Positions 1-64,000 of a stretch of 64,000 nucleotides of DNA are shown here, piece by piece. Numbering within the stretch: the first letter of the stretch is position 1; each line of letters begins with the position of its first letter. The notes beneath the pieces were generated by a model, which worked only from the letters and a program-made list of their open reading frames with translations, was not told the origin of the DNA and ran no database searches. The stretch is from positions 2,945 to 66,944 of the forward strand of contig CABQJU010000007.1 of NCBI GenBank assembly GCA_902464575.1. Reading direction: 5' to 3'. The position numbers and the translations under genes were made by a program. The stretch is from an uncultured Collinsella sp. Lineage in GTDB: Bacteria > Actinomycetota > Coriobacteriia > Coriobacteriales > Coriobacteriaceae.

Positions 1-28
1 CCGCGCTAGGAAGCCCCTCGGCATAAAT

Positions 29-62
29 AAAGGGATAGGGCCACACGGCCCTATCCCTTTTT
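29..62. terminator. Bidirectional intrinsic-terminator-like hairpin downstream of the VOC gene
   Basis: 14-bp perfect stem aaagggatagggcc / ggccctatcccttt (29-42 / 47-60), 4-nt loop, A-run before and T-run after. Confidence 0.5.
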
Positions 63-84
63 GCTAGCTATGGCAGCTTGTGCG

Positions 85-459
85 CTACTCGCGGCACAGA
101 TGCACGGCGAAACCGGCGAACTCGCGCTTAAAGTACACGAGCTTGGTGCTACCGTCGGGCAGCAGCGCGCGCGACTCTTCGTTGACCTCGAGCCCGCGCT
201 CGGCAAACCACTTCTCGGCCGCATCAATGTCGTTGACGGCAAAGCCAATGTGGCCCTTGGTGCCACGACCATTCTGCTTCATGACCTCGACCAGCGAATC
301 GTTAAAGTACGAAACCGGGGTCTCGATAACGGGCAGACCCATCATCGTCGAGAACAGCTCCGCGATCTCCAGGGCGTCTGCCGGGTCGGTGGCGTTAATG
401 CCCACATGGGCAACGCGCATGCCAAAGAGCTCGACCGGATTGGCGTTCTGCTCACTCAT
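85..459 (-). CDS. VOC (glyoxalase/bleomycin-resistance/dioxygenase) family protein
   Basis: 124-aa ORF with VOC-like pattern (HVGINATD ... GHIGFAVNDID ... GFAVHL); GC3-rich codon usage. Confidence 0.8.
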   Translation of the reverse strand: MSEQNANPVELFGMRVAHVGINATDPADALEIAELFSTMMGLPVIETPVSYFNDSLVEVMKQNGRGTKGHIGFAVNDIDAAEKWFAERGLEVNEESRALLPDGSTKLVYFKREFAGFAVHLCRE

Positions 460-470
460 GCAGTCAGCGC

Positions 471-758
471 CTACTGAGCCATGACGTCAAGAACGGCCTT
501 CTCGGCAGCGACGCGGTTCATGCCGGTCATGAAGGGCACGCCGCTCACGTACGGGCAGGTAAGGCCCTCGGGGGCAACGGTGGTGGCAATCAGCAGATCG
601 GCGCCCTCGTCGCAAACGTCCTTGGCCTCGGAGATGGCGCACTGCACGATCTCGTACTTGTCGGCGTAACCGTTGGCGTCGAGCATGGTGGCGACCTTCT
701 GGGCAACGAGCGTGGAAGTAGCAGCGCCAGCACCGCAAGCCAAAACGATCTTCTTCAT
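471..758 (-). CDS. PTS EIIB component, galactitol/lactose (type 2) family, orphan in this window
   Basis: 95 aa; N-terminal KKIVLACGAGAATS phospho-Cys loop typical of GatB-like EIIB. Confidence 0.75.
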   Translation of the reverse strand: MKKIVLACGAGAATSTLVAQKVATMLDANGYADKYEIVQCAISEAKDVCDEGADLLIATTVAPEGLTCPYVSGVPFMTGMNRVAAEKAVLDVMAQ

Positions 759-921
759 AGGTAATGTCTCCCTTCATGGTTTACTTTAGGTAAGTGTACC
801 GCAGCGAGCGATGGCACTCGGCCTCGATGAGCTTTTATGCCAGTTTGCTTGCGCGCTGCGTATAATACATCTAGTACGTGTTGTCATACCGCTCGCTTTA
901 TGAGCGACTAAGGACCCTAAT

Positions 922-1545
922 ATGCCCGATTCCCGCACACTCTGGACCGCCGTCGTTATCATCTGCATCGCCATATCGGTGTTCTTTAGCGTAAAAAAAC
1001 GCACCACGTTTAAGCGCCTGCAACAGCTTATGGCTGCCAAGCAGTGGGACGAGTTCGATCGTTTGCTCGATGGCAAACTCACCAGCATGCTGTACCCGCG
1101 CTATAACCGCGACTACCTGCGCCTGAACTCCTATCTGCTGCGCGAGGACCACAAGCGCGCCGACGAGATGTTCGATTTGCTGCTGGGACTCAATCTGCCC
1201 AAGATGCAGCGCGTCGACCTGGTGATTAAGGCCTTTAACTACTACGTTGGCCAGGAGGACCGCAAAAAGTCCAAGGAGCTGCTGCACGAGATCAAAGGCT
1301 TTGAGGGCGGCCAGGCCGAGGCAGTCGCACACGAATGCCAACTGATGTACGACACGATGATCCTCAAGCGCCACAACGACATTCCCGAGCTGGAGCGCAT
1401 GCTCAAGGAGGCCGGTGACGACAAGGTCAAGAGCTGCCGCTTGGAGTATCTGTTGGCTCTGCAGTACAAGAACAAGGGCGACGAAGCCAAGTTCCAGGAG
1501 TTCCTGGAGAAGTCGGGCCAACACTCGATGGCCGTCAACGCGTAA
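922..1545 (+). CDS. Hypothetical membrane-anchored helical-repeat (TPR-like) protein
   Basis: 207 aa; one N-terminal TM helix (LWTAVVIICIAISVFF) followed by a helical repeat region; no family recognised. Confidence 0.5.
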   Translation: MPDSRTLWTAVVIICIAISVFFSVKKRTTFKRLQQLMAAKQWDEFDRLLDGKLTSMLYPRYNRDYLRLNSYLLREDHKRADEMFDLLLGLNLPKMQRVDLVIKAFNYYVGQEDRKKSKELLHEIKGFEGGQAEAVAHECQLMYDTMILKRHNDIPELERMLKEAGDDKVKSCRLEYLLALQYKNKGDEAKFQEFLEKSGQHSMAVNA

Positions 1546-1576
1546 CGGACGACTTGTGCTAGACTTCTAGTCTCAC

Positions 1577-1661
1577 GGGGGCGTGGCGGAATTGGCATAC
1601 GCAGGAGACTTAAAATCTCTCGCCGCAAGGATTGTGGGTTCGAGTCCCACCGCCCCTACCA
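1577..1661 (+). tRNA. tRNA-Leu (anticodon TAA)
   Basis: 85 nt; acceptor GGGGGCG/CGCCCCT; anticodon stem GGAGA/TCTCT with loop CTTAAAA; long variable arm (class II); T-arm GTGGG-TTCGAGT-CCCAC; CCA encoded. Confidence 0.9.
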
Positions 1662-1710
1662 TTTGGCTTTTACGAGCTCGTGTCCCCCGGGGATGCGGGC
1701 TCGTTTCTTT
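1644..1710 (+). repeat. Direct repeat copy 1: 3' end of tRNA-Leu plus its terminator hairpin
   Basis: gtcccaccgcccctaccat ... ttacgagctcgtgtcccccggggatgcgggctcgtttcttt recurs at 1840-1906 with a few mismatches; contains hairpin ACGAGCTCG/CGGGCTCGT plus a T-run. Confidence 0.85.
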
Positions 1711-1712
1711 AA

Positions 1713-1736
1713 GATGCCGGCGGGACTCGAACCCGC
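1713..1736 (-). other. tRNA-like T-arm/acceptor fragment (not a complete tRNA)
   Basis: Minus strand reads GCGGG-TTCGAGT-CCCGC-CGGCATC (perfect T-arm plus a 3' acceptor-like strand). No complementary 5' acceptor strand or 7-nt anticodon loop within about 100 nt. Confidence 0.4.
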
Positions 1737-1839
1737 GAGGGGGCGAGCGTTAAGCGGACGCGCAGCGTCCGTAGCGAGCCGGCGAGGGCGCCGACAGGCG
1801 GCCGAAGCCGGTGCGTATTTGCGCAGCAAATACGCAGAC

Positions 1840-1906
1840 GTCCCACCGCCCCTACCATGTATTGTTTACGAGCTCGTGTCCCCCAGGGATGCGGGCTCGT
1901 TTCTTT
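1840..1906 (+). repeat. Direct repeat copy 2 (attR-like duplicate of the tRNA-Leu 3' end plus terminator)
   Basis: gtcccaccgcccctaccat followed by ttacgagctcgtgtcccccagggatgcgggctcgtttcttt; 196 bp downstream of copy 1. Confidence 0.85.
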
Positions 1907-1996
1907 TACACGCCGGCGGAGCTCTAAGTTGCGGTGGAATAGATCCTGTTTATACCGTTTACCAGCTTATTTAGGAACTATTTCACCGCAACTTAT

Positions 1997-2998
1997 TTAG
2001 AGGGTGCTGAGCTCTGGGGTCCAGGAGATGGTGGGGGTCGCACCGTCGAGAGCCTCGTTGATGGTGGCGGCCATGCCGGCGAGTAAGCTGTTCTCGCTTA
2101 CAGTGAGCGTCTTGTAGCCGCCGGCTCGCATAAGCTCGCGGATTACCACGGCACCAGCCAAGATCACGCCCGCGCGTTTGGGCTGTACACCCGGTAGAGC
2201 GGCGATGCCGTCCGCATCCAACGCAGACATGCGCTCGATAGCGGCCGAAACCTGATCCAGCGAAAGCTCGCGCAGGTGCACAAAGCTCGAATCGTACGGT
2301 TCCAGCTCATGAACGAGCGCCACGAGTGTGGTGACGGTGCCACCCACTGCGACCAAGCGTTCGGCGCGCTCAAAATTGCTCGGCAGGCCCTCAAAATAGG
2401 CAGCGAACTGCTCGCCCGCCCACGCGGCAGCGGCAGTAAGCTCGCCGCGTGCGGGCGGCAGTGCCGAGAAAAATCGCTCCGTCACACGGCGACAACCGAT
2501 GTCCAGCGAGCGCGTGCCCTCCAGCGCGAAAACCCCGCGCTCCGGTGCGTACACGCCCGTCGCGAGCTCCGTGGACCCGCCGCCCGAATCGGCGACGATG
2601 ATTCGCTCGCCGGCAAAGTCGTGCGCCACGCCAAAAAACGTCAGGCGCGCCTCGACCTCGCCCGGAATCACCTGCGGCTCGAGCCCCAGCTCGCGCAGGC
2701 CGTCCAGCAGCAGCGCGGCGTTGGACGCATCGCGCGCGGCGCTCGTGCACGTGGTGCAGATGCACGCGGCCCCAAAGGCGCGCGCCTCGTCCACGAACAT
2801 GCGACACGCAGCGAGCACACGCTCCACAGCCACCTCGCAAAAGCGGCCCGTCGCGTCGACGCCCTCGCCCAGATCGGTAATCTCGGTATGCTTGGACGAT
2901 TCCACAATCGCCCCGGCCTCGACCTGCGCCAACACCAGCCGCGACGACACCGTTCCCAGGTCGATCGCTGCCACCTTATATCGTTTGCAATTCGTCAT
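1997..2998 (-). CDS. ppx: Ppx/GppA family phosphatase (exopolyphosphatase-like)
   Basis: 333 aa; N-terminal actin-fold ATPase motif VAAIDLGTVSSRLV and ADSGGGSTE; located next to ftsB-eno as in other Actinomycetota. Confidence 0.8.
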   Translation of the reverse strand: MTNCKRYKVAAIDLGTVSSRLVLAQVEAGAIVESSKHTEITDLGEGVDATGRFCEVAVERVLAACRMFVDEARAFGAACICTTCTSAARDASNAALLLDGLRELGLEPQVIPGEVEARLTFFGVAHDFAGERIIVADSGGGSTELATGVYAPERGVFALEGTRSLDIGCRRVTERFFSALPPARGELTAAAAWAGEQFAAYFEGLPSNFERAERLVAVGGTVTTLVALVHELEPYDSSFVHLRELSLDQVSAAIERMSALDADGIAALPGVQPKRAGVILAGAVVIRELMRAGGYKTLTVSENSLLAGMAATINEALDGATPTISWTPELSTL

Positions 2999-3018
2999 TG
3001 CGGGCTCCCCTCCGGGCG

Positions 3019-3780
3019 CTACTCGCCGTTGGACACGACCGTCTGGCCCTCGACGCCGTTAAACCCAAACAGCATATCGAGCGTCTGGATATACCACGGC
3101 GCGTCCTTGCCGACTTCCTCGATCTCCTTGGCCACCTCGCTGGCCTTCTTGGCGTTCGACGACTTCTTGCTCGAAGACGAATCCGAATCGTCGTCCAGGC
3201 CCAGCACGTCGATCTTAGTCTCACCGGGCATTACCAAGCCCAGGTCCTCGGTCGCCGCATCCTTAATGCCCTCCTCCGAGAGCAGCTTGTCGACGCTTTT
3301 TTGCAGCTCGTCGTTGTATTGCTCGCGAATCTCGACTTGCTTGGCCAAGATATCGCTCGAGCGCTTGGCCACGTACAGATCGCGCACGGGAAAATACAGG
3401 CTCACGAGCACCAGCGCCACGACGATACCGATGAACAGCCCTCGCTGGGGTCCGTGGGTAAAGTCGTAAATCGCCTTGACCACCGCGTTATCGTTGGCGT
3501 AATGCATAAAGTCCGAGCCCGAAAGACGGCTCGACGGCCTACTCGACCTATCGTGCGTCTGAGCCGTGGGGCGCGAGGCATGCGCCGAGCGCGACGGACG
3601 GTCCGGACGATGCGCCGGCGTATTCATTTGAGCATTGGGGCGCGAGGCACTTGCCGCACGATGCGTAGGACGGGCGGCGCCAGCATAATCGGACCCACCG
3701 AGCTGCACCGTATGCGCGCGGCGAGGTGACGGCTCGCGCGAACCGGCGGAATAGTACCTGTTGTCGTAAATCTGATCCAT
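3019..3780 (-). CDS. Septum formation initiator family protein (FtsB/DivIC-like) with a long disordered N-terminus
   Basis: TM helix LFIGIVVALVLVSLYF followed by coiled coil RDLYVAKRSSDILAKQVEIREQYNDELQKSVDKL; start placed at ATG 3780 (the longest ORF extends to 3915). Confidence 0.65.
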   Translation of the reverse strand: MDQIYDNRYYSAGSREPSPRRAHTVQLGGSDYAGAARPTHRAASASRPNAQMNTPAHRPDRPSRSAHASRPTAQTHDRSSRPSSRLSGSDFMHYANDNAVVKAIYDFTHGPQRGLFIGIVVALVLVSLYFPVRDLYVAKRSSDILAKQVEIREQYNDELQKSVDKLLSEEGIKDAATEDLGLVMPGETKIDVLGLDDDSDSSSSKKSSNAKKASEVAKEIEEVGKDAPWYIQTLDMLFGFNGVEGQTVVSNGE

Positions 3781-3966
3781 GTGCGCCTTGTGCGGTTGAG
3801 GTTTGTTTGCGCTAAGTATTCTAGTTATAGCACGAGCACGCGCAACGCCTTTGCCAGCCTTTGCTCGACATAAAAAAGGCGCTGAGCCACACGGTCCAGC
3901 GCCCAATGACAGCAAGCAGAAGTAGGGCGGGCCCGAGTCAACCCCGCCCCGCGAGAACCACTTGCC

Positions 3967-5268
<1,302 letters not shown>

Positions 5269-5444
5269 TCACTTGGAAACGGGTTGAATGCTTGGCGACA
5301 CGGCTTGCACGCTACAGTGGCGCGCAGGTTCATAAGTTAGCCTTATCGCACTTTTTGCATTATGCCCTAAGTTAGCCAAGGGATACAATCTTTTTGAAAA
5401 ATAATGGGGGCGATGAGAAAGTCCGTCCCGTCGCCCCCGCAGTC

Positions 5445-6305
5445 TTACTCCTCTGCCTTTGCGGCATCCCAGAGGTCATTGAGGCCGTGGGTCGAAAGCT
5501 CGGCCAGATCCACGTGGGCGTCGGCCGCCATCTGCTCCATCGCGGCCCAGCGGCGGCGGAACTTTGCCGTGCTGGCACGCAGGGCGCTCTCGGCGTCGAT
5601 TCCCTCCTTGCGCGCAACGTTGACCAGGGCAAAGAGCAGGTCGCCAAACTCCATCTCGCGCTCGGGCGAGCCGGGAGCCTCGGCCTCAAACTCGGCACGC
5701 TCCTCAGCGACCTCGTCCCACACGTCCTGGACCGTCTCCCACTCAAAGCCCACGGCAGCCGCCTTGCGCGACACCTTCTGAGCTTGCATCAGCGCCGGCA
5801 GGTGCGTGGGCACACCGTCGAGCAGACCCTCGGGTGCGGCCCCGCCTGCCGCCACGGCCTGGTCTTTGGCGGCCTTCTCGGCAAGCTTGACCTCGTCCCA
5901 AATCTTGAGCACCTCGTCGGAGTTGTCGGCATCCGCATCGCCAAACACGTGCGGGTGACGACGGATGAGCTTGGCGTCGATATCGCGCGCCACATCGGCC
6001 AGCGAAAACTCGCCGGCATCCGCCGCAATCTGCGCATGCAGTACGACCTGCATGAGCACGTCGCCCAACTCCTCGCGCAGGTGTGCCGCGTCGTCGGCCT
6101 CGATGCAGTCGAGCGCCTCGTAGGCTTCCTCGATCATGTTCTTGCCAATGCTGCGGTGCGTCTGCTCGCGGTCCCACGGGCAGCCGTCGGGCTGACGCAG
6201 GCGCCAGATGGTCTGCACCAGATGCTGCAGCTCGGCCGACGCGTCTACCAGCGTGGACAGGTCGCGCGAACCCTCGGCATTTTGCTGAGCCATATGCTCG
6301 GCCAT
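5445..6305 (-). CDS. mazG: Nucleoside triphosphate pyrophosphohydrolase MazG
   Basis: 286 aa; tandem MazG domains with EELGDVLMQVV and EFGDLLFALVNVAR motifs. Confidence 0.85.
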   Translation of the reverse strand: MAEHMAQQNAEGSRDLSTLVDASAELQHLVQTIWRLRQPDGCPWDREQTHRSIGKNMIEEAYEALDCIEADDAAHLREELGDVLMQVVLHAQIAADAGEFSLADVARDIDAKLIRRHPHVFGDADADNSDEVLKIWDEVKLAEKAAKDQAVAAGGAAPEGLLDGVPTHLPALMQAQKVSRKAAAVGFEWETVQDVWDEVAEERAEFEAEAPGSPEREMEFGDLLFALVNVARKEGIDAESALRASTAKFRRRWAAMEQMAADAHVDLAELSTHGLNDLWDAAKAEE

Positions 6306-6307
6306 GG

Positions 6308-6856
6308 TTAGTCCTCCCCCATGATCACATGGCGGAACGCGCCGCCCTCGTAGACGCCGTAGCTATGTGTGCCGTCCTTGGGGATGCTCACGCTGCCGGG
6401 ATTGAAGAGCCACAGACCCGGGTGCGCGGCGCTTTCCTCGTTAACCTTGATGTGCGTATGGCCGTAGACGAGCGCGGAGCCCTCGGGCAGCGCGGGCGCG
6501 TGGTCAACGCTGTTATGCATGCCGGCGCCAAAGACGTGGCCGTGCGTCAGGAACAGTTCACGTCCGGTCTCGTCGAATAGTGTGGCGTAGTCAGCCATGA
6601 CGGGGAAGTCGAGGACCATCTGGTCGACCTCGGCGTCGCAGTTGCCGCGCACCGCGATGATGCGGTCGGCCAGGGCGTTGAGCAGCGGAATCACGCGTTT
6701 GGGGGCGTAGTCGCGCGGCAGGTCGTTACGCGGGCCGTGGTAGAGCAGGTCGCCTAGCAGCACGATGCGGTCAGGCTGCTCGGATTCGATGGCGGCGACC
6801 AGGCGCTCGGCCCAGTATGCCGAGCCATGGATGTCGGAAGCGATGAGGTATTTCAT
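6308..6856 (-). CDS. YfcE/MJ0936-family metallophosphoesterase
   Basis: 182 aa; motifs DIHGS, LGDLLYHGPRN, GNCD, GHTH in canonical order. Confidence 0.8.
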   Translation of the reverse strand: MKYLIASDIHGSAYWAERLVAAIESEQPDRIVLLGDLLYHGPRNDLPRDYAPKRVIPLLNALADRIIAVRGNCDAEVDQMVLDFPVMADYATLFDETGRELFLTHGHVFGAGMHNSVDHAPALPEGSALVYGHTHIKVNEESAAHPGLWLFNPGSVSIPKDGTHSYGVYEGGAFRHVIMGED

Positions 6857-6911
6857 GGGGAGTCCTTTCGGTGGGGTTAATTGGATTGGCGCGGCGCGTC
6901 ACTCGCCCGCA

Positions 6912-7397
6912 TCACTCAAATCGCAACGCCGCGGCTTGGGCCGCTTGCATCACGCGTTGGAGCGGCACGTTGTGCTCGCGGGCAAGGCGAGCACAGTCCT
7001 CGTACTCGGGAGCCGCACGTTCACTGCCATCGGGCAGGGTCGCCACCTTAACGGATACCTCGCCCCAAGGCGTTGTCACCTGCTCGAATCGGCGCGGCAG
7101 GCAAACGCGTTCCATCACCTGGCGACGAATGGCGTTGGTCGTGGTCTCCAAAAAGATAATCGTCTGCAGGCGCTCGATATCCTCGTGTGAGCAGATCACC
7201 TGCAACTGCCAGCCGGGGCGGCCTTTTTTGCAGTAGAGGGGCAGCCAGTGCACCTCGCGGGCGCCGGCCTCGCGCAGGCGGTCAGCGGCATAGGCGAGTA
7301 CCTCGGGCGACGCATCATCGATGTCGCACTCCAGCTTGACGATAGTTTCGGGCGCATCGGTCTCGCGGGACAGCGGAGATGTACTTCCACGTTGCAT
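6912..7397 (-). CDS. LarC (DUF111) nickel-insertion protein, C-terminal domain only (stand-alone LarC2-like protein or truncated remnant)
   Basis: 161 aa from ATG 7397; KKGRPGWQLQVIC, TTTNAIRRQ and TPWGEVSVKV resemble only the C-terminal part of LarC; no N-terminal LarC region upstream. Confidence 0.5.
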   Translation of the reverse strand: MQRGSTSPLSRETDAPETIVKLECDIDDASPEVLAYAADRLREAGAREVHWLPLYCKKGRPGWQLQVICSHEDIERLQTIIFLETTTNAIRRQVMERVCLPRRFEQVTTPWGEVSVKVATLPDGSERAAPEYEDCARLAREHNVPLQRVMQAAQAAALRFE

Positions 7398-7503
7398 ACG
7401 GTCCGAATCCTTTCCGCACGGGCTCGTTTTATTCACCCAAACGCTAGCACATCGGACGTGGCACAGGCGTGACTTTCGTCCGTCGCCGCCCTCACCCCTA
7501 TCC

Positions 7504-7568
7504 AAACGTGTACGTCAGCCTCCAAACATGTCATTTTTTGTCGGTTTTGGAGGCTGACGTACACGTTT
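7504..7568. repeat. 65-bp palindromic element, copy 1 (23-bp perfect stem, 19-nt loop)
   Basis: aaacgtgtacgtcagcctccaaa (7504-7526) pairs with tttggaggctgacgtacacgttt (7546-7568); near-identical copy exactly 4300 bp downstream. Confidence 0.9.
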
Positions 7569-7780
7569 TGGAGCGAGGCCGCACACGATCAGAATTGCGC
7601 CCGCACTCCGTCCACCACAAAGTTCGCCGCACTCAACAATTTTGGACTTTCTACGCAGTTCATCGACCAAAAATTACCCTCGGCATACTTACCCGCTGCA
7701 CGATGTTACTCTAGTTGCATTTGGCTAACTAAGCGGCTGCCGAGGACCCCGCCCGGCACCGTTACGGCATAGGAGGTTTC

Positions 7781-10700
7781 ATGTTCGAGAAGCGGCTCTT
7801 CTCCCTGGTTCCGCAGGCAACGCCCTACATTATGGCAAGCGTCCTGTTTAAGTGGATCGCGCTCATGGCAAACATCACGGTGATGTGGGTGCTTGCGCGC
7901 ATCTTGGGCGGCATCGTCACGGACGGCCTTTCCGCCGCGCTCGCCGTCGATGCCCTCGCACAGGCGGCCCTGCCGCTCGCCGCCGCCATCATCGTGCGCG
8001 CCGCCTCCATCTACCTGGCCCAACGCGCCGGCGACAAAGCCGCGTTCGAGGCCGTCCGCCGCGTGCGCTCGTTCGTCTACGACAAGCTCACCGCACTCGG
8101 CCCCTCCTACACCGAGACCGTCCCCACCGCCGAGGCCGTCCAGACCAGCGTCGAGGGCGCCACGCAACTCCAGGTGTACTTTGGCGGCTACCTGCCGCAG
8201 CTCTTCTTTGCCGGCTTGGCACCCATCACGCTGTTTGTACTGCTCGTGGGCCAGGCGGGTCTTCCCGCCGCGCTGCTGCTCGCCTGCGTTCCGGTCATCC
8301 CCGTCTCCATTATGATGGTCATGCGCAACGCCAAAAAGATCGGTGCCGAGTACTGGGGCAGCTATGTCGATCTTGGCGGCATGTTCCTGGAGGCCGTGCA
8401 GGGTCTCACCACCCTTAAGGTCTACCAGGCCGATCGAAGCTGGCACGAGCGCATCAACGCCGAGTCCGAGCGTTTCCGCACAGCGACCATGCACCTGCTG
8501 GTGATGCAGCTGCGCTCCATTTGCGTTATGGACCTGGTCGTCTATATGGGCGCCGCGCTCGGCATTATCGTGGCCGCACTGCAGCTCGCCACGGGCAAGA
8601 TCGGCTTTGAGGCTGCCTTCCTCATCGTCTTTCTGTCACAGGAGTTCTTTTTGCCTATGCGCCGCCTGGGATCGCTGTTCCACACGGCCATGAACGGCAT
8701 GGCCGCCTCGCGCCGCATGTTTGGCATTTTGGATACGCCCGAGCCCGAGCGCGGCGATGTTGAGCTTGATGGTCGCGGCGATATCGAGCTCGCAGGCGTG
8801 AGCTATGCCTACGGCGACCGCACCGTGCTGGACAGCGCCAGCGCGACCATTGCGCACGGCTCGCTCGTGGCACTCGTGGGCGAAAGCGGCGGCGGCAAGT
8901 CCACGCTCGCGGGGATTATCGCGGGCCGCAAGGACGCCTACCGCGGCAGCGTGCGCATTGGCGGCGTCGAGCTGCGCGATGTCACGGCCGCCTCACTCAT
9001 GCGCGCCGTCACGCTGGTGCCCACCAACGGCTACCTGTTTGCCGGCACCCTGCGCGACAACCTGCTGCTCGCCCAGCCCAACGCCACCGACACCGAGCTT
9101 TTGCGCGCGCTCGACCGCACGCGCGTGGCGGCCTTTGTGCGGGCCAACGGCGGGCTCGACATGGTGATTAACGAGGGCGGCACCAACCTTTCGGGCGGCC
9201 AGCGCCAGCGCGTGTGCATGGCCCGCGCCCTGCTGCACGACTCGCCGATCTATGTGTTTGACGAGGCGACGAGCAACGTCGATGCCGCAAGCGAGGCCGC
9301 GATCGGCGAGGTCATCGCGTCGCTTGCCGGCGGGCACACTGTAATTGTGGTGGCACATCGCCTGTCGACAATCGTGGACGCCGATCAGATCCTGGTGCTG
9401 GAACGCGGCCGCATTGCCGAGCACGGGACTCACGGCGAGCTCTTGGCCGCCGCGGGCGCCTATGCGCGCATGTGGAACAGCCAGAAGCAGCTCTCGGCAT
9501 ATGCGTATGCAGAGGGTGATGCTGAGGATGCCGGCGCGGTTGAGGCTGTTGACGGCAGCGCCGCCTGTGCCGATGGCCTCAACGGTACTAGTTCGTCTTC
9601 CGCTGCCGCGGCGCCTGACTCCGGCCGCGCCCGTCGCTCGGCGCCGTCCATCATGTGGCGCATGATGGGGCTCGTCCGACCGCTTGCTGGCTGGCTTGTG
9701 CTAGCCGTCGCGCTGGGCAGCATCGGCATGCTCACCGCCGCGTTCGTGCCGGCCTTTGGCGCCCTTGGCCTTATGGCCGCGCTGGGCCGCAACGCCTTGG
9801 GGCTTGGTCTTATCGCAGCATGCGCGGCCTGCGCCGCCTGCGGCATCGCACGCGGGCCGCTCCACTACGGCGAGCAGCTCTGCAACCATTACATCGCATT
9901 CCGCCTGCTCGCACACATTCGCGACCTGGTGTTTGGTGCCCTGCGCCGGCTCGCCCCCGCCAAGCTCGAGGGCCGCGGCAAGGGCGAGCTCGTGAGCCTG
10001 GTCACCTCGGATATCGAGCTGCTCGAGGTCTTCTACGCGCACACCATCTCGCCCATTGCCATCGCTCTGGTCTGCACCGCCGTCTTCGAGGGCTTCTTGC
10101 TGGCCGTAAGCCCCGAGCTCGCCGGCATCGCGCTTGTGGCCTACGCGGTCCTGGGTGTGCTGCTGCCTCTGGTCTCGGCCAAGGCATGCGGCACCACCGG
10201 TCGCCAGAGTCGCGAGGGAGTAGGCAAGCTGGGTGCCTTTGTGCTCGACAGCCTGCGCGGCGCGTCCGAGACCATTCAGTTTGCCGGCGGCGCCGATCGC
10301 AGCCGCGCTCTGGGCGAGCTGACCGAGCAAGTCGGCGCCGTGGATGCACGCCTCAAGCGCCGCCAGGCAGCCAGCGAGGCGGCGGCCGACGCGCTCATCC
10401 TCGTTGCCAACCTGGTGATGCTCGGACGTGCGCTGCAGCTGGTGGCTGCGGGGACGATTGATTTCGCCGCGGCATTTGTCGCCGTTTTCACCTTTGTTTC
10501 GTCCTTTGGCTCGGTAATGGCCGTGAGTCGTCTGGGTGCCTCGCTGCAGGAAACGCTCGCCTCGGGCACGCGCGTGCTCGATCTGCTCGACGAGCAGCCC
10601 CAGTGTGCCGAGGTCACGGACGGCCAGAACGTGGAGTTCGCCGGTGCCGCTGCCGAACATGTGAGCTTTAGCTATGTGGGTGGCGCGGGTGCCGACGATG

Positions 10701-11338
10701 CGGGACAGGCGGCGGGCGAGACGGCCGCAAGCCTCATCCTCGACGACGTGACCTGCACCTTTGCGCCCGGCACCATGACCTGCATCATGGGGCGCTCGGG
10801 TTCGGGCAAATCGACGCTGCTCAAGCTGCTCATGCGCTTTTGGGACCCCACCGCCGGCGCCATCACGGTAAGCGGCGTCGATGCCCGTCGTATCAACACG
10901 GCGAGCTTGCGCAGCCACGAGGCCTATATGACCCAGGACACGCACCTGTTCTGTGGCACCGTGCGCGAGAACCTGCTCGTCGCGCGTGCCGACGCCACCG
11001 ATGCCAAGCTGCTCGACGCCTGCCAGTCCGCCTCGCTCACCGCGCTCATCGACCGCCTGCCGCAGGGCCTCGACACCCCCGTCGCCGAGCTGGGCGACTC
11101 GCTCTCGGGCGGCGAGCGTCAGCGCATCGGCCTCGCGCGCATCTTCCTCAGCGACGCGCCCTTCATTCTGCTCGACGAGCCCACCAGCGCGCTCGATGCC
11201 CTCAACGAGGCAGCCGTGATGCAGGCGGTCGATGAGCTCAAGCGCCGCGGCAAGACCATCGTGCTGGTGAGCCACCGTGCCAGCACCTGCGCGTTTGCCG
11301 ATCGCTCGCTTTCGGTCGAACACGGGAGGCTCAGCTAA
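7781..11338 (+). CDS. cydDC: Fused CydD-CydC type ABC exporter (thiol reductant exporter family)
   Basis: 1185 aa; two TMD-NBD halves, each with Walker A (GESGGGKST, GRSGSGKST), ABC signature (LSGGQRQR, LSGGERQR) and Walker B; AGGAGG SD before the ATG. Confidence 0.85.
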   Translation: MFEKRLFSLVPQATPYIMASVLFKWIALMANITVMWVLARILGGIVTDGLSAALAVDALAQAALPLAAAIIVRAASIYLAQRAGDKAAFEAVRRVRSFVYDKLTALGPSYTETVPTAEAVQTSVEGATQLQVYFGGYLPQLFFAGLAPITLFVLLVGQAGLPAALLLACVPVIPVSIMMVMRNAKKIGAEYWGSYVDLGGMFLEAVQGLTTLKVYQADRSWHERINAESERFRTATMHLLVMQLRSICVMDLVVYMGAALGIIVAALQLATGKIGFEAAFLIVFLSQEFFLPMRRLGSLFHTAMNGMAASRRMFGILDTPEPERGDVELDGRGDIELAGVSYAYGDRTVLDSASATIAHGSLVALVGESGGGKSTLAGIIAGRKDAYRGSVRIGGVELRDVTAASLMRAVTLVPTNGYLFAGTLRDNLLLAQPNATDTELLRALDRTRVAAFVRANGGLDMVINEGGTNLSGGQRQRVCMARALLHDSPIYVFDEATSNVDAASEAAIGEVIASLAGGHTVIVVAHRLSTIVDADQILVLERGRIAEHGTHGELLAAAGAYARMWNSQKQLSAYAYAEGDAEDAGAVEAVDGSAACADGLNGTSSSSAAAAPDSGRARRSAPSIMWRMMGLVRPLAGWLVLAVALGSIGMLTAAFVPAFGALGLMAALGRNALGLGLIAACAACAACGIARGPLHYGEQLCNHYIAFRLLAHIRDLVFGALRRLAPAKLEGRGKGELVSLVTSDIELLEVFYAHTISPIAIALVCTAVFEGFLLAVSPELAGIALVAYAVLGVLLPLVSAKACGTTGRQSREGVGKLGAFVLDSLRGASETIQFAGGADRSRALGELTEQVGAVDARLKRRQAASEAAADALILVANLVMLGRALQLVAAGTIDFAAAFVAVFTFVSSFGSVMAVSRLGASLQETLASGTRVLDLLDEQPQCAEVTDGQNVEFAGAAAEHVSFSYVGGAGADDAGQAAGETAASLILDDVTCTFAPGTMTCIMGRSGSGKSTLLKLLMRFWDPTAGAITVSGVDARRINTASLRSHEAYMTQDTHLFCGTVRENLLVARADATDAKLLDACQSASLTALIDRLPQGLDTPVAELGDSLSGGERQRIGLARIFLSDAPFILLDEPTSALDALNEAAVMQAVDELKRRGKTIVLVSHRASTCAFADRSLSVEHGRLS

Positions 11339-11760
11339 TGGCGCGCCCGGCCGACACGCCGGAGCTGGCGGGCAAGCGTGCGCGCGAGGCCCAGATGGTG
11401 TCGCAGATGATCGCGCTGTGGTGTCGCGGGCATCATGGCCGCGGGCGTGCGGATGAGCAGGCTGCCAGCGGCGATGCGCACGCGCGCGTGAAGCTTGGAT
11501 TCCGGGCCATCACCCTCTGCCCCGAATGCGCTGAGCTGCGAGAATACGCCGTCGCACGCATTGAACGCTGCCCGTATATGGGCACCAAGACGTTCTGCTC
11601 GGCCTGCCCCTCGCATTGCTACCGGCCCACCATGCGCGAGAAGATCCGCGAGGTCATGCGCTGGTCGGGCCCGCGCATGATCCGCTATCGCCCCATCACC
11701 GCCATACGCCACGCGATGGTGACCGTGCAATCCAAACGGGCGGCGAAGCGGAGGAAGTAG
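11338..11760 (+). CDS. YgbA / nitrous-oxide-stimulated promoter family protein
   Basis: 140 aa, Cys-rich (CPEC ... CPYMGTKTFCSACPSHCY); ATG overlaps the cydDC stop (TAATG), suggesting translational coupling. Confidence 0.65.
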   Translation: MARPADTPELAGKRAREAQMVSQMIALWCRGHHGRGRADEQAASGDAHARVKLGFRAITLCPECAELREYAVARIERCPYMGTKTFCSACPSHCYRPTMREKIREVMRWSGPRMIRYRPITAIRHAMVTVQSKRAAKRRK

Positions 11761-11803
11761 CGCTGGAGCCGGCGCACGCCGGTGCGCCCCTCGTCTTCGT
11801 CTC

Positions 11804-11868
11804 AAACGTGTACATCAGCCTCCAAACATGTCATTTTTTGTCGGTTTTGGAGGCTGATGTACACGTTT
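11804..11868. repeat. 65-bp palindromic element, copy 2
   Basis: Same element as 7504-7568. The stem change g>a (tacAtcagcc) is compensated by c>t (ggctgaTgta), so the 23-bp stem stays perfect. Confidence 0.9.
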
Positions 11869-12006
11869 TGGAGCGGGGCCGATGCCGCGCGACAAACCTC
11901 ATGCGCCGCGCAGCCTTTCCACTCGATTTCGACTCGCAGCGTGCCCGGCGCGTTAGACGCCGCGCCGTTACAATGGAGCGGATTCGCCAACTGCAAAGGA
12001 GCCGCC

Positions 12007-12924
12007 ATGTCCGCATGCCCGCTGGTCGATTGCCATACCCACACCTCGTTTTCGGACGGGCACGCCTCGTTTGAGGAGAACGTTCGTGCGGCTGCGGCTG
12101 CGGCTGCCGGCTGCCAGGTCATGGTCTCGACCGACCACCTCACCCTGCCCGCCAGCATGGATTCCAACTGCGAGGTGCAGGTTGTCGAGGACGACCTGCC
12201 GGCGCATCGCTTGGCTTTTGAGGAGGCCCGCAAGCTCGCTGCGCAGATTGCACCGGAGCTCGAGCTTATCTATGGTTTTGAGTGCGATTGGTATGAAGGC
12301 TGCGAGCCCTTGGTTGAGCGCTGGTCCGATGGCGCCGTGGTGCGCCTGGGCAGCGTACATTGGATCGGCGACCCCGGCGACATCATGGCCGGCGCCGCGG
12401 GCACGCCGGGAACGGAAGACGTCGCTCGCCCCGATACGCCCGATTCACTCTGCGGTTGGATCGACGATGACACCAACCTGCACGTTTGGGAAAACCTGGG
12501 CGTGCGCGGCGTGTGGGAGCGCTACGTCGACGACTGGTGTCGCGCCTGCGAAAGCTCGCTTAACTTTGATGTGATGGCTCATCCCGACCTGGTCATGCGC
12601 TTTTCGAAGGAAGGCTTTGCACCCGATTTTGACCCCGCGCCGTTCTGGGGGCAGATGGCAGAATGCGCACACGACACGAGTCGGCGCGTTGAGGTCTCGA
12701 CTGCCGCGCCGCGCAAGGGGCTTGACGACTACTACCCCGCGACCGGCCTTTTGCGCTGCTTTGCCCATGCCGAAGTGCCGATCACCTTTGGCTCGGACGC
12801 GCACCGCGCCTGCGATATCTGCTGGAACATCCGCGAGGCCCAGGGCCACGCCTACGACTGCGGCTATCGAACCTTCGACATCCCCCACCTCACCGGCGAA
12901 TGGGAGCCCACGCCCCTCGCCTAA
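12007..12924 (+). CDS. PHP-family histidinol-phosphatase (HisK-like)
   Basis: 305 aa from ATG 12007 with AAGGAG SD; PHP motif DCHTHTSFSDGH; convergent with a his operon that otherwise lacks a histidinol-phosphatase. Confidence 0.7.
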   Translation: MSACPLVDCHTHTSFSDGHASFEENVRAAAAAAAGCQVMVSTDHLTLPASMDSNCEVQVVEDDLPAHRLAFEEARKLAAQIAPELELIYGFECDWYEGCEPLVERWSDGAVVRLGSVHWIGDPGDIMAGAAGTPGTEDVARPDTPDSLCGWIDDDTNLHVWENLGVRGVWERYVDDWCRACESSLNFDVMAHPDLVMRFSKEGFAPDFDPAPFWGQMAECAHDTSRRVEVSTAAPRKGLDDYYPATGLLRCFAHAEVPITFGSDAHRACDICWNIREAQGHAYDCGYRTFDIPHLTGEWEPTPLA

Positions 12925-13262
12925 GACTAGTCATTGAGGACACTCTTCACAAATGACCCCTTGGGGACGGAGGAAAACAGGTCGTTTCGCTCACCACCGA
13001 CGCCCGTGCAACACCGCCCGCCAAAAAGAACGCCCGTTTACTACGATGAACCGCAAACCTCCGACCATCGGCTTAATGCGGAAAATAAAACCGCAGGTAG
13101 AAGCGTTGACGATTTGTTCAAAACCGACGTGTGGTCAGCAGATCCAGTTTCATCGTAGTAATTGGGCATGTTATTTGGCAGCGCCGGCAAAGACTGCCCC
13201 AAACGACTAGTCGTTTAAGAACGTCCCCAATGACTACTGTCCCCCTTGCACCAAAAGCTTGA

Positions 13263-13580
13263 CTAGTGGCGGCGAGCGTTGAGTTCGCCGGCCAGTTCGT
13301 CGAGGGTGATGCCGTAGCGCTCAAGCGTCACGAGCAGGTGGTAGACCAGATCGCCGGCTTCGTAGCGGATGTGGTCGTGGTCGTTGTCCTTGCAGGCCAT
13401 GATGACCTCGCTCGCCTCCTCGGCAAGCTTCTTGAGCAGTTCGTCCTCGACGTCGGTCAGCAGACGAGCGGTGTAGCTCTCCTGTGGCGACGCATCGCGA
13501 CGCCCGTGAATCACCTCGGCCAGTCCCGTCAGCGTCTCGCCGATATTTCCCGGCTGCACGTTAGCTGTTCTGACTCCCAT
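13263..13580 (-). CDS. hisE: Phosphoribosyl-ATP pyrophosphohydrolase
   Basis: 105 aa; SYTARLL ... KKLAEEASEVIMA ... EAGDLVYHLLV pattern of HisE. Confidence 0.88.
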   Translation of the reverse strand: MGVRTANVQPGNIGETLTGLAEVIHGRRDASPQESYTARLLTDVEDELLKKLAEEASEVIMACKDNDHDHIRYEAGDLVYHLLVTLERYGITLDELAGELNARRH

Positions 13581-13595
13581 GGTTATTTCCTCTCG

Positions 13596-13823
13596 TTACT
13601 GCAGCGTAAAGTAGGTACCGGTCTCATCGAACCGAGGCTTTGCGCCCTTTTTCTCAAAGAACTCGACGATGACGGCATGGGCCTCATCAAGCCTTTCCTT
13701 CTCGGCCTCGAGCCAAAGCGACTGCGCCCCGCAGGCATCAGTCAGGTGCACGCGGCATGGCACGCCCGCGCGGAGGAGCTCGGTGTTGCAGTCGGCGACC
13801 TCGAACGGCGTCACGACTTTCAT
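13596..13823 (-). CDS. Small hypothetical protein inserted between hisI and hisE
   Basis: 75 aa; GC3-rich codon usage like its neighbours; ATG overlaps the hisI stop (ATGA); three Cys; no family recognised. Confidence 0.55.
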
Positions 13824-14161
13824 CGCACTCCCCCTTCCACGCGCTTAAAGAAGCAGGTACGGTTGCCGGTGTGGCAGGCCGGACCCGGCGAGTCGACCTT
13901 GACCAGCAGCGTATCGCTATCGCAGTCGGCCCAGAGCTCCTTGACCGCTTGCATATTGCCGCTCGTCGCGCCCTTGTTCCAGAGCTCCTGGCGGCTACGG
14001 CTCCAAAACCACGTGGTGCCGGTCTTGAGCGTCAACCCCACCGACTCCTCGTTCATCCAGGCAACCATAAGCACCTCGCCGGTGTCATACTGCTGAACAA
14101 CACAAGGAATCAGCCCCTTGGCGTCGTATGTAAGCTTTGAAGGATCGGTTATCTCTTCCAT
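13820..14161 (-). CDS. hisI: Phosphoribosyl-AMP cyclohydrolase
   Basis: [22 protein letters not shown] ... [12 protein letters not shown] ... DCDSDTLL ... GPACHTG motifs; start set at ATG 14161 (the longest ORF reaches 14230). Confidence 0.88.
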
Positions 14162-14303
14162 TTCTCTTCCCAAATTCAAACTTCGCAGGTCGGCGAGGGT
14201 TGTCCAGGTGCCCGAGATTACGAGCGACAAGCCCGACGACGCGTACTTAAGTACGCGAGGAGGGTTGGAGCCGAAAGGTCGGGTGCCTGGGCAAGCCGCA
14301 GCA

Positions 14304-15086
14304 TTAGAAGTCCAGCCTCACAGGAATGCCTTGGCTGGCCATATACTCTTTGACTTCGCGGATGCTGAAGGTTCCAAAGTGAAAGACGCTAGCCGCCAGC
14401 ACGGCATCGGCCTCGCCCTCGATCACGCCCTCGGCAAAATGCTCGAGCGTGCCCACGCCGCCGCTCGCGATGACGGGAATCGGCACCGCGCGGGCCACGG
14501 CGCGGGTGAGCGCCAGGTCAAAGCCGGCCTTGGTGCCGTCGCGATCCATGCTGGTCAGCAGGATCTCGCCGGCGCCGCGACGAGCCGCCTCCTCGGCCCA
14601 CGCCACCGCATCGATACCCGTGGCGTTGCGGCCGCCCGCCGTGAAGACCTCCCACTTATCGGCGCCCGGCTCCCCGGGCAGCCCCACGCGTTTGGCATCG
14701 ATCGCCACGACCACGGCCTGGCTGCCAAACGCCGCGGCAGCTTGGCTGATCAGCGACGGGTCGCGCACGGCGGCAGAGTTGAGCGATACCTTGTCGGCAC
14801 CGGCAGCCACCATGGTCCGCATGCCCGCCAGGTCGCGAAAGCCGCCGCCCACGGTGTAGGGAATGGCCAGCTCCTCGGCCGCGTGCGCCGCCATCTCGAT
14901 GGTCGTCGCACGGTTGTCGCTCGTCGCGGTAATGTCCAAAAATACGACCTCGTCCGCACCCTCGCGGTCGTAGGCGCGGGCCAGCTCCACCGGGTCGCCC
15001 GCATCGCGCAAGCTCACAAAGTTGACGCCCTTGACCACACGGCCGTCCTTGACGTCCAGGCAGGGAATTACACGCTTGGTAAGCAT
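14304..15086 (-). CDS. hisF: Imidazole glycerol phosphate synthase cyclase subunit
   Basis: 260 aa; [16 protein letters not shown] ... ASGGVG typical HisF. Confidence 0.95.
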
Positions 15087-15089
15087 GGT

Positions 15090-15833
15090 CTACTCCTCCC
15101 CTCGGGCGGCGGCCAGCGCCTGTACCAGCATAAAGTTGCCCTCGTAGAGCGCACGACCGGTAATGGCGCCTTCAATCGCGCCCTCGCCCACCGCGGCCAG
15201 CGCGCGGATGTCGTCGAGCGTCGAGATGCCGCCCGAAGCCACGACGGGAAAGCCCGCGACCTGCGCCACATGGCGATACGTCGTCACATCGATGCCCGTC
15301 TGCATGCCATCGCGCGCGATGTCGGTATACACCAGATGCTTAAAGCCTAGCTCGGAAAGCTGCGCCACGGCATCGTCGAGCGCCACGCCCGCGCCGTCGC
15401 GCCAGCCGTTCACCTTAACCTGGCCGTCGCGCGCGGCAATGTCAGCCACCAACAGCTCGCCAAAGCCGCGAGCCGCCACCTCGGCAAAACCCGGCTCGGT
15501 CACCAGCACGGTGCCCAGCGCAATGCGGCGAGCACCATAGCCGGCCAGCTCGTCGATGCGCGCGAGCGAGCGAACGCCGCCGCCCACGTCCACAGACAGA
15601 CCGTCGACGCCGCAGATGGCCTTGATCGCTGCCGAGTTGGCAGCGCACGCGTCCTCGTCCTCGCCAAAGGCAGCGGACAGGTCGACGACGTGCACCCAGC
15701 TCGCGCCCTGCTCGGCAAATGAGCGGGCGACGGCCACGGGGTCGTCGGAATATACCTTGCAGCGGCTGCGGTCGCCGCGCTCCAGGCGCACGACCTTGCC
15801 GCCGATCAGATCGATTGCGGGAAACAGGATCAT
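15090..15833 (-). CDS. hisA: ProFAR isomerase (1-(5-phosphoribosyl)-5-[(5-phosphoribosylamino)methylideneamino]imidazole-4-carboxamide isomerase)
   Basis: 247 aa; ILFPAIDLIGGKVVRL ... VASGGIS typical HisA. Confidence 0.92.
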   Translation of the reverse strand: MILFPAIDLIGGKVVRLERGDRSRCKVYSDDPVAVARSFAEQGASWVHVVDLSAAFGEDEDACAANSAAIKAICGVDGLSVDVGGGVRSLARIDELAGYGARRIALGTVLVTEPGFAEVAARGFGELLVADIAARDGQVKVNGWRDGAGVALDDAVAQLSELGFKHLVYTDIARDGMQTGIDVTTYRHVAQVAGFPVVASGGISTLDDIRALAAVGEGAIEGAITGRALYEGNFMLVQALAAARGEE

Positions 15834-16567
15834 CGGCCAACCCCCTCGACGATGCTGACGAAGTTCTTAAGGATGCGCTGGCCCAGCGCGGAGGATTTCT
15901 CGGGATGGAACTGGCAGCCCCACACGTTGCCATGGCGCACGATGCACGGGAAGCTCCGCGTATAGTGCGCGCGCGCCAGCACATCGGCGGCATCGGCGTC
16001 GTCGGCCACCGCGTAGCTGTGGGTGAAATACATGTTGGCACCCTCGGCAAAACCGGCAAGCAGTGAATCGGCCGCGCCGGCGGGCGTCATGTGCACCTGG
16101 TCCCAGCCCACGTGCGGCACCTTCAGGCGGCTCGACTCCAGGCGCGTGCACGAACCGCGCATAATGCCCAGGCCATCGACCCAGGGACCGCCGACCTGCT
16201 CGGAGGCATCGTCGTCCGCGTCCGCACCCTCGTCCGCCGGCACACCCTCGTCGCCGCGCTCAAAAAACAGCTGAAGGCCCAAGCAGATGCCGAGCAGCGG
16301 AGTTCCGGCGGCAACGGCGTCGAGCACCGCGTCCGCCTCGCCGCTCTGGCGCATAAAGGCGATCGCGTCATAGAACACGCCCACGCCCGGGATGACCAGG
16401 CCGTCGGCGTTACGGATCTGCTCCGGATCGTCCGACGTGCAGGCGGCAGCACCAGCGCGCGCAAGCCCGCGCACGACGCTCGACAAGTTGCCCTTGTGGT
16501 AGTCGACCACCACGATCTTCGGTTCGCCCACGCGACCCTCCCTTTTCCCATCCTCCAAAACCACCAC
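15830..16567 (-). CDS. hisH: Imidazole glycerol phosphate synthase glutaminase subunit
   Basis: 245 aa; class-I glutamine amidotransferase with LGICLGLQ catalytic Cys and HVGW; contains an acidic insertion. Confidence 0.9.
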   Translation of the reverse strand: MVVLEDGKREGRVGEPKIVVVDYHKGNLSSVVRGLARAGAAACTSDDPEQIRNADGLVIPGVGVFYDAIAFMRQSGEADAVLDAVAAGTPLLGICLGLQLFFERGDEGVPADEGADADDDASEQVGGPWVDGLGIMRGSCTRLESSRLKVPHVGWDQVHMTPAGAADSLLAGFAEGANMYFTHSYAVADDADAADVLARAHYTRSFPCIVRHGNVWGCQFHPEKSSALGQRILKNFVSIVEGVGR

Positions 16568-16610
16568 GAAGGTGCCTGTCCCCTTTGTGGTGGTTTGCGC
16601 GATCCGTCAG

Positions 16611-17198
16611 TTACAGCGAGCCCTTGGTGCTGGGGATGCCCTGCACGCGGGGATCGAGCTCGCAGGCGCGGCGCATCGTGCGGCCCACGGCCTTAAAGGC
16701 CGCCTCGATAATGTGATGCGAGTTGCCGCCCGCCAGCTCACGCACGTGCAGCGTGAGCTTGGCGTCGCGCGCAAAGGCATAGAAGAACTCGACGGCCAGC
16801 TCGGTATCAAAGGTGCCCACGCGCTCGGTCGGTACGGGCAGCTCGCAGTAGGCCTGCCCGCGGCCCGAGATATCCACGGCGGCCATCACGAGCGTCTCGT
16901 CCATGGCGATCGCCGCGTCGGCAAAGCGCGTAATACCCGCTTTATCGCCCAGCGCCTGGCAAAACGCCTCGCCCAGCACAATGCCCGTGTCCTCGACGGT
17001 ATGGTGCGCGTCGACTTCCACGTCGCCTACCGCATGTACTGTCAAATCGAACAGACCATGACGACCAAAGGCGTTGAGCATATGGTCGAAAAACGGCACG
17101 CCGGTCGAGATATCGCACACGCCGCTCCCGTCCAGGTCGAGCTTGACGACAATGTCGGTCTCCCCCGTCTTGCGGGTCACCTCGGCATAGCGGCCCAT
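16611..17198 (-). CDS. hisB: Imidazoleglycerol-phosphate dehydratase
   Basis: 195 aa; TGETDI ... DAHHTVEDTGI ... HHIIEA motifs. Confidence 0.94.
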   Translation of the reverse strand: MGRYAEVTRKTGETDIVVKLDLDGSGVCDISTGVPFFDHMLNAFGRHGLFDLTVHAVGDVEVDAHHTVEDTGIVLGEAFCQALGDKAGITRFADAAIAMDETLVMAAVDISGRGQAYCELPVPTERVGTFDTELAVEFFYAFARDAKLTLHVRELAGGNSHHIIEAAFKAVGRTMRRACELDPRVQGIPSTKGSL

Positions 17199-18314
17199 CT
17201 ACATCTCCTCCTTCACCAGTGCGACAAACGCAGCCAGCACCTCGTCGTTTTCCTGCGGGGTACCCACGGTAATGCGCAGACAGTCCGCGAGCCCCGGTGC
17301 ATAGCTAAAGTCGCGCACCAAAATCGAATACTCGTCGCGCAGGCGCTCGCGCACGCGCGTGGCATGCGGCGTGCGCACGAGCACAAAGTTCGCCGCGCTC
17401 GGCCATGCCTCCACGGGCATGCCCTCGGCAGCCATCGCGCGCAGGGCGCACAGCTCGCGCTCGCGCTCGGATGCAACCTGTGCCACCACGGGCGCATACG
17501 CATCGCGAGCGCGCACGCAGGCGAGCGCGGCGGCCTGGCTCAGCACATTGACCGAATAGATCTGGCGAATCGCAGCGAACACATCGATGACCTCGGGCGC
17601 GGCGATCACATAGCCCAGACGCGTGCCGGCGGCGCCAAACGCCTTGGACAGCGTATGCAGAATCACCAGGTTGGGATGCTCGGCGATAAGTCCCTGCGCC
17701 GTGGTGGCCGCGCCAAACGAATCGTCGGCAAACTCAACGTAGGCCTCGTCGACCATCACCATGCCGGGGCACGCATCGCACAAGGCCGCGACAAAGTCGA
17801 GCGGTGCCACGTCACCCGTGGGATTGTTAGGCGAGGTCACGATCGCCAGGTTGCACTCGGGCGCGGCCGCGAACATAGCCGCCTGGTCGAGCTCAAAGGT
17901 CGCCGGGTCGCGCCACACATCGCGCACTTCAGTCTGGCAGAGCGACGCAAAGAACGCATACTCGCTAAAGCACGGCGGGCAGTTGAGCAGGGTCCGCCCC
18001 GCGCCGCCAAACGCCAGCAGGTAGTTATAGAGCAGCTCGTCACCGCCGTTACCCACGCAGACGTTCTCGCGCGCTACACCATGCCAAGCGGCCAGCTCGT
18101 CGCGCAGGTCACAGGACATGGGATCGGGGTAGCGGTTGAGCGGTGTGGCAGTCAGGGCTGCATCGATTGCCTCGCGCACGCCAGCCGGCACGGGATAGGT
18201 GTTCTCGTTGGCCGAAAGGTTGATGCGCGTGGGCGTAAAGTTGGAATCATAGGGCTCAATGCCGGCCAAGTAGGGCTGGACGAGCTCCTTCATGCGGGGA
18301 GTGAGTTCGGCCAT
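17199..18314 (-). CDS. hisC: Histidinol-phosphate aminotransferase
   Basis: 371 aa from ATG 18314, 1 nt after the hisD stop; class-II aminotransferase with TLSKAFG PLP-Lys motif. Confidence 0.9.
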   Translation of the reverse strand: MAELTPRMKELVQPYLAGIEPYDSNFTPTRINLSANENTYPVPAGVREAIDAALTATPLNRYPDPMSCDLRDELAAWHGVARENVCVGNGGDELLYNYLLAFGGAGRTLLNCPPCFSEYAFFASLCQTEVRDVWRDPATFELDQAAMFAAAPECNLAIVTSPNNPTGDVAPLDFVAALCDACPGMVMVDEAYVEFADDSFGAATTAQGLIAEHPNLVILHTLSKAFGAAGTRLGYVIAAPEVIDVFAAIRQIYSVNVLSQAAALACVRARDAYAPVVAQVASERERELCALRAMAAEGMPVEAWPSAANFVLVRTPHATRVRERLRDEYSILVRDFSYAPGLADCLRITVGTPQENDEVLAAFVALVKEEM

Positions 18315-18315
18315 T

Positions 18316-19752
18316 TTAGGCCTCATCGCCAGTCGGGCCAACGCCATCCGCGCTTGCAGCCGCCAGGTCAACACCCTCGGCGACCGTCGCCACGGCGTCG
18401 CCCGGCCAGGCGACCTTGGTCAGATCGGCCGCGGCCAGCGATGCGGCACTCACGGCATCCTCGCCCTGCTCCAGCACGCGGCGACGCAGCGCGGCGGATA
18501 GCGCGTGCGCCCACAGTCCCTCGGCCTCGGCCAGGCGCTGCGTAGCGGGAGCGTCGGAGAGCAGGCCCTCGGGTGTATAGCAAATGACGCTCGAGCGCTT
18601 GACGAACTCTTCGACCGAAAGCGGGTTGGAGAACATGGCCGTACCGCCGGTCGGCAGCGTGTGGTTGGGGCCGGCAACGTAATCGCCAAGCGGCTCGGAG
18701 CTCCAAGCGCCCACAAAGATGGCGCCGGCGTTGCGAATGCCGCCAAGCAGGCCCATCGCATCCTTGCAGTGCAGCTCCAGGTGCTCGGGCGCCACGGTGT
18801 TCACCGCCTCGACGGCGGCAGCCATGTCGGCGGCCACCACGATGGCGCCCTCGTTATCGAGCGAGGCGCGCGTAATCTCGGCACGCGGGGACTGCGCTAC
18901 CAGAATGTCGATGCCGGCCTCGACCTCGCGCGCAAACTGCTCGTCGCAGGTCACCAGATAGCAGGCTGCCAGCGGGTCGTGCTCGGCCTGCGCCATCAGG
19001 TCGGCCGCGACCACCATGGGCTTGGCCGTGGCATCGGCCAGCACACAGACCTCGGAGGGGCCAGCGACCATGTCGATACCCACGTCGCCCGAGACAATCT
19101 GCTTGGCCGCAGCGACAAAGGCGTTGCCCGGGCCGGTGATCTTGTCGACGCGCGGAATGGTCTCGGTGCCGTACGCCAGCGCGGCCACGGCCTGAGCGCC
19201 GCCCACCATATAGATCTCGTCCACGCCGCCGAGCTTGGCAGCCGCGAGCGTATAGGGGCTGATCAGACCATCCTTTTGCGGCGGCGTCACCATGACCACG
19301 CGCTTGACGCCGGCGACCTTGGCGGGAATGGCGTTCATGAGCACCGTGGAGGGATACTGCGCACGACCGCCCGGCACATAGATGCCGGCCGCAGCGAGCG
19401 GGGTCACCTTAACGCCGAGCATCGTGCCGTCCGCACGCGTGGTAAACCAGCTCTGCTCGACCTCGCGCTGGTGGAACTCGCGAATCTGACGTGCGGCCTT
19501 CTCGAGCGCGGCGACAAAAGCCGGGTCCAGGCCCTCGAGCGCGGCATCGATCTGCTCTTGCGGCAAGCGGAAACTCTGCAGCTCAACGCCATCAAAACGC
19601 TGGCAATAATCGCGCACCGCGGCATCGCCGTTGGCGCGCACGTTGGCCACGATATCGCGGGCGGCGTCGACGATGTTTTGCGGCAGCACGCCCTTGCGGT
19701 TGAGTTGGTTGGTAACGAGGCGCTCACCGGGAGCAAGCTTGATGGTCTTCAT
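18316..19752 (-). CDS. hisD: Histidinol dehydrogenase (with about 45-aa Ala-rich C-terminal extension)
   Basis: 478 aa; [41 protein letters not shown] motifs. Confidence 0.94.
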
Positions 19753-19857
19753 ATCGGTATCCCCTATCGGTCGAGGTTGTGTTCGAAAAACGAAAGGCCG
19801 GGCGGCGGCGCCAGTCGACCCGCAACCCGGACGTTGGGGCGCCCGTACGTGCTCGCG

Positions 19858-21573
19858 CTATTGTGCCGAGCCCGCGACGGGCTCAAAATGCTTGTCCTTC
19901 ACGGCAGCGGCCAGGCGATCTGCCAGATTGCGTACGCGCGGATCCAGGCGCGCGGCACCCGGGTTGACAAAGAAGCGGGCCGTGCAGTCCATAATGCGAC
20001 CAGTAATAACCAGGTCGTTATCGCGCAGGGTGGCGCCCGTGGCGGTAATGTCCACGATGCGATCGGTCATACCGACGATGGGGCCCAGCTCGATGTTACC
20101 GTGCAGCGAGACAATATCGGCATTCACGCCGCGCTCGGCATACCAAACGCTCGCGATGCGCGGATACTTGGTGGCCACGCGAAGCGATCCGCGACGGGCG
20201 TAGTTGCGCTCGGCCTGGCCAGCGCGCCACGCGGGCTCCGCCTCAATGAAAGTGCACAGGCCGTAGCCCAGGTCGACCAGCTGCAGCAGGTTGAGGTCAG
20301 CCTCGATGAGCGAGTCCCAGCCGCAGATGCCGCAATCGGCGCCGCCGCAGCCCACAAAGGCGGGCGCGTCGCTGGGGCGCACGATGACAAACTCGATATC
20401 TCCGACCGCGCCCTCACCGGCACGCGTGTCGCGACCGCGCACGATCAGGTGACGACCGGGATCGCGCAGCTCAGCGACGTCTAAGCCCGCTGCCTCGAGC
20501 ACGTCGAGCGTGTCGGCCTTGAGCGAGCCCTTGGGCACGGCAATGCGCAGCGGACCCTCGGCGCCACGGCCCACAGCGTGATCGCCGTCGGAAGCGGCGT
20601 CCTCGGCCGAGGTGCGCGCGGCCTCCAGACGCTCGAGCGAAAAGGCGAAGCCCGCCGCCGGCACCTCGATGCCGTCGCCGAACGCGCCGGTAAAGATGGA
20701 GTCGTAGCGGCCGCCCGAGCCCACCGGATCGGGCAGGCCACCGGCGTAGGCCTTAAAGACCAGGCCCGTGTAGTAATCAAAAGAGTTCATGATGGAGAAG
20801 TCGAACGACAGCACCTGGGCGTCCTCGGGAGCCAGGCCCTCGACCAGAGCACGCAACTCGCGCGTCAGCGGCGCGACGATACCGGCGGCCTCCAGCAGCG
20901 TGTCCACGCGGTCGAGCACCTCGGCACCGCCGTGCAGACGCGGCAGCTCGCAAATGGCGGCCTTGACGGCATCGGACTCGACGCTTGCCGCCACGCGGGC
21001 ATCGAGGCCCACAAAGTCGTTGGCGTGCACGCAGCACAGCGCCTCGGCAGCCAGCTCGCGATCCTCGCACGCCGCGAGCAGCTCCTTAAACGGGCGTACA
21101 CTACCTGCGATGATGCGTGCATCGGGCAGCGCCAGCTTGCGCACCGCCTCGGCCACGAGCGAGACAATCTCGACATCGCCCGCGGTATCGCCCGCACCGA
21201 TAAGCTCAAAGCCCAACTGGGTGAACTGACGCGAGCCACCGGCATTGCGCTGGCACTCGCGGACCACCGGTGCCTCATAGCGCAGGCGCAGCGGCAGGTC
21301 GGCCGCGCGCATACGGGTCGAGACCAGGCGTACGATGGGCAGCGTGTTGTCGGGACGAACCACCAGCAGGCGACCATCGTCGTCAAAGAGCTTAAACGGC
21401 GTATCCGCGATACGGCCACCTTCCTCGAGCGAACCCTTGTCCTCGAGCAGCGGCGTTTCGACCGGAAGGTAATGATGCTCCCTAAAACAGCCCTTCACCG
21501 TCAGCGCAATCTCCTCGCGCGCCTGAGCCTCCTCGGGCAATATGTCCCGGAATCCCCACGGTGTGGCCGTCAT
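19858..21573 (-). CDS. hisZG: Fusion of ATP phosphoribosyltransferase regulatory subunit (HisZ) and short-form catalytic subunit (HisG)
   Basis: 571 aa. The N-terminal ~330 aa are HisRS-like without an anticodon domain (FRDILPEE ... RPDNTLP ... QLGFELIG ... YYTGLVF ... GGRYD). The C-terminal ~220 aa are HisG-S (LRIAVPKGSL ... DLGYG ... RVATKYP ... DITATGATL). Confidence 0.85.
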   Translation of the reverse strand: MTATPWGFRDILPEEAQAREEIALTVKGCFREHHYLPVETPLLEDKGSLEEGGRIADTPFKLFDDDGRLLVVRPDNTLPIVRLVSTRMRAADLPLRLRYEAPVVRECQRNAGGSRQFTQLGFELIGAGDTAGDVEIVSLVAEAVRKLALPDARIIAGSVRPFKELLAACEDRELAAEALCCVHANDFVGLDARVAASVESDAVKAAICELPRLHGGAEVLDRVDTLLEAAGIVAPLTRELRALVEGLAPEDAQVLSFDFSIMNSFDYYTGLVFKAYAGGLPDPVGSGGRYDSIFTGAFGDGIEVPAAGFAFSLERLEAARTSAEDAASDGDHAVGRGAEGPLRIAVPKGSLKADTLDVLEAAGLDVAELRDPGRHLIVRGRDTRAGEGAVGDIEFVIVRPSDAPAFVGCGGADCGICGWDSLIEADLNLLQLVDLGYGLCTFIEAEPAWRAGQAERNYARRGSLRVATKYPRIASVWYAERGVNADIVSLHGNIELGPIVGMTDRIVDITATGATLRDNDLVITGRIMDCTARFFVNPGAARLDPRVRNLADRLAAAVKDKHFEPVAGSAQ

Positions 21574-21717
21574 CTGGTGAGCCTCCTCATGCTGTGCTTC
21601 GCGTAGAACAGAAGACCGGCATAGCTCCGCCGGTCTTCTGGGTACTTTAGCATACTAGAGTATTTGCGGGGAAAATCGTCCTCCTCGGCTCACAGCGTAT
21701 TCATTTGGAAACATAGG

Positions 21718-21854
21718 GGAAAGCACGTCCCATTTCGAGCGGCCATTCCGGGACACGCTTTCCGCTTGAAGCCTCAACGGGAAACCGCATCCCAGAATAG
21801 ACGCTCAGAATGGGACACGCTTTCCGCTTGAAGCCCAACCGGAAAGCCTGTCCC
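21718..21854. repeat. Array of alternating 14-nt inverted repeats (about 62-bp period) between the TIM-barrel gene and hisZG
   Basis: ggaaagcacgtccc (21718), gggacacgctttcc (21750 and 21812), ggaaagcctgtccc (21841); a degenerate copy at about 21778; the pairs form 13-14-bp hairpins. Confidence 0.8.
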
Positions 21855-21897
21855 GCTTCCAGCCACGGCTGAGACCCCGAACGGCGCCCCATCCCGC

Positions 21898-22734
21898 CTA
21901 GGCGCCGGTCGCGCGGCGATACACTGCTATCACCTGAGCATCGGCTGCCGCGGGATCGGCGAAATAGCGCCCGTCGTACGTCTCTGCCGAAACTACGCCG
22001 CGATAACCGCGCGCCACCAGCCTATCCAGGTCGGCCCGCATATCGCGGTCGCCGTCATCCCAGGCAAGATGTGTGGTGCCATCTGCCGCAACATCGACAA
22101 AGTGCACGTGGGCGACGTCATCGCCAAGCAGATCGAAATAATCGTCGATGGTATCCCCTGCTACCGCCATGGCACCCATATCAAGGCACGCCTTGAGCGC
22201 CGGATGGTCAACCGCGTCAATCATGCGCTTCGTGTCGGCCGCCGAGTTCACGATCATCGACTCAACCGGCTGCAGGGCCTCAAGCACCAGCCGCACGCCG
22301 CGCTCGCCCGCATACTCGGCAATCGAACGAAGCATCGAAGCACTACGGCCCCACGCGTCCTCGATCGGCTCATTCAAAAACGCCCAACCGCTCGACACCA
22401 TGACCTGCTCGGCCCCAAGCTCCACCGCGATGTCCACGACATTCTTAAAGTATGCGAGCGTACGGGCACGCGATTCCTCCCCGCGCGCCGCGATATTCCA
22501 CGGCTTGGGATTGTTCTGCTCGGGGCAAATGCCGACAATCCGAACCCCATACCGCTGCGAAAGTTCCTTCACCTGTTCGAGCGAATCATAGCCATGGCAA
22601 TCGACATACAGGTGCATCGCGCCCGTCCAAAGCTCGCAGCACGTATAGCCCGAGGCCGCCGCCGAGGAAAAGAACTCCTCAAGGTCAAAGTAGCGATGGC
22701 TGATATTCATAACGGCAAGCTGTGGATACTCCAT
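21898..22734 (-). CDS. Sugar phosphate isomerase/epimerase (xylose-isomerase-like TIM barrel)
   Basis: 278 aa from ATG 22734 with AAAGGTGG SD; ELW/HVHFVD-type TIM-barrel pattern; last gene of PTS operon 1. Confidence 0.72.
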   Translation of the reverse strand: MEYPQLAVMNISHRYFDLEEFFSSAAASGYTCCELWTGAMHLYVDCHGYDSLEQVKELSQRYGVRIVGICPEQNNPKPWNIAARGEESRARTLAYFKNVVDIAVELGAEQVMVSSGWAFLNEPIEDAWGRSASMLRSIAEYAGERGVRLVLEALQPVESMIVNSAADTKRMIDAVDHPALKACLDMGAMAVAGDTIDDYFDLLGDDVAHVHFVDVAADGTTHLAWDDGDRDMRADLDRLVARGYRGVVSAETYDGRYFADPAAADAQVIAVYRRATGA

Positions 22735-22817
22735 CTTGTCCACCTTTCGGCAAAAGGGCGCCACAGCACAGTGTGCGCGACGCCCCCTCTTACATTGTTT
22801 TGATTATGACGGATGCC

Positions 22818-23654
22818 CTACTGAACATCAAGCACTCCAAAGAATGCGCCAGCGATACTCACGAGCAAGATCACCAGCATAATGAGCAGCGGATTCATCT
22901 TCTTCTTGAGCATGAGATAGACGATTCCAAACAGCCCCATCGTGACAAAGCCCGGGAAGATTCCGTTGAGCAGCTCTGCCAGCGTCTGAGCACCATCGCC
23001 CGCGCCAACCATGAGCGGAATGTCCACCGTGACCATCTGCATGGTCATGGCACCGATCACCATAGCGCCCATGATGGAGGCCATCTTGACGATCGTATCC
23101 ATGATGCCCGACTCCTGGACCTTGCTGATCATGTCCGAGCCAAAGCGGTATCCCACAAACGTCAGCAGGTAGCGGATGATGTAGTGGGGAACGTTGAACA
23201 CCAGCAGGAACAAAATCGGACCGAGAATAGAGCCCTGCAGGGCCAGCGAGGTGCCGACGCCCGTGGCCAAAATTCGCAGCGTACCCCAGTAGAACGCATC
23301 GCCCACACCGGAAAGCGGACCCATCAAAGCAAGCTTGACGTTGGAAATCGCGCTCGTATCGAAGTTGTCCTCGGTAGCGTTGACTTCCTCCATTGCGGCG
23401 GCAATGGACATGGGGAGCGTCGAGATATACGGCGTGACGTTATAGAGCTCCATGTGGCGCTTGAGCGCGGCCTTAAAGTCCGCATCTTGCGGGTAGAGCT
23501 TACGCAGGATCGGCATGAGGGCCCACATAAAGCCAATATGGCCCATGCGCTCGTAGTTCCAGGAGTGCTCATAGGGAATCGAGCGCCAGAACAGCTTCTT
23601 AAGATCTTCGCGGGTAATCAGCCCGTCGTAGGAAGACTCAAACTTAAAACTCAT
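22818..23654 (-). CDS. PTS mannose-family EIID component (set 1)
   Basis: 278 aa from ATG 23654 (the 23669 start is TTG); WNYERMGHIGF motif and ManZ-like TM layout. Confidence 0.9.
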   Translation of the reverse strand: MSFKFESSYDGLITREDLKKLFWRSIPYEHSWNYERMGHIGFMWALMPILRKLYPQDADFKAALKRHMELYNVTPYISTLPMSIAAAMEEVNATEDNFDTSAISNVKLALMGPLSGVGDAFYWGTLRILATGVGTSLALQGSILGPILFLLVFNVPHYIIRYLLTFVGYRFGSDMISKVQESGIMDTIVKMASIMGAMVIGAMTMQMVTVDIPLMVGAGDGAQTLAELLNGIFPGFVTMGLFGIVYLMLKKKMNPLLIMLVILLVSIAGAFFGVLDVQ

Positions 23655-24435
23655 CGAACCCACTCCCAATCGCAGGATCCTCGGTCGCCACTGCGGGCTG
23701 CTCCGTCTTTTTCTTCTCGCCCAAAACCGTCATTGCGACGACGATGATCGCGGCAAAAATCGCCACGCCCGTCGTGCTAATGCCAAAGTAGGCAACGAGG
23801 AAGAAGCCTGCGAAGAAGAACGGCGCCACGGTCTTGTTCATAATCATTTGAGCCAGCATTGCAAAGCCGAGTGCGGGCAAGAAGGCGGCGGCGACATCCA
23901 TACCGGTCTGAACGAAATCGGGAATGATGTTGAGCAAACTGGCCACGGCATCGGCGCCAAAGAAGAAGGCAGTGGGAATGATCAGCAGACCGCACCAGCT
24001 CTGCGCGTAACCGGCGATGAGCATGTTGCGCGTGATGGCCTTGGTGTCTCCATCCTCGACGTTCTTGTCGATACGGTGCACCAGCAGCAGCATGACCGGC
24101 TGGCCCAGAGCCGTATCGAGCGCCAGAACGATCGTGGCGATAGGGATACCCAGGGTCAGCGCCGCCGAAGCGTCCGCGCCGGCCTGCATGGCAAGGGATA
24201 CACCCAGGATGGTTCCGGAAATCGTATCGGGCGGGTTGTAGGCGCCGACCGAAATGGCACCGACCATGGCAAGCTCCATCGTGGCGCCCATAATTGTGCC
24301 GGTCACCACATCGCCCATAACAAGGCCGACCAGAGGTCCGAGCACGATCGGGCGCTGGAGGTAGCTCGTGCCCGTCAGCCACTCGGAATAGCCCAAAAGG
24401 GCAATAAGGAAAATCAGGATTGTCTTGATAACCAT
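23644..24435 (-). CDS. PTS mannose-family EIIC component (set 1)
   Basis: 263 aa, polytopic ManY-like protein. Confidence 0.9.
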   Translation of the reverse strand: MVIKTILIFLIALLGYSEWLTGTSYLQRPIVLGPLVGLVMGDVVTGTIMGATMELAMVGAISVGAYNPPDTISGTILGVSLAMQAGADASAALTLGIPIATIVLALDTALGQPVMLLLVHRIDKNVEDGDTKAITRNMLIAGYAQSWCGLLIIPTAFFFGADAVASLLNIIPDFVQTGMDVAAAFLPALGFAMLAQMIMNKTVAPFFFAGFFLVAYFGISTTGVAIFAAIIVVAMTVLGEKKKTEQPAVATEDPAIGSGFDEF

Positions 24436-24443
24436 GACAGCCC

Positions 24444-24914
24444 CTAACCGATGACCTTTGCGGCGTCAGTCTTCGCATCCGCCGGAATCATCTGAATGAA
24501 CAACTCATAGCCCTCGCCGAGCAGCTCCTTCACGTATGCCTCGTTCTCGGGCGTAAGGAACACGCTCGTCGAGACTTGGCGGGCGTCCTCGCTAAAGGCG
24601 ACGTTACCCAGGTTGATCTTCTTAACGCCCATCGCCTTTGCGACGGCGCCGGCCTGCTGAATCGTCTCGCAAACCACAAAGAGCTTGTACTTGTCGGTCA
24701 CACCGCTCTGGAGCGCCTTGACGGCATCCTCGGTGTTTTTGACGACGACCTTGCACCCTTCGGGCTTTGCAAGGGACAGGGCCTGCAGGCGCAGCTTGTC
24801 GTTGAGGACCGTATCGCTCACCAGCAGAATGCAGTCGGCACCCAAAGCCGAGGTCCAGCTCACGGCAACCTGGCCGTGAAGCAGTCGATAGTCTACGCGA
24901 ATCATCTGAATCAT
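24444..24914 (-). CDS. PTS mannose-family EIIB component (set 1)
   Basis: 156 aa; RVDYRLLHGQV phospho-His motif. Confidence 0.9.
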   Translation of the reverse strand: MIQMIRVDYRLLHGQVAVSWTSALGADCILLVSDTVLNDKLRLQALSLAKPEGCKVVVKNTEDAVKALQSGVTDKYKLFVVCETIQQAGAVAKAMGVKKINLGNVAFSEDARQVSTSVFLTPENEAYVKELLGEGYELFIQMIPADAKTDAAKVIG

Positions 24915-24931
24915 GATGTGCTCCCTAACGA

Positions 24932-25348
24932 TTAAAACTCATCGAGTTCGGCCTGGCCCAGCAGGTCGTTGACGTACTTGACCTTGGTGTCGTCCGCCTC
25001 GACGATCTGACGAATGGCCTCGTCGATCGGAGTCGAATCGGACACGAACAGCAGCTGGATTAGAAGCGGCAGATTCATATTGGTCACCAGATGCGTGTTG
25101 GGGCGCGTCTGGACAACCTTGGTGAACTCGTTGTTGACGCTGCCGCCAAAGAGGTCGGTACAAACGACGACCTCGTCGTCCGCGGCAAAGCCATCTAGAA
25201 TCGCTGCGGCTTCCTTGGCCAGGTCCTCGTTTCCGTCGACATACATAGAGAGCGCATGGACGTTTTCGCGCTCGCCGGAAAGCAGGCCGATGCTCTCGAC
25301 AATTCCAGACGCGAAATGAGCATGGGATGCCACGATAAACTGCCTCAT
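24932..25348 (-). CDS. PTS mannose-family EIIA component (set 1)
   Basis: 138 aa from ATG 25348 with AAAGGGGA SD; IVASHAHFASG and TDLFGGS motifs. Confidence 0.87.
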   Translation of the reverse strand: MRQFIVASHAHFASGIVESIGLLSGERENVHALSMYVDGNEDLAKEAAAILDGFAADDEVVVCTDLFGGSVNNEFTKVVQTRPNTHLVTNMNLPLLIQLLFVSDSTPIDEAIRQIVEADDTKVKYVNDLLGQAELDEF

Positions 25349-25435
25349 TCGATTCCCCTTTCTAGCGAATTTCGGCATAAAAATGCCCGGACGCATGCGC
25401 CCGGGCAGGGTGCTTCTTACATGAGTGGTCAACTA

Positions 25436-26497
25436 TTAGTAGTCGAACTGGTGATAGTAGCGACGGTAGTTGAGGTTATGCTTGGTGACCGTCTCGTAGT
25501 AAGCGGCGAGTCGATCGGTAACCAGCGAGGACAGGATCCACGGAGACACAATGACGCGGAACTCGTCGTCAAGGCCGGGGATGGCGAACTCGGCGGTGTC
25601 GATGATGTTGATGTCGGTGTCGCCGGTCACGCCGCGGTTGAGGAAGGCGCGGACGCGCTCATCGAGCTTGCGGTTCTCGTCCTCGCCCATGAACAGGAAC
25701 ACGGGCACGCCCGGCTCCACGAGCTCAAGGGTACCGTGGAAGAAGTCGGCAGAAGTGATGTAGCGGGTGCGCTTCCACTGCATCTCCTCGAGGATGCACA
25801 TCGAGAAGAGGATGGTCTCGCCCCAGAGTGCTCCGGAGCCGATGAACATGGTGTAGGGCGCGAGGGCGTACTTCTTGGCGAGCTCCTCGGCGCGCGGCTC
25901 GAAGCGCTTGCGGATGTCGAGCATATCCTTCCAGATGTCCTTGGTCTGCTCGATGAACAGATCGAACTTGGGGAAGCAGCCGCGGCGGTTGAGCAGGCGC
26001 AGGCCGAAGCAGTCGGCGAGGTAGTAGCCCTTCTCGCAGCCACCGGAGCCGTGATCGGACGCCATGGCGACGCAGTTCTCGGCGCCGACAGCCTGGCCGA
26101 TGAGACCCTCGGGCTTGGTCATGGCGTAGACGCGGACGCCCATGTCCTTCATCTTCTTGACGGCCTCGAGGACCTCGGGGGTGGTGCCGGACTCGGAGGC
26201 GGTGAGCACGACGGACTTCTCGGTCATGCGCTTGTGGCCCATGACGTTCCACTCGGCGGCGTGGATCAGGTAGACCTCGAGGTCGCGGTCGCCGAACTTG
26301 TTCATGAGGTACTCGAGCTGCATGAGCTCGTCCCAGGTGCCGCCGACGCCCATCAGGAACACGGCGTCGTAGCCCTCGTCGGCGACCTTGTCGGCGAGCG
26401 CGGTCATCTTCTTCCCGGTCTCGTAGACGTTCTTGCCGTCCTCGACATAGCCCTCCTGGCTAAAGTGCATGATCTCGATCTTCTCAGTTTCCTTCAT
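25436..26497 (-). CDS. Double-SIS-domain protein, FrlB/GfrF-like (putative fructosamine-6-phosphate deglycase), paralog B'
   Basis: 353 aa from ATG 26497 (same N-terminus MKETEKIEIMHF as the paralog at 33405-34466); SESGTTPE SIS motif; C-terminal RRYYHQFDY. Confidence 0.82.
   Translation of the reverse strand: MKETEKIEIMHFSQEGYVEDGKNVYETGKKMTALADKVADEGYDAVFLMGVGGTWDELMQLEYLMNKFGDRDLEVYLIHAAEWNVMGHKRMTEKSVVLTASESGTTPEVLEAVKKMKDMGVRVYAMTKPEGLIGQAVGAENCVAMASDHGSGGCEKGYYLADCFGLRLLNRRGCFPKFDLFIEQTKDIWKDMLDIRKRFEPRAEELAKKYALAPYTMFIGSGALWGETILFSMCILEEMQWKRTRYITSADFFHGTLELVEPGVPVFLFMGEDENRKLDERVRAFLNRGVTGDTDINIIDTAEFAIPGLDDEFRVIVSPWILSSLVTDRLAAYYETVTKHNLNYRRYYHQFDY
25563..26413 (-). repeat. 851-bp tract apparently identical to 33532-34382 (inside the SIS paralogs)
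   Basis: Offset 7969. First mismatches flanking the tract are at 25562 and 26414. All six-frame ORF translations crossing it are identical in both copies, while the gene ends are diverged. Confidence 0.8.
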
Positions 26498-26547
26498 GGT
26501 TTGTCCTTTCTGTCCTGGACGCGACTCTATACATCGCGTTTCTTTTC

Positions 26548-26625
26548 GATACCAATTATAGACATACACCCGTCGTGTTTTTAATACCACTTTGTAATCT
26601 GTGCCGATCCTCGGTGAACGGTCGA
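26548..26625 (-). promoter_or_regulatory. Putative promoter/operator of PTS operon 1
   Basis: Sense strand: TCGACCGTTCACCGA box (26611-26625), GTGGTATTAAA box (26580-26590), TATAAT (26555-26560) immediately followed by TTGGTATC. The same box arrangement occurs at 29693-29738 and 35670-35761. Confidence 0.45.
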
Positions 26626-26667
26626 AATTCTCGGCTGAGTGGTATTAAATTAGAATTAGATGTATAT

Positions 26668-27882
26668 CTAGCACTCCTGACGCCTCCCCTGCGTGACAAA
26701 GAACAGCGTTCCTACCAACGCAATGATCGTCGATGCTCCAAACAGCACCGCTTGAACGCCCAAAGCCTCCGCCAAAAATGGAGCAGCCAGCAACGGCAGC
26801 ACGCCGGCACTCATCAGGCCAAAACGCACAAAGCCGGTAATACGTCCCAGGTATTTGATGTCCGCACGCTCCTGAATCAAGATCATCTGCAGCGGCTCCA
26901 AGAAACCCCACGCCAAGCCGTTGATTGCCTGGCCGATAATCGCCACCCCCAGCATATCGGTGCCCACGTACACCATCGATCCAATGCCCACCGTCATAAG
27001 CGACCCAAGCAACAGGCGCAGGTTGACATGGCGAGCCGAAAGCTTAGTCAGAGCGAAAGCGCCAACCGACGAAGTGAGGCCCACGACCGAGGACAGCCAT
27101 CCCAGCCAAACGATGTCGACGTTGAGTACGTCGCGGTAAAACAGCGACTCCAGCGAATCGAACGCGCCGAATGCGAAGAAGCCCAAAAAGCCCGAGATAA
27201 AGATGAGGCGCAGGTCGTGATTGCAAAACGTAAGTCGGGCACCCTCAACCATGCCGCCAAGGATGCCGCCCGCTTGCTTCTCCCCCTTTGCGGGGGTAAC
27301 GCGCTCGTGACAGCCCAAGGAGAGCACGGCAGCCACTCCCATCATGACCGCCATGAGCAGGTAGACAGATTGCGTGGCAAAGCAGCTCACTATCGCACCG
27401 CCAAGCAACGGACCGGCGGTATAGGCGATATTGCTGTAGAAGACCATCAGACCGTTCACACGGGTGCGACCCTCGGTAGTCGACTCAAGATATCCCGGAA
27501 ACGCGTGCGTACAGGTATTGATAAAACCACCTGCGAGCCCCAGAAAGCACGCTGCAAACACCAGCCCGGGAACGGACAGCGGCGCCAGGCCAATACCGAG
27601 CGACAGCACCGCCGTGACCGCACACGTCACAAACGACGTACGGCGCGGACCAAAGCGATCGATGACCGAGCCCGAAACCATATTGCCCACCGACGTCGTG
27701 AGGTTGCGTACGAGCGTGATGGCGGCAACCAAAAAGGCCGTACCAGCCAAGTCATACGTCGCCGCGCCGATAAGCCCCAAAAAGTACACCGCGTTGTTGG
27801 CGCACCACTGCAGGGACTCAATGAGAATCAGCCTGACTTCCGCCGGCGTCAGGCGCATTGCTTCGCGATCCTTCGCGAACAT
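26668..27882 (-). CDS. MFS transporter
   Basis: 404 aa from ATG 27882 with AAGGAG SD; about 12 TM segments. The 574-aa track ORF is an out-of-frame run-on into the upstream IID gene. Confidence 0.8.
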   Translation of the reverse strand: MFAKDREAMRLTPAEVRLILIESLQWCANNAVYFLGLIGAATYDLAGTAFLVAAITLVRNLTTSVGNMVSGSVIDRFGPRRTSFVTCAVTAVLSLGIGLAPLSVPGLVFAACFLGLAGGFINTCTHAFPGYLESTTEGRTRVNGLMVFYSNIAYTAGPLLGGAIVSCFATQSVYLLMAVMMGVAAVLSLGCHERVTPAKGEKQAGGILGGMVEGARLTFCNHDLRLIFISGFLGFFAFGAFDSLESLFYRDVLNVDIVWLGWLSSVVGLTSSVGAFALTKLSARHVNLRLLLGSLMTVGIGSMVYVGTDMLGVAIIGQAINGLAWGFLEPLQMILIQERADIKYLGRITGFVRFGLMSAGVLPLLAAPFLAEALGVQAVLFGASTIIALVGTLFFVTQGRRQEC

Positions 27883-27895
27883 ACGAACTCCTTCT

Positions 27896-27935
27896 AAACA
27901 AAAAGGGGACGGAGGGCATAGGCCGCTCCATCCCC
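27896..27935 (-). terminator. Intrinsic terminator after the orphan IIC-IID pair, 3 nt upstream of the MFS SD
   Basis: Minus strand: GGGGAUGGAG-loop-CUCCGUCCCC followed by UUUUGUUU. The U-G pair exists only on the minus-strand transcript. Confidence 0.6.
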
Positions 27936-27971
27936 TTACCAGGTTGCAATGACAATCTATGCAGCCGGATC

Positions 27972-28805
27972 CTATGCCAGCACGCCGAAGAACGCGCCGA
28001 CGATGCCCACGGCCATGGTGGCCACGATCAGCACCATGGGGTTGATCTTCTTGGACAGCAGCCAGTAGTAGAGCCAGAAGGCGAGCATGCCGAGCATGCC
28101 GGGCATGATGCCGTCCAGGATGTCCTGGAGGGTCTGGGCGTCGTCGCCCGAGCCGATGGCCACCGGGATGCTGGCCCAGAACATGTCCTTGCACATGGCG
28201 CCCACGACCATGACGCCCACGATGCCCACGCAGGTCATGATCTTCTGCATGAGGCCGGTCCTCTGGGCCTCGTCCAGGAAGCCCACGCCCAGCTCGTAGC
28301 CCTTGACGGCGCCCCAGATGCGCAGCGCGAAGCCGGGGACGTTGTAGATGAGCAGGAAGGCGATGGGGCCGAAGGGGTTGCCGGCCTGGCACAGGCTGAT
28401 GCCCACCGCGGCGGCGACCACGCGAAGGGTCGACAGGAAGATGGAGTCGCCGATGCCGGACAGCGGGCCCATGAGGGCGGCCTTGACGTCGTTGACGCTC
28501 TCGGGCTCGATCTCGCCGCGGGCGACCTTCTCCTCCATGGCCATCGCGATGCCGCCGACGAACGGGGCGAACTGGACGGTGATGTTGAAGAACGCGCAGT
28601 GGCGGTGAAGGGCCTCGGCGTAGTCGTCGGGGCGGCCGGCGTAGATCTTCTTGAGCATGTTGGCGACCATCAGGCAGAAGGCGATGTTCATCTGCTTGTA
28701 GTAGGTCCAGGAGAACTCCATGCCCAGGGCGCCGACGTTGACGGCGCTCCTGACGAGGTCGGAGCGCGTGATCTTGTTCTCGGGACTAGAAGTCATCGTC
28801 CTCAT
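27972..28805 (-). CDS. PTS mannose-family EIID component (orphan pair, set 2)
   Basis: 277 aa, identical to the product of 30753-31586; alternative SD-supported ATG at 28796. Confidence 0.9.
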   Translation of the reverse strand: MRTMTSSPENKITRSDLVRSAVNVGALGMEFSWTYYKQMNIAFCLMVANMLKKIYAGRPDDYAEALHRHCAFFNITVQFAPFVGGIAMAMEEKVARGEIEPESVNDVKAALMGPLSGIGDSIFLSTLRVVAAAVGISLCQAGNPFGPIAFLLIYNVPGFALRIWGAVKGYELGVGFLDEAQRTGLMQKIMTCVGIVGVMVVGAMCKDMFWASIPVAIGSGDDAQTLQDILDGIMPGMLGMLAFWLYYWLLSKKINPMVLIVATMAVGIVGAFFGVLA

Positions 28806-29019
28806 CCCCTTCCGCGGAGAGCTGGGGCTGGGCTCCGCCCAGGCCGAGCAGGTCGAACTTGTCGATGCCGATGATGATGGCGATCAGGGCGACGCCCAGG
28901 ACGGGCACGTTGGCGTAGGAGCACAGCAGGAAGCCCAGGAAGTAGAAGGGCACGAGCTGCTTGGTGAGCACCAGGCGGCCGAGCATGGCGAAGCCCATGG
29001 CCGGCAGGATGTTGGCGGC
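27973..29019 (-). repeat. Copy 1 of a 1047-bp apparently perfect direct repeat (entire IID gene plus the last 79 codons of IIC)
   Basis: Matches 30754-31800 (offset 2781) from one base after the differing stop codons (TAG vs TAA) up to ...gttggcggc; identical six-frame translations. Confidence 0.85.
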
Positions 29020-29559
29020 GACACCGCAACCGTCGATGATAAAGGACGGGACAAAGTCGAGCAGGCCCTGGATGGCATCGGAGCCCAAATAGAAGGCGCC
29101 GCCGCACAGCAGGAAATACTCAAGGCAGCCCCAAAGGCCAATGCCCCAGTGCACCGCATAGATGCCCTTGAGGTTGCCCTTGAGGGCGTACTTGTCCGCC
29201 ATATCGACGAACACCGGGAAAAGAGCGTTAGTGATATTGCCGATCGTCAGCGAGAGGACGGCGATGGGCATGGCGAGCGCGATGGCCGTCTCCGTGCCTT
29301 GGCCGAGCTGAATCGCGAAGGCGCACGCGAGCACGCCGCCAACCGTCTCGTTAGGCGGCACATAGGCGCCGATGGAGATCGAGCCCATGAACAGCAGCTC
29401 CAGGCTTGCTCCCACGGCAAGACCGGTCTGCAGGTCCCCCAGCACCAAGCCCACGAGCGGGCACAGGACAATGGGACGGAACGCATAGAGGGTGCCGAGC
29501 TGGTAGTCGAGGCAGCCAAAGGCTCCGACTAAGCCGACGAGGATTGCTTGGGTAAGCAT
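28786..29559 (-). CDS. PTS mannose-family EIIC component (orphan pair, set 2)
   Basis: 257 aa; GGAGGA SD. The C-terminal 79 aa are identical to set 3 IIC and the N-terminal part is diverged. Confidence 0.9.
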   Translation of the reverse strand: MLTQAILVGLVGAFGCLDYQLGTLYAFRPIVLCPLVGLVLGDLQTGLAVGASLELLFMGSISIGAYVPPNETVGGVLACAFAIQLGQGTETAIALAMPIAVLSLTIGNITNALFPVFVDMADKYALKGNLKGIYAVHWGIGLWGCLEYFLLCGGAFYLGSDAIQGLLDFVPSFIIDGCGVAANILPAMGFAMLGRLVLTKQLVPFYFLGFLLCSYANVPVLGVALIAIIIGIDKFDLLGLGGAQPQLSAEGDEDDDF

Positions 29560-29692
29560 GGTTCCTCCAAATAAAGGGTCTCGGGTCTATCCTGTTCCCG
29601 TCGCGCGCGCATCTGATATCAATCCGGGAACTCGGCCATACGACCCGAAGCGCACCTGGCGTGCTGCTAACACCCATACCAGGCACAAACGA

Positions 29693-29738
29693 TTTAATAC
29701 CAATTATAGATATGCAGGTTTGCCTTATTTAATACCAC
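29693..29738 (-). promoter_or_regulatory. Putative promoter/operator of the orphan IIC-IID pair
   Basis: Sense strand GTGGTATTAAA-N24-TATAAT-TGGTATTAAA; the two TGGTATTAAA boxes are 35 nt apart, as at 26548-26590. Confidence 0.45.
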
Positions 29739-29783
29739 TCGCTCAGCGGGGTGTTTTTGCCCGTAAACGGCAGACATGCGACC

Positions 29784-30674
29784 TCAGGCGCGATTTTTGT
29801 CGCTGCGCCGGACAAGCGCCACCAGGAAACCGTCGCCAAACGCATCGGAAACCAGGTTGGCAACGATGACAGAGACGATAATCGCCGCGCCCAAAAGCTC
29901 GTTCCAGCTAAAGACCTCGCCAAAGAACAGCGCCGACCAGCAGGGCGCAAGCACAACCTCGCTCATGCAGACCAAGTTGGCGGCAAACGCATTGGTACGC
30001 GCGATTCCCTTGGCATACAGAACACTCGCCAGTCCGCTGCAAAACAGGCCATGCACCAGCATAAGGCCCCACTCAAAGGGCTTGACGGCCCCCAGATCAC
30101 CGGCGAAATAAAAAATCGGCAGCATCGAAATGCCGCACGATATAAGCGACGACACCATAGGCGACGCATCGGGACGCGCATTCAGGAAAAAACACAGCCC
30201 AAACGTAGCGCCGGAAATGACCGCAAGCAGGTTGCCGAGCATGCCCTCGGCACTCAAATCGCCCAAAAAGAAGAGTCCCATACCCACAAAGGCGGCCATC
30301 ACGGAGAGGATCTTTGCCGTCGAGGGCAGCGTGCGCGATGCAAGCGACTGGTACACGATGACGAAAATCATCGAGGTGTACTGCAAAACGATCGCGTTGC
30401 CGACTGACGTGAGTTGGTTGGCGAAGTTAAACGTGGTGCCCGTTGCAAAATTGCATACGGCGACAAGGGCAATCAAGCGGCTTATGCGCAGCTTTGGCCT
30501 GCCCACGCACAGGATGAACAGCGCCATGAATATCGCCGTGACGGCGCCGATCAAAAGGGCCGATTGTGAGTTGGCGTGAACGAGGATGCCGATAAAGCTC
30601 CACAGGAGCGCCGTGCCAAATAGATACATCGCACCGCTCACGCCATTGTCGGGTGGATTGTCAGATCGATTCAC
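29784..30674 (-). CDS. DMT superfamily (EamA-like) transporter
   Basis: 296 aa, about 10 TM segments in two halves; GTG start preceded by GGAGGTG. Confidence 0.78.
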   Translation of the reverse strand: MNRSDNPPDNGVSGAMYLFGTALLWSFIGILVHANSQSALLIGAVTAIFMALFILCVGRPKLRISRLIALVAVCNFATGTTFNFANQLTSVGNAIVLQYTSMIFVIVYQSLASRTLPSTAKILSVMAAFVGMGLFFLGDLSAEGMLGNLLAVISGATFGLCFFLNARPDASPMVSSLISCGISMLPIFYFAGDLGAVKPFEWGLMLVHGLFCSGLASVLYAKGIARTNAFAANLVCMSEVVLAPCWSALFFGEVFSWNELLGAAIIVSVIVANLVSDAFGDGFLVALVRRSDKNRA

Positions 30675-30692
30675 GAAGCACCTCCGCGTAAT

Positions 30693-30723
30693 AAAAAACG
30701 GCGACCGCAGCGGGTCGCCGTTT
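30693..30723 (-). terminator. Intrinsic terminator after PTS operon 3 (IID)
   Basis: Minus strand aaacggcgacc-loop-ggtcgccgttt followed by a T-run. Confidence 0.6.
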
Positions 30724-30752
30724 CCCTTGGGGGCAGATAGATATGGCCGAAC

Positions 30753-31586
30753 TTATGCCAGCACGCCGAAGAACGCGCCGACGATGCCCACGGCCATGGT
30801 GGCCACGATCAGCACCATGGGGTTGATCTTCTTGGACAGCAGCCAGTAGTAGAGCCAGAAGGCGAGCATGCCGAGCATGCCGGGCATGATGCCGTCCAGG
30901 ATGTCCTGGAGGGTCTGGGCGTCGTCGCCCGAGCCGATGGCCACCGGGATGCTGGCCCAGAACATGTCCTTGCACATGGCGCCCACGACCATGACGCCCA
31001 CGATGCCCACGCAGGTCATGATCTTCTGCATGAGGCCGGTCCTCTGGGCCTCGTCCAGGAAGCCCACGCCCAGCTCGTAGCCCTTGACGGCGCCCCAGAT
31101 GCGCAGCGCGAAGCCGGGGACGTTGTAGATGAGCAGGAAGGCGATGGGGCCGAAGGGGTTGCCGGCCTGGCACAGGCTGATGCCCACCGCGGCGGCGACC
31201 ACGCGAAGGGTCGACAGGAAGATGGAGTCGCCGATGCCGGACAGCGGGCCCATGAGGGCGGCCTTGACGTCGTTGACGCTCTCGGGCTCGATCTCGCCGC
31301 GGGCGACCTTCTCCTCCATGGCCATCGCGATGCCGCCGACGAACGGGGCGAACTGGACGGTGATGTTGAAGAACGCGCAGTGGCGGTGAAGGGCCTCGGC
31401 GTAGTCGTCGGGGCGGCCGGCGTAGATCTTCTTGAGCATGTTGGCGACCATCAGGCAGAAGGCGATGTTCATCTGCTTGTAGTAGGTCCAGGAGAACTCC
31501 ATGCCCAGGGCGCCGACGTTGACGGCGCTCCTGACGAGGTCGGAGCGCGTGATCTTGTTCTCGGGACTAGAAGTCATCGTCCTCAT
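30753..31586 (-). CDS. PTS mannose-family EIID component (set 3)
   Basis: 277 aa; ManZ-like; identical to 27972-28805. Confidence 0.9.
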   Translation of the reverse strand: MRTMTSSPENKITRSDLVRSAVNVGALGMEFSWTYYKQMNIAFCLMVANMLKKIYAGRPDDYAEALHRHCAFFNITVQFAPFVGGIAMAMEEKVARGEIEPESVNDVKAALMGPLSGIGDSIFLSTLRVVAAAVGISLCQAGNPFGPIAFLLIYNVPGFALRIWGAVKGYELGVGFLDEAQRTGLMQKIMTCVGIVGVMVVGAMCKDMFWASIPVAIGSGDDAQTLQDILDGIMPGMLGMLAFWLYYWLLSKKINPMVLIVATMAVGIVGAFFGVLA

Positions 31587-31800
31587 CCCCTTCCGCGGAG
31601 AGCTGGGGCTGGGCTCCGCCCAGGCCGAGCAGGTCGAACTTGTCGATGCCGATGATGATGGCGATCAGGGCGACGCCCAGGACGGGCACGTTGGCGTAGG
31701 AGCACAGCAGGAAGCCCAGGAAGTAGAAGGGCACGAGCTGCTTGGTGAGCACCAGGCGGCCGAGCATGGCGAAGCCCATGGCCGGCAGGATGTTGGCGGC
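30754..31800 (-). repeat. Copy 2 of the 1047-bp perfect direct repeat
   Basis: See 27973-29019. Confidence 0.85.
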
Positions 31801-32340
31801 AACGCCAAAGCCAGCAAGAACAAAGTCGGGGATAAAGTCGAGCACGCCCTGGATAGCGTCAGCACCCAGATAGAACGACAGCGAGCACAGCAGGAACGCC
31901 ATGATGATGCCGGTTAAACCGATCAGGAAGTGCATCGCATAGACACCCTTAAGGTTGCCCTGGCCGGAGAAGACATCAGCGCGGTCAACCAGGATCGGCA
32001 GGGCGGCGTTGAGGATGTTCTTGATGGCAAGGCACAGCGTGGCGATGGGCATGGCAAGCGCGATGGCTGCCTCGGTGCTCTGGCCCAGCTGGATAGCGAA
32101 GGCGCAGGCGAGCACGCCGCCGATCGTCTCATCAGGCGGCACGTAGGCGCCGATGGAGATCGAGCCCATGAACAGCAGCTCCAGACTCGCACCGATCGCG
32201 AGGCCGGACTGCAGGTCCCCCAGCACCAGACCCACGAGCGGGCACAGGACGATGGGGCGGAACGCATAGAGCGTACCGAGCTGGAAGTCGAACTTACCAA
32301 ATGCGGCGATAAGTCCGATGAGGATTGCTTGGGTAAGCAT
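31567..32340 (-). CDS. PTS mannose-family EIIC component (set 3)
   Basis: 257 aa; AAGGGGGA SD; ManY-like. Confidence 0.9.
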   Translation of the reverse strand: MLTQAILIGLIAAFGKFDFQLGTLYAFRPIVLCPLVGLVLGDLQSGLAIGASLELLFMGSISIGAYVPPDETIGGVLACAFAIQLGQSTEAAIALAMPIATLCLAIKNILNAALPILVDRADVFSGQGNLKGVYAMHFLIGLTGIIMAFLLCSLSFYLGADAIQGVLDFIPDFVLAGFGVAANILPAMGFAMLGRLVLTKQLVPFYFLGFLLCSYANVPVLGVALIAIIIGIDKFDLLGLGGAQPQLSAEGDEDDDF

Positions 32341-32398
32341 ACATCCCCCTTTCCTAATAGGACACTACGAAGAGCTCAGACTCTTCGAATTCAAACGC

Positions 32399-32881
32399 CT
32401 AGAGCACGCTGGCGCAGTCAACCTTGGGGTCATCGGCCAGGGGTCGAATCTCGACCTCAACGCCACGATCCAGCATCTCGCGCACATCGGCTTCCTCGGC
32501 TGCGGTCAGGAAGATCTGACGAGAGACCTGACGAGCATCGGGGCGCTTCTCGTCCTTGGGCTTGGTGTTGCCCAGGTTGACCGACTTAATCTGCGGGCAG
32601 CCCTCAACAAGCTGCTTTGCCTCAGCGATAGTGGCGACGCAGATGATCATCTTGTACTTGTCGGTCACGCCCGAGTTGATAGCCTCGATGGCGTTCGCCA
32701 TATCCTTGATGACGAGCTTGCAGCCGGCAGGCTTGCCCATCTTGAGCGTCGTCTTCCACACCGGGTCGTTGGCGACCTTATCGCCCACGCAGAAGATGCA
32801 GTTGGAGCCAAGGCCCTGAACCCAGGAAACTGCGACCTGGCCATGAAGCAGGCGATGGTCAACGCGAAGTAGCTGAATCAT
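32399..32881 (-). CDS. PTS mannose-family EIIB component (set 3)
   Basis: 160 aa from ATG 32881; RVDHRLLHGQV motif. Confidence 0.9.
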   Translation of the reverse strand: MIQLLRVDHRLLHGQVAVSWVQGLGSNCIFCVGDKVANDPVWKTTLKMGKPAGCKLVIKDMANAIEAINSGVTDKYKMIICVATIAEAKQLVEGCPQIKSVNLGNTKPKDEKRPDARQVSRQIFLTAAEEADVREMLDRGVEVEIRPLADDPKVDCASVL

Positions 32882-32938
32882 AATGTGACCCCCCAAAGGT
32901 CTTGTGCCGTCATACGGCGTGTCAGTAGGTGCTGCGGA

Positions 32939-33358
32939 TTAGAACTCTTCCTCCTCCTCGTCATCGACCAAAAGATCGTTGACAAACTTCACGCGCGTAT
33001 CGTCCGCAGCGACGATGGCGCGAATCGTCTCCTCAACCGGCACCGACTCGTCAGAGAACAGCAGCTGGATGAGCAGCGGAAGGTTCATGTTGGTGACAAG
33101 GTAGGTACGGGGACGCGTCTGGACGATCTTGGTGAACTCGTTGTTGACGCTGCCACCAAAGAGGTCGGTGCAGACGACGACGTCATCGTCGGCAGACATG
33201 CCTGCCAGCAGCTTTTGGGCTTCCTCGGCCACGTCCATACGATCGTCGACAAACATCGAAAGGTCGTGGACGTTGTCGCGAGTGCCCGAGAGCAGCTCAA
33301 TGCTCTCTTTGATGCCGGTAGCGAAGTGTGCATGGCTGGCGATGATGTACTGTCTCAT
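32939..33358 (-). CDS. PTS mannose-family EIIA component (set 3)
   Basis: 139 aa; IIASHAHFATG and TDLFGGS motifs; acidic tail DDEEEEEF. Confidence 0.88.
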   Translation of the reverse strand: MRQYIIASHAHFATGIKESIELLSGTRDNVHDLSMFVDDRMDVAEEAQKLLAGMSADDDVVVCTDLFGGSVNNEFTKIVQTRPRTYLVTNMNLPLLIQLLFSDESVPVEETIRAIVAADDTRVKFVNDLLVDDEEEEEF

Positions 33359-33404
33359 TCTGTGGTCCTCTCAATAGCCCGGCACGTTCCCGCACCCGTT
33401 TTTC

Positions 33405-34466
33405 TTAGTAGTCGAACTGGTGATAGTAACGACGATACTTGAGGTTGTGCTTGGTGACCGTCTCATAGTAACGAGCCAGGCGGTCAGTCACGAGCACCGT
33501 CAGAATCCACGGGGAAACGATGACGCGGAAATCGTCGTCAAGGCCGGGGATGGCGAACTCGGCGGTGTCGATGATGTTGATGTCGGTGTCGCCGGTCACG
33601 CCGCGGTTGAGGAAGGCGCGGACGCGCTCATCGAGCTTGCGGTTCTCGTCCTCGCCCATGAACAGGAACACGGGCACGCCCGGCTCCACGAGCTCAAGGG
33701 TACCGTGGAAGAAGTCGGCAGAAGTGATGTAGCGGGTGCGCTTCCACTGCATCTCCTCGAGGATGCACATCGAGAAGAGGATGGTCTCGCCCCAGAGTGC
33801 TCCGGAGCCGATGAACATGGTGTAGGGCGCGAGGGCGTACTTCTTGGCGAGCTCCTCGGCGCGCGGCTCGAAGCGCTTGCGGATGTCGAGCATATCCTTC
33901 CAGATGTCCTTGGTCTGCTCGATGAACAGATCGAACTTGGGGAAGCAGCCGCGGCGGTTGAGCAGGCGCAGGCCGAAGCAGTCGGCGAGGTAGTAGCCCT
34001 TCTCGCAGCCACCGGAGCCGTGATCGGACGCCATGGCGACGCAGTTCTCGGCGCCGACAGCCTGGCCGATGAGACCCTCGGGCTTGGTCATGGCGTAGAC
34101 GCGGACGCCCATGTCCTTCATCTTCTTGACGGCCTCGAGGACCTCGGGGGTGGTGCCGGACTCGGAGGCGGTGAGCACGACGGACTTCTCGGTCATGCGC
34201 TTGTGGCCCATGACGTTCCACTCGGCGGCGTGGATCAGGTAGACCTCGAGGTCGCGGTCGCCGAACTTGTTCATGAGGTACTCGAGCTGCATGAGCTCGT
34301 CCCAGGTGCCGCCGACGCCCATCAGGAACACGGCGTCGTAGCCCTCGTCGGCGACCTTGTCGGCGAGCGCGGTCATCTTCTTGCCGGTCTCGTAGAGTGC
34401 CTTGCCGTCCTCGAGATAGCCCTCCTGGTCGAAATGCATGATCTCGATCTTCTCGGTTTCCTTCAT
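33405..34466 (-). CDS. Double-SIS-domain protein, FrlB/GfrF-like, paralog B
   Basis: 353 aa; differs from 25436-26497 only near both termini. Confidence 0.85.
   Translation of the reverse strand: MKETEKIEIMHFDQEGYLEDGKALYETGKKMTALADKVADEGYDAVFLMGVGGTWDELMQLEYLMNKFGDRDLEVYLIHAAEWNVMGHKRMTEKSVVLTASESGTTPEVLEAVKKMKDMGVRVYAMTKPEGLIGQAVGAENCVAMASDHGSGGCEKGYYLADCFGLRLLNRRGCFPKFDLFIEQTKDIWKDMLDIRKRFEPRAEELAKKYALAPYTMFIGSGALWGETILFSMCILEEMQWKRTRYITSADFFHGTLELVEPGVPVFLFMGEDENRKLDERVRAFLNRGVTGDTDINIIDTAEFAIPGLDDDFRVIVSPWILTVLVTDRLARYYETVTKHNLKYRRYYHQFDY
33532..34382 (-). repeat. Second copy of the 851-bp identical tract
   Basis: See 25563-26413. Confidence 0.8.
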
Positions 34467-34526
34467 TTGTCTCTCCTTTCTGGGGTTGTTTCCACATCCC
34501 CCATGCCAACGGGCATCAAAACCCGC

Positions 34527-35642
34527 TTACATTCCGTAACACTCAGCCGCTTTGGCCTTAAGCGCATTGACTGACTCTTCGTAGCCCTCTGCCTTGACCT
34601 CCATTTGCTTGGAGACGGCATCGAGATACGGGTGCACGTCCCATGACTTCAGACGCTCGGCGATCATTGCCGCAATCGTCTGGAAGAACACAAGATTGGG
34701 AATCGCGCTGAGCAGCAGAGCCACCTGAGGCACCGCAACCTCGTGAGCCCTACCCCTGGGATGGGCCGTGAGCAGCACCGTTTTTGTCGTAACGTTCGAT
34801 AGCGCATCGGCGATATTCGCAAGACGCTCCGACCCCTGCGGATCGTCGACAATAAACACCAGATAGCCCGGAACGATCTGCATCTCGGGACCGTGGACGA
34901 ACTCCTCGCCTTCGTGATGCATGGCAGGAATCTTGATGGTCTCGCTCAGCTTGAGCGCTGCCTCCTCGGCAACACCGTAGTTGGGGCCGTTGCCGACGAC
35001 CATGGCGGGCATGTGCTCAGAAAGCTCGAGCATGTGGCCTTGGACATATGCCTCGGCGGTCTTGCACATCACGGCATTGGCCTGGATAGCCTCGCGCAGG
35101 TCGTCAAGACGCTGGGCAACGCCCTTGGCGTCAATCGTTCCGCGCGCCTGACCGCCGTAAATACCAAAGAGCACCAGGTACTCAACGAGAACCTCGACGC
35201 CCAGAGTCACAAAGTCCACCGACTCGACGCCCACACCGTAGTCAAGAACGATGTCAGTGTGCTCCTTGATGGGTGCCTCGACGTTTGCCGTGAGCGCAAC
35301 TGCAGCCATATCGTGTGCGCGCATGTAATCGAGCGCCGCAATCGTATTGGTCGAATAACCACTCTGCGAGACGGCGATGTTGAGCGCATGCTGCGGATAG
35401 GTGTGTTCAAAATCGACGAAGGCCTCGGGCGTCACAACGGACACTTGCATCTGCAGCGCATCTTGCAGGTAATCGCGGGCGCAATCGGCGGCATGGCGCG
35501 ACGAACCCGAAGCAACGATGCGCAGCGCGTCAAAAGAACCGGACTGGAAAATATCAACGAGCTGCGCCACCAGCTCAGACGAACGCTCGAGGTTCTCTCC
35601 CATACGCACATGGGCGAGTTGAACGTAATCGAGCATCTTCAT
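34527..35642 (-). CDS. Double-SIS-domain protein, AgaS/GfrE/GlmS-isomerase-like (paralog A)
   Basis: 371 aa from ATG 35642 with GAGGTGAG SD; VASGSSRHA and SQSGYSTNT SIS motifs. Confidence 0.8.
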   Translation of the reverse strand: MKMLDYVQLAHVRMGENLERSSELVAQLVDIFQSGSFDALRIVASGSSRHAADCARDYLQDALQMQVSVVTPEAFVDFEHTYPQHALNIAVSQSGYSTNTIAALDYMRAHDMAAVALTANVEAPIKEHTDIVLDYGVGVESVDFVTLGVEVLVEYLVLFGIYGGQARGTIDAKGVAQRLDDLREAIQANAVMCKTAEAYVQGHMLELSEHMPAMVVGNGPNYGVAEEAALKLSETIKIPAMHHEGEEFVHGPEMQIVPGYLVFIVDDPQGSERLANIADALSNVTTKTVLLTAHPRGRAHEVAVPQVALLLSAIPNLVFFQTIAAMIAERLKSWDVHPYLDAVSKQMEVKAEGYEESVNALKAKAAECYGM

Positions 35643-35669
35643 CGTCTCACCTCGCAACAAATCATTAGT

Positions 35670-35761
35670 ATTTGATACCAATCACGATTACAGGTTACGG
35701 CTTTTTGATACCTCTTTGTCGATTAATTTATTCCCTTCGGCGAACGGTCGATTTTGAGCCC
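35670..35761 (-). promoter_or_regulatory. Putative promoter/operator of PTS operon 3
   Basis: Sense strand: TCGACCGTTCGCCGA box (35747-35761), GGTATCAAA (35703-35711) and TAATCGTGATTGGTATCAAA (35670-35689); paralogous to 26548-26625. Confidence 0.4.
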
Positions 35762-35835
35762 TGTAAGGTTGTATATACAGCTGACCCAACGATCAAAACT
35801 AGTTAGTTTCCCAGGCGTTATTCACAAAACACCAG

Positions 35836-36549
35836 CTAGTACGTATAGGTATATCCACCCGCATCACCGCGGTTAAACGACTTGACGTACTCGATAGCCT
35901 GACCGCTCGCGTCATAGCTCACGCATTCCAAAAGCAAAACAAGATCCCCTTGCTCCAAGCCAAGCAAGCCCGCGTCGCGTGCACCCACCGCCTCGATATC
36001 GAGCTTCTCCTGCGCCATGACCGGCTTTCGGCCCAGCATCTCATAGGTCTCGTACAAACTGAAGACCGACACGTCAATATTTTCGATTGTGGGAAACAGC
36101 GGGCACGGAATGAACGCCATCTCAATCGATACGGGATCGCCGTTGACGCAGTTCAAACGCCGAATCGAATACAGCAAATCGTCTTCGGCAATACCAAACA
36201 GGTTGGCATAATATGGGCCCGCATAACGCTTGGAACGCGCGAGGATGCGGACGGACGGCTCGCCGCCCGAAGCACGGACCGATTCACGGAAACCGCCCGT
36301 ACGTTCAAAAAAAGCAGGTACTTTCTGTGCCACAAAGGCACCTTTTCCCCGAACACGGCGAATCTGCCCGCGCCGAACCAGCTCATCGACAGCGCTTCGG
36401 ATGGTCAAGCGTGTCGTACCAAATTCCTCGGCGAGGTCTTTTTCGGACGGAATCATGGAACCCGTGGGATATATACCGCGCTCGATACGCTCCTCGATGC
36501 GGCGTCGAATGCGCATATAAACCGGGGTGGCATCTACTGTTTCAGCCAT
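35836..36549 (-). CDS. GntR/HutC-family transcriptional regulator (UTRA effector domain)
   Basis: 237 aa; wHTH SEKDLAEEFGTTRLTIRSAVDELV ... RGKGAFV. Confidence 0.88.
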   Translation of the reverse strand: MAETVDATPVYMRIRRRIEERIERGIYPTGSMIPSEKDLAEEFGTTRLTIRSAVDELVRRGQIRRVRGKGAFVAQKVPAFFERTGGFRESVRASGGEPSVRILARSKRYAGPYYANLFGIAEDDLLYSIRRLNCVNGDPVSIEMAFIPCPLFPTIENIDVSVFSLYETYEMLGRKPVMAQEKLDIEAVGARDAGLLGLEQGDLVLLLECVSYDASGQAIEYVKSFNRGDAGGYTYTY

Positions 36550-37301
36550 TGTTCACCTGCCACGCTCCTCATGCCGTTCTCTTCGCCGTTATCGGCAAAG
36601 CGGAACTTTGTGGGCAAAATCACCGATTTGCAATGCTCCACAAAACGCATGTCCTTATCCAATTCGATCGTGCTCTCATAGAACACCGGCGTTCCCTCTT
36701 CTTGCTGGAGCAGCTCGGCCTCTTCGGCGTTCAAACGCGAGATGGAGATATGCTCACGTCCATGCTCAACACGCACGCCACCTTCTTTGAGCAAGACATC
36801 GTAAAGGCTCTCGCACTCAAAATCGTGCTCGGGAAGCGATGGACACAGGGACAGGTTAACGTGAGCCGTCTCGATTGACGCTGGCTCGCCCTCAATAAGT
36901 CGAACGCGCTGCATGCGGAGCAAAGGGGCGCCTACAGACACCCCAAGCTTGTCGGCAAGCGCCTCATCCGCCTCGATAGTCCCGGTGGAAACCAGACGAG
37001 AAGAGGGGTGCAGGCCGGCAGTCCGCACAGCATCGGAGAAGTTATACGTTTCCTGGAAGATGTTCAGCGGCTTAGGAGGACACACATACGTACCCGATCC
37101 GCGACGGCTCTCGAGCGTTCCACACGAGATGAGCCGCGTGATACCAGCGCGCAACGCCGTACGCGAAACGCCGATCTCTTCGCACAGCACGCGCTCGGCC
37201 GGCAGGCGATCGCCGCCGGCAAGCTGATGGTGCTGGATATACCAAAGTATTCCCTCAACAGCACGATCTTTGGGGGGAATTGCATAAGATTCGCCTGCCA
37301 T
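36534..37301 (-). CDS. GntR/HutC-family transcriptional regulator, second copy
   Basis: 255 aa; AERVLCEEIGVSRTALRAGITRLI ... RGSGTYV; overlaps the downstream GntR gene by 16 nt. Confidence 0.88.
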   Translation of the reverse strand: MAGESYAIPPKDRAVEGILWYIQHHQLAGGDRLPAERVLCEEIGVSRTALRAGITRLISCGTLESRRGSGTYVCPPKPLNIFQETYNFSDAVRTAGLHPSSRLVSTGTIEADEALADKLGVSVGAPLLRMQRVRLIEGEPASIETAHVNLSLCPSLPEHDFECESLYDVLLKEGGVRVEHGREHISISRLNAEEAELLQQEEGTPVFYESTIELDKDMRFVEHCKSVILPTKFRFADNGEENGMRSVAGEQWLKQ

Positions 37302-37339
37302 TGCACAGACTCCTCATTCAGAAACGTATGCCGCCAAAA

Positions 37340-37828
37340 TTAGGCCAGCCCTCCCATGGCATCAAATTCGGCCTTAATCCTCTCGGCGACATTCCGATAC
37401 GACTTATATAGACTTGAATCGCGTTTGACTTCGTCGGTCATAACGGGAATCTCTAATTTGGAAACCTCGTCTTTTCCCGTCTGAACCGCCACAACAACGC
37501 CCATACCAAGACACATATTACGCTTGGCAGCGTTCATTTTTGCCGCCTTAGCGGGATTTGCCAGAATACGCTGGGCAAATTCCTGTTTAGAGACCGCTTC
37601 ATCGGCCTCCGGATCGCCCGCCTCGGCTACTTCGCACTGCAACACGTCCGCATAGTCAAAAATCTTCGGCTCGCCGCCGCGCTGATGCACGGCCCACTTG
37701 CGGCGCGTGGCATCCTGATAGATAGCCGGCAAAAATGTAAACCGCGGCGGGTCCAAAATCGTATCCGTGATGGTAAACACATCGGGATCAAAGGCATCCT
37801 GCGGGTTTTTCTTCTTGAACAGCCCCAT
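37340..37828 (-). CDS. Hypothetical protein
   Basis: 162 aa from ATG 37828 with GGGAGG SD; no family recognised. Confidence 0.5.
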   Translation of the reverse strand: MGLFKKKNPQDAFDPDVFTITDTILDPPRFTFLPAIYQDATRRKWAVHQRGGEPKIFDYADVLQCEVAEAGDPEADEAVSKQEFAQRILANPAKAAKMNAAKRNMCLGMGVVVAVQTGKDEVSKLEIPVMTDEVKRDSSLYKSYRNVAERIKAEFDAMGGLA

Positions 37829-38012
37829 ATCAGCCTCCCGTACTAGCATTAAACAACTCAAGCCGAATATAGCACCAATTTCAAGCCCACGCTTTAGTAG
37901 ATCGGTGCGCGGCGTCTATGGCTCGCCCAGCGGAAGAGTTTACGGACGAGGGCCGGGGCGCCTGCCGGCAAATAGCGGACACTCCGCATGCAATCTATGC
38001 AAACAAGTGCGC

Positions 38013-39041
38013 TTAGCTATATTCGGTAAGGTCAAGCACACTGCCCTTCACGATAAGCGCCGGCTCCAGAACGACCTCTTCGGCACGTCTACCGCCCCTA
38101 CCGGCAAGACGCTTGGACATGCAGCCAAAAGCATGCTCCGCGAGGACACCGGGGTCCTGCTCAATCGCGGTCAGCGCCGGCTCAAAGAGAACGTCGGCCG
38201 CCGAGTTGTCGTAACTCACCACCGAGATGTCGCCCGGGATGCTCTTCCCCATCTCGTGCAAGCGCTTGAGCAAGCCGAGGGCAATGTTATCCGAGCTTGC
38301 GAACACGGCGGTGGCATCGGTTGCGAGCACAGCCTCCGAAGCCTCGTATGCGCTCGGAATGTAGTACTCGCTCTCAAACTCCAAACGCGCGTCGATGGGC
38401 AGTCCCACCTCGCGCAGCGCGCGCTCGTAACCGGCGAGTCGCTTGCGACCCGTATTGGAACGGCGCGCGTTAACCAAGCAGGCAATGCGACGGTGGCCTT
38501 GCTCGATCAGATAGCGGGTGGCCATGTAGCCACCCATCTCGTGGTCGAACATCACCTTGTCGCACTCGAGGCCCTCAATGGCGCGGTCGACCATCACGGC
38601 AGGGATAGGCAGATGGCTCACTTCCTCGCGCAGGGCGCGATCGTCGGAGAACTCGTCACCCACTACCAGAAAGACGCCGTCGACGCCGCGCGTCACCAGC
38701 TGGCGTAGCAGTTCCAGATCGTCATCGGCGCTTCCACCCGAGCTGGTAATAAAGAGTGCATAGCCGTCCTCGCGACAGCGCTTTTCCAAGCTGCCGGCGA
38801 GCGAGGCAAAAAAGCGGCTCTCGATGTTAGGGACGATAAGGCCCAGCGTGCGCGACTCGCGCATGACCAAACTACGCGCAATCTGGTTAGGAACATAGTG
38901 GTTGCGCGCCGCGACCTCCTTGATGAGTTTGCGGTTTTCTTCCGAGATGCGACAGGGCCGATTATTGAGCACAAGCGAGACCGACGAGGGGGAAAGCCCC
39001 ACCTCCTGGGCGATCTGCTTGAGGGTGACTTTGTTGGCCAT
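38013..39041 (-). CDS. LacI-family transcriptional regulator
   Basis: 342 aa; N-terminal HTH VTLKQIAQEVGLSPSSVSLVLN plus periplasmic-binding-like sugar domain. Confidence 0.9.
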   Translation of the reverse strand: MANKVTLKQIAQEVGLSPSSVSLVLNNRPCRISEENRKLIKEVAARNHYVPNQIARSLVMRESRTLGLIVPNIESRFFASLAGSLEKRCREDGYALFITSSGGSADDDLELLRQLVTRGVDGVFLVVGDEFSDDRALREEVSHLPIPAVMVDRAIEGLECDKVMFDHEMGGYMATRYLIEQGHRRIACLVNARRSNTGRKRLAGYERALREVGLPIDARLEFESEYYIPSAYEASEAVLATDATAVFASSDNIALGLLKRLHEMGKSIPGDISVVSYDNSAADVLFEPALTAIEQDPGVLAEHAFGCMSKRLAGRGGRRAEEVVLEPALIVKGSVLDLTEYS

Positions 39042-39224
39042 CTCGCTCCTTCCGGGTTTACGCGCAATCTCTTGAAAGTATAGCGACTACCCCTCTACCT
39101 CGGTGATAAACACTTTACCAATCCGGTAGACGGCTGTTTTATCGCCGTCAGCGCACCAAATCCGTCCGGGTGGGGTATATTGCAATCGATTGATGACGAC
39201 GACCACCAAAAGGCGGATATTCAT

Positions 39225-40187
39225 ATGCACGAGAACGACTTTTTTAACGAGGACCTGCTGTGCGCGCTCGCTGGCGTTGCCGGCGAGGACAACGTGTTGA
39301 TGAGCGAGCCCATGCGCGAGCACACCACGTTTAAGATCGGCGGCCCGGCCGACGTCTTTGTCACGCCCGATACCGAGCAGGGCCTCGTCGCCACGCTCGA
39401 TACCTGCTATCGCTGCGACCTGCCGCTTACCATCGTGGGCAACGGCTCCGACCTGCTTGTCGGCGACAAGGGCATCCGCGGCGTCGTCGTGGCGCTGGGC
39501 GAAGGCCTCTCCGACATTACGGTCGACGGCACGCACGTCACGGCGGCAGCCGGCGCCTTGCTTTCCGATGTCGCCGCGGCGGCAGCCGAGGCCGGCCTCA
39601 CCGGCATGGAGCCCATCTCGGGCATCCCCGGATCGGTCGGCGGCGCCTGCTACATGAACGCCGGTGCCTACGGTGCCTGCATGGCCGATGTGCTAGAGTC
39701 CGTGCGCGTCTACAAACCCGCTCGCCAGCTCGACGACGGCACCCGCGGCAGCGGCAACATCATCGAATTCGATGCCGACGAACTCAACCTGGGCTATCGC
39801 AAGAGCCGCATCGCCGACGACGGCTTTATCGTGCTTTCGGCCACTTTCAATCTCGCCCCGGGCAACGCCGCGATGATCAAGGCCGACATGGACGACTACC
39901 GCCAGCGCCGCGAGGACAAGCAGCCGCTCGACATGCCGAGCGCCGGCTCCACTTTCAAACGCCCCGAGGGCTACTTTGCCGGCAAGCTCATCATGGATGC
40001 CGGTCTGCGCGGCCATGCTGTCGGCGGCGCGCAGGTGAGCGAAAAACACTGCGGCTTCATCGTCAACGCCAACCACGCCACCGCCGCCGACGTCGACGAA
40101 CTCATCCGCCACATCCAAGCCAAAGTCAAAGAGCAGTTCGACGTAGACCTAGAACCCGAAGTCCACCGAGTCGGCGAATTTTTATAG
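39225..40187 (+). CDS. murB: UDP-N-acetylenolpyruvoylglucosamine reductase
   Basis: 320 aa from ATG 39225 (the 39180 track start is TTG); FKIGGPAD, VGNGSDLL, GIPGSVGGA and AGSTFKRP motifs. Confidence 0.9.
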   Translation: MHENDFFNEDLLCALAGVAGEDNVLMSEPMREHTTFKIGGPADVFVTPDTEQGLVATLDTCYRCDLPLTIVGNGSDLLVGDKGIRGVVVALGEGLSDITVDGTHVTAAAGALLSDVAAAAAEAGLTGMEPISGIPGSVGGACYMNAGAYGACMADVLESVRVYKPARQLDDGTRGSGNIIEFDADELNLGYRKSRIADDGFIVLSATFNLAPGNAAMIKADMDDYRQRREDKQPLDMPSAGSTFKRPEGYFAGKLIMDAGLRGHAVGGAQVSEKHCGFIVNANHATAADVDELIRHIQAKVKEQFDVDLEPEVHRVGEFL

Positions 40188-40220
40188 CCCGCTCGCCGCG
40201 GTCCACTTTAATTAATAACG

Positions 40221-40253
40221 GGACAAGTGACGTAGCTCACTTGTCCTGTTTTC
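40221..40253 (+). terminator. murB intrinsic terminator
   Basis: ggacaagtga-cgtagc-tcacttgtcc followed by tgttttc. Confidence 0.7.
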
Positions 40254-40255
40254 AT

Positions 40256-40621
40256 TTATTTGCGAAGAACATCGGCCATCCGCAGGATTGAAATCATCGA
40301 CCGATAAGTGAGTTCCACCTTTTCGCCCGCAAGCAGTCGTTTCGAGCCAATCTCATCTAGCCCCACAAGCCGAGAAAACAGCGGGCCGCTCATCGTGCCC
40401 TCGTCAATTGACTCCCTTATGGTCTTCAAAACGTCCGTATCATGAAGCGATGCCGAGCTGTAGGGGGCAACACGAGCGGAACTCTCAATTAACGACGAGA
40501 CAAAAGGATGGAGATGCTTTGGACATAGTCCATCAAACACCACATCCCCATTGTCATCCGAGCCGACCAGGCGCCAACTATAATGATCGACCCAGTCGTC
40601 TCCGTCATATATGGTGTCCAT
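40256..40621 (-). CDS. Hypothetical protein with C-terminal XRE-like HTH, in a low-GC islet
   Basis: 121 aa from ATG 40621 (a GTG at 40717 would give 153 aa). The C-terminus LFSRLVGLDEIGSKRLLAGEKVELTYRSMISILRMADVL resembles an XRE HTH. Local GC is visibly lower than the surroundings. Confidence 0.4.
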   Translation of the reverse strand: MDTIYDGDDWVDHYSWRLVGSDDNGDVVFDGLCPKHLHPFVSSLIESSARVAPYSSASLHDTDVLKTIRESIDEGTMSGPLFSRLVGLDEIGSKRLLAGEKVELTYRSMISILRMADVLRK

Positions 40622-40874
40622 GAGCAACTTCCCGTCTAGAGAGAAACCTGTTTGAACATCGGGGCGCAAGACCGCAATCCATCTAGGACCCGCAGCAGCT
40701 CCGACCCAACGCACCACACGACAATTGTATATTGCGACTATTTTAGATCTACATGATCAGTTCGAGTTCGCAACAAGGCGATTATTGCAGCTAGGTTATA
40801 TTTCATTTTCCACTTTGATGAGCCGTCGGCTCCAAATTCCAAAACCGAAGTCCACGGAGTCGATAATTTTATTT

Positions 40875-40901
40875 AAAAAGAAGGCCCCGAAAGGGGCCTT
40901 C
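40875..40901 (-). terminator. Intrinsic terminator ending the NlpC/P60 transcription unit
   Basis: Minus strand gaaggcccc-tttc-ggggccttc followed by TTTTT. Confidence 0.65.
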
Positions 40902-40956
40902 GCCATCTTTATATCAGACAACCAGTCCGGTGTATCGCGCTCAGGACCCGAGAGGG

Positions 40957-41081
40957 CCGGGACAGTCCGAGAGGCATAAGGTTGATCGCGAGTTCCGCAC
41001 GAGCCGGAGAGCACTTAATGTGCTCTCCGTGCGAGCAGGACTGCCCGAGCAGGCAACCTTATGCCTCTCGGACTGTCCCGG
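40957..41081. repeat. Core-in-palindrome element, copy A: 69-nt conserved core flanked by a 28-bp perfect inverted repeat
   Basis: 40957-40984 is the exact reverse complement of 41054-41081. The core at 40985-41053 contains the hairpin GGAGAGCAC-TTAAT-GTGCTCTCC. Confidence 0.9.
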
Positions 41082-41093
41082 ACCAAGCCGCAG

Positions 41094-42299
41094 TTACGAC
41101 AGCGCAATACCGCCAAGCCAGCCCCAGCGCACGCCAGAGCCAGTGCCATAGAAGCTAATAAACGAATCAAGCGACTTAGACGTAATGGCACCCTCGTTGC
41201 TCATAACGATGCCGCCGCCAACGTAGATACCCACATGACCGTAGATAAGGCCCGGAGCACCCGTGCCGCTGTGCGAGGAATCGGCCACGATCATGCCCAC
41301 CTGCAGCGCCGAGCGGTCGGAGCTATAGCACCATGCGTTAAACATGTCGCACGCGTTACCGCCAAAGTAGCCAACGCCGGCGTTACGGAAGACATTGGTG
41401 ACCCACGCCGCGCACCAGTTCTGACCCGGCGAAGGCGTGGAGTAGCACGCGTTGACGACAGCCTGCTGCTTGCCCGAGCCGGCATTCTGCTGCGGAGTTC
41501 CGGGCGCGTACGATCCACCACCCGAGCTCGAACCACCCGAGTAGGAATTGTTCTTGTTCGCGGCAGCCGCGGCAGCGGCAGCCTTCCTAGCGGCCTCCTC
41601 AGCCTGGGCGGCAGCGAGGATCTCGGAATCGCGCTGAGCCATGAGCTCCTTGACGTCGTCGGAAAGACCGTTCAGCACGGTCTGGACTTCTTGCTGCTTG
41701 GCCTGCATGTCCTGCATCTGGGCAGTCTGCTGGTCCTTGAGCTTCTCTAAGTCGGCCTTCTGCGACTCGAGCTCGGTCTTTTGCGCATCGAGCTCTTCCT
41801 GGATGGTCTGAATGTCCTCGATGGCGTCGCGGTCGCTCTTGTTGATCTTCTCAACGTAATGCGCGTTGGCGACGAGTTCCTCAAACGAGCCAGAGGCCAG
41901 CAGCAGCGACAGGATGTTCGTGCCGCCGGACTTGTAGCTGGCGGCCACGCGATCGGAAAGGTCGTTGCGCTTCTTCTTGAGCTCGGCCTTCTTTTCATCG
42001 ATCTGGGCCTGCGTGTCGTCAATCTTGCCCTGGACATTCTCGATGTCGTTGAGGGTCTGGGCATTCTTGTTGGCCAGCGCCGCATACTCATTTGCGATGC
42101 TGTCGAGCTGGGCCTGAACCTCGTCGAGCTGGGCCTGGGCGGCATTCAGTTTATCGGTGGTTTCTTTGGAAGCCTCCGCCGCATGGGCGCGAGCGGGCAG
42201 GCCAAAAAGAACTGCCGCAGAAGCGGCGCCGAACAGGGCCTTGAGGGCAGTGCGGCGCGAGAGCTCCTGGGAAAGGATAGAATCGCTGTTTGGTGACAT
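41094..42299 (-). CDS. Secreted PcsB-like peptidoglycan hydrolase (coiled coil plus NlpC/P60-CHAP-like domain)
   Basis: 401 aa; Tat-like signal SRRTALKALFGAASAA; about 220-aa coiled coil; Ser/Gly linker; C-terminal domain with QNWCAAWV (Cys) and GHVGIYVG (His). Confidence 0.8.
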   Translation of the reverse strand: MSPNSDSILSQELSRRTALKALFGAASAAVLFGLPARAHAAEASKETTDKLNAAQAQLDEVQAQLDSIANEYAALANKNAQTLNDIENVQGKIDDTQAQIDEKKAELKKKRNDLSDRVAASYKSGGTNILSLLLASGSFEELVANAHYVEKINKSDRDAIEDIQTIQEELDAQKTELESQKADLEKLKDQQTAQMQDMQAKQQEVQTVLNGLSDDVKELMAQRDSEILAAAQAEEAARKAAAAAAAANKNNSYSGGSSSGGGSYAPGTPQQNAGSGKQQAVVNACYSTPSPGQNWCAAWVTNVFRNAGVGYFGGNACDMFNAWCYSSDRSALQVGMIVADSSHSGTGAPGLIYGHVGIYVGGGIVMSNEGAITSKSLDSFISFYGTGSGVRWGWLGGIALS

Positions 42300-42566
42300 A
42301 TGTACTCCGTTACATGCTTATTTATATGTCGCTCAACTCATACATATTAGCGTACATCCGGCGCATCCCAACGATTTCCACGAACGGCAGCAAACCGTGT
42401 GGTCGGCGGCTCATATGCAAACGTCAAGGTCGAGGGTATGCCCACGCCAAACATTTCCATGAGTACGTTAGCATGTTCATCTGCTTTTCCTGCCCTGCAC
42501 ATTTTGGGTGCCCCTGCCTGCGCTATACTCCCCTGAAGAAGTGTTCCTGATTCGATAGGAGACTAC

Positions 42567-43628
42567 ATGTCCAAAGCACTCGACCCCAAAGACACCTGCG
42601 TCCTCGTAACCGGTGGCGCCGGCTTTATCGGCTCGCACACCGTCGTTCAGCTGCTCGAGGGCGGCTACCAGGTCGTCATCGTCGACGACCTCTCCAACTC
42701 CAGCGCCGTCGCCGTCGACCGCGTCAAGACCATCGTGGGCGAAGAGGCTGCCAAGAACCTCACCTTCTACGAGGCCAACGTGCTCGACCGCGAGGCCATG
42801 AACAAGATCTTCGACACCCATCAGATCGACCGCGTCATCCACTTCGCCGGCTTTAAGGCCGTCGGCGAGTCGGTGAGCAAGCCCGTCGAGTACTACCACA
42901 ACAACATCGAAAACACCCTGGTGCTCATCGACGTCATGCGCAACCATGGCTGCAAGTCCATCATCTTCTCGAGCTCCTCGACCGTCTACGGCGACCCGGA
43001 CAACCCGCCTGTCACCGAGGAAGACCCCAAGAAGCCCGCAACCAACCCCTATGGCTGGACCAAGTGGATGATCGAGCAGATCCTTATGGACGTTCACACC
43101 GCCGACCCCGAGTGGGACGTCGTGCTGCTCCGCTACTTCAACCCCATCGGCGCCCATCCGTCGGGCCTGATCGGCGAGGACCCCAAGGGCATCCCCAACA
43201 ACCTGGTGCCCTATGTCGCGCAGGTTGCCGTGGGCAAGCTCGAGGCCGTTCAGGTCTTTGGCAATGACTACTCCACTCCCGACGGCACGGGCGTGCGCGA
43301 CTATATCCACGTTTGCGACCTGGCCTCGGGCCACGTTGCCGCCCTCAACTGGATGAACGGCAAGACCGGCGTCGAGATCTTTAACCTGGGCACCGGCACC
43401 GGTACCTCGGTACTCGAGGTCGTCGCCGCCTTCTCCAAGGCCTGCGGCAAGGAGCTGCCCTACGTGATCCGCGAGCGCCGCGCCGGCGACATCGCTGCCA
43501 ACTGGTGCGATGCCTCCAAGGCCGAGCGCATGATGGGCTGGAAGGCTCAGTACGACATCGCGGATATGTGCCGCGATAGCTGGAACTGGCAGAGCCACAA
43601 CCCCAACGGCTTCGCCGACGCCGAGTAG
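42567..43628 (+). CDS. galE: UDP-glucose 4-epimerase
   Basis: 353 aa; GGAGFIGSH Rossmann motif and SSSTVYG ... YGWTK catalytic motif. Confidence 0.93.
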   Translation: MSKALDPKDTCVLVTGGAGFIGSHTVVQLLEGGYQVVIVDDLSNSSAVAVDRVKTIVGEEAAKNLTFYEANVLDREAMNKIFDTHQIDRVIHFAGFKAVGESVSKPVEYYHNNIENTLVLIDVMRNHGCKSIIFSSSSTVYGDPDNPPVTEEDPKKPATNPYGWTKWMIEQILMDVHTADPEWDVVLLRYFNPIGAHPSGLIGEDPKGIPNNLVPYVAQVAVGKLEAVQVFGNDYSTPDGTGVRDYIHVCDLASGHVAALNWMNGKTGVEIFNLGTGTGTSVLEVVAAFSKACGKELPYVIRERRAGDIAANWCDASKAERMMGWKAQYDIADMCRDSWNWQSHNPNGFADAE

Positions 43629-43848
43629 CAAAAACCTACATACCGCTCTTGCCCCGATCTCACGTTGTGAGGTCGGGGCTTTTTCATGGCATGTAACCAT
43701 TCGCCGAAAATCGACCAACTTTTTTATCTTGCCTGTACATGTTTAAACAACATGTTTTACAATAGGCGTATCGAATCAGAACATCGGAGGCGGACTGCGC
43801 ACCCATCGGCAGACCGACCCCACAACAAGAAGGTTGGTGAGCGCATTC

Positions 43849-45354
43849 ATGGAGCGTGCAAGCGGCGTCCTCATGCCCGTCTCATCTCTGCCCGGACCAT
43901 ACGGAATCGGCGGCTTTGGCTGGAATGCCTACGACTTTGTCGATTTCCTCGCCTCGTGCAAACAACATTATTGGCAGATTCTGCCCCTTACGACGACTAG
44001 TTACGGCGATTCGCCTTACCAGTCGTTCTCGGCCCGCGCGGGCAACCCTAACTTCATTGACTTTGCCGAGCTTATCGAGGCAGGGTATCTGGAGCAGCGC
44101 GATATCGACGGCGTGTACCTGGGCTCCGATCCCAGCAATGTCGACTACGGTGCTATCTTTGCTGGCCGCCGCCAAATCCTCGACCGCGCCGCCGAGCGCT
44201 TCGCCGCGAATAAACCAGCCGATTTCGACGACTTTATCCAGGCAAACGAGGACTGGCTCATTCCCTACTGCGAGTTTATGACCGTAAAGGAGGAGTGCGG
44301 GCTCAAGGCCTTTTGGGAGTGGCCCGAGGAGCTCCGCCGCCGCGGCGAGGCATCCAACAAGATCTGCGCCGCCCATCCCGAGCGCATGCTTTACCACCAG
44401 ATGACGCAGTATTTCTTCGATCGCCAGTGGAGCCGCCTCAAGGCCTATGCCAACGAGCGCGACATCCTGATCATCGGCGACCTGCCCATCTACGTCTCGC
44501 GCGACTCCGTCGAGATGTGGGCCACGCCCGAGCTCTTTAAGATCGACGCCGCCGGCAATCCCGTCAGCGTCGCGGGAACGCCGCCCGACCAGTTCTCGGC
44601 CACCGGCCAGTACTGGGGCAACCCCATCTATGACTGGGATGCCATGGAAGCAGACGGCTTCTCTTGGTGGGAAGGCCGCATCCGAGCCGCCCTCGACATG
44701 TACAACATCATCCGTCTGGACCACTTCCGCGGTTTCGAGGCATTTTGGGAGGTGCCGTTCTCCTCTCCCGATTCGTCATATGGTTCGTGGACGCAGGGAC
44801 CCGGCCTCAAGCTCTTCAAGGTGCTCGAGGAAAAGCTCGGCACGCTTCCCATCATTGCCGAAGACCTGGGCTTTCTTACCCCTGGTGTCATCGACATGCG
44901 CGACACCACGGGCTTCCCTGGCATGAAGATCCTGCAGTTTGCCTTTGAGGGCACCAACTCGTACTACCTGCCGCACAACTACATTGCCAACACCGTCGCC
45001 TACGTCGGAACGCATGACAACGAAACGGCACGCGGCTGGTATGAGGGAACGGCCACCCCGCGTCAGCGCGAGCAGGCGGCCCTGTATACCCACCAGCAGG
45101 CAGGCGAGTCCACGGCCGATGCGCTCAACCGCACCATCGCCGCCAGCGTGAGCGATACCTGCATCTACACCATGCAGGACCTGCTCAATCTGGGCAACGA
45201 GGCGCGCATTAACACCCCCGCCACCCTGGGCGGTAACTGGACTTGGCGCATGCTTGATGGCGCCATCACCCGCGAACTCGAGCACAAGCTCACCGGCTGG
45301 ACCGAGACCTACTTCCGCATCCCATCGGAAGCCGAAATCGAGCTTCCTCAATAG
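43849..45354 (+). CDS. malQ: 4-alpha-glucanotransferase (amylomaltase)
   Basis: 501 aa from ATG 43849; GVLMPVSSLPGPYGIGGFG, DHFRGF and IIAEDLG motifs. Confidence 0.9.
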   Translation: MERASGVLMPVSSLPGPYGIGGFGWNAYDFVDFLASCKQHYWQILPLTTTSYGDSPYQSFSARAGNPNFIDFAELIEAGYLEQRDIDGVYLGSDPSNVDYGAIFAGRRQILDRAAERFAANKPADFDDFIQANEDWLIPYCEFMTVKEECGLKAFWEWPEELRRRGEASNKICAAHPERMLYHQMTQYFFDRQWSRLKAYANERDILIIGDLPIYVSRDSVEMWATPELFKIDAAGNPVSVAGTPPDQFSATGQYWGNPIYDWDAMEADGFSWWEGRIRAALDMYNIIRLDHFRGFEAFWEVPFSSPDSSYGSWTQGPGLKLFKVLEEKLGTLPIIAEDLGFLTPGVIDMRDTTGFPGMKILQFAFEGTNSYYLPHNYIANTVAYVGTHDNETARGWYEGTATPRQREQAALYTHQQAGESTADALNRTIAASVSDTCIYTMQDLLNLGNEARINTPATLGGNWTWRMLDGAITRELEHKLTGWTETYFRIPSEAEIELPQ

Positions 45355-45402
45355 GAGCCACCGCGCCCGACCCCGCCCCACCGTGCGGACGCGACCGCTT
45401 TT

Positions 45403-45444
45403 CCCGCGCGAGGCCACTCCAATCCCCTCGCGCGGGCTTCTTTT
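45403..45444 (+). terminator. malQ intrinsic terminator
   Basis: cccgcgcgagg-12 nt-cctcgcgcggg followed by cttctttt. Confidence 0.7.
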
Positions 45445-45483
45445 GAATTTCTGACATGTCGTCAACTCGCCACAGGAGGAAAC

Positions 45484-47751
<2,268 letters not shown>

Positions 47752-47781
47752 TTTCGTTTCCTTTACCCATCCTCTTGAAAG

Positions 47782-47812
47782 CGGAGTCGTGGCAACGCGG
47801 CTCCGTTTTTTT
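47782..47812 (+). terminator. glgP intrinsic terminator
   Basis: cggagtcg-loop-cgcggctccg followed by a T7 run. Confidence 0.6.
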
Positions 47813-47848
47813 GCCCGCGTGTTGCCCGTGGCCCGCCTCGACCAAATC

Positions 47849-48146
47849 GTCTCAATCTGTAACACCCACTCGGCCAAAACGGTCCTACCTGTTACAGATC
47901 AAGACAAACCGATCCTTTCCCTAGGGTTTATCTCAATCTGTAACATCTAACGTCCGAAATCCGCCCTTACTGTTACAGATTGAGACAAAAGGATAAGCCG
48001 GCTAATACAATCTCGTTCTGTAACAGGTAGCTGCCGAAATCAGCCTCCCGTGTTACAGATCGAGATGAAAGGATAGGCAGCTCGATGCTGTCTCAATCTG
48101 TAACATCTAGACCCAATTTGGCCCTCCTCCTGTTACAGATTGAGAC
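47849..48146. repeat. Tandem array of four hairpin units (15-16-bp inverted arms, 25-nt loops, about 80-bp period)
   Basis: Arms GTCTCAATCTGTAACA / TGTTACAGATTGAGAC at 47849/47890, 47931/47971, 48011/48051 and 48090/48131; loops share a ccgaaat-like core; sits between two convergent terminators. Confidence 0.9.
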
Positions 48147-48170
48147 AAACTGACAGACGAACGGTCCCAA

Positions 48171-48215
48171 CACAAAGAAAGGCTCCCCTCTCGCCCAGTG
48201 GACGGGAGGGGAGTC
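48171..48215 (-). terminator. Intrinsic terminator of the sugar ABC operon
   Basis: ctcccctc-15 nt-gaggggag; on the minus strand it is followed by tttctttgtg. Confidence 0.6.
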
Positions 48216-48285
48216 TTATATGTGACCGCGGCAAAAGGATGGCAATACCGCAGTCGCCCAAAGGGAGGGCCTGGATGCACCGGGC

Positions 48286-49485
48286 CTAGATAAGGTTCTT
48301 GCCAGACACCTTATCGAAGAGATGGGTCGCGTTCTTCTCGAACTTGAACCAGATGGAGTCGCCCGCCTTGAGCGCACCCTTGGCCTCAAGGTCGACAACG
48401 GGAATGATCAGGACGAACTGGCCATCGGGAGCGGTCACGTGGACATGCTCGGTCGAACCCATGAGCTCGGTCACCTCGACGGTACCCTGGAGCGCACCCT
48501 CCTCGCCCTTGTCGGCAAGCAGAATCTGCTCGGGGCGCACGCCGGCCGTAATCTCCTTCACGTCGCCGCCGTCCCAGTTGAGAGCAAGCTGAGAGCAGGT
48601 CTCGGGGGCGAGCGCCACGTTCATATCCTCGGTCTTGACGGTGAAGCCGTTGCCCGAGCGCGCCAGCTGGGCATCGAAGAAGTTCATCTGCGGCACGCCG
48701 ATAAAGCCGGCAACGAAGATGTTCGCGGGATGGTTGAAGACCTCCTGCGGGGTGGCGATCTGCTGGACGACGCCGTCCTTCATGACCACAATGCGATCGC
48801 CGAGGGTCATGGCCTCGGTCTGGTCGTGGGTGACGTAGATGAACGTGCCCTTGATCTCGTGGCGCAGCTTGATGAGTTCGGCACGCATCTGGTTACGAAG
48901 CTTAGCGTCCAGGTTGGACAGCGGCTCGTCCATCAGGAAGACCTTAGGATCACGCACGATGGCGCGGCCGATAGCGACACGCTGGCGCTGGCCGCCCGAA
49001 AGCGCCTTGGGCTTGCGGTCGAGGTACTCGGTGATACCCAAGATCTCGGCAGCGGAGCGAACCTTGCGGTCGATCTCGTCTTTGGGGACCTTCTTGAGCT
49101 CAAGCGTAAACGCCATGTTCTCGTACACCGTCATGTTGGGGTACAGAGCGTAGCTCTGGAACACCATGGCGATGTCGCGGTCCTTGGGCGCCACGTCGTT
49201 GACGCGCTTGCCGTCGATGAGCACATCGCCCGAGGTAATGTCCTCCAGGCCGGCAACCATGCGCATCGTCGTGGACTTACCGCAGCCAGAGGGACCAACG
49301 AGAACGACGAACTCCTGGTCGTGAACGGTGAGGTTGAAGTCCTCTACAGCGAGCACGCCATCCTCGGTAACCTTAAGGTTATGCTTCTTCTCCTCGGTCT
49401 TCTTCTTTTTGCCAAAGAAGCCCTTCTTTTTGGACTCGGTGTTGGGATACACCTTCTGAACATGTTTGAGAACGATCTCGGCCAT
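48286..49485 (-). CDS. Sugar ABC transporter ATP-binding protein (MsiK/MsmK/MalK type) with a Lys-rich N-terminal insertion
   Basis: 399 aa; GPSGCGKST, LSGGQRQRV, FLMDEPLSNLD and a C-terminal MalK-like regulatory domain; extra segment ESKKKGFFGKKKKTEEKKHNLKVTEDG before Walker A. Confidence 0.9.
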   Translation of the reverse strand: MAEIVLKHVQKVYPNTESKKKGFFGKKKKTEEKKHNLKVTEDGVLAVEDFNLTVHDQEFVVLVGPSGCGKSTTMRMVAGLEDITSGDVLIDGKRVNDVAPKDRDIAMVFQSYALYPNMTVYENMAFTLELKKVPKDEIDRKVRSAAEILGITEYLDRKPKALSGGQRQRVAIGRAIVRDPKVFLMDEPLSNLDAKLRNQMRAELIKLRHEIKGTFIYVTHDQTEAMTLGDRIVVMKDGVVQQIATPQEVFNHPANIFVAGFIGVPQMNFFDAQLARSGNGFTVKTEDMNVALAPETCSQLALNWDGGDVKEITAGVRPEQILLADKGEEGALQGTVEVTELMGSTEHVHVTAPDGQFVLIIPVVDLEAKGALKAGDSIWFKFEKNATHLFDKVSGKNLI

Positions 49486-49502
49486 GTCTTTACCTTTCGA
49501 TG

Positions 49503-49529
49503 TGCGGCGCCGCGCTGAGGGGCGCCGCA
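49503..49529 (-). promoter_or_regulatory. GC-rich hairpin in the 5' UTR of the msiK-like gene
   Basis: 9-bp stem tgcggcgcc/ggcgccgca with a 9-nt loop, 18 nt upstream of the start codon; position resembles the actinobacterial msiK leader motif (not verifiable here). Confidence 0.3.
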
Positions 49530-49553
49530 GAAACTTGCAAAACAGTTACGACA

Positions 49554-50393
49554 TCAGCCCTTGACGGCACCTGCCACCACGCCGTCGATGATGTACTTCT
49601 GGCAGAGGATGTACATGATGACGATGGGGATAACGACCATCATGATGCAGGCCATCATGGGGCCGAGCTCGACGTGGCCATAGCCGCCGCGGAAGTACTG
49701 GATCAAGATAGGAATGGTCTTGTACTTGGTGGAGTCGAGGGTGAGGTAGGGCAGCAGGTAGTCGTTCCAGACCCACATGGTCTCGAGAATGCCGACCGAA
49801 AGATAGGTGGGCTTCATGATGGGAAGGACGATTTTAAAGAACACCTGGACCGGGTTGCAGCCGTCGATCATGGCCGCCTCCTCGATCTCGAGCGGGATGT
49901 TCTTTACAAAGCCGGCGAACATAAAGACCGCCAGGCCTGCGCCAAAGCCAAGGTAGATAAAGCAGATGTTGAACGGCGTGTTGAAGCCGATGCGGTCCGC
50001 CAAATTGGACAGCGTGAACATGAGCATCTGGAACGGCACGACCATCGAGAACACGAACAGGTAATAGAAGAAGTTCGAGATCTTGTTGTTGACGCGCACC
50101 ACGTACCAAGCGCACATGGAGCAGCACACCAAAATCAGCACGACCGACGTGACCGTGATAATGAGCGAGTACATAAACGCCGAGGCAAAGCCCTGCTCGT
50201 TAAGGGCGTGCACGTAGTTTGCAAGGCCGTTGAACGTCTCGGGCGTGAGCAAATCGAATGCCGTGGTGGTGCTGATTGCAGTTCCCTTTTTAAAGGAATT
50301 GAGCGCAATCATGAACACGGGGTAGATCCACGCGAGCGACAGGATCGTAAAGAAAATCGAGAGCGCGCGGTTGATAACCTTATCGCGTTTCAT
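49554..50393 (-). CDS. Carbohydrate ABC transporter permease (MalG-like)
   Basis: 279 aa, 6 TM segments, EAA-loop IEEAAMIDGCNPVQVF. Confidence 0.9.
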   Translation of the reverse strand: MKRDKVINRALSIFFTILSLAWIYPVFMIALNSFKKGTAISTTTAFDLLTPETFNGLANYVHALNEQGFASAFMYSLIITVTSVVLILVCCSMCAWYVVRVNNKISNFFYYLFVFSMVVPFQMLMFTLSNLADRIGFNTPFNICFIYLGFGAGLAVFMFAGFVKNIPLEIEEAAMIDGCNPVQVFFKIVLPIMKPTYLSVGILETMWVWNDYLLPYLTLDSTKYKTIPILIQYFRGGYGHVELGPMMACIMMVVIPIVIMYILCQKYIIDGVVAGAVKG

Positions 50394-51247
50394 TACTGCT
50401 GCACCTCCTTGGACCTCGTGGCCTTAAGCTGAATCATGGAGATGGCTACGACCAGGATGCAGAAGATAACCGCCTTGGCCTGACCGATGCCCTGCCATGC
50501 GATGCCGGCACGCGAGTAGAACGTGTTGTAGATGTTCAGGGCGAGCATCTCGGTGGAGTGCGCGGGGGCGCCGCCGGTAAGGGCGAGGTTCTGGTCGAAC
50601 AGCTTAAAGCCGTTGGTGATGGACAGGAACAGGCAGATGGTAATCGTCGGCATCAGATTGGGGATCTTAACCTTCCAGAACGTCTGCCATGCCGTGGCAC
50701 CGTCAACCTTGGCGGCCTCGATGTAGTCGGACGGAATGGACTGCAGACCGGCGATGTAGATGATCATCATGTAGCCGACCTGCTGCCACAGGGTCAGGAT
50801 GATAAGGCCCCAGAAGCCAGCAGCAGAGTTAAGGGCGATGAGCTGGGCGCCGATGTTGGAGAGCAGGCAGTTGATCAAGATCTGCCAGATGTAGCCCAGC
50901 ACGATGCCGCCGATCAGGTTAGGCATAAAGAAGATCGTACGGAAGATGTTGGTGCCTTTGAGCGCCTTGCGGGTGAGCGCCTGCGCAATTGCCAGGGCGA
51001 TCACGTTGATGAGCACCGTCGACAGGAAGGCAAACGCCACGGTAAAGAAGAACGACGTGGCAAACTGCGGATCGGACAGCGCGCGCACGTAGTTCGCGAT
51101 ACCGACAAAGTGCGCGTTGTTAATGGTAATAAACTGGCAGAACGAGAGATAGAAGCCCTGGATAAAAGGGATCACGAACCCGATCATAAACGCCAGGCAC
51201 GTGGGCAGCATAAAGAGCGGCCACCAGCGCTTGAGTGCTTTGCCCAT
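50393..51247 (-). CDS. Carbohydrate ABC transporter permease (MalF-like)
   Basis: 284 aa, EAA-loop YIEAAKVDGATAWQTF; stop overlaps the start of the next permease gene. Confidence 0.9.
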   Translation of the reverse strand: MGKALKRWWPLFMLPTCLAFMIGFVIPFIQGFYLSFCQFITINNAHFVGIANYVRALSDPQFATSFFFTVAFAFLSTVLINVIALAIAQALTRKALKGTNIFRTIFFMPNLIGGIVLGYIWQILINCLLSNIGAQLIALNSAAGFWGLIILTLWQQVGYMMIIYIAGLQSIPSDYIEAAKVDGATAWQTFWKVKIPNLMPTITICLFLSITNGFKLFDQNLALTGGAPAHSTEMLALNIYNTFYSRAGIAWQGIGQAKAVIFCILVVAISMIQLKATRSKEVQQ

Positions 51248-51334
51248 AAAAGGGTCCTTTCAATATGCAGGGGGCGGGCAAACCAACGTCTGCCCGCCCC
51301 CTGTCGCTAATCAGATAGCTTGGGCAGCAACTGC

Positions 51335-52651
51335 TTACTCGGAAGCAGCCTTCTCGGTCTTCCAGCCATCGACGAAGGCGTTCTTGACGCCGTCCCACTT
51401 GGTGTTGTCGGCAGCATAAGCAATGAGAGCCTGCTTGAGGTTCTTCTTCCACTCCTCAGAGGGGATGTAGACGAAGTCCCAAGCAACGGTCTTCTTGCCG
51501 TCCTTGGCCATGGCAACGGCCTGCTGCGAGAAGACGTTGGTGGTTTCCTTGGCGCTCTTGAACGGGGCAGTCAGACCCATCTTGTCAGCGATGATGCTGG
51601 TGGCGGTGTCAGAAGTGACGCACCAATACATGAAGTCCTCGGTGGCCTTCTGAGCATCCTCGGAAGCCTGGGAGCTCACGCACCAGTAGTTCTCGCCGCC
51701 GGAGCACAGGCCCTGGTTCTCCTCGCCGTCAACGCCGATGTAGATCGGCAGCATGCCGAGCTGGTCGTCGGTCATACCGGCCTTGGTGAGGTCAGCGTAT
51801 GCCCAAGAGCCGTTCTGATAGAAGACGGCCTTGCCGGTTGCGAACTCGTTGGTGGCGTCGTCGCCGGTCTTGGAAGCAAGCTGCGAAGGATCGCAGGTGG
51901 AGTCGGTGATGTACAGGTCGAAAATCTGCTTGAAGTTGTCGAGATACTCGCCCTTGATCTCGTCGTCCTCCTGGTTGTGCTCCTTCTCGAACTCGTAGTA
52001 GAGCGGGAGGTTGGCGAGGTGAGTGGTGTAGCGCCAGCTGGAGGAGTCATCCATGCCGGCAGAAGTGAAGGCACCCTCAACACCAAGCTCGTCCTTGCGG
52101 GCCTGGATGTCGTCAGCACAAGCCTTCAGCTTGTCGAAGGAGTTGATGTCCTCGGCCTTGTAGCCAGCCTTCTCGAGCAGCTGCTTGTTGTAGATGATGC
52201 CGTAGCTCTCCTGAACCCAGTCGATGCCCAGATCCTTACCGTCGGACTGCAGCGCCAGGGAGTCATCGATGAGCTCACCGCGGAGCTTGGTGTCGGACAG
52301 GTCGGCGCAGTAGTCCTTCCAGTTCTTAAGGCCGGTGGGGCCGTTGACCTGGAACAGCGTCGGAGCGGAGCTCTTGGACATCTCGGACTTGAGCTTCTCC
52401 TCGTAGGTGTTGGAGGCGGCGGTCACGATCTTGACCTCGATGCCCTTCTCCTCCTTGTACGCCTTGGCGATCTCCTTCCACTCCTTGTCGACCTCAGGCT
52501 TGAATTGGAGGAAGTAGACCTCGGCAGCGTCACCAGAAGCAGAGGAGCCGGAGCCGGCGGAGCCACCGCAGCCCACGAGACCCAGACCAAGAACCGCAGC
52601 CGCGGAACCAGCAAAGCCCAGGAACTGCCTTCTGCTCATTTCGTTCTTCAT
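51335..52651 (-). CDS. Sugar ABC transporter substrate-binding lipoprotein
   Basis: 438 aa from ATG 52651 with AAAGGGTGG SD; Tat/lipobox-like MSRRQFLGFAGSAAAVLGLGLVGCGG. Confidence 0.88.
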   Translation of the reverse strand: MKNEMSRRQFLGFAGSAAAVLGLGLVGCGGSAGSGSSASGDAAEVYFLQFKPEVDKEWKEIAKAYKEEKGIEVKIVTAASNTYEEKLKSEMSKSSAPTLFQVNGPTGLKNWKDYCADLSDTKLRGELIDDSLALQSDGKDLGIDWVQESYGIIYNKQLLEKAGYKAEDINSFDKLKACADDIQARKDELGVEGAFTSAGMDDSSSWRYTTHLANLPLYYEFEKEHNQEDDEIKGEYLDNFKQIFDLYITDSTCDPSQLASKTGDDATNEFATGKAVFYQNGSWAYADLTKAGMTDDQLGMLPIYIGVDGEENQGLCSGGENYWCVSSQASEDAQKATEDFMYWCVTSDTATSIIADKMGLTAPFKSAKETTNVFSQQAVAMAKDGKKTVAWDFVYIPSEEWKKNLKQALIAYAADNTKWDGVKNAFVDGWKTEKAASE

Positions 52652-52864
52652 TACAATCCACCCTTTCACACCGTGGCGGCACCCTTTGCCGCCGCCTTCG
52701 GAGATTGGCTCGGGGACTTTGCCCCTTTTGCTGATTTGTACAATACGCTATTTGACTAGTTGTTTGAACAAGTATTACAAGAGCGGTAGAAAAACTTCGG
52801 TGAACGGTAATTTCAACTTGATACTTGACAAGTTTTGTATAAACAATTATTTGTTATCAAATGC

Positions 52865-52919
52865 AGCGAAAACGCCCGGTCAAACCGATGCATCGTCGGT
52901 TTGACCGGGCGTTTTCGCT
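52865..52919. terminator. 24-bp perfect-stem hairpin between the GntR gene and the ABC operon promoter
   Basis: agcgaaaacgcccggtcaaaccga-tgcatcg-tcggtttgaccgggcgttttcgct. Confidence 0.6.
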
Positions 52920-52957
52920 TTGAGGGCATGAGTCTCGTCAGGCTGCGAGCTAGCCGG

Positions 52958-53677
52958 CTATCGCTTGGAGTTGACGCGGTAGTGGAAGATCTCGGGGTGT
53001 GTGCGAGCGTGCGTCACCTCAAATAAGATGCCATCCGAGGTGTACGACTGGCTCTCCATGACGGCAACGCAGTTGTATTTGCCGAGGTCAAGATAGCTGC
53101 AGTCCTCATCATTGGCAAGCTCGACGCTCACTGTACGGCGACTCGCCATCACCTTGACGCCGCGTTTGTGCTCCAGATAGTCGTAAATTGACTTTGCGGC
53201 GATCTCGGGCGTCAGGCCCTTGGCGATTGACTCCAAAAAGTAACCATGGTCTACTTGGCGCGCATTGCCGTTGAGGCTTCGGACACGCACCACGCGAATC
53301 AACTCCTCGCCCACCTTAAAGCCCAGGCGACGAGAGAGTTGCTCAGTGCAAATCAAATGTTCAAAAGACTTGACCTCGGTCGATGCGACGGCATTGTTGC
53401 GCTTTGCAAATTCGCCAAACGACTCGACTTCCTCGAGTGCGCCCAGCATGTCGGTTTCGCCCTTGAGCCAAATAACGCGCACGCCCTTGCCGTGTATAGG
53501 CTGCACAAACATCTGGTCGGCCAGCATGCTCAAGGCGCGTCGAACGGTATTGCGCGTGCAGCCAAACTCCGCGGTCAGCTCGGCTTCGGTTGGCAGCATC
53601 TCCTGAAACGCATAAGTCCCGTTAATGATGCGCGAACGGATCTCGCGGTAGATTCCTTCGTAAATCGCTTTTGGCAT
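52958..53677 (-). CDS. GntR/HutC-family regulator (TreR-like), divergent from the PTS-HAD gene
   Basis: 239 aa; wHTH TEAELTAEFGCTRNTVRRALSML plus UTRA domain. Confidence 0.87.
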   Translation of the reverse strand: MPKAIYEGIYREIRSRIINGTYAFQEMLPTEAELTAEFGCTRNTVRRALSMLADQMFVQPIHGKGVRVIWLKGETDMLGALEEVESFGEFAKRNNAVASTEVKSFEHLICTEQLSRRLGFKVGEELIRVVRVRSLNGNARQVDHGYFLESIAKGLTPEIAAKSIYDYLEHKRGVKVMASRRTVSVELANDEDCSYLDLGKYNCVAVMESQSYTSDGILFEVTHARTHPEIFHYRVNSKR

Positions 53678-53904
53678 GACTTCACCTCTAATGAATATGT
53701 ATGGTTAGGCACGATAGCATTTCTTAAAGTTGTTTAAACCGATTATCGGCAAAGCGACAGGATTTAACCGTTGACGGTTTCTGTCCCGCCCAAACCGGTT
53801 TCGATCAAAACTGCCGGTACGACAATCGTCTGGTCCTCTACAATGAATCCATTGTTTAAACGTTTCACCACGCGCAACGCGCCTCGATATTCGGGAGGCA
53901 GAAC

Positions 53905-56358
53905 ATGCTGCAAAAAATCCAACGCTTTGGCGGGGCAATGTTCGCGCCCGCCATGCTGTTTTCCATATCGGGCCTTATGGTCGGCGTCTCCGCCCTCGCA
54001 ACGTCTGCGGATATCGTCGGCGACCTCGCCGTATACGGAACCCCTTGGTACGTTTTTTGGACTATCATTCAGCGCGGCTCGTGGACGGTCTTTAAACGAC
54101 TTCCGCTCCTTTTTGCCGTAGCGCTTCCCATCGGCCTTGCCCAAAAGCAACCGGCACGTTGTTGCCTCGAGGCGCTCGTGGCTTATTTTGCCTATTGCTT
54201 CTTTTTGAGCGAGATCATCAAGCTAAGCGGAGACAACCTTGGACTTAAGTACCCGTCGTCTTTGACCCCCGCTAGCGGCATTACCATCATCGACGGCATC
54301 AAGACGCTCGACACCGGCATTATCGGCCCGCTAGCGGTATCGGCAACCGTCGTCGCCATCCATGACCGCTTCTACGATGCCAAGGTCCCCGATTGGCTCG
54401 GCACCTTCTCGGGTTCCTCGCTGGTCTACCTCATCAGCTTTTTTGCCGTGTTCGCCCTTGCCGCCATCTCGGCCGCCATCGTGCCCTTCGTATACGCAGC
54501 GACCGAAACGCTGCGCCACGCACTTGTGGGCGTCGGCCCCCTCGGCGTGGGTATCTTTGCGTTTTTGGAGCGAGCACTCGAGCCCATGGGGCTGCACCAC
54601 CTGCTCTACATGCCTATCTACTACGACAATTTAGTTATTAACGACGGCATCTACGCCACGTGGACCAACTTGCTTCCCATCCTCTCGCACAGCACGCGCC
54701 CCCTCAATGAGCTTGCGCCGTGGGCCGGTTTTACCGCCACCGGCTGGGTCAAGCTCTTTGGCCTTCCTGCCATCGCGGCTGCGTTCTACTCCACCGCAAA
54801 GCCCGAGCGCCGCGCTGCCCTCAAGGTCATCCTGGTTCCCGCCATTGTTGCCTCAGTGGTCTGCGGCGTCACCGAACCGCTCGAGTTTCTCTTTATGTTC
54901 ACCTATCCCGGACTCTTTTTGCTCTATGCCGTCCTATCTTCCTGCCTCGCCATGGCTATGAACTTCTTTGGCGTCGTCGGCATCTTCTCGGGCGGTTTTA
55001 TGGAAATGGCTGCCTTCAACTTTATCCCGCTCATGCGGACGCATGCCGGCTCCTACCTTTTGGCACTCGGAATCGGACTCATCTTTAGCGTCATCTTCTT
55101 TCTGAGCTTTCGAGGTCTTATCCTGACCTTTGACCTTAAAACCCCGGGACGCGAGGACCATATCGCCAGCAACGCGGCGCTCTCGCGCTTGACGGGAGAC
55201 GACGTTGACGAAAAGCGCACATCCAAAACCGGCGCTTCCGACGACCAGGCCTCACAAGATCATCTGCTCGCCGAGCAGGTTGTGACGCTTCTGGGCGGCG
55301 TCTCCAACATTGTGGGCGCAACCAACTGCGCCACGCGGCTGCGCGTCGAAGTCGTGGACCCCTCCATCGTCGCGGACAATGCGACCTTTGTCGCAGCGGG
55401 TGCCAAAGGCCTCATCATTACGGGCAAGACCGCCCAGGTGATCATCGGCATCTCCGTTCCCCGCGTTAAAGAGCATTTTGACCAGATCATGGGCCTCGAG
55501 CCGGAATTTGTGCCCACCACCTCGGCCTCCCCTGCCGCCAGCGCAGCCCATAAGCGCGGCGATATTTGCTTCTTCGATATCGACGGAACGCTCGCCTGGC
55601 AAGACCCCAGGCTCGCCCAAGACCTTCCCGAAGACGAGCGGGACCTCTCCCCCTATCCCAACGAGGCGGTTTCGCAGGCAATCCGCGAGTTTGTCGCCAA
55701 CGGCAACATGGCCTTTATCTGCACGGGACGTACCCTGAGCTGCATCCACCCCAAACTTCTTGAGCTGCCCTGGACCGGCATCGTCTGTCTTGCGGGCGGT
55801 TACGCCGAGATCAACGGACACGCAATTCGCGATCTGTCGATGACACCCAGCATGCTGCAGCATCTTGCCCCCTATCTTGAGCAATCGGGCGAGGTCATCC
55901 GCTTTGAGGGCCTCAACGGCGTCGTGCGCATGAGTGCCGATGCGCCCGATGCTCCCGGATACGCGCGCACCCTGGGCGACGCAGTCACGCAGCTGCAACA
56001 TTACAGTGTCTACAAGATCTTGATGTCTACATCACTCGCCAACCACATCGCTCAAGATAAGGCACTTGAGCCGCTACTGTGCTTTAACGAGCTCGAACTC
56101 GAGGTAACCGAAATCTCGCCCCGCGAATGCACGAAGCGCGGGGGCATCCAGTCTGTACTCGACGCCCTCGATCCCCACCACGGAACCGTATACGGCATTG
56201 GCGACGCCAGCAATGACGTCTCGCTGATGAACGCCGTCGATGTCGGTATCGCCATGGGCAATGCGCCGGACTATCTCAAGGATAAGGCCGATTACGTGAC
56301 CGACACCGTCGATCACGACGGTGTCGTTGCGGCGCTCGAGCATTTTGGGCTGATTTAG
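53905..56358 (+). CDS. PTS glucose-family EIIC-EIIB fused to a Cof-type (HAD-IIB) sugar-phosphate phosphatase
   Basis: 817 aa. EIIC with VTEPLEF; EIIB with NCATRLRV phospho-Cys motif; C-terminal ~270 aa with FFDIDGTL (HAD motif I), ICTGR and GIGDASNDVSLM (motif IV). GGGAGG SD. Confidence 0.85.
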   Translation: MLQKIQRFGGAMFAPAMLFSISGLMVGVSALATSADIVGDLAVYGTPWYVFWTIIQRGSWTVFKRLPLLFAVALPIGLAQKQPARCCLEALVAYFAYCFFLSEIIKLSGDNLGLKYPSSLTPASGITIIDGIKTLDTGIIGPLAVSATVVAIHDRFYDAKVPDWLGTFSGSSLVYLISFFAVFALAAISAAIVPFVYAATETLRHALVGVGPLGVGIFAFLERALEPMGLHHLLYMPIYYDNLVINDGIYATWTNLLPILSHSTRPLNELAPWAGFTATGWVKLFGLPAIAAAFYSTAKPERRAALKVILVPAIVASVVCGVTEPLEFLFMFTYPGLFLLYAVLSSCLAMAMNFFGVVGIFSGGFMEMAAFNFIPLMRTHAGSYLLALGIGLIFSVIFFLSFRGLILTFDLKTPGREDHIASNAALSRLTGDDVDEKRTSKTGASDDQASQDHLLAEQVVTLLGGVSNIVGATNCATRLRVEVVDPSIVADNATFVAAGAKGLIITGKTAQVIIGISVPRVKEHFDQIMGLEPEFVPTTSASPAASAAHKRGDICFFDIDGTLAWQDPRLAQDLPEDERDLSPYPNEAVSQAIREFVANGNMAFICTGRTLSCIHPKLLELPWTGIVCLAGGYAEINGHAIRDLSMTPSMLQHLAPYLEQSGEVIRFEGLNGVVRMSADAPDAPGYARTLGDAVTQLQHYSVYKILMSTSLANHIAQDKALEPLLCFNELELEVTEISPRECTKRGGIQSVLDALDPHHGTVYGIGDASNDVSLMNAVDVGIAMGNAPDYLKDKADYVTDTVDHDGVVAALEHFGLI

Positions 56359-56471
56359 GCGCGCTCCATCAAACGCACGCCCGTTGTCCCAAATCGCCAA
56401 AACTGCCGCGCCAAACGCCCTAATGTGGCAATATGTTGTCTGCATATTGCATCAACGCAACCTCAGAAAGA

Positions 56472-57497
56472 ATGCGAGAACCCGTGTCCAGTCCGTTTAC
56501 CAGCTTTTTAGCCCAGCACTTTGACCAGATTAACGACTATCTGGCCACGTTCTTTGACGGACAGGCGACCTCTGCCGATATCGAGCGCTACCTGTATGCG
56601 CCGCTCTCGGCTTTTACGGCCAACGCCGGCAAGCGCCACCGCCCGCTTATCTGTATGCTCGCCGCAACCGCAGTGGGCGGTAGCTTTGAGAGCGCCCGCA
56701 GCGCCGCGGCAGCCATCGAGCATTTCCAGTCGGGCGCGCTGATCCACGACGACATCGCCGACAACGGACAGCTTCGTCGAGGCAAGCCCTGCATGCACCT
56801 TACCGAGGGCACGGGCCTTGCCATCAATTGCGGCGACCTGGCGCTCACTATGGTCACCAAGACGGTTCTCGACGACCCCACGCTGGAGTCCGACGTGAAG
56901 CTGCGCGTGCTCCACGAGCTTACCGAGATGATCGTCCGCACCATCGAGGGTCAAGCGCTCGACCTGGGTTGGGTCCGTGACGGGCGCTTTGATATCTCGG
57001 TTGATGACTACCTGGACATGGCGACGCACAAGACCGCGTTTTACAGCGGAGCCACGCCGCTTGCCGCCGGAGCCATTATCGGCGGCGGCAGCGATGAGCA
57101 AATCGAAGCGCTGCGCGCCTTTGGCCTGCACACAGGCCTTGCCTTTCAGATTCAGGACGACCTGCTCAACCTTGTCGGCACTAAGGAAGCCGCCAACAAG
57201 GACTTCCGCACCGACATCACCGAGGGCAAGCGCACGCTTGTCGCCGTACACGCCCTCTCTGATGAGCGCCGCCACGACGAGGTCGAGGCGATTCTTTCCT
57301 CGGGCACCGATGATCCCGCGCAGCTCGCACGCGCCGTGGAGATCTTCCAGGAGACCGACTCCATCGATTACGCCCACACTTACGCGCTCGACCTGACCGC
57401 TAAGGCCAAAGCGGCCATCGAGAACGTTGAGCTTGATCCGCACGCACGCGAGCTGTTCCTCTCCATGGCAGATTTCTTTGTGGAGCGTCTTAACTAA
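56472..57497 (+). CDS. Polyprenyl diphosphate synthase (GGPP synthase-like)
   Basis: LIHDDIADNG and FQIQDDLLN Asp-rich motifs; alternative ATG at 56433. Confidence 0.85.
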   Translation: MREPVSSPFTSFLAQHFDQINDYLATFFDGQATSADIERYLYAPLSAFTANAGKRHRPLICMLAATAVGGSFESARSAAAAIEHFQSGALIHDDIADNGQLRRGKPCMHLTEGTGLAINCGDLALTMVTKTVLDDPTLESDVKLRVLHELTEMIVRTIEGQALDLGWVRDGRFDISVDDYLDMATHKTAFYSGATPLAAGAIIGGGSDEQIEALRAFGLHTGLAFQIQDDLLNLVGTKEAANKDFRTDITEGKRTLVAVHALSDERRHDEVEAILSSGTDDPAQLARAVEIFQETDSIDYAHTYALDLTAKAKAAIENVELDPHARELFLSMADFFVERLN

Positions 57498-57635
57498 CGG
57501 GGGTTATAAAACCTGTCAGCAGCGTATTTAGGCACAACTTGCTACACTGTTGAGTGCATGTTTATGCATCCCTTTGCGTTGTCTATCCGACAGACGCTCA
57601 AATAGTACGAATGGTACGCCGAAAGGGGTTCGTTC

Positions 57636-58541
57636 ATGGAACCTATTACAACGGGCATGCAAGGAGCAGCCGTCGAGGACGTGCAGTCTCGTCTCCTGCA
57701 GCTCGGCTACACGATTGATGCCGCCGAAGTCACCGACAAGTACTTTGGAGCCACCACTGAGCAGGCCGTCAGCACCTTCAGGCTCGACAGCGGCCTTGCT
57801 GCCGGTCATGCCGTCGATATCCCCTGCTGGAGCGCCCTTGTAGACGCTTCGTATAAGCTGGGCGACCGCACTCTCTATCTGCGCATGCCCAATTTCCATG
57901 GCGCCGATGTGCAGGCCCTGCAGCGCGCTCTCAACGTTTTGGGCTTTGCCTGTGGCGAAGACGACGGCTACTTTGGTCCGCATACCGAGGCCGCCCTGCA
58001 GCAGTTCCAGGAAAATGTCGGCCTGTTTGCCGACGGCATGGCCTTCCAGGACACCTACGCCTACATCAACCGCCTGCACCATGTGTGGGAGGGCAAGCCC
58101 TCGGTCACCGAAGCCGAGTCCCGTATCGGTTTTGCTCGCGCCGCCAACGTGCTCGAGCGCTTCCAGATTGCCGTTATCGGCGAGGACCCCATCGCACGCA
58201 GCGTTGCGTCGCGCATGTGGAATATCGCCACGGCAACGACCGACAACAGCGGCATGATGCTCTGCGACTCCGAGGTCCCAACCGACGTTGACCTGGTGCT
58301 CGAGATCGCAAGCGATGAGCTGCCCGCAGATGCAGCGCCGCGCGCCACGATCGCCCTCGCCGAGTGCCACAACCTGGCCCAGCGCATCCGCACCGCCAAT
58401 GTCGCCGCGCAGCAGAAGCCAGCTCGCATTCGCATTGAGCTCACGGGCATGACGCGCTACAACGGCACTTTCACGGCCAGCGACGCGCAGACACTCGCCG
58501 TACGCCTGCTCGATGGTGTTTGCGATGCCCTCGCAGATTAG
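57636..58541 (+). CDS. Protein with two PG_binding_1-like repeats and an unknown C-terminal domain, no signal peptide seen
   Basis: 301 aa; GAAVEDVQSRLLQLGY ... YFGATTEQAV and GADVQALQRALNVLGF ... YFGPHTEAAL. Confidence 0.65.
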   Translation: MEPITTGMQGAAVEDVQSRLLQLGYTIDAAEVTDKYFGATTEQAVSTFRLDSGLAAGHAVDIPCWSALVDASYKLGDRTLYLRMPNFHGADVQALQRALNVLGFACGEDDGYFGPHTEAALQQFQENVGLFADGMAFQDTYAYINRLHHVWEGKPSVTEAESRIGFARAANVLERFQIAVIGEDPIARSVASRMWNIATATTDNSGMMLCDSEVPTDVDLVLEIASDELPADAAPRATIALAECHNLAQRIRTANVAAQQKPARIRIELTGMTRYNGTFTASDAQTLAVRLLDGVCDALAD

Positions 58542-58579
58542 GTAAACTAAACGAGTTGCTTTTGGGCAACACCGCACAT

Positions 58580-58654
58580 TGGGACGTAGTTCAACGGTAG
58601 AACTCCGGTTTTTGGTGCCGGCTGTTGGGGGTTCGAATCCCTCCGTCCCAGCCA
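58580..58654 (+). tRNA. tRNA-Gln (anticodon TTG)
   Basis: 75 nt; acceptor TGGGACG/CGTCCCA; anticodon stem CCGGT/GCCGG with loop TTTTGGT; T-arm GGGGG-TTCGAAT-CCCTC; CCA encoded. Confidence 0.88.
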
Positions 58655-58663
58655 TTAAAATTG

Positions 58664-58700
58664 AGCGCCCTGAGCCCATAACGGCCCAGGGCGCTTTCTT
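58664..58700 (+). terminator. tRNA-Gln terminator
   Basis: agcgccctg(a)gcc-loop-ggcccagggcgct followed by ttctt. Confidence 0.7.
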
Positions 58701-58701
58701 G

Positions 58702-58728
58702 TGGGCAAGCGGAGGGATTCGAACCCGC
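58702..58728 (-). other. Inverted tRNA-like T-arm/acceptor fragment
   Basis: Minus strand GCGGG-TTCGAAT-CCCTC-CGCTTGCCCA shares GGGTTCGAATCCCTCCG with the adjacent tRNA-Gln but lies in inverted orientation. No 5' acceptor partner or anticodon arm. Confidence 0.4.
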
Positions 58729-58865
58729 AAGGGTGCAGAGCTGAGGAAACGCGAAGGCGCCCCAAGCCCATTAGGACCAAGAGCGTCTTACATCTTGAAA
58801 TATCAGCCCAATTCCGAAAAGCGAGCCGCCTTCTACAACGTGCCGTGTGGCCCCGACGGGCCGGG

Positions 58866-58910
58866 CATTAAGTTTGTCGCGAGTTCCGCACGAACAGGAG
58901 GCCACTTAAC
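58866..58910 (+). repeat. Truncated copy C of the conserved core (left half only)
   Basis: gcattaagtttgtcgcgagttccgcacgaacaggaggccacttaac matches the left arm end plus the first ~33 nt of the core of copies A and B; no right arm. Confidence 0.7.
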
Positions 58911-58931
58911 CTCGATGTTTTGGACGTGACA

Positions 58932-59037
58932 GCGAGAGGGGCCCTGGTATGGCAAGGTGACGTGAAACAAGGCGGCGCTGACCTTCTGGTCGCGCCGCCG
59001 AAGTTGAACGTCAGATTGCCGTGCCAGGGCCCCTCGC
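58932..59037. repeat. 106-nt long imperfect hairpin (candidate structured RNA)
   Basis: Arms gcgagaggggccctggtatggcaaggtgacgt / acgtcagattgccgtgccagggcccctcgc with an apical GGCGGCGC(T)GACC-TTCT-GGTCGCGCCGCC hairpin. Confidence 0.7.
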
Positions 59038-59041
59038 AGCG

Positions 59042-59072
59042 TCAAGAAGACCGCCGTTCGGTAGAACGGCGG
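59042..59072 (-). terminator. Terminator of the Toprim-domain gene
   Basis: Minus strand ccgccgttc-tacc-gaacggcgg followed by tcttctt, starting 3 nt after the stop codon. Confidence 0.6.
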
Positions 59073-59074
59073 AG

Positions 59075-61291
59075 CTAATTGTTCAGCATGCGGTCGAAGC
59101 TTCCCGAGTCGCCATCCCGATAGTCTGCGGTCATCAGAATCTCCTGCGGAATGCGCCCGCCTTCACGTAGCACGTTGCGGAACTGCACGCGCGTAACCAT
59201 GGGCAGATCCTTGATCGTCGCTGCCAGGTTCTGCGGCACGCCCTGGTTGGCAGCCGCGGGCTCGCACTCGCCGCCGGCCTTCACGCGACGCTTATGCTCG
59301 GCGAGCATGGCGCGGTACATGCCGGCATGCAGGCGAATCTCAACCACATTGGCATTGCGAGCCTGTTCGACGATGCGCGCGCCCTCGCGATCGATATCGC
59401 CTACGTAGTAGACGTAGTTAAAGCGATAGCCAATCTCGGCCAGATAATCGTCCAAGGCATGCGAGACGCTCGCCTTGCATCCGCCGCCAAAAATCACGCC
59501 GCCCACCTTGATGCCAAAGAGCTTGGCGTGCTTGCGGCCACGCAGCAGCTTGACGATCTCGTCGTAGGTGTCCAGGTTCTCGACCATAATGAACGGCTTG
59601 TCGGCTCCCAGCGTAAAGAAGCCCGTAAAGTGCACGGGGCGATTGGGGGCGACCTTGATCGCCTGCATGCTGATGCCCTTTTCGGTCATACGCCTGATCA
59701 AGCGCTCACCGTGCTTGCCGTCAAAAGCCTTCTCGTCGTTAAAGATCTGGTAGGCACGCTGGCGGCGCGAGGCAACCGGCGTATCGGCACCTCGGTTCTG
59801 CTCGATCCAAGCCTGGATGATTGCGATTTCCTCGGCAATCTTGCGGTTGGACATCTCGTTGTGCTGAGTGCGCTGCGGAGCCTTTTTGCCGTCCTTGCCC
59901 TCGACCTTTACGATCTGTGTCTGCTGCTCCTTAATCTTGGAGAGCGCCATTGGCGTGGGAACGACCTTGAGCAGCTGCCTGCCCAGGACACGGGCCAGAG
60001 CAAACGCCGAAACCTCGCCATGAGCGGGCTGCTCAGGCTGCTGGGCGGCCGCATCGTTTGCAGTCGGTTTGGGCTGCGCCTGGGATTTGTGCTTGGAATC
60101 TGCCTGAGCTTTGCGCTCTTGCTTTGGCGCGGACGAGCTCTTTTGCGAACGTTCAGGCTTGTCCCCCTTCGCCGGCTGGCGCTTGGGCTGCTCCACCGGG
60201 GTCTCAGCCTTCACATCCTTGTTTTGCGTTGTCGCCTTCTCGGCCACGGTTTCGGCATTTGAGCCACGTCCGCCACGGTGACGACGACGGCGGGGCTTGC
60301 TCGAAGCGCTCTCCCCCGCCTGTTTATCAGCGGACTGTTGAACTTTGACCTCGGTGTCAGCCGCAGGCTGCGACTCGGAAGGTTGCTGCTCGCGAGCCGC
60401 CGGCTCAACGGTTTTCTCGGTTTGTTCGGCCTTATCGGCCTGAGCGGTCGAAGCCGGCTCGCCCTTCTCCTGACGCTTTACGGGATACGCGCGCCCTGCA
60501 AAACCGCGGCCGGGACGACACGAACCCGGAGCCCTCTTGGCAGACTCCTCAACATCGTCTGCAACCTCGGAAGGCTCTTCAACCTCACGCGCGACATCCT
60601 GCTGCGCAGCCTTGAAGTGAGCACCGCGACGACGCTTGGGCTCTTGGGCCTCCACGGGCTTTTGTTCCTTCGCGGGCTCCTGCGACTCAGCGGCAACCTC
60701 GGTCTCAACAGCCTCAGCATCCGTCTCACCCTTTCGAGCAACGGCGCGACGGAAGCGCTCCTGCTGGGCGCGGCGCTGCGCATCGCGCTTGCCACCCCCG
60801 CCAAAACCGCCGCGTCCTGCCTTGGCCGTAAAGGCACGCACGACGTTCTCATCGAGCAACTCATCGGTATCGACATGCTCACGCGGGGCAACTTCTTCCA
60901 CAGCAGGCACGTCAGCGGGATCCTCGACGACAAAATCCTCGACGGACTCGGCAGGCTGCTCCTGGGCATCGCGGATCTCGGCATTGATGGTATAGAACGC
61001 CGGGCGCCCGTTAATGCCGCTACCCTCGATCTTGGTCACGATATTTGCCGCGATAAGCTCATCGCGCATCGCCTTGGTGTCACATTCCTTATCGACGGAG
61101 CGGAAAATTTGCGCCAGCGCGCTCGACTTGATCTTGAGCGCCTTGCGGCAAAGCAGGTCGTAGGCAACCAGCTTGGCACGCTCAGCAGAAAGCGATGTCT
61201 GGCTGCTCAGACGCTCAGCCAGGGCATCGACATTATTTTGGTTATCGGAATATACCGTCTTGGCCACGGGGCCCCTTTCATATGTACACAT
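59075..61291 (-). CDS. Orphan JetD/MksG-like (DUF2220-type) Toprim-domain protein with N-terminal wHTH-like domain and a long low-complexity linker
   Basis: 738 aa (alternative GTG start at 61267 after AAAGGGG). The C-terminus has FIMVENLDTYDEI, VIFGGGCKAS, YYVGDIDREGARIVEQAR and LHAGMYRAMLAEH in the order seen in JetD/TopoVI-A Toprim domains. The middle ~300 aa are K/E/Q/P/A-rich. Confidence 0.55.
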   Translation of the reverse strand: MCTYERGPVAKTVYSDNQNNVDALAERLSSQTSLSAERAKLVAYDLLCRKALKIKSSALAQIFRSVDKECDTKAMRDELIAANIVTKIEGSGINGRPAFYTINAEIRDAQEQPAESVEDFVVEDPADVPAVEEVAPREHVDTDELLDENVVRAFTAKAGRGGFGGGGKRDAQRRAQQERFRRAVARKGETDAEAVETEVAAESQEPAKEQKPVEAQEPKRRRGAHFKAAQQDVAREVEEPSEVADDVEESAKRAPGSCRPGRGFAGRAYPVKRQEKGEPASTAQADKAEQTEKTVEPAAREQQPSESQPAADTEVKVQQSADKQAGESASSKPRRRRHRGGRGSNAETVAEKATTQNKDVKAETPVEQPKRQPAKGDKPERSQKSSSAPKQERKAQADSKHKSQAQPKPTANDAAAQQPEQPAHGEVSAFALARVLGRQLLKVVPTPMALSKIKEQQTQIVKVEGKDGKKAPQRTQHNEMSNRKIAEEIAIIQAWIEQNRGADTPVASRRQRAYQIFNDEKAFDGKHGERLIRRMTEKGISMQAIKVAPNRPVHFTGFFTLGADKPFIMVENLDTYDEIVKLLRGRKHAKLFGIKVGGVIFGGGCKASVSHALDDYLAEIGYRFNYVYYVGDIDREGARIVEQARNANVVEIRLHAGMYRAMLAEHKRRVKAGGECEPAAANQGVPQNLAATIKDLPMVTRVQFRNVLREGGRIPQEILMTADYRDGDSGSFDRMLNN

Positions 61292-61450
61292 ATACGTCTA
61301 TATGGTACAACGCGCGCCCTTATCCACGCAAAACATCTGCGAGAACACTCGAGCGTCACCCGCTTTTGCATGAAAAAAGACCGAGCCCGCGAAGTCGCGG
61401 ACCCGGTCTTTCCGAGTCAAATGGATGGGAGATTCAACCCGTCCGACCGA

Positions 61451-63340
61451 CTAGGCCTTGGCGGCCTCGGCGTCGGCAGGAGCCTCAGCGGCAGCGGCGC
61501 GACCGTACTCGGCCTTGCCCATATCGGACCACTCGGGCTCCTCATCAGGCATGGAGCCAGCCTCCTTGCCGAAGAACTCCTTGAGGCAGTTGACGGCAAC
61601 GATGAGGCCCAGGACCATCAGCAGGACGGCAAAGACGAGCTGCAGGCCCTTGGTGGCGGCGACGGAGACGGCGGCCGTGGTGGCGGTAGCCGGGATGGTA
61701 CCGAAGAAACCGTAGGCCTGGACGGCGGTCATGCAGCCCATGGCGCTCTGGACCAGCGAGGTGAAGGTGCAGCAGAGCAGGAAGACGACGGGCACGTAGA
61801 GCATCCAGCCCTTGCGGCCGGTGCACTTGCAGAACACGGCGAGGGTGATCATGGTCATGCCGCCGAGCAGCTGGTTGGAAGCACCAAAGAGCGGCCAGAT
61901 GTTGGCATAGCCACCAAAAGCGAGAGCGAGACCGGGAAGCAGGGTAACGACCGTGGCGAACCAGGGGTTGCCGAGGACCTTCATGTAGCCGGCCTTGGAC
62001 TCGATGGCCAGGGCGTCGTTGGTCTGGGCAAAGAACTCGGAGAACGAGGTGCGGGCGATGCGGGCGACGGCGTCGAGCGAGGTCAGGGCCAGAGCGGAGA
62101 CGTTCATGGTCATGAAGACGGTAGCGAGCGTGCCGTCAACACCGAAGGCCTGCATACCGCGGGAGATGCCGGCGGCGAAGATCTGGAACGGGGTGGAAGC
62201 GACACCGGCGTTGAGAGCGCCAGTACCGGCGGTGTTCATATCGGAGAACATGATGCCGGCGACGATGATGGCAAGGATGCCAACGAAGGACTCGACGATC
62301 ATTGCACCGTAACCGACCTTGACGGCGTCCTGCTCCTTCTCGACCTGCTTGGAAGAGGTGCCGGAAGAAACGAGGCTGTGGAAACCGGAGAGAGCACCGC
62401 ATGCGACGGAGACGAACAGGACCGGGAACATCATGCCGGAGGCAGTGGAGAAGCCGGTGAAGACCGGAGCGGTGATAGTGGCCTGACCGTTGACACCCAG
62501 GACGACGATGCCGAGGACAGCGCAGACGATCATGACGATCATCATGATGGAAGTGAGGTAGTCACGCGGGGTCTTGAGCATCTGGATGGGCATAGCGCCA
62601 GCGAAGACCAGGTAGACCATGACGACGGCGAACCACTGGAACTTATCCAGGTAGACCGGGAACTGCATACCGACGGCGAACATGAGAACCATGAGGATAA
62701 CGCCGGTGACGAACTCGGCAGCGCCGGTGAGGTTGAACTTCTTCTGGGCCCAACCAAAGGCGATAGCGACGAAGGTGAACAGGATGGAGATGGTACCAGC
62801 GCAGCCGGCGGCATAGGACTTGGTGAAGTCGATGGCACCGGTAGCAGCACCAGAAGCGTCAACGGCCGGGGTGAACATGAACGTCTTGCAGACCATGTCG
62901 GTGAAGGCGGCGATGACGATGATGCAGAACAGCCAGCAGAACAGCAGGAACAGGCGACGGCCGGTCTTGCCGATGTACTTCTCGATGAGCTGAGCGAGCG
63001 ACTTGCCGTTGTTCTTCATCGAAGCGTACAGGGCACCAAAGTCGTGGACGGCGCCAAAGAAGATGCCGCCGACGAGGACCCAGAGCACGACGGGCAGCCA
63101 GCCAAAGGCCATGGCGACGATCGTACCCGTAACAGGGCCAGCACCGCAGATCGAGCTGAACTGGTGCGAGAACGCAGTGAAGGCGGAGACGGGCGAGAAG
63201 CTGTTGCCGTCCTTCATGCGCTTGGCCGGCGTGAGGGCCTCTTTGTCAACGCCCCACTTGTTGGCCAGCCAGCGGCCATAGCCCAGATAGCCGCAGGCGA
63301 GCACCGCCGCGGTCACAACCATGAGCAAAACTCCGTTCAT
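61451..63340 (-). CDS. cstA: Carbon starvation protein A (peptide/pyruvate transporter family)
   Basis: 629 aa, polytopic; CstA motifs FSHQFSSICGAGPVTG and HSLVSSGTSSKQ; Ala-rich C-terminal tail. Confidence 0.92.
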   Translation of the reverse strand: MNGVLLMVVTAAVLACGYLGYGRWLANKWGVDKEALTPAKRMKDGNSFSPVSAFTAFSHQFSSICGAGPVTGTIVAMAFGWLPVVLWVLVGGIFFGAVHDFGALYASMKNNGKSLAQLIEKYIGKTGRRLFLLFCWLFCIIVIAAFTDMVCKTFMFTPAVDASGAATGAIDFTKSYAAGCAGTISILFTFVAIAFGWAQKKFNLTGAAEFVTGVILMVLMFAVGMQFPVYLDKFQWFAVVMVYLVFAGAMPIQMLKTPRDYLTSIMMIVMIVCAVLGIVVLGVNGQATITAPVFTGFSTASGMMFPVLFVSVACGALSGFHSLVSSGTSSKQVEKEQDAVKVGYGAMIVESFVGILAIIVAGIMFSDMNTAGTGALNAGVASTPFQIFAAGISRGMQAFGVDGTLATVFMTMNVSALALTSLDAVARIARTSFSEFFAQTNDALAIESKAGYMKVLGNPWFATVVTLLPGLALAFGGYANIWPLFGASNQLLGGMTMITLAVFCKCTGRKGWMLYVPVVFLLCCTFTSLVQSAMGCMTAVQAYGFFGTIPATATTAAVSVAATKGLQLVFAVLLMVLGLIVAVNCLKEFFGKEAGSMPDEEPEWSDMGKAEYGRAAAAEAPADAEAAKA

Positions 63341-63374
63341 GTCATTTCCTCCTCTAAAAAGAACTTCTCAGACA

Positions 63375-63414
63375 TAAAAAATGAGGGCCGTCGGTTGCGC
63401 TCGACGGCCCTCAT
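63375..63414 (-). terminator. Terminator/attenuator hairpin inside the cstA leader, about 35 nt upstream of the start codon
   Basis: Minus strand tgagggccgtcg-8 nt-cgacggccctca followed by TTTTTTAT. Confidence 0.55.
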
Positions 63415-63581
63415 CTTCATCAGCCGCCCGTTATCGTACGGGCTAGCTGTATGTGCTAACCCGCATCAGATAATTACTACGCTGATAATGTTTAGCTGAT
63501 GCGTGAACATGTCTAAGAAATCCTCTTCAATCATGATGCGAACGATCCGTGCGTGTTCACATCCCCCAGTGGTTGAAAAGG

Positions 63582-63610
63582 AGTATGAAACTTTAGTTAC
63601 CTAAAGTCAA
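63582..63610 (-). promoter_or_regulatory. Candidate sigma-70-type promoter of cstA
   Basis: Sense strand TTGACT (63610-63605), 17-nt spacer, CATACT (63587-63582); gives a leader of about 235 nt. Confidence 0.4.
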
Positions 63611-63707
63611 CGCAAATTTGTAATGAATTTTCAACTTTTTTGGATTTCTCGGTATAAAACGCCACTGACCTCGGACTTTACCCCACGACAGTTTTTGCAT
63701 GAGAGAT

Positions 63708-63860
63708 GCCCCTGAGAGCCGCGGGAGCCGGGCGGCGCATATGAACTTTCCTGCTCTACAGTCCTGCGCAAGACGGAAAGCACATTAAGTGCTTTCCTTT
63801 GCGTGCGGAGCTCGCGATAAAGTTCATATGCGCCGCCCGGCTCCCGCGGCTCTCAGGGGC
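63708..63860. repeat. Core-in-palindrome element, copy B: the same 69-nt core (inverted) flanked by a 42-bp perfect inverted repeat
   Basis: 63708-63749 is the exact reverse complement of 63819-63860. The reverse complement of the core at 63750-63818 aligns with 40985-41053 over the same 69-nt length. Confidence 0.9.
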
Positions 63861-64000
63861 TCCCATCCCAAATGCGGGGCAAAGCTCCGCACGCCAACTT
63901 TTTCTTTCAGCTAAAGAACGCCGGAAATTCGACGCTGGCTTGTTAACCTTGCTGGACGTTGTCGACGCCAAACCAGCCCAGAAGCTATATCGATACAGAA

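Follow-up and report, generated by a model that had tools for sequence, protein, structure and literature searches.

Dozens of intergenic sites in Collinsella, an abundant human-gut genus, carry a hairpin repeat of 125–155 bp in which a conserved, asymmetric centre is enclosed by almost perfectly paired arms that are peculiar to each site. The copies are old and lie at fixed loci common to many Collinsella lineages, changes in one arm are compensated on the opposite arm, transversions included, and across the genome set the orientation of the core is fixed at each locus and polarised relative to the neighbouring genes. We give about an even chance to the following account of these features: the element is an old, vertically inherited hairpin repeat of 3' UTRs and intergenic regions, its arms kept paired by template switching, its asymmetric core constrained, and its putative role the protection or processing of RNA ends. 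No description of the element was found in the literature searched, and it is apparently an undescribed variant of the bacterial intergenic stem-loop repeat.

Architecture and distribution of the repeat family

The 64,000-nt stretch of Collinsella DNA that was analysed (hereafter the window) contains two full copies of the element, A and B, and a half copy, C (Table 1); a covariance model built from 39 distinct elements (R1) reported A and B as the only full copies there. The original prediction, of exact 28-bp arms in copy A around a 69-nt core that recurs at roughly four-fifths identity in copy B, proved accurate in its coordinates and its estimates. The two cores are inverted relative to one another and agree in 57 of 71 columns when gapped (80%) or 47 of 69 ungapped; the arms of copy B occupy 63708–63749 and 63819–63860, and the inverted repeat formed by the exactly complementary arms of copy A extends to 31 bp with one mismatch (97%). 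A chance origin of these repeats was dismissed because the number of perfect inverted repeats of at least 28 bp expected within 100 nt is only about 1e-10 per 64 kb. Fold z-scores against shuffled sequence are -9.7 for copy A and -14.7 for copy B.

Every copy comprises three zones: an asymmetric core of about 69 nt, 8–12 semi-conserved proximal arm bases (typically TTAAGTTT / AAACTTAA) and distal arms of 20–45 bp. The core is itself composed of two invariant, largely unpaired blocks, a variable middle helix and an apical hairpin. Both blocks, TCGCGAG(T/C)TCCGCACG on one side and CAGGACTG-(2-3 nt)-GAGCAG on the other, are identical in 39 of 39 aligned elements, and are represented in copy A by TCGCGAGTTCCGCACG and CAGGACTG..GAGCAG, together with a variable, covarying middle helix. 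Within the first block, TCGCGA is a palindromic hexamer. The middle helix exists in three versions that pair in different registers (AGCC/GTGCGAG, CAAA/GTCTTGCG and AACA/GTCGTGAG). Covariation in the inner hairpin, first noticed between copies A and B, persists in the larger sample, four of the nine pairs of the apical stem being variable and always compensated, with a single G-U among 351 cells in the alignment of 39 elements. Across 51 distinct cores the variants combine a small set of modules in mosaic fashion, a pattern suggestive of exchange among copies. The TTAAT loop is not a defining feature because one copy (L258) has another apical hairpin, GGAGGCGCC-AGC-GGCGCCTCC, while the remainder of its core is conserved; the loop was dropped as a candidate recombination or cleavage site on the same grounds.

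Beyond the window, the core was sought with the pattern CGAGYTCCGCACG-N(8-12)-CACTTAA across 185,579 species-representative genomes and was present at no fewer than 120 loci, nearly all in records titled Collinsella or Coriobacteriaceae. The few exceptions are titled Methanobrevibacter smithii, Ruminococcus or 'uncultured bacterium', and the bins bearing the first two names are probably contaminated. The sequences collected contain at least 176 full copies at approximately 23 distinct loci, and so substantiate the proposal of a repeat family with a conserved centre and copy-specific arms; most are metagenome-assembled genomes (MAGs) and metagenome contigs, whose consensus may hide variants. 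One C. aerofaciens replicon of 899,693 bp alone has 13 places matched by blastn, or about 14 per Mb. Since the scan pattern demanded CGAGYTCCGCACG...CACTTAA, the diversity and host range of the family are underestimated, and model R1, applied at other loci, recovers a divergent subfamily that the pattern had passed over.

Searches of other collections returned little. A phage collection gave no match to the element, and L003 and L010 were the only genuine copies among the viral contigs scanned; both represent a tRNA-Gln locus in a predicted-prophage contig and are orthologous to copy C; the right-side pattern GCAGGACTGNNNGAGCAGG produced chance matches only in viral contigs, owing to a 1-nt length variant. 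At gathering thresholds Rfam identified two tRNAs only in the window, and a scan of 40900–41130 by E-value returned generic long-hairpin miRNA models only, far under threshold (e.g. 46 vs 130 bits). The site of copy A is shared by a species whose MurB is 86% identical (L258), in which the element is present with 45-bp arms; a more distant species (L260, MurB 74% identical) is without the element and has a short terminator-like hairpin after the orthologous stop codon.

In other genomes (L116, L134) copy B is the right-hand member of a head-to-head pair, and from this comparison its partner should lie just beyond the end of the window, past position 64000. Copy C, predicted to be a half copy at 58866–58910, does indeed end in the apical loop, at 58910. 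Its orthologue L119 is a full copy with perfect 33-bp arms, and the flanks of copy C are collinear with those of L119 and L003. The replacement begins at the hairpin tip and includes an unrelated imperfect hairpin with 42-nt arms (58927–59044) and a terminator-like hairpin. Such an arrangement would be expected if the palindrome had broken at its centre and then been repaired illegitimately. Before truncation, copy C had the same order of stop codon, element and terminator as copy A.

Table 1. Coordinates in the window of copies A, B and C of the repeat and of associated features.
Feature	Position	Strand	Basis or remark
Copy A, whole hairpin element	40957..41081	+	Strand is that on which the core reads ATCGCGAG...GAGCAGG; 112.9 bits with covariance model R1
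Copy A arm, ATCGCGAG side, 28 nt	40957..40984	+	Exact reverse complement of 41054-41081
Copy A core, 69 nt	40985..41053	+	Alignment of 39 elements and list of 51 distinct cores
Copy A apical hairpin, GGAGAGCAC-TTAAT-GTGCTCTCC	41006..41028	+	Covariation at 4/9 pairs
Copy A arm, GAGCAGG side	41054..41081	+	Reaches to 12 nt before the stop codon of the minus-strand gene
PcsB coiled-coil and CHAP/NlpC-P60-like peptidoglycan hydrolase gene	41094..42299	-	Pfam matches; 80 orthologous contigs; copy A in its 3' UTR (very probable)
Predicted intrinsic terminator closing the copy A 3' UTR, common to convergent murB	40880..40901	-	Hairpin and T-run; kept in orthologues
Copy C, truncated: left arm and left half-core, to the apical loop (after CACTTAA)	58844..58910	+	Orthologue L119 complete
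Replacement for copy C right half-core and right arm, ~165 nt	58911..59075	+	Comparison with orthologues
Copy B, 42-bp perfect arms and core 63750-63818	63708..63860	-	122 bits with covariance model R1

Many copies look chimeric, having arms from two loci or mismatched apical stems, but no copy from an isolate does so, every case being from a MAG or metagenome contig; many contigs also terminate inside the element. We did not retain chimeric copies as proof of recombination between copies, since they are indistinguishable from misassembly at a repeat. The element breaks short-read assemblies and seeds chimeric joins in MAGs, which matters to those who use Collinsella MAGs.

Pairing and divergence of the arms

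Pairing was measured in 117 distinct non-chimeric elements, in which the median arm is 31 bp, 68% of elements are free of mismatches, and 3586 Watson-Crick pairs stand against 53 mismatches (98.5% Watson-Crick); this count is unbiased, while the alignment, having been chosen for at least 20 perfect arm pairs, inflates the percentage. The mismatches, 41 of transition type and 12 of transversion type, look like fresh mutations. Because G·T mismatches are divided 23 to 18 between top and bottom strands, with no strand bias, neither strand tolerates wobble, and a comparison of RNA folding energy between the two strands revealed no difference.

The distal arms had been described as unrelated in sequence. 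They do differ at every locus, but on either strand the 5' arm tends to be G-rich and the 3' arm C-rich (309 G vs 227 C), and orthologous loci have arm alleles whose homology can still be recognised and whose divergence is compensated. Mean identity between orthologues is 0.90 and 0.89 in the two arm zones, 0.91 and 0.94 in the flanks and 0.95 in the core: the arms diverge at about the pace of neighbouring non-coding DNA and the core does not. Variation within populations was surveyed at the copy A locus, using 80 human-gut contigs in which the neighbouring protein is 97–100% identical. There are at least eight arm alleles here, each compensated on the opposite arm. Arm alleles do not follow the tree of the gene next to them, in that genes only 0.17% apart bear alleles a, c or d, and the entire interval from stop codon to terminator is polymorphic at a level similar to the arms. 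These two observations point to old alleles in a recombining population and not to hypermutation, and the proposition that the arms are hypermutable was dropped.

Between alleles, 82 compensated differences are of transversion type and 42 of transition type; the former have no route through wobble intermediates. In one copy (L152+) the right half-core has been rewritten as the perfect complement of the left half. In L258 the 45-bp arms occupy what is non-palindromic flank in C. aerofaciens, and the distance from core to terminator is 89 nt in the former and 82–84 nt in the latter. Through template switching, hairpin arms are known to arise, become homogeneous and lengthen in a single event (PMC8794818, PMC8604942, PMC13100816), and the signatures of this process are all found in the element: changes on both arms, transversions, the lack of wobble intermediates, and extension of arms almost without change in length. 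Judged from these comparisons, the perfect Watson-Crick arms, which the original prediction had taken to point to a DNA-level process or a very recent origin, are best explained by templated correction at the level of DNA, and the lack of strand bias among mismatches and the compensated alleles make this the best account. Under this mechanism intramolecular template switching at replication (quasipalindrome correction) would keep, and sometimes lengthen, the arms, which would not depend on RNA-level selection alone; selection for pairing, instead of template switching, could likewise keep them paired. The family is in effect a natural experiment, comprising dozens of loci in hundreds of strains whose arms drift more or less neutrally and yet stay perfectly paired, and it makes the part played by template switching in 'compensatory' evolution directly measurable. 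Covariation in such stems is no evidence for selection on RNA.

Orientation and placement relative to genes

Genes around the loci were called with a crude ORF caller based on GC3. Of 23 unique loci, 8 have a stop codon 2–18 nt away from the arm on the GAGCAGG side and none has one on the ATCGCGAG side (p = 0.008, counting stop codons within 25 nt), and in three further loci a start codon or ribosome binding site (RBS) abuts the GAGCAGG side. Terminator-like hairpins have the opposite distribution: at distances of up to 130 nt, 17 of 31 locus representatives have one on the ATCGCGAG side and 3 have one on the GAGCAGG side. The commonest layout runs from stop codon through a gap of 2–18 nt to the GAGCAGG-side arm, the core and the other arm, and then through 15–60 nt to an intrinsic terminator; mRNA from this layout reads CCUGCUC... 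first. Some loci between convergent genes contain head-to-head pairs, with one copy after each stop codon, which indicates that orientation follows the gene and not the replication fork. The spacers within these pairs are locus-specific, and we rejected the notion of a composite element with a conserved spacer for that reason. At a minority of loci the element follows a terminator, precedes a strong promoter or adjoins an RBS, so that the polarity is a strong tendency and not absolute; at such loci it would be transcribed in the opposite sense, if it were transcribed at all. A flipped core was not found at any locus in the genome set. The genes beside the copies are housekeeping genes, including murB, a pcsB-like gene, cstA and groES. 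These rules of orientation favour a strand-specific role, although the signals specific to RNA (G-U tolerance and a difference in folding energy between strands) are absent.

Copy A conforms to the common layout. The TAA stop codon of the PcsB/NlpC-P60-like gene (41094–41096) is 12 nt beyond the end of its arm, and 55 nt separate the element from a terminator-like hairpin with a T-run (40901–40880). Given this position between stop codon and terminator, which had been anticipated, copy A is very probably transcribed as part of the 3' UTR of that gene; the mRNA of the gene, which is on the minus strand, carries the reverse complement of the ATCGCGAG...GAGCAGG reading. An adjoining ORF of 153 aa has no match in Pfam or PADLOC. 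Variable islands adjoin some copies, among them an insert in the window at 40237–40925 and a 2.2-kb island in L158.

The original prediction had itself considered that the copies might be simply vertically inherited terminators without covariation. Inheritance is probably vertical and the loci are fixed, but covariation is present, and of 31 loci only one on the top strand and five on the bottom strand have a T-run no more than 9 nt from the hairpin. By analogy with REP and ERIC sequences, the role of a very stable 3'-UTR hairpin is most likely that of a barrier to 3'-exonucleases or of an RNase III-type processing site, and the conserved core would then provide the site that a protein recognises. 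The core resists homogenising and is not flipped at any locus in the genome set, which argues that it is under selection; its asymmetry would withstand homogenising through such selection, aided by conversion between copies. Should the core prove to be a module for protein binding or RNA processing, sited just after stop codons, this actinobacterial gut commensal would have a layer of 3'-UTR control that spans the whole genus.

Alternative explanations and known repeat classes

The family could instead be a selfish or neutral relic of an ancient MITE-like burst, its cores kept alike by concerted evolution, its polarity a record of where insertion was tolerated, and its present function nil. 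We regard this as unlikely, although it accounts for several features well: core mosaics are reshuffled among loci as conversion between copies predicts, the contexts are heterogeneous (3' UTR, between terminator and promoter, beside an RBS), and neither G-U tolerance nor a strand difference in folding energy was found as a signal specific to RNA. However, a 69-nt spacer free of constraint would be expected to become symmetrical or to flip under template switching, when the blocks are in fact identical in 39 of 39 elements and no locus in the genome set is flipped; the element is at the same locus in lineages with only 86% identity in MurB; and the polarities (stop codons 8 to 0, terminators 17 to 3) call for a cause that depends on orientation.

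A role in DNA itself, in which an extruded hairpin or cruciform, or single strand at the fork, presents the core to a DNA-binding protein (a BIME-type nucleoid or topology factor, a recombinase or an HUH nuclease), so that the copies serve as organising or recombination sites, would suit arms that are exclusively Watson-Crick with mismatches free of strand bias, the breakage of copy C exactly at the hairpin tip, the variable islands near some copies (40237–40925; 2.2 kb in L158) and the palindromic TCGCGA of the invariant block. The orientation of the element nevertheless tracks the neighbouring gene, and head-to-head pairs between convergent genes misfit a rule based on replication strand; ectopic chimeric copies are all from MAGs or metagenome contigs, with none from isolates; and no recombinase or nuclease gene recurs beside the copies inspected, the genes tested having no Pfam or PADLOC matches. 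For these reasons we think this role quite improbable.

There is a small chance that the core, being strand-specific and recognised by a protein, directs synthesis by fold-back or template switching in which one arm is always the template for its partner, so that the arms are built and rebuilt from flanking DNA until a stop codon is reached and the element is a new kind of palindrome that maintains itself. If true, this would jointly explain the 8-to-0 polarity, the spacing of 2–18 nt from stop codons and the existence of a core-less allele with exactly one arm; and, were such copying also to operate at insertion, the element would be a mobile element that makes an inverted, not a direct, target duplication.

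The most explicit mobile-element hypothesis fared badly. The original prediction had suggested a miniature element of about 93 nt inserting into the loops of pre-existing hairpins, as IS1397 does; in this form a transposable unit of about 90 nt (the core plus inverted repeats of about 12 nt) is younger than the distal arms around it. Family-wide conservation of the proximal 8–12 arm bases but not of the distal ones is compatible with this, as is the fact that some alleles with differing middle arms have their outermost few arm bases in common (at locus (0,1)). Yet, when flanks were compared, arms without a core were found at none of the 120 genome loci listed and in none of the 80 copy A locus contigs, and a search of orthologous positions for an empty site produced no hairpin lacking the core. 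For loci with both flanks in common, the histogram of gaps between flanks peaks at the occupied length and is empty near 120 nt. Two core-less contigs from independent samples (L187 and L213) keep one arm, identical to allele d; besides the core they lack both proximal arms and all of the second arm, along with some 16 bases more. A deletion between two AGGC repeats, which alleles d and g contain, would give exactly this junction. L260, which is without the element, has only its short terminator-like hairpin, and no target-site duplication was seen. Nor are pre-existing arms plausible as terminators, because without the core and proximal arms they would be loop-less palindromes of 40–70 bp, and T-runs are rare. 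We consider insertion into older hairpins very improbable. It is hardly credible that the element is an inverton, in which the perfect arms act as inverted repeats for a site-specific or template-switch inversion that flips the 69-nt core, since, although the arms are perfect inverted repeats around a short asymmetric segment, template switching is known to invert such spacers (PMC8604942) and contig L234 has the opposite core orientation after the same arm, that flip is at a contig end where a palindrome renders the assembly graph ambiguous, all other assessable contigs of the copy A locus and every locus in the genome set have one orientation, and there is no adjacent invertase gene.

Returning to the old, vertically inherited repeat with template-switched arms, its relation to described classes can be stated from several comparisons. 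The outer arms are locus-specific, with only the 8–12 core-adjacent bases semi-conserved, so that the conserved terminal inverted repeats of a MITE are missing; inspection of representatives of 31 loci found no direct repeats outside the arms; and there is no clean empty site, since 71 of approximately 73 assessable contigs of the copy A locus carry the element and none is empty among the genome loci compared. No insertion sequence (IS) with core halves at its ends was present in the 1.2 Mb examined, which contained only four solo-left and a few solo-right fragments. No RAYT gene is annotated in 100 kb of NZ_OY725717.1, the loci inspected have no recurrent transposase, recombinase or nuclease gene next to the element, and neither ORF of the L158 island matches anything in Pfam or PADLOC. 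The conserved centre is the inverse of integron attC architecture, in which conserved R''/R' ends (RYYYAAC...GTTRRRY) enclose a variable centre and the site directly follows a cassette ORF in an array with intI, and the neighbours are housekeeping genes, not cassette arrays. The REP/REPIN unit, a conserved imperfect palindrome of 20–40 nt with a GTAG/CGTC head and a variable loop, is likewise not recognisable in an element with a conserved centre and variable stems.

Among known systems, the template-switch or quasipalindrome mutation of the Ripley model, as treated by Mönttinen & Löytynoja (PMC8794818; see also PMC8604942), accounts for the Watson-Crick arms, for compensated changes made in one step, transversions included, for arm extension without change in length, and for the L152 half-core; it is a mechanism and not a family, however, and leaves the protected asymmetric core, the multi-copy state and the polarity to be explained otherwise. 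IS1397/ISKpn1 and IS110-family elements in REP/PU loops also place mobile sequence at the centre of a palindrome, but these are protein-coding insertion sequences aimed at a conserved repeat family, whereas the Collinsella arms differ at each locus and the search revealed no palindrome left empty as a target. MITEs such as Correia/NEMIS, RUP and MITEAba12 are similarly small, non-coding, multi-copy and hairpin-forming, and are often co-transcribed with their neighbours; they differ in having conserved terminal inverted repeats, target-site duplications, polymorphism for presence or absence and a parent IS, none of which was found for the Collinsella element.

The closest parallels are in size, placement and supposed effect. 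ERIC/IRU sequences of Enterobacteriaceae and Vibrio are imperfect palindromes of about 127 bp that occupy transcribed intergenic regions at fixed orthologous loci and form long RNA hairpins affecting mRNA stability, and so resemble the element in both size and position; they are unlike it in being conserved over their whole length, imperfect and without copy-specific perfect arms, and are unrelated in sequence and host. REP/BIME sequences and REPINs of Enterobacteria and Pseudomonas, the latter being hairpins of about 100 nt made of two inverted units, are also high-copy extragenic palindromes that form stable hairpins with compensated stem changes, are found mostly in transcribed 3' regions or between genes, and have been proposed to stabilise mRNA 3' ends and to bind proteins. 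In these, though, the paired arms are conserved (with GTAG or CGTC heads) and the loop is variable, an arrangement that the Collinsella element reverses, and no sequence similarity was seen. The element has the defining features of none of the REP/BIME, REPIN, ERIC and MITE classes, and its architecture is the inverse of theirs.

Sequences adjoining copies A and C

The insert beside copy A, the copy of the hairpin repeat that follows the PcsB-like gene, contains a 153-aa ORF (40256-40717) with no match in Pfam or PADLOC. Among those contigs carrying locus A, the site of copy A between the pcsB-like gene and murB, that extend far enough, the insert is present in only five, and its occurrence is independent of the arm allele. 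At intrinsic terminators near the elements we also observed a recurrent motif, TTATCAGA(T/C)AA (reverse complement TTATCTGAATAAATATGG), lying 5-20 nt from the terminator; Collinsella terminators may carry it in general, or it may serve as a binding site.

At copy C, which is truncated, the place where the missing right half would be is taken by the imperfect hairpin (see table), followed by a terminator-like hairpin; when the collected loci were compared, a relative turned up only for the terminator part, in L109. The orthologue of this locus on L003 contains, between tRNA-Gln and the element, a duplicated segment resembling a tRNA 3' end and an AT-rich insert of ~430 nt. This arrangement suggests an integrative element at tRNA-Gln, which is probably the reason for the viral call of the contig.

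Features beside the hairpin repeat, elsewhere in the window and in loci collected from public genomes or metagenomes (L-numbers)
Feature	Source	Position	Strand	Description
88-nt direct repeat	Window	1644-1731; 1840-1927		86% identical
79-nt palindromic repeat	Window	7503-7581; 11803-11881		Two copies, 96% identical, 4.3 kb apart
Accessory insert	Window	40237-40925		~690 bp, between murB and shared terminator
Motif TTATCAGA(T/C)AA	Window	40905-40925		Also at many loci, e.g. flanks of L059, L064, L073, L119
Tandem array	Window	47849-48169		Four units of 80-81 nt, between two convergent ORFs
Imperfect hairpin	Window	58927-59044		Separate from element; 42-nt arms 76% complementary, 34-nt centre
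Segment between tRNA-Gln and element	L003 (IMG/VR)	12100-12800		Orthologue of copy C locus
Low-GC island	L158	436-2601		2.2 kb, flanked by two inverted element copies
Core-like stretch GCGAGACGAAGGGCCGCACATTAATGTGC	L260	about 4330-4370	minus	~230 nt past PcsB stop

Divergent cores and an island in other loci

In five copies (L210, L226, L236, L195 and L245) other sequence takes the place of the core's ATCGCGAG end from position ~7. The first three, which derive from independent samples and carry different arm alleles, have the junction GGAACTC|ATTTTGAGCAAGCACCCGCCC in common, and such copies probably represent a further subfamily from another locus, joined by misassembly. The stretch found in L260, a species without the element, is similar to GCGCAAGACGAAGGCCACATTAAGTGGCC of the core and could be either a degenerate relative or a chance resemblance.

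The L158 island is missing at the orthologous loci L064 and L150. It holds one ORF of 287 aa and another of 342 aa, both of unknown function and neither matched in Pfam or PADLOC. Since its source is a MAG, the island is possibly a misassembly.

Other repeats of the window

The 88-nt direct repeat begins within the 3' end of tRNA-Leu (1577-1661) and looks like an att-type duplication, the remnant of an integrated element. The window also has two paralogous ABC-transporter-like gene segments, each of them followed by a copy of the 79-nt palindromic repeat.

No copy of the tandem array unit was found among the other collected loci of the element family. Its spacing rules out a CRISPR. Each unit comprises a perfect 16-nt inverted repeat, GTCTCAATCTGTAACA ... 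TGTTACAGATTGAGAC, enclosing a variable loop of ~27 nt, with a variable linker of ~20 nt, and the logic of the array is that of a constant stem and a variable loop.

Follow-up and report, generated by a model that had tools for sequence, protein, structure and literature searches.

The 64,000-nucleotide stretch of Collinsella DNA analyzed here (the window) contains one gene whose polypeptide joins a PTS sugar permease to a complete phosphatase domain. We think it probable that the protein imports alpha-glucosides as a PTS permease and carries its own phosphatase for the product, serving a MalT/MapP-like route that feeds the enzymes MalQ and GlgP. PTS permeases are defined by the release of a phosphorylated sugar. 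In the MalT/MapP system, PTS uptake yields a disaccharide phosphate, a dedicated phosphatase acts on it, and enzymes that use free maltose follow; the Collinsella route is analogous to that one, not homologous. The precedent comes from E. faecalis (Mokhtari et al. 2013, as cited in PMC11976118). Our literature searches on EIIC-HAD fusions, on PTS or alpha-glucoside work in Collinsella, and on HAD-type maltose-6-P phosphatases found nothing relevant. The sequence-only reading of this DNA had named no characterized EIICB-HAD fusion, and our searches likewise found no paper describing one.

One polypeptide with permease and phosphatase domains

The fused gene and its parts are as follows.

53905..56358, + strand: fused EIIC-EIIB-linker-HAD gene (single open reading frame [ORF], three Pfam domains; fusion kept across Collinsella)
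53905..55134, + strand: EIIC membrane domain, residues 1-410 (PF02378; alignment with E. coli PtsG EIIC)
55135..55269, + strand: EIIC-EIIB linker, residues 411-455, hypervariable (comparison of Collinsella orthologues)
55270..55494, + strand: EIIB domain, residues 456-530 (PF00367; alignment with PtsG EIIB)
55495..55563, + strand: EIIB-HAD linker, residues 531-553 (DNA alignment with the split loci L082 and L081)
55564..56355, + strand: Cof-type HAD-IIB phosphatase domain, residues 554-817 (PF08282, motifs, AF2 model)

The ORF starts with ATG, 6 nt downstream of the end of a GGGAGG Shine-Dalgarno sequence, and runs for 817 amino acids plus a stop codon with no internal stops. A continuous frame of this length with EIIC, EIIB, and HAD-IIB parts had been read from the letters alone, and both the ORF and the Pfam matches agree with that: PTS_EIIC covers residues 11 to 345 (PF02378, E 1e-39), PTS_EIIB residues 458 to 489 (PF00367, E 1.5e-11), and the Cof-type Hydrolase_3 domain residues 556 to 811 (PF08282, E 1e-27). 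The motifs quoted at that time (VTEPLEF, NCATRLR, DIDGT, and CTGR) are all present, and every catalytic motif of the fused protein is intact. The EIIC domain carries GLHH at residues 229 to 232 and GVTEPLEF at 321 to 328 and ends in the LKTPGRED hinge, found here as DLKTPGRED; the substrate-site motifs, GLHH and G(I/V)TEPxEF, show little or no variation across 78 Collinsella sequences. The phosphorylatable cysteine of EIIB is Cys475 (nucleotides 55327-55329), which lies within an NCATRLR motif at residue 474 that is invariant in 78/78 sequences. The HAD domain has D558 and D560 of motif I (DIDGT at 558), T607 of motif II (CTGR at 606), K744 of motif III, and D767 and D771 of motif IV (GDASND at 766). 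These four catalytic motifs (DxDGT, T/S, K, and GDxxxD) are invariant in fused and unfused relatives.

The linkers are the variable parts. Among Collinsella orthologues, the EIIC-EIIB linker averages 51% amino acid identity to the window protein, with a dS of 1.35. The EIIB-HAD linker, LEPEFVPTTSASPAASAAHKRGD, is 23 residues long, close to the earlier estimate of about 25; it has a pLDDT of 55 to 66 in the structure model, occurs in 24 variants among 78 sequences, and shows a dN/dS of about 1.2. The NCBI protein name is simply "PTS transporter subunit EIIC," which leaves the phosphatase half invisible in the name.

The frame is genuine and its domains are under selection

A sequencing or assembly frameshift could in principle have joined two genes into a single ORF, and a few database entries (P0122, P0126, P0148, and P0163) do have frameshifted tails. 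This explanation is refuted by the breadth of the intact frame. The fused protein, with all three domains each time, occurs in >120 clusters from independent assemblies at 92 to 100% identity and 806 to 823 amino acids, and 588 GTDB species-level Collinsella loci encode it. An ORF scan recovered an intact frame of 805 to 817 amino acids in 79/80 fetched loci, and the one locus that the scan missed, L057, nevertheless gave a full-length match in the GTDB locus search. Isolate genomes, ATCC 35085 among them, carry it as well. The continuity of the frame across the junction, on which the sequence-only reading depended, can thus be taken as settled. The four frameshifted entries are exceptions; we considered them as divergent or truncated fusions and rejected this, as they represent the same gene with assembly frameshifts.

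A codon-by-codon comparison with 77 relatives gave a dN/dS of about 0.10 for EIIC and for HAD, which shows that both domains are under purifying selection. Inactive catalytic residues in the C-terminal domain had been named as a possible objection to the sequence-only reading, and the catalytic residues of EIIC, EIIB, and HAD proved to be essentially invariant and under purifying selection.

The permease matches the alpha-glucoside branch best

The membership of the permease in the glucose-family EIICB proteins is evident from its substrate-site motifs, its cysteine motif, and the LKTPGRED hinge. Within that family, residues 2 to 529 score highest in NCBIfam with TIGR02005, the model for alpha-glucoside-specific PTS IIBC (514 bits), followed by a GlcNAc model at 235 bits, and we place the protein by this sequence match in the alpha-glucoside (AglA/GlvC-type) branch. 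The score stays below the curated cutoff of 607.3, so the substrate could differ, and the adjacent GH4 gene expected of that family is lacking. Against the trehalose model of B-C domain order, TIGR01992, only the EIIB part matched, at 33 bits. With the structure of B. cereus MalT the alignment is weak (71 bits, versus 153 bits with E. coli PtsG), and the protein is therefore probably not of the MalT type either. The original description as a glucose/maltose/trehalose-family EIIC thus holds for the glucose family as a whole and gives way, within it, to an alpha-glucoside assignment that is not trehalose and probably not MalT. A trehalose reading of the locus was set aside, because the permease falls outside the TreP type, the HAD domain is not OtsB-like, and the regulon is without a trehalose-cleaving enzyme. 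The orthologues in Olsenella uli and O. profusa, where permease and phosphatase are split, are named alpha-glucoside-specific IIBC by NCBI.

Searches of the 64-kb window with tblastn found no EIIA-Glc, EI, or HPr and no GH4 or GH13 gene. The absence of EIIA-Glc and of a phospho-alpha-glucosidase had both been noted before, and both stand for the window; a phospho-alpha-glucosidase was likewise missing from the related Coriobacteriia loci seen. Other PTS loci have been reported for C. aerofaciens ATCC 25986 (PMC9905522).

The phosphatase domain represents a divergent Cof-type subfamily

The AF2 model of the HAD domain (pLDDT, 92.9) has a Rossmann-like core and a C2B cap, and its top Foldseek matches are all Cof-type HAD-IIB proteins, with TM scores of 0.72 to 0.80. 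The domain scores 93.6 bits with the Cof model TIGR00099, below the cutoff of 137, and has an insertion of ∼15 amino acids after HAD motif I, next to the active site, that is specific to this subfamily. The EIICB-linked HAD proteins of Coriobacteriia score 182 to 281 bits among themselves, versus ≤92 bits for generic Cof proteins, and by these scores they form a discrete, divergent subfamily whose named members are all Coriobacteriia. A word-indexed search from the unfused HAD protein P0154 missed the fused proteins and yields no count of fused versus split forms.

Judged from the model, the domain stands much closer to the broad Cof-type sugar phosphatases than to OtsB. The NCBIfam matches listed include no OtsB model, and in Foldseek the OtsB structures come no higher than 39th, with TM scores of 0.55 to 0.59. 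Homology to the MapP family was not seen; the HAD domain is the only hydrolase domain found with Pfam and NCBIfam. We also considered a role in dephosphorylating a protein, EIIB∼P or HPr, which is unlikely because capped C2B HAD proteins act on small molecules.

The fusion arose from a conserved gene pair

A full-length fused protein was found only once among the best 150 matches out of 1.84 billion representatives, and the fusion is, among those matches, confined to the C. aerofaciens group; together with the 588 Collinsella loci, this answers the earlier question of how widespread it is. Six candidates for independent EIICB-HAD fusions (P0203, P0229, P0258, P0256, P0173, and P0194) were rejected as EIICBA, multi-EIIB, or EI fusions. 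Relatives with the two parts as adjacent genes, as had been anticipated, occur in Olsenella uli and O. profusa, Olsenella sp., Paratractidigestivibacter, and a lineage that shares the flanking genes of the window. In these split Coriobacteriia, the order of EIICB and then HAD is kept at only 40 to 51% identity and in three different genomic contexts, and most of the pairs stand behind the same TreR-like GntR regulator as in the window.

Since other Coriobacteriia carry the two genes side by side behind the same regulator, the sequence comparison shows that the fusion arose from a conserved adjacent EIICB-HAD gene pair. Where the fused gene encodes the EIIB-HAD linker, the split relatives L082 and L081 end EIICB with a stop codon and, after an intergenic spacer, begin HAD with its own start codon. 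By the same alignment, the fused gene no longer has the start codon and ribosome-binding site of the ancestral HAD gene, so that HAD can be produced only as part of the fusion. In one Olsenella MAG locus, L092, the EIICB gene is cleanly deleted and an intact HAD gene remains beside the GntR-ABC-MalQ cluster; the HAD protein may thus have a role independent of this permease.

Four more distant EIICB relatives adjoin glycosidase genes, a GH4 gene in three and a GH13 gene in one. The GH13-paired relative also has an RpiR regulator, as does L093 among those paired with GH4. The GH4 neighbor appears in relatives at 35 to 36% identity and the HAD neighbor in the Coriobacteriia clade, where the HAD gene takes the operon position held by GH4 or GH13 in the four distant relatives.

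A common palindrome marks the neighboring maltodextrin operons

The genes and sites surrounding the fused gene are listed below; operators are given without strand.

52958..53677, − strand: divergent GntR/HutC-family regulator, TreR-like (PF00392 and PF07702)
53730..53741: candidate operator TTGTTTAAACCG, in the gntR/PTS-HAD intergenic region; same motif in the equivalents in L087 and L090
53852..53863: candidate operator TTGTTTAAACGT, 42 nt before the ATG of the PTS-HAD gene
52760..52771: candidate operator TTGTTTGAACAA, upstream of the ABC operon; equivalents in L082, L087, and L092
52835..52846: candidate operator TTGTATAAACAA, upstream of the ABC transporter operon
43739..43750: candidate operator ATGTTTAAACAA, upstream of malQ
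48286..52669, − strand: sugar ABC transporter operon (Pfam)
51335-52669, − strand: ABC binding protein (Pfam)
50393-51247 and 49554-50393, − strand: ABC permeases (Pfam)
48286-49485, − strand: MalK/MsmK-type ATPase (Pfam)
43834..45354, + strand: MalQ, 4-alpha-glucanotransferase, GH77 (PF02446, E 5.5e-169; NCBIfam)
45484..47751, + strand: GlgP/MalP-type alpha-glucan (maltodextrin) phosphorylase (PF00343, E 3e-248; TIGR02093, 872 bits)

The regulator has both a GntR helix-turn-helix and a UTRA domain. It had been called TreR-like, and TIGR02404 TreR is indeed its best NCBIfam model, at 164 bits against a cutoff of 212. It keeps an Arg-x-Arg pair that lines up with the one through which YvoA and TreR bind phosphate, and gntR is conserved beside EIICB-HAD in L082, L087, and L090. 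In YvoA and TreR, this pair holds a phosphoryl group or a sulfate standing in for one, and the effector of TreR is the PTS product trehalose-6-P (PMC2853113).

The PTS-HAD gene, gntR, the maltose-type ABC operon, and malQ-glgP all have the palindrome TTGTTTAAACAA in their promoters. With a motif defined from 2 of the 5 window sites, 5 sites were observed versus 0.46 expected; every one falls in a promoter of this set, and related loci conserve them. A palindrome common to all these promoters suggests a single regulon. The MalQ and maltodextrin phosphorylase that the sequence-only reading had placed at the locus were both identified by Pfam, and their promoter has a candidate operator in common with that of the PTS-HAD gene. 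The best solved relative of the ABC binding protein is 9xor, deposited as "maltose-binding protein" (E 9e-29). Synteny of the complete MalQ-GlgP-ABC-GntR-EIICB-HAD set persists in different families, with the same ABC synteny in Paratractidigestivibacter; the malQ-glgP part of it could reflect inherited gene order rather than functional coupling.

A proposed route and its alternatives

In the proposed route, an alpha-glucoside would pass through EIIC, and phospho-Cys475 of EIIB would phosphorylate the 6-hydroxyl of its nonreducing glucosyl unit; maltose is the most probable substrate, and maltotriose or other alpha-glucosides may also be taken up. EIIB would in turn receive phosphate from an EIIA-Glc whose gene lies elsewhere in the genome. 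The Cof-type HAD domain, tied to the membrane through the flexible 23-residue linker, would then hydrolyze the sugar phosphate, and the free disaccharide would go to MalQ for disproportionation and to GlgP for phosphorolysis to glucose-1-P, while the neighboring ABC transporter would take in longer maltodextrins. The TreR-like GntR/HutC repressor probably binds the TTGTTTAAACAA operators before all these operons and probably senses the transient sugar phosphate. A tether might offer a fixed 1:1 stoichiometry or the removal of a toxic sugar phosphate near its source. Maltose or another alpha-glucoside as the substrate is inferred, as are the phosphatase activity and specificity of the HAD domain, the identity of the motif-binding protein, and whatever advantage the tether brings.

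A phospho-alpha-glucosidase encoded elsewhere might instead do most of the catabolism, with the tethered HAD domain trimming excess or nonmetabolizable phosphates and possibly switching off the phosphosugar inducer of the repressor. Such a safety valve or signal reset would have parallels in the relief of sugar-phosphate stress by YigL/SgrS in E. coli and in inducer expulsion in lactic acid bacteria. It would suit a regulator that looks phosphosugar sensing, a domain whose closest structural relatives, the Cof-type proteins YidA, YbiV, and BT4131, are broad-range sugar phosphatases, and the persistence of HAD without EIICB in L092. We nevertheless find it unlikely: no phospho-alpha-glucosidase was seen in the window or the related Coriobacteriia loci, the HAD gene sits in the operon slot that GH4 or GH13 holds in the four distant relatives, a covalent 1:1 tether is odd for an overflow enzyme, and the apparently coregulated MalQ and GlgP require unphosphorylated substrates.

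The lone HAD gene of L092 would also fit an incidental fusion, in which a stop codon was lost neutrally and the HAD substrate is unrelated to the permease, for example, a hexose-6-P, glucose-1-P, or a cofactor phosphate. The restriction of the fusion to one narrow lineage, the neutral evolution of the EIIB-HAD linker, and the promiscuity of Cof enzymes all point the same way. We give this explanation still less credence, as the EIICB-HAD pairing survives 40 to 51% identity and three genomic contexts, the HAD subfamily occurs only with this module and is set off by a sharp score drop to generic Cof proteins, and the fused form is fixed, under purifying selection, in hundreds of Collinsella lineages.

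For a permease with a built-in product phosphatase, an extended interpretation can be offered more tentatively. The GntR-EIICB-HAD module of Coriobacteriia may represent a second, independently evolved MalT/MapP solution that uses an undescribed HAD-IIB subfamily specific for alpha-glucoside-6-phosphates. In C. aerofaciens, the fusion would then be a PEP-driven importer of free disaccharide; the sugar phosphate would be short-lived, passing from EIIB to the tethered active site, possibly by channeling, and would act mainly as a signal to the TreR-like repressor of the entire maltose/maltodextrin regulon.

Relation to known systems

The E. faecalis MalT/MapP pair and the streptococcal route of MalT with MalQ/GlgP appear to follow the same logic as the proposed Collinsella route, but the components differ. 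The S. mutans malQ-glgP genes are the subject of PMC3737437. MapP has an endonuclease/exonuclease/phosphatase fold and is a separate protein, whereas the Collinsella phosphatase is a Cof-type HAD-IIB domain covalently fused to the permease; compared with MalT, the Collinsella EIICB is of the alpha-glucoside type and without an EIIA domain. The C-B order without EIIA is also that of K. pneumoniae AglA/AglB and B. subtilis GlvC(MalP)/GlvA(MalA)/GlvR. However, alpha-glucoside PTS operons have a GH4 6-phospho-alpha-glucosidase and an RpiR regulator, where Collinsella has the HAD phosphatase and a TreR-like GntR protein.

B. thetaiotaomicron BT4131, E. coli YidA and YbiV, and P. falciparum HAD1 have the fold, the C2B cap, and the four motifs in common with the Collinsella HAD domain, which differs from those Cof phosphatases in its ∼15-residue insertion, its tether to a membrane permease, and a sequence identity of only about 20%. 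With the B. subtilis TreP/TreA/TreR system, the likeness is in the regulator, whose best NCBIfam model is TreR, at a score below the cutoff; the Collinsella permease is not of the B-C order family, the window is without a TreA-like GH13 gene, and the HAD domain is far from OtsB.

Implications

A permease and a phosphate-removing enzyme in one protein would be a clear coupling of PTS uptake to MalQ/GlgP catabolism, two processes that are otherwise incompatible. If the proposal is true, Collinsella has a nonhomologous counterpart to MapP, and an unnamed HAD-IIB subfamily gains a function. The fusion would also serve as a "Rosetta stone" from which the split EIICB/HAD pairs of Olsenella and related genera could be annotated. 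Collinsella aerofaciens is among the most abundant gut Actinomycetota, and its use of starch breakdown products would come into clearer view.

A permease and a phosphatase in one reading frame

The EIIC-EIIB-HAD architecture proposed in the sequence-only reading was borne out, with one uninterrupted frame, three Pfam domains at defined boundaries, and every expected motif in place.

53905-56358, + strand: PTS-HAD gene, single uninterrupted open reading frame (ORF), 817 codons
Residues 11-345: PTS_EIIC (Pfam)
Residues 458-489: PTS_EIIB (Pfam)
Residues 531-553: Ser/Ala/Pro-rich linker between EIIB and HAD
Residues 556-811: Hydrolase_3, the Cof-type HAD family (Pfam)

Gene callers differ on the start, and some choose Met12 (53938, 806 aa); Met1 (53905, 817 aa) is favored because a GGGAGG ribosome-binding site has its 3' end 6 nt ahead of the ATG at 53905. 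The EIIC contains GLHH and GVTEPLEF, the LKTPGRED hinge is present, the EIIB has Cys475 within NCATRLR, and HAD motifs I to IV are complete (D558/D560, T607, K744, and D767/D771). Among NCBIfam models, residues 2 to 529 are closest to the alpha-glucoside-specific IIBC, TIGR02005, with a score of 514 bits that falls short of the 607-bit cut-off, and the second-best model, for GlcNAc, scored 235 bits. Residues 554 to 811 gave 93.6 bits with the Cof subfamily model, under its cut-off of 137. The EIIB-HAD linker is of low confidence in the structure model, and nothing hydrophobic lies between the two domains. Since EIIB must be cytoplasmic to work, we infer that the HAD domain must be cytoplasmic too. 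NCBI names the protein just "PTS transporter subunit EIIC," and literature searches found no paper describing an EIICB-HAD fusion.

An assembly artifact at the junction is excluded by the recurrence of the same continuous frame in more than 120 protein clusters of like length (806 to 823 aa, 92 to 100% identity, three domains alike), of which the named entries are all Collinsella. Collinsella aerofaciens strain RTP21428st2 shows 100% protein identity to the window over the entire fused gene. The fused protein is encoded at 588 GTDB species-level genome loci, and an ORF scan found it intact, at 805 to 817 aa, in 79 of 80 fetched loci; the sole locus missed, L057, has a full-length match in the GTDB genome search. 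Odd C termini in a few database entries were traced to frameshifted assemblies of the same gene and are not variants. One copy, 92% identical to Collinsella, lies on a 5.3-kb contig binned as Sodaliphilus sp. of the Bacteroidota (L047, CAVKNR010000103.1); most likely the contig was misbinned and no gene transfer took place.

Across 78 sequences, the catalytic motifs show essentially no variation, and dN/dS relative to the window's gene is 0.10 for EIIC, 0.13 for EIIB, 0.10 for HAD, and about 1.2 for the EIIB-HAD linker. From the low domain values and the invariant motifs, the permease and HAD halves are both maintained as functional. A comparison with this gene in 77 of the fetched loci shows mosaic divergence along its length. 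Measured against the window, dS reaches 0.34 in EIIC, 0.48 in EIIB, and 1.35 in the EIIC-EIIB linker (51% amino acid identity) but just 0.03 in the EIIB-HAD linker and 0.10 in HAD. This pattern, high in the EIIC half and low in the HAD half, suggests that the permease half was replaced by another allele or recombined in the window strain's lineage.

Origin from a split gene pair

The spread of the fusion was gauged from the 588 loci and from a scan of 1.84 billion cluster representatives, in which P0121 (86% identity) was the only one of the best 150 matches to be a fused protein of full length. HAD was not found in the other long matches, which have EIIA, extra EIIB, or EI domains instead; other PTS families could hold EIIC-HAD fusions of separate origin that score under the matches listed. 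The closest unfused EIICB has 538 aa and 51% identity, and the closest unfused HAD proteins have 269 to 276 aa and 41 to 45% identity. The nearest unfused relatives of the two parts proved to be adjacent genes on their contigs, an arrangement already considered in the sequence-only reading.

L081, Olsenella sp.: EIICB, 181-nt gap, HAD
L082, lineage with the window's flanking genes: GntR, EIICB, 71-nt gap, HAD, polyprenyl synthase, PG-binding protein
L087-L089, Paratractidigestivibacter: MalQ, GlgP, ABC, GntR, EIICB, 45-nt gap, HAD, the window's whole layout
L090 and L091, O. uli/profusa-type: GntR, EIICB, HAD, in a different neighborhood

Flanking proteins of L082 are 64 to 82% identical to those of the window, compared with just 46% for EIICB and 45% for HAD. 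The EIICB of L090 is identical to ADK68317.1 of O. uli DSM 7084; the gene directly 3' of HAD there (11039-12391, 450 aa) matches no Pfam family and might be part of the EIICB-HAD module. In a DNA alignment, the window linker coincides exactly with the stop codon, spacer, ribosome-binding site, and HAD start codon of the split loci. From this position, the fusion arose when the stop codon was lost and translation ran on through the spacer, and separate translation of HAD is no longer possible in the fused gene.

The unfused PTS-linked HADs share four catalytic motifs and score 182 to 281 bits among themselves versus at most 92 bits with generic Cof proteins, and they form a tight subfamily. Directly after motif I, all PTS-linked Coriobacteriia HADs have an insertion of about 15 residues (WxDP...LPxxERxLSPxP; window 55591-55665, approximately residues 563 to 587) that is absent from generic Cof proteins. 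It sits where C1-type caps are inserted and might tune the enzyme toward a disaccharide phosphate. An AF2 model of the HAD domain (mean pLDDT 92.9, 22-sequence alignment) has Cof-type sugar phosphatases as its top PDB matches (C. difficile 3fzq, BT4131, GK1056, BT1666, YbiV, YidA, and PfHAD1), with OtsB-type trehalose-6-P phosphatases no earlier than rank 39; a PDB sequence search agrees with this ranking.

A candidate alpha-1,4-glucoside regulon

With up to two mismatches allowed, the palindrome-like motif TTGTTTAAACAA has five sites in the 64-kb window, versus 0.46 expected; the motif was defined from two of these sites, and the other three are independent. All five lie in promoter regions, only those of malQ-glgP, the ABC operon, and the gntR/PTS-HAD pair.

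43739-43750: candidate operator, upstream of malQ
52760-52771 and 52835-52846: candidate operators, upstream of the ABC operon
53730-53741 and 53852-53863: candidate operators, between gntR and the PTS-HAD gene

The motif is kept at equivalent places in the L082 lineage (295-306), Paratractidigestivibacter (L087, 7139-7150 and 8311-8322), and Olsenella (L090, 8133-8144 and 8167-8178; L092, 12424-12435). The regulator had been called TreR-like, and its top family model is indeed the B. subtilis trehalose repressor TreR, with an Arg-x-Arg pair kept in alignment with that of YvoA and TreR; its score is under the TreR cut-off. The nearest solved relative of the ABC binding protein was deposited as a maltose-binding protein, and the proposed MalQ and maltodextrin phosphorylase are clear-cut assignments. 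Together with the operator sites, these features point to a single regulon dedicated to using alpha-1,4-glucosides, comprising malQ-glgP, the ABC operon, gntR, and the PTS-HAD gene, that is probably turned on by a phosphosugar.

The gntR stop codon and the ABC promoter are separated by a perfect 20-bp-stem hairpin with T-runs on both strands (52871-52913), which probably terminates transcription in both directions and leaves gntR monocistronic. Elsewhere in the window, a 738-aa ORF (59075-61291, - strand) with a long, charged, low-complexity middle part had no Pfam match at an E value of 1e-5 or better.

Fate of the permease product

Partner genes were compared for four EIICB relatives outside the Coriobacteriia clade, drawn from the best 150 matches. 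A GH4 glycosidase adjoins three of them, at 35 to 36% identity, and L093 has an RpiR-type regulator as well; GH4 with an alpha-glucoside PTS makes up the classic alpha-glucoside PTS operon (aglAB, glvARC). The fourth, at 41% identity, neighbors a GH13 enzyme and an RpiR-type regulator. In the Coriobacteriia clade, the HAD gene occupies the glycosidase position next to EIICB, and no GH4 or GH13 gene was seen in the 64-kb window or the related Coriobacteriia loci, consistent with the proposed lack of a phospho-alpha-glucosidase at the locus. From this substitution, the permease product would most simply be handled by dephosphorylation, not phospho-glycoside hydrolysis.

It is unlikely, in our judgment, that the HAD acts as a safety valve or inducer reset, with a phospho-glucosidase encoded elsewhere. 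We give still less credence to an incidental fusion in which the phosphatase has an unrelated substrate. The main evidence against strict EIICB-HAD coupling comes from an Olsenella MAG (L092, GCA_023394055.1), in which an L081-like locus has lost its EIICB gene through a clean deletion between HAD and the tRNA/promoter region upstream (9567-10828 versus L081 822-3602). The HAD gene is intact there, beside YdjM, GntR, ABC transporter, and MalQ genes.

We favor, as reasonably probable, a mechanism that joins alpha-glucoside PTS import to dephosphorylation by the HAD. The EIICB would import and phosphorylate an alpha-glucoside, most probably maltose, with EIIA-Glc from elsewhere in the genome recharging EIIB. 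The tethered HAD would take off the phosphate, the free sugar would pass to MalQ and GlgP, longer dextrins would enter via the ABC system, and the short-lived sugar phosphate would be read by the TreR-like repressor. The E. faecalis MalT/MapP mechanism offers a comparison, and the proposed route would work in the same way. Neither half of the fused protein has its homolog in that system; MapP lies outside the HAD enzymes, and the EIICB scored just 71 bits with the MalT structure of B. cereus versus 153 bits with E. coli PtsG. The suggestion that a tethered phosphatase provides a MalT-MapP-like route is supported as far as comparative genomics allows, and the Collinsella protein would be a fused, HAD-based variant of a known pathway type.

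What the first reader, a model, noticed from the sequence alone, without database searches (positions are those of the whole stretch)
59075..61291. Orphan JetD/MksG-like Toprim protein with no SMC/kleisin partners, fused to a wHTH-like head and a ~300-aa low-complexity linker
Seen in the sequence. The last ~190 aa carry, in order: an acidic strand FIMVENLDTYDEI, then VIFGGGCKAS, then the DxD motif YYVGDIDREGARIVEQAR, then LHAGMYRAMLAEH. Just upstream, ASRRQRAYQIFNDEKAFDGKHGERLIRRM resembles the arm segment that precedes the Toprim domain in DUF2220 proteins. Established knowledge. This motif order is the Toprim signature of JetD (Wadjet) / MksG and of TopoVI-A/Spo11. JetD is a nuclease that is only active when loaded by the JetABC SMC complex, with which it is normally co-encoded. 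What is unusual here. No jetA/B/C-like gene occurs anywhere in the 64 kb. The gene is monocistronic, with its own terminator at 59042-59072, and lies between cstA and tRNA-Gln. It has its own putative DNA-binding head (first ~105 aa, wHTH-like). A very long K/E/Q/P/A-rich disordered spacer separates head and Toprim domain. Inference. A self-targeting, SMC-independent Toprim nuclease would be a new architecture, with possible roles in defence, plasmid restriction or chromosome processing. It sits beside 340 bp of highly structured non-coding DNA.
Basis: partly seen in the sequence, partly recalled or inferred. Interest (0 to 1): 0.72.

Follow-up and report, generated by a model that had tools for sequence, protein, structure and literature searches.

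The report
Solitary JetD-like nuclease with disordered insert
Collinsella keeps, at a fixed housekeeping spot on its chromosome, a lone copy of the DNA-cutting subunit of the Wadjet anti-plasmid system, split by a ~365-residue disordered insert and with no motor partner genes nearby, so a defence nuclease may have been kept for work on its own.

Summary
ORF 59075-61291(-) is one intact gene of 738 aa (probably 730 aa from GTG 61267) in Collinsella aerofaciens, and every quoted motif is present.

- **C-terminal module (aa ~474-738):** a clear homolog of type III Wadjet JetD (PADLOC JetD3 E 4e-31; hhalign 99.9%). The Toprim metal-binding residues are invariant (E571, D632/D634). Its model's best structural match is Topo VI-A.
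- **Head (aa 14-105):** a winged helix, but not a new fusion. It aligns with the normal JetD3 N-terminal domain.
- **What is lineage-specific:** a ~365-aa disordered insert, acidic then basic and RG-rich, whose middle part evolves fast and which stays in frame.
- **Partners:** canonical relatives sit in jetD-A-B-C operons. No JetA3/B3/C3 was found in the 64 kb window, in 80 Collinsella genomes (up to 10 kb each side), or in a 900 kb C. aerofaciens record.
- **Inheritance:** synteny (cstA -> gene -> PG-binding gene) is conserved. The closest short relatives are also solitary. A distant insert-bearing relative sits after the same acpS-yjeF-alr-udg-tsaE cluster.

Best reading: a vertically inherited, solitary JetD3-derived Toprim nuclease. 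SMC independence is inferred, and the rest of the genome was not searched. This is a new variant of a known kind, of moderate interest.

The parts
59075..61291 (-). Complete ORF of the solitary JetD3-like protein (738 aa from the first ATG; the stop codon is included)
   Evidence: The ORF is intact in all 80 Collinsella genomes examined, with only in-frame length differences. It is annotated 'hypothetical protein' WP_195568736.1 in NZ_OY725717.1.
61265..61267 (-). Probable true start codon, GTG (codon 9), with the GAAAGGGG ribosome-binding site just upstream
   Evidence: Sequence. Orthologs begin here in alignment A4. The PGAP model is 723 aa in a strain with a shorter linker. Coordinates.
60977..61252 (-). 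N-terminal winged-helix head (aa 14-105), equivalent to the JetD3 N-terminal (CAP-like) domain
   Evidence: - AF2 pLDDT ~90 with H-H-E-H-H-E-E topology.
- Foldseek matches to Fur/PerR/MarR/ArsR wHTH domains, probability 0.8-0.98.
- hhalign to canonical JetD3 positions 4-70, E 1e-4.
- 99.1% identity across 80 Collinsella genomes.
59876..60970 (-). Disordered insert (aa 108-472): an acidic block (aa 108-150), then a basic, RG-rich remainder
   Evidence: - pLDDT <50 except for one helix at aa 169-187.
- Charge pattern: the first 60 residues carry net -12 and the rest +13; the first third is more acidic than the rest in all 11 orthologs examined (net acidic in 10).
- The middle part is only 78% identical within Collinsella, against 99.9% for the C-terminal module, and the frame is always kept.
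- No tandem DNA repeats.
60731..60832 (-). Conserved short motif FxxKxGRG (FTAKAGRGGFGGGG, aa 154-167), followed by a predicted helix (aa 169-187) inside the insert
   Evidence: - The motif recurs as FVSKVGRGA in P0122, P0123, P0125 and P0128.
- The helix has pLDDT ~81.
- 96-97% identity within Collinsella.
- Coordinates.
59672..59872 (-). Helical 'arm' segment (aa 474-540), including RRQRAYQIFNDEKAF with the invariant D519-E520-K521
   Evidence: AF2 helices 474-498, 509-517 and 525-537. Invariant columns. It aligns to canonical JetD3 positions ~105-165.
59078..59626 (-). Toprim domain plus C-terminal helices (aa 556-738)
   Evidence: - PADLOC JetD3 E 4.4e-31.
- hhalign 99.9%.
- AF2 pLDDT 90.5.
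- The best Foldseek matches are Topo VI-A: 9o8p_A at probability 0.97 and 1d3y_B at 0.99.
59579..59581 (-). Codon for E571 (in VENLD), the Toprim catalytic glutamate, equivalent to MksG E236
   Evidence: Invariant in alignments A1, A6 and A7. The motif aligns with MksG ILMVENLD. The E236A mutant is impaired (PMC10123090).
59390..59398 (-). Codons for D632-I-D634, the DxD metal-binding motif (GDIDREG), equivalent to MksG D279
   Evidence: Invariant. It aligns with MksG YWGDLDLDG and JetD YWGDMDSWG.
59141..59155 (-). Invariant C-terminal RIPQE motif (aa 713-717)
   Evidence: Invariant in solitary and canonical JetD3 proteins alike. Its role is unknown.
59051..59072 (-). Terminator-like hairpin just after the stop codon
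   Evidence: 9 bp stem, 7 GC pairs. It also appears in the fold. The T-run is weak.
61373..61410 (-). cstA terminator (hairpin plus T6), which separates cstA from this gene
   Evidence: Sequence; coordinates.

Best explanation
The gene encodes a solitary descendant of the type III Wadjet nuclease subunit JetD (JetD3).

**Shown**
- Its domain plan is N-terminal winged helix, helical arm and C-terminal Toprim, which is that of canonical JetD3.
- A ~365-residue intrinsically disordered insert lies between the winged helix and the arm.
- The Toprim glutamate (E571) and DxD (D632/D634), plus other family-invariant residues (DEK 519-521, RIPQE 713-717), are strictly conserved.
- The gene is vertically inherited at a fixed chromosomal site in Collinsella.
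- No jetA/B/C genes accompany it in cis.

**Inferred**
- Like MksG/JetD, it dimerises through the Toprim domain and cuts DNA with Mg2+/Mn2+.
- It does so without a dedicated SMC motor. DNA contact would come from the winged helix and the basic RG-rich part of the insert. The acidic block, or a closed arrangement of the winged helices, would hold back an otherwise dangerous nuclease.
- Its role is either constitutive restriction of foreign DNA or a chromosome-maintenance task, not a mobile defence-island function.
For: **Homology to JetD3**
- PADLOC JetD3 E 4.4e-31.
- hhalign, long-variant ortholog profile (A2) against canonical JetD3, 99.9%, E 1e-36.
- tblastn with an operon-encoded JetD3 hits window 59120-59833 at E 1e-11.

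**Active site**
- E571, N572, Y629, G631, D632, D634 and G637 are invariant across 38 diverse homologs.
- The motifs align with MksG ENLD and GDxD. Mutating MksG E236 or D279 impairs cleavage (PMC10123090).

**Fold**
- The C-terminal model has pLDDT 90.5, and its top PDB matches are Topo VI-A, probability 0.97-0.99.

**Head is the JetD3 N-terminal domain**
-.

**One gene under selection**
- Intact in 80 of 80 genomes. Identity is 99.1% in the head, 99.9% in the C-terminal module and 78% in the mid-insert, with in-frame indels only.

**No partners in cis**
-.
- Canonical relatives do sit in jetD-A-B-C operons.
- The PLSDB search found no JetA3 or JetC3 in the 900 kb C. aerofaciens record, while the C. 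perfringens plasmid served as a positive control.

**Vertical inheritance**
- cstA lies upstream in 70 of 70 testable genomes, and the PG-binding gene lies downstream in 60 of 62.
- The same order holds in orthologs only ~50% identical.
- A 26%-identical, insert-bearing relative sits after the same acpS-yjeF-alr-udg-tsaE cluster.

**Relatives are solitary too**
- The five short relatives examined (P0378, P0140, P0384, P0391 in the sister clade, and the more distant P0163) are all solitary.

**Precedent for autonomous activity**
- MksG cleaves DNA without MksBEF in vitro (PMC10123090).
Against: - No biochemical or genetic data exist for this protein or any solitary homolog.
- The remaining ~60% of the C. 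aerofaciens genome was not searched, and type I/II JetABC probes were not used. A trans partner therefore cannot be excluded.
- Pfam JetD_C is below its gathering score (18.7 against 22), and NCBIfam gives nothing.
- No Foldseek match reaches E <= 1e-3, and solved JetD/MksG chains are not among the top 50.
- For E. coli JET, JetD alone is essentially inactive and autoinhibited (PMC10586767; 10.1101/2023.11.03.565488). Autonomy is therefore not the family's default.
- The roles proposed for the insert rest only on its charge pattern.
Confidence: 0.55

Rival explanations
1. It is a displaced JetD. A jetABC (Wadjet) cluster encoded elsewhere in the genome loads and activates it in trans, so it is an ordinary Wadjet effector with an unusual gene position.
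For: - In type I systems JetD needs JetABC for specific cleavage (PMC10586767; 10.1101/2023.11.03.565488).
- Only the 64 kb window, up to 10 kb each side in other genomes, and one 900 kb record were searched.
Against: - Canonical type III operons have jetD first and tightly packed with jetA.
- The gene sits at a conserved housekeeping locus in every Collinsella genome examined and in a distant Coriobacteriia-like lineage. Wadjet is a patchy defence-island system found in ~5-10% of genomes (PMC10586767).
- No type III JetA or JetC was found in 900 kb of C. aerofaciens.
- Five independent short relatives are also solitary.
Confidence: 0.12
2. It works with a non-cognate partner, such as the housekeeping Smc-ScpAB or another DNA-bound machine. 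Short motifs in the disordered insert (FxxKxGRG plus a helix, and the pre-C-terminal segment aa 431-473) would recruit it, and the partner would give its cutting spatial or structural specificity.
For: - Islands inside the insert are as conserved as the folded domains: 96-99% identity for aa 108-190 and 431-473, against 78% for the rest.
- The FxxKxGRG motif is conserved in orthologs about 66-86% identical.
- The family precedent is that the JetD N-terminal module docks on an SMC head (10.1101/2023.11.03.565488).
Against: - No partner has been identified.
- No gene other than housekeeping neighbours is conserved next to it.
- Short relatives without the insert are also solitary, so the insert cannot be the universal solution.
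Confidence: 0.2
3. It is no longer a nuclease. It would be a nucleoid-associated or regulatory DNA-binding protein (winged helix plus a basic tail, like a linker histone) that keeps a Toprim fold only as a dimerisation scaffold.
For: - The head plus basic tail gives weak matches to histone H1/H5 (E 0.16-0.9).
- The head resembles the wHTH domains of transcription factors.
Against: - All metal-binding and family-invariant residues are strictly conserved across solitary lineages only 26-50% identical overall. That would not be expected for a purely structural role.
- The histone matches are not significant.
Confidence: 0.06
4. It is a Topo VI-A/Spo11-like transesterase that forms covalent tyrosyl-DNA intermediates (a topoisomerase or break-maker), not a hydrolytic nuclease.
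For: - The best structural matches are Topo VI-A.
- Y100 in the winged-helix wing is invariant among the 12 long-variant orthologs, and Y629 and Y659 in the Toprim domain are invariant across the 38 diverse homologs.
- MksG Y258A is impaired (PMC10123090).
Against: - JetD/MksG CAP domains lack the catalytic tyrosine (PMC10586767, PMC10123090).
- Sequence homology is to JetD3, not Topo VI-A.
- No GHKL B-subunit was seen near the gene in any locus.
- The 365-residue insert uncouples the winged helix from the Toprim domain.
Confidence: 0.05
5. It is an annotation artefact: two genes, or an over-extended ORF in a GC-rich genome, with the 'linker' not translated.
For: - The genome is GC-rich (~60%) and carries many long spurious ORFs.
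- The linker has no detectable fold.
Against: - The frame is open in 80 of 80 genomes with only in-frame indels.
- Head, insert and C-terminal module are colinear in all long orthologs.
- Short homologs carry the same head and C-terminal module in one polypeptide.
Confidence: 0.02

Closest known systems
JetD of type III Wadjet (JetD3; PADLOC PDLC00591-594), as encoded in jetD-jetA-jetB-jetC operons (for example loci L094-L096 and C. perfringens plasmid NZ_CP013615.1)
   Same: - Homologous over the whole functional core: arm plus Toprim, canonical positions 105-343 (hhalign 99.9%).
- The N-terminal winged helix is in the same place.
- The same invariant residues are present: DEK, ENxD, YxGDxDxxG and RIPQE.
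   Different: - Only ~25% identical.
- There are no jetA3/B3/C3 genes beside it.
- About 365 disordered residues replace the ~35-residue connector between the winged helix and the arm.
- It is a core, syntenic chromosomal gene, not a defence-island gene.
- It scores ~106 bits on the JetD3 model, against ~265 bits for operon-encoded members.
Type I JetD / MksG (C. glutamicum MksG, PDB 8B7F; E. coli JetD, 8Q72; P. aeruginosa JetD, 7TIL)
   Same: - A Toprim nuclease with E...DxD metal ligands.
- A CAP-like N-terminal module joined flexibly to the Toprim domain.
- MksG shows that a family member can cut DNA without its SMC partner in vitro.
   Different: - Sequence similarity is limited to the two catalytic motifs (E 1.1-2.7 with this family's profile).
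- There is no DUF3322 N-terminal domain.
- These structures are not among the top Foldseek matches.
- Those proteins are encoded with and act in JetABC/MksBEF complexes.
Topoisomerase VI A subunit / Spo11
   Same: - The best structural matches to the C-terminal model.
- The same overall plan of a winged helix (CAP) plus Toprim.
   Different: - No detectable sequence homology beyond the Toprim motifs.
- No B-subunit partner was seen.
- No evidence for a catalytic tyrosine.
- TM-scores are low (0.18-0.38).
[quoted passage not shown]
   Same: It shows that Wadjet modules can be split up and that the remaining part can be kept for a chromosomal function.
   Different: It is the reciprocal case: there the motor survives without the nuclease, and here the nuclease survives without the motor.

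Membership tests
JetD protein family (Wadjet nuclease subunit), type III branch | Significant profile match to JetD models over the arm plus Toprim region | tested here: met
   - PADLOC JetD3 PDLC00592 E 4.4e-31, aa 487-725 matching profile positions 109-339 of 346.
- hhalign 99.9%, E 1e-36.
- tblastn from an operon-encoded JetD3, E 1e-11.
JetD protein family (Wadjet nuclease subunit), type III branch | Pfam JetD_C (PF09983) at or above its gathering score | tested here: not met
   18.7 bits against a cut-off of 22, E 0.0012. Relatives pass: all 30 canonical members, and P0255 at 32 bits. NCBIfam gives no match.
JetD protein family (Wadjet nuclease subunit), type III branch | Toprim acidic metal ligands (E in ENxD; DxD) conserved | tested here: met
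   E571 and D632/D634 are invariant. They align to the MksG E236 and D279 motifs.
JetD protein family (Wadjet nuclease subunit), type III branch | N-terminal CAP-like / winged-helix module ahead of the Toprim domain | tested here: met
   - The head model has pLDDT ~90 and matches wHTH folds.
- hhalign to JetD3 positions 4-70, E 1e-4, probability 58%.
- The JetD3 profile spans the head in the short relative P0378.
- The evidence is moderate, not strong.
JetD protein family (Wadjet nuclease subunit), type III branch | Toprim fold resembling Topo VI-A | tested here: met
   The top Foldseek matches are Topo VI-A, probability 0.97-0.99, but with E 5e-3 and TM-scores <=0.38. JetD/MksG chains are not in the top 50.
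Wadjet system (JetABCD / MksBEFG operon) | jetA (kleisin), jetB (KITE) and jetC (SMC) encoded next to jetD | tested here: not met
   - No SMC-size candidate among the ORFs above 700 aa in the 64 kb window; the two antisense ORFs overlapping glgP and this gene plus cstA were not scanned.
- JetA3/B3/C3 tblastn is negative in the window, in 80 Collinsella loci and in the other solitary loci.
- Canonical operons are present in L094-L096.
Wadjet system (JetABCD / MksBEFG operon) | jetABC present elsewhere in the same genome | tested here: inconclusive
   There is no JetA3 or JetC3 match in the 900 kb C. aerofaciens record NZ_OY725717.1 held in PLSDB, with a positive control in C. perfringens. The rest of the genome and type I/II partners were not searched.
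Wadjet system (JetABCD / MksBEFG operon) | Restriction of small circular plasmids that depends on all four subunits | not testable with these tools
   This needs transformation and plasmid-loss assays.
Topoisomerase VI-A / Spo11 | Catalytic tyrosine in the 5Y-CAP domain and a GHKL B-subunit partner | not tested
   Y100 is invariant among the long-variant orthologs and Y629 and Y659 across the diverse homologs, but their role is unknown. No B-subunit-like gene was noted in the neighbourhoods, and none was specifically searched for.
Linker histone (H1/H5)-like proteins | Significant similarity of the winged helix plus basic tail | tested here: not met
   The best E-value is 0.16. This is an architectural analogy only.

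The most novel reading that the evidence does not exclude
In the Collinsella lineage, and possibly more widely in Coriobacteriia, a Wadjet nuclease has been domesticated. On this reading the solitary JetD3 homolog is an SMC-independent, self-regulated Toprim endonuclease with a housekeeping role on the chromosome or a constitutive role against foreign DNA.

Its disordered insert would supply what JetABC normally provides:
- DNA tethering, through a basic RG-rich tail analogous to a linker histone.
- Autoinhibition, through an acidic block acting as a DNA mimic or intramolecular brake.

This would be the mirror image of MksBEF, the motor that is proposed to have lost its nuclease.
Probability: 0.3. 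Interest if true: 0.75.

Novelty: new variant of a known kind. Interest (0 to 1): 0.55.

Why it matters
JetD is described as exclusive to Wadjet SMC complexes (10.1101/2023.11.03.565488) and as a dangerous nuclease that JetABC must keep in check. A catalytically intact JetD homolog raises two concrete questions when it is inherited vertically as a core gene in an abundant human-gut genus and has no motor genes nearby:
- How is a Toprim nuclease targeted and restrained without loop extrusion?
- Can defence effectors be domesticated for chromosomal tasks?

It also gives a natural, simpler system (one polypeptide) for studying JetD catalysis. It may bear on the poor genetic tractability of Collinsella if it restricts incoming DNA. 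The gene is currently annotated only as 'hypothetical protein'.

Tried and rejected
1. **tmRNA downstream of the gene.** A T-arm-like GGTTCGAATCCC suggested a tmRNA. ARAGORN and Rfam at gathering and E<=1 thresholds found none. The region is a palindromic repeat plus an inverted partial copy of the tRNA-Gln 3' half.
2. **SMC candidates.**
   - ORF 7781-11338 has SMC_N hits but is a fused ABC transporter.
   - The 1197-aa coiled-coil neighbour of P0391 gave weak LmuB/JetC hits. It is a sortase-anchored surface protein with a signal peptide, a CAP domain and LPQTG.
3. **Genome-contig scan for distant contexts.** All 80 kept loci were Collinsella.
4. **Sequence search of PDB with the single protein.** No hits. 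Profile searches reach MksG/JetD only at the catalytic motifs.
5. **Viral contigs.** No relatives.
6. **Literature.** No paper on standalone or orphan DUF2220/JetD, and none linking Collinsella to Wadjet.
7. **Tandem repeats as the source of linker length variation.** None found.
8. **Midpoint-rooted tree.** It was uninformative because of the long Collinsella branch. I re-rooted it on a canonical JetD3. It is a simple NJ tree and should be treated as indicative only.
Full report
**1. The observation**

The minus-strand ORF 59075-61291 (738 aa) is present exactly as described, and all five quoted motifs are at aa 507-666. The host is Collinsella aerofaciens or a close relative. Thousands of ~95%-identical 'hypothetical proteins' from Collinsella were found. 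An identical C-terminal module is annotated WP_195568736.1 in C. aerofaciens TSDC17.2-1.1.

The likely start is the GTG at 61267 (codon 9), behind GAAAGGGG. Orthologs and PGAP begin there.

The flanks are as stated:
- cstA at 61451-63340(-), with its own hairpin plus T-run terminator at 61373-61410.
- A terminator-like hairpin at 59051-59072.
- tRNA-Gln at 58580-58654(+).

**2. What the protein is**

PADLOC's type III JetD models match aa 487-725 at E 4.4e-31, covering profile positions 109-339 of 346. Pfam JetD_C is only sub-threshold (18.7 against 22 bits), and NCBIfam gives nothing.

A search of 1.84 billion cluster representatives with aa 460-738 found only 337 relatives:
- About a dozen long proteins (486-770 aa) at 49-86% identity.
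- Then a sharp drop to 340-455 aa proteins at 36% identity or less.

Profile-profile comparison of a profile of the long-variant orthologs (P0129-P0132) with 30 canonical JetD3 proteins gives 99.9% probability (E 1e-36) over canonical positions 105-343.

Residues invariant across 38 diverse homologs are D519-E520-K521, E571-N572, G604, Y629, G631, D632, D634, G637, Y659 and R713-I-P-Q-E717. The ENLD and GDxD motifs align with those of C. glutamicum MksG and E. coli JetD in the PDB. MksG E236A and D279A are impaired (PMC10123090).

An AlphaFold2 model of aa 470-738 is confident (pLDDT 90.5). Its best PDB matches are topoisomerase VI-A at probability 0.97, and 0.99 with the full-length model. 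However, no match reaches E 1e-3, and solved type I JetD/MksG chains are not in the top 50. No type III JetD structure appears to have been solved (PMC10586767).

**3. The head and the linker**

The full-length model shows three parts:
- A confident winged-helix head, aa 14-105.
- A disordered stretch, aa 108-472, with pLDDT <50 except for one helix at aa 169-187.
- The confident C-terminal module.

The head matches wHTH domains of Fur, PerR, MarR and ArsR. It is not a new fusion, for three reasons:
- It is conserved in all long orthologs and detectable in the short relative P0137.
- In the short relative P0378 the JetD3 profile runs through it, positions 4-339.
- A head profile aligns to positions 4-70 of canonical JetD3 (hhalign E 1e-4, probability 58%).

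This fits the published JetD plan of an N-terminal CAP-type module plus a flexibly attached Toprim domain (10.1101/2023.11.03.565488; PMC10586767). The lineage-specific feature is therefore the insert, which replaces about 35 connector residues.

Across 80 Collinsella genomes the ORF is always intact, with in-frame indels only. Identity by region is:

| Region | Identity |
|---|---|
| Head | 99.1% |
| C-terminal module | 99.9% |
| aa 108-190 | 96-97% |
| aa 431-473 | 98.6% |
| aa 191-430 | 78% |

Further properties of the insert:
- Its length varies from ~110 to ~395 residues among orthologs. The first third is more acidic than the rest in all eleven orthologs examined, and net acidic in ten of them; the window's own insert is -12 over its first 60 residues and +13 over the rest.
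- It carries RG-rich motifs: FTAKAGRGGFGGGG, RPGRGFAGR and RRRRHRGGRGS.
- It has no tandem DNA repeats.
- A second, distant lineage (P0222, P0224, P0255, P0258) has the same plan of head, A/E/P/K-rich insert with RG-rich motifs (RPGRG in P0255), and JetD3 module.

**4. Context**

Canonical relatives are encoded in complete type III Wadjet operons: jetD3 (340 aa), then JetA3 (535 aa), JetB3/DUF6063 (228 aa) and JetC3 (1477 aa). One locus carries a decayed version, with JetA3 fused to a JetC3 C-terminal remnant.

Nothing comparable accompanies the window gene:
- Of the window's other ORFs above 700 aa, three are a fused ABC transporter, glycogen phosphorylase and a PTS-HAD fusion, and the other two are unscanned antisense ORFs overlapping real genes on the opposite strand.
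- tblastn with JetA3/B3/C3 hits neither the window, nor the 80 Collinsella loci (up to 10 kb each side), nor the other solitary loci. The JetD3 from the same operon hits all of them.
- PLSDB holds a 900 kb chromosomal piece of C. aerofaciens, mislabelled 'plasmid 6'. JetC3 and JetA3 probes found no Collinsella match, whereas a C. perfringens plasmid with a full type III operon was recovered as a positive control.

Synteny is conserved:
- cstA is upstream in 70 of 70 testable Collinsella genomes, and the peptidoglycan-binding gene is downstream in 60 of 62.
- The same order holds in orthologs only ~50% identical, including the C. tanakaei cluster.
- Further upstream in C. aerofaciens lie acpS, yjeF, alr, udg, tsaE and tsaD.
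- The distant insert-bearing relative P0255 (26% identical) lies directly after acpS-yjeF-alr-udg-tsaE in a 67%-GC genome. Those neighbours are 45-69% identical to the Collinsella ones.

In an NJ tree rooted on a canonical JetD3, the sister group of the Collinsella clade is a set of ~380-aa proteins. All four of its sampled members are solitary: P0378, P0140, P0384 and P0391. So is the more distant P0163. The large coiled-coil neighbour of P0391 is a sortase-anchored surface protein, not an SMC. No relatives were found on viral contigs.

**5. Mechanism**

Shown: this is a JetD3-derived protein with an intact Toprim metal site, one polypeptide under strong purifying selection at both ends, vertically inherited, and without cis partners.

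Inferred: it dimerises through the Toprim domain and cleaves DNA with Mg2+/Mn2+, as MksG does without MksBEF in vitro (PMC10123090). The winged helix and the basic RG-rich tail would supply DNA binding. The acidic block, or a closed arrangement of the head domains, would restrain activity, because an unrestrained JetD would be toxic (PMC10586767).

I give the solitary, SMC-independent reading about 0.55. The rivals are:

| Rival | Confidence |
|---|---|
| Recruitment by a non-cognate partner such as Smc-ScpAB, through conserved islands in the insert | 0.2 |
| A jetABC cluster elsewhere in the genome | 0.12 |
| A non-catalytic DNA-binding role | 0.06 |
| Topo VI-A/Spo11-like transesterase chemistry | 0.05 |
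| Annotation artefact | 0.02 |

**6. Comparison and novelty**

It belongs to the JetD homology family (type III branch) but is not part of a Wadjet system as defined by the four-gene operon. No paper in the searchable library describes standalone JetD/DUF2220 proteins or Wadjet in Collinsella. [quoted passage not shown]

I rate it a new variant of a known kind. It is interesting because JetD is considered exclusive to JET complexes and dependent on them for control. It is not categorically new, and it has no functional data.

**7. Limits**

- The whole genome could not be searched for partners.
- The Foldseek support is modest.
- Head homology rests on a moderate hhalign score plus one profile extension.
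- The tree is a simple NJ tree.
- The roles assigned to the insert are hypotheses drawn from composition.

Noticed in passing
window 58830-59040; 40950-41085; 63720-63850: A family of long imperfect-palindrome intergenic elements shares the core ATCGCGAG(T/C)TCCGCACG...GCACTTAA. The copy downstream of the gene folds into a ~115-nt hairpin (z = -10). There is no Rfam match. Many public Collinsella contigs end about 90 nt after the gene's stop and about 2.5 kb upstream of its start, which would be consistent with repeats breaking assemblies.
   Followed up: partly
window 58664-58730 (minus strand), against tRNA-Gln 58580-58654: An inverted partial copy of the tRNA-Gln T-arm and 3' half (GGTTCGAATCCCTCCG) lies just downstream of the tRNA. 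In ortholog locus L083 a small island (HTH, 535-aa protein, HicA, HTH_17) is inserted at this position. The tRNA locus therefore looks like an integration hotspot that has left scars.
   Followed up: partly
L090 11022-12827: This looks like a decayed type III Wadjet. A bona fide JetD3 (P0383) is followed by a 601-aa ORF that is JetA3 (583 bits) fused to the last ~130 residues of JetC3, so JetB and most of JetC appear to be deleted. It may be a snapshot of how JetD becomes solitary.
   Followed up: partly
L099 10001-12103 (P0255) and relatives P0222, P0224, P0258: A second lineage of JetD3-like proteins has a head, a long A/E/P/K-rich insert with RG-rich motifs (RPGRG in P0255), and the Toprim module. 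P0255 is encoded directly after acpS-yjeF-alr-udg-tsaE, the same cluster that lies upstream of the Collinsella gene.
   Followed up: partly
NZ_OY725717.1 (locus L097): The 899,693-bp 'plasmid 6' of C. aerofaciens TSDC17.2-1.1 in PLSDB carries alr, tsaD, acpS, cstA and glgP, and is evidently a chromosome piece filed as a plasmid. Sibling records of 423 and 433 bp are also filed as plasmids.
   Followed up: partly
L088 11660-18722: A pPIWI_RE system (REase, Z, and X/MID/RNaseH genes) lies immediately downstream of the solitary JetD-like gene P0391, with a large helicase upstream. This relative therefore sits in a defence island, unlike the Collinsella gene.
   Followed up: no
window 19858-21573 (-): A 571-aa ORF combines a HisRS-like (HisZ-type) domain with HisG (ATP phosphoribosyltransferase). 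It appears to be a HisZ-HisG fusion next to hisD.
   Followed up: no
window 53905-56358 (+): An 817-aa ORF fuses PTS EIIC-EIIB to a Cof-type HAD phosphatase (Hydrolase_3). This is an unusual transporter-phosphatase fusion, and it is also present in NZ_OY725717.1.
   Followed up: no
window 59876-61252 (head plus insert): The winged helix followed by a basic disordered tail gives weak, non-significant matches to linker histones H1/H5 (E 0.16-0.9). This is an architectural analogy only.
   Followed up: no
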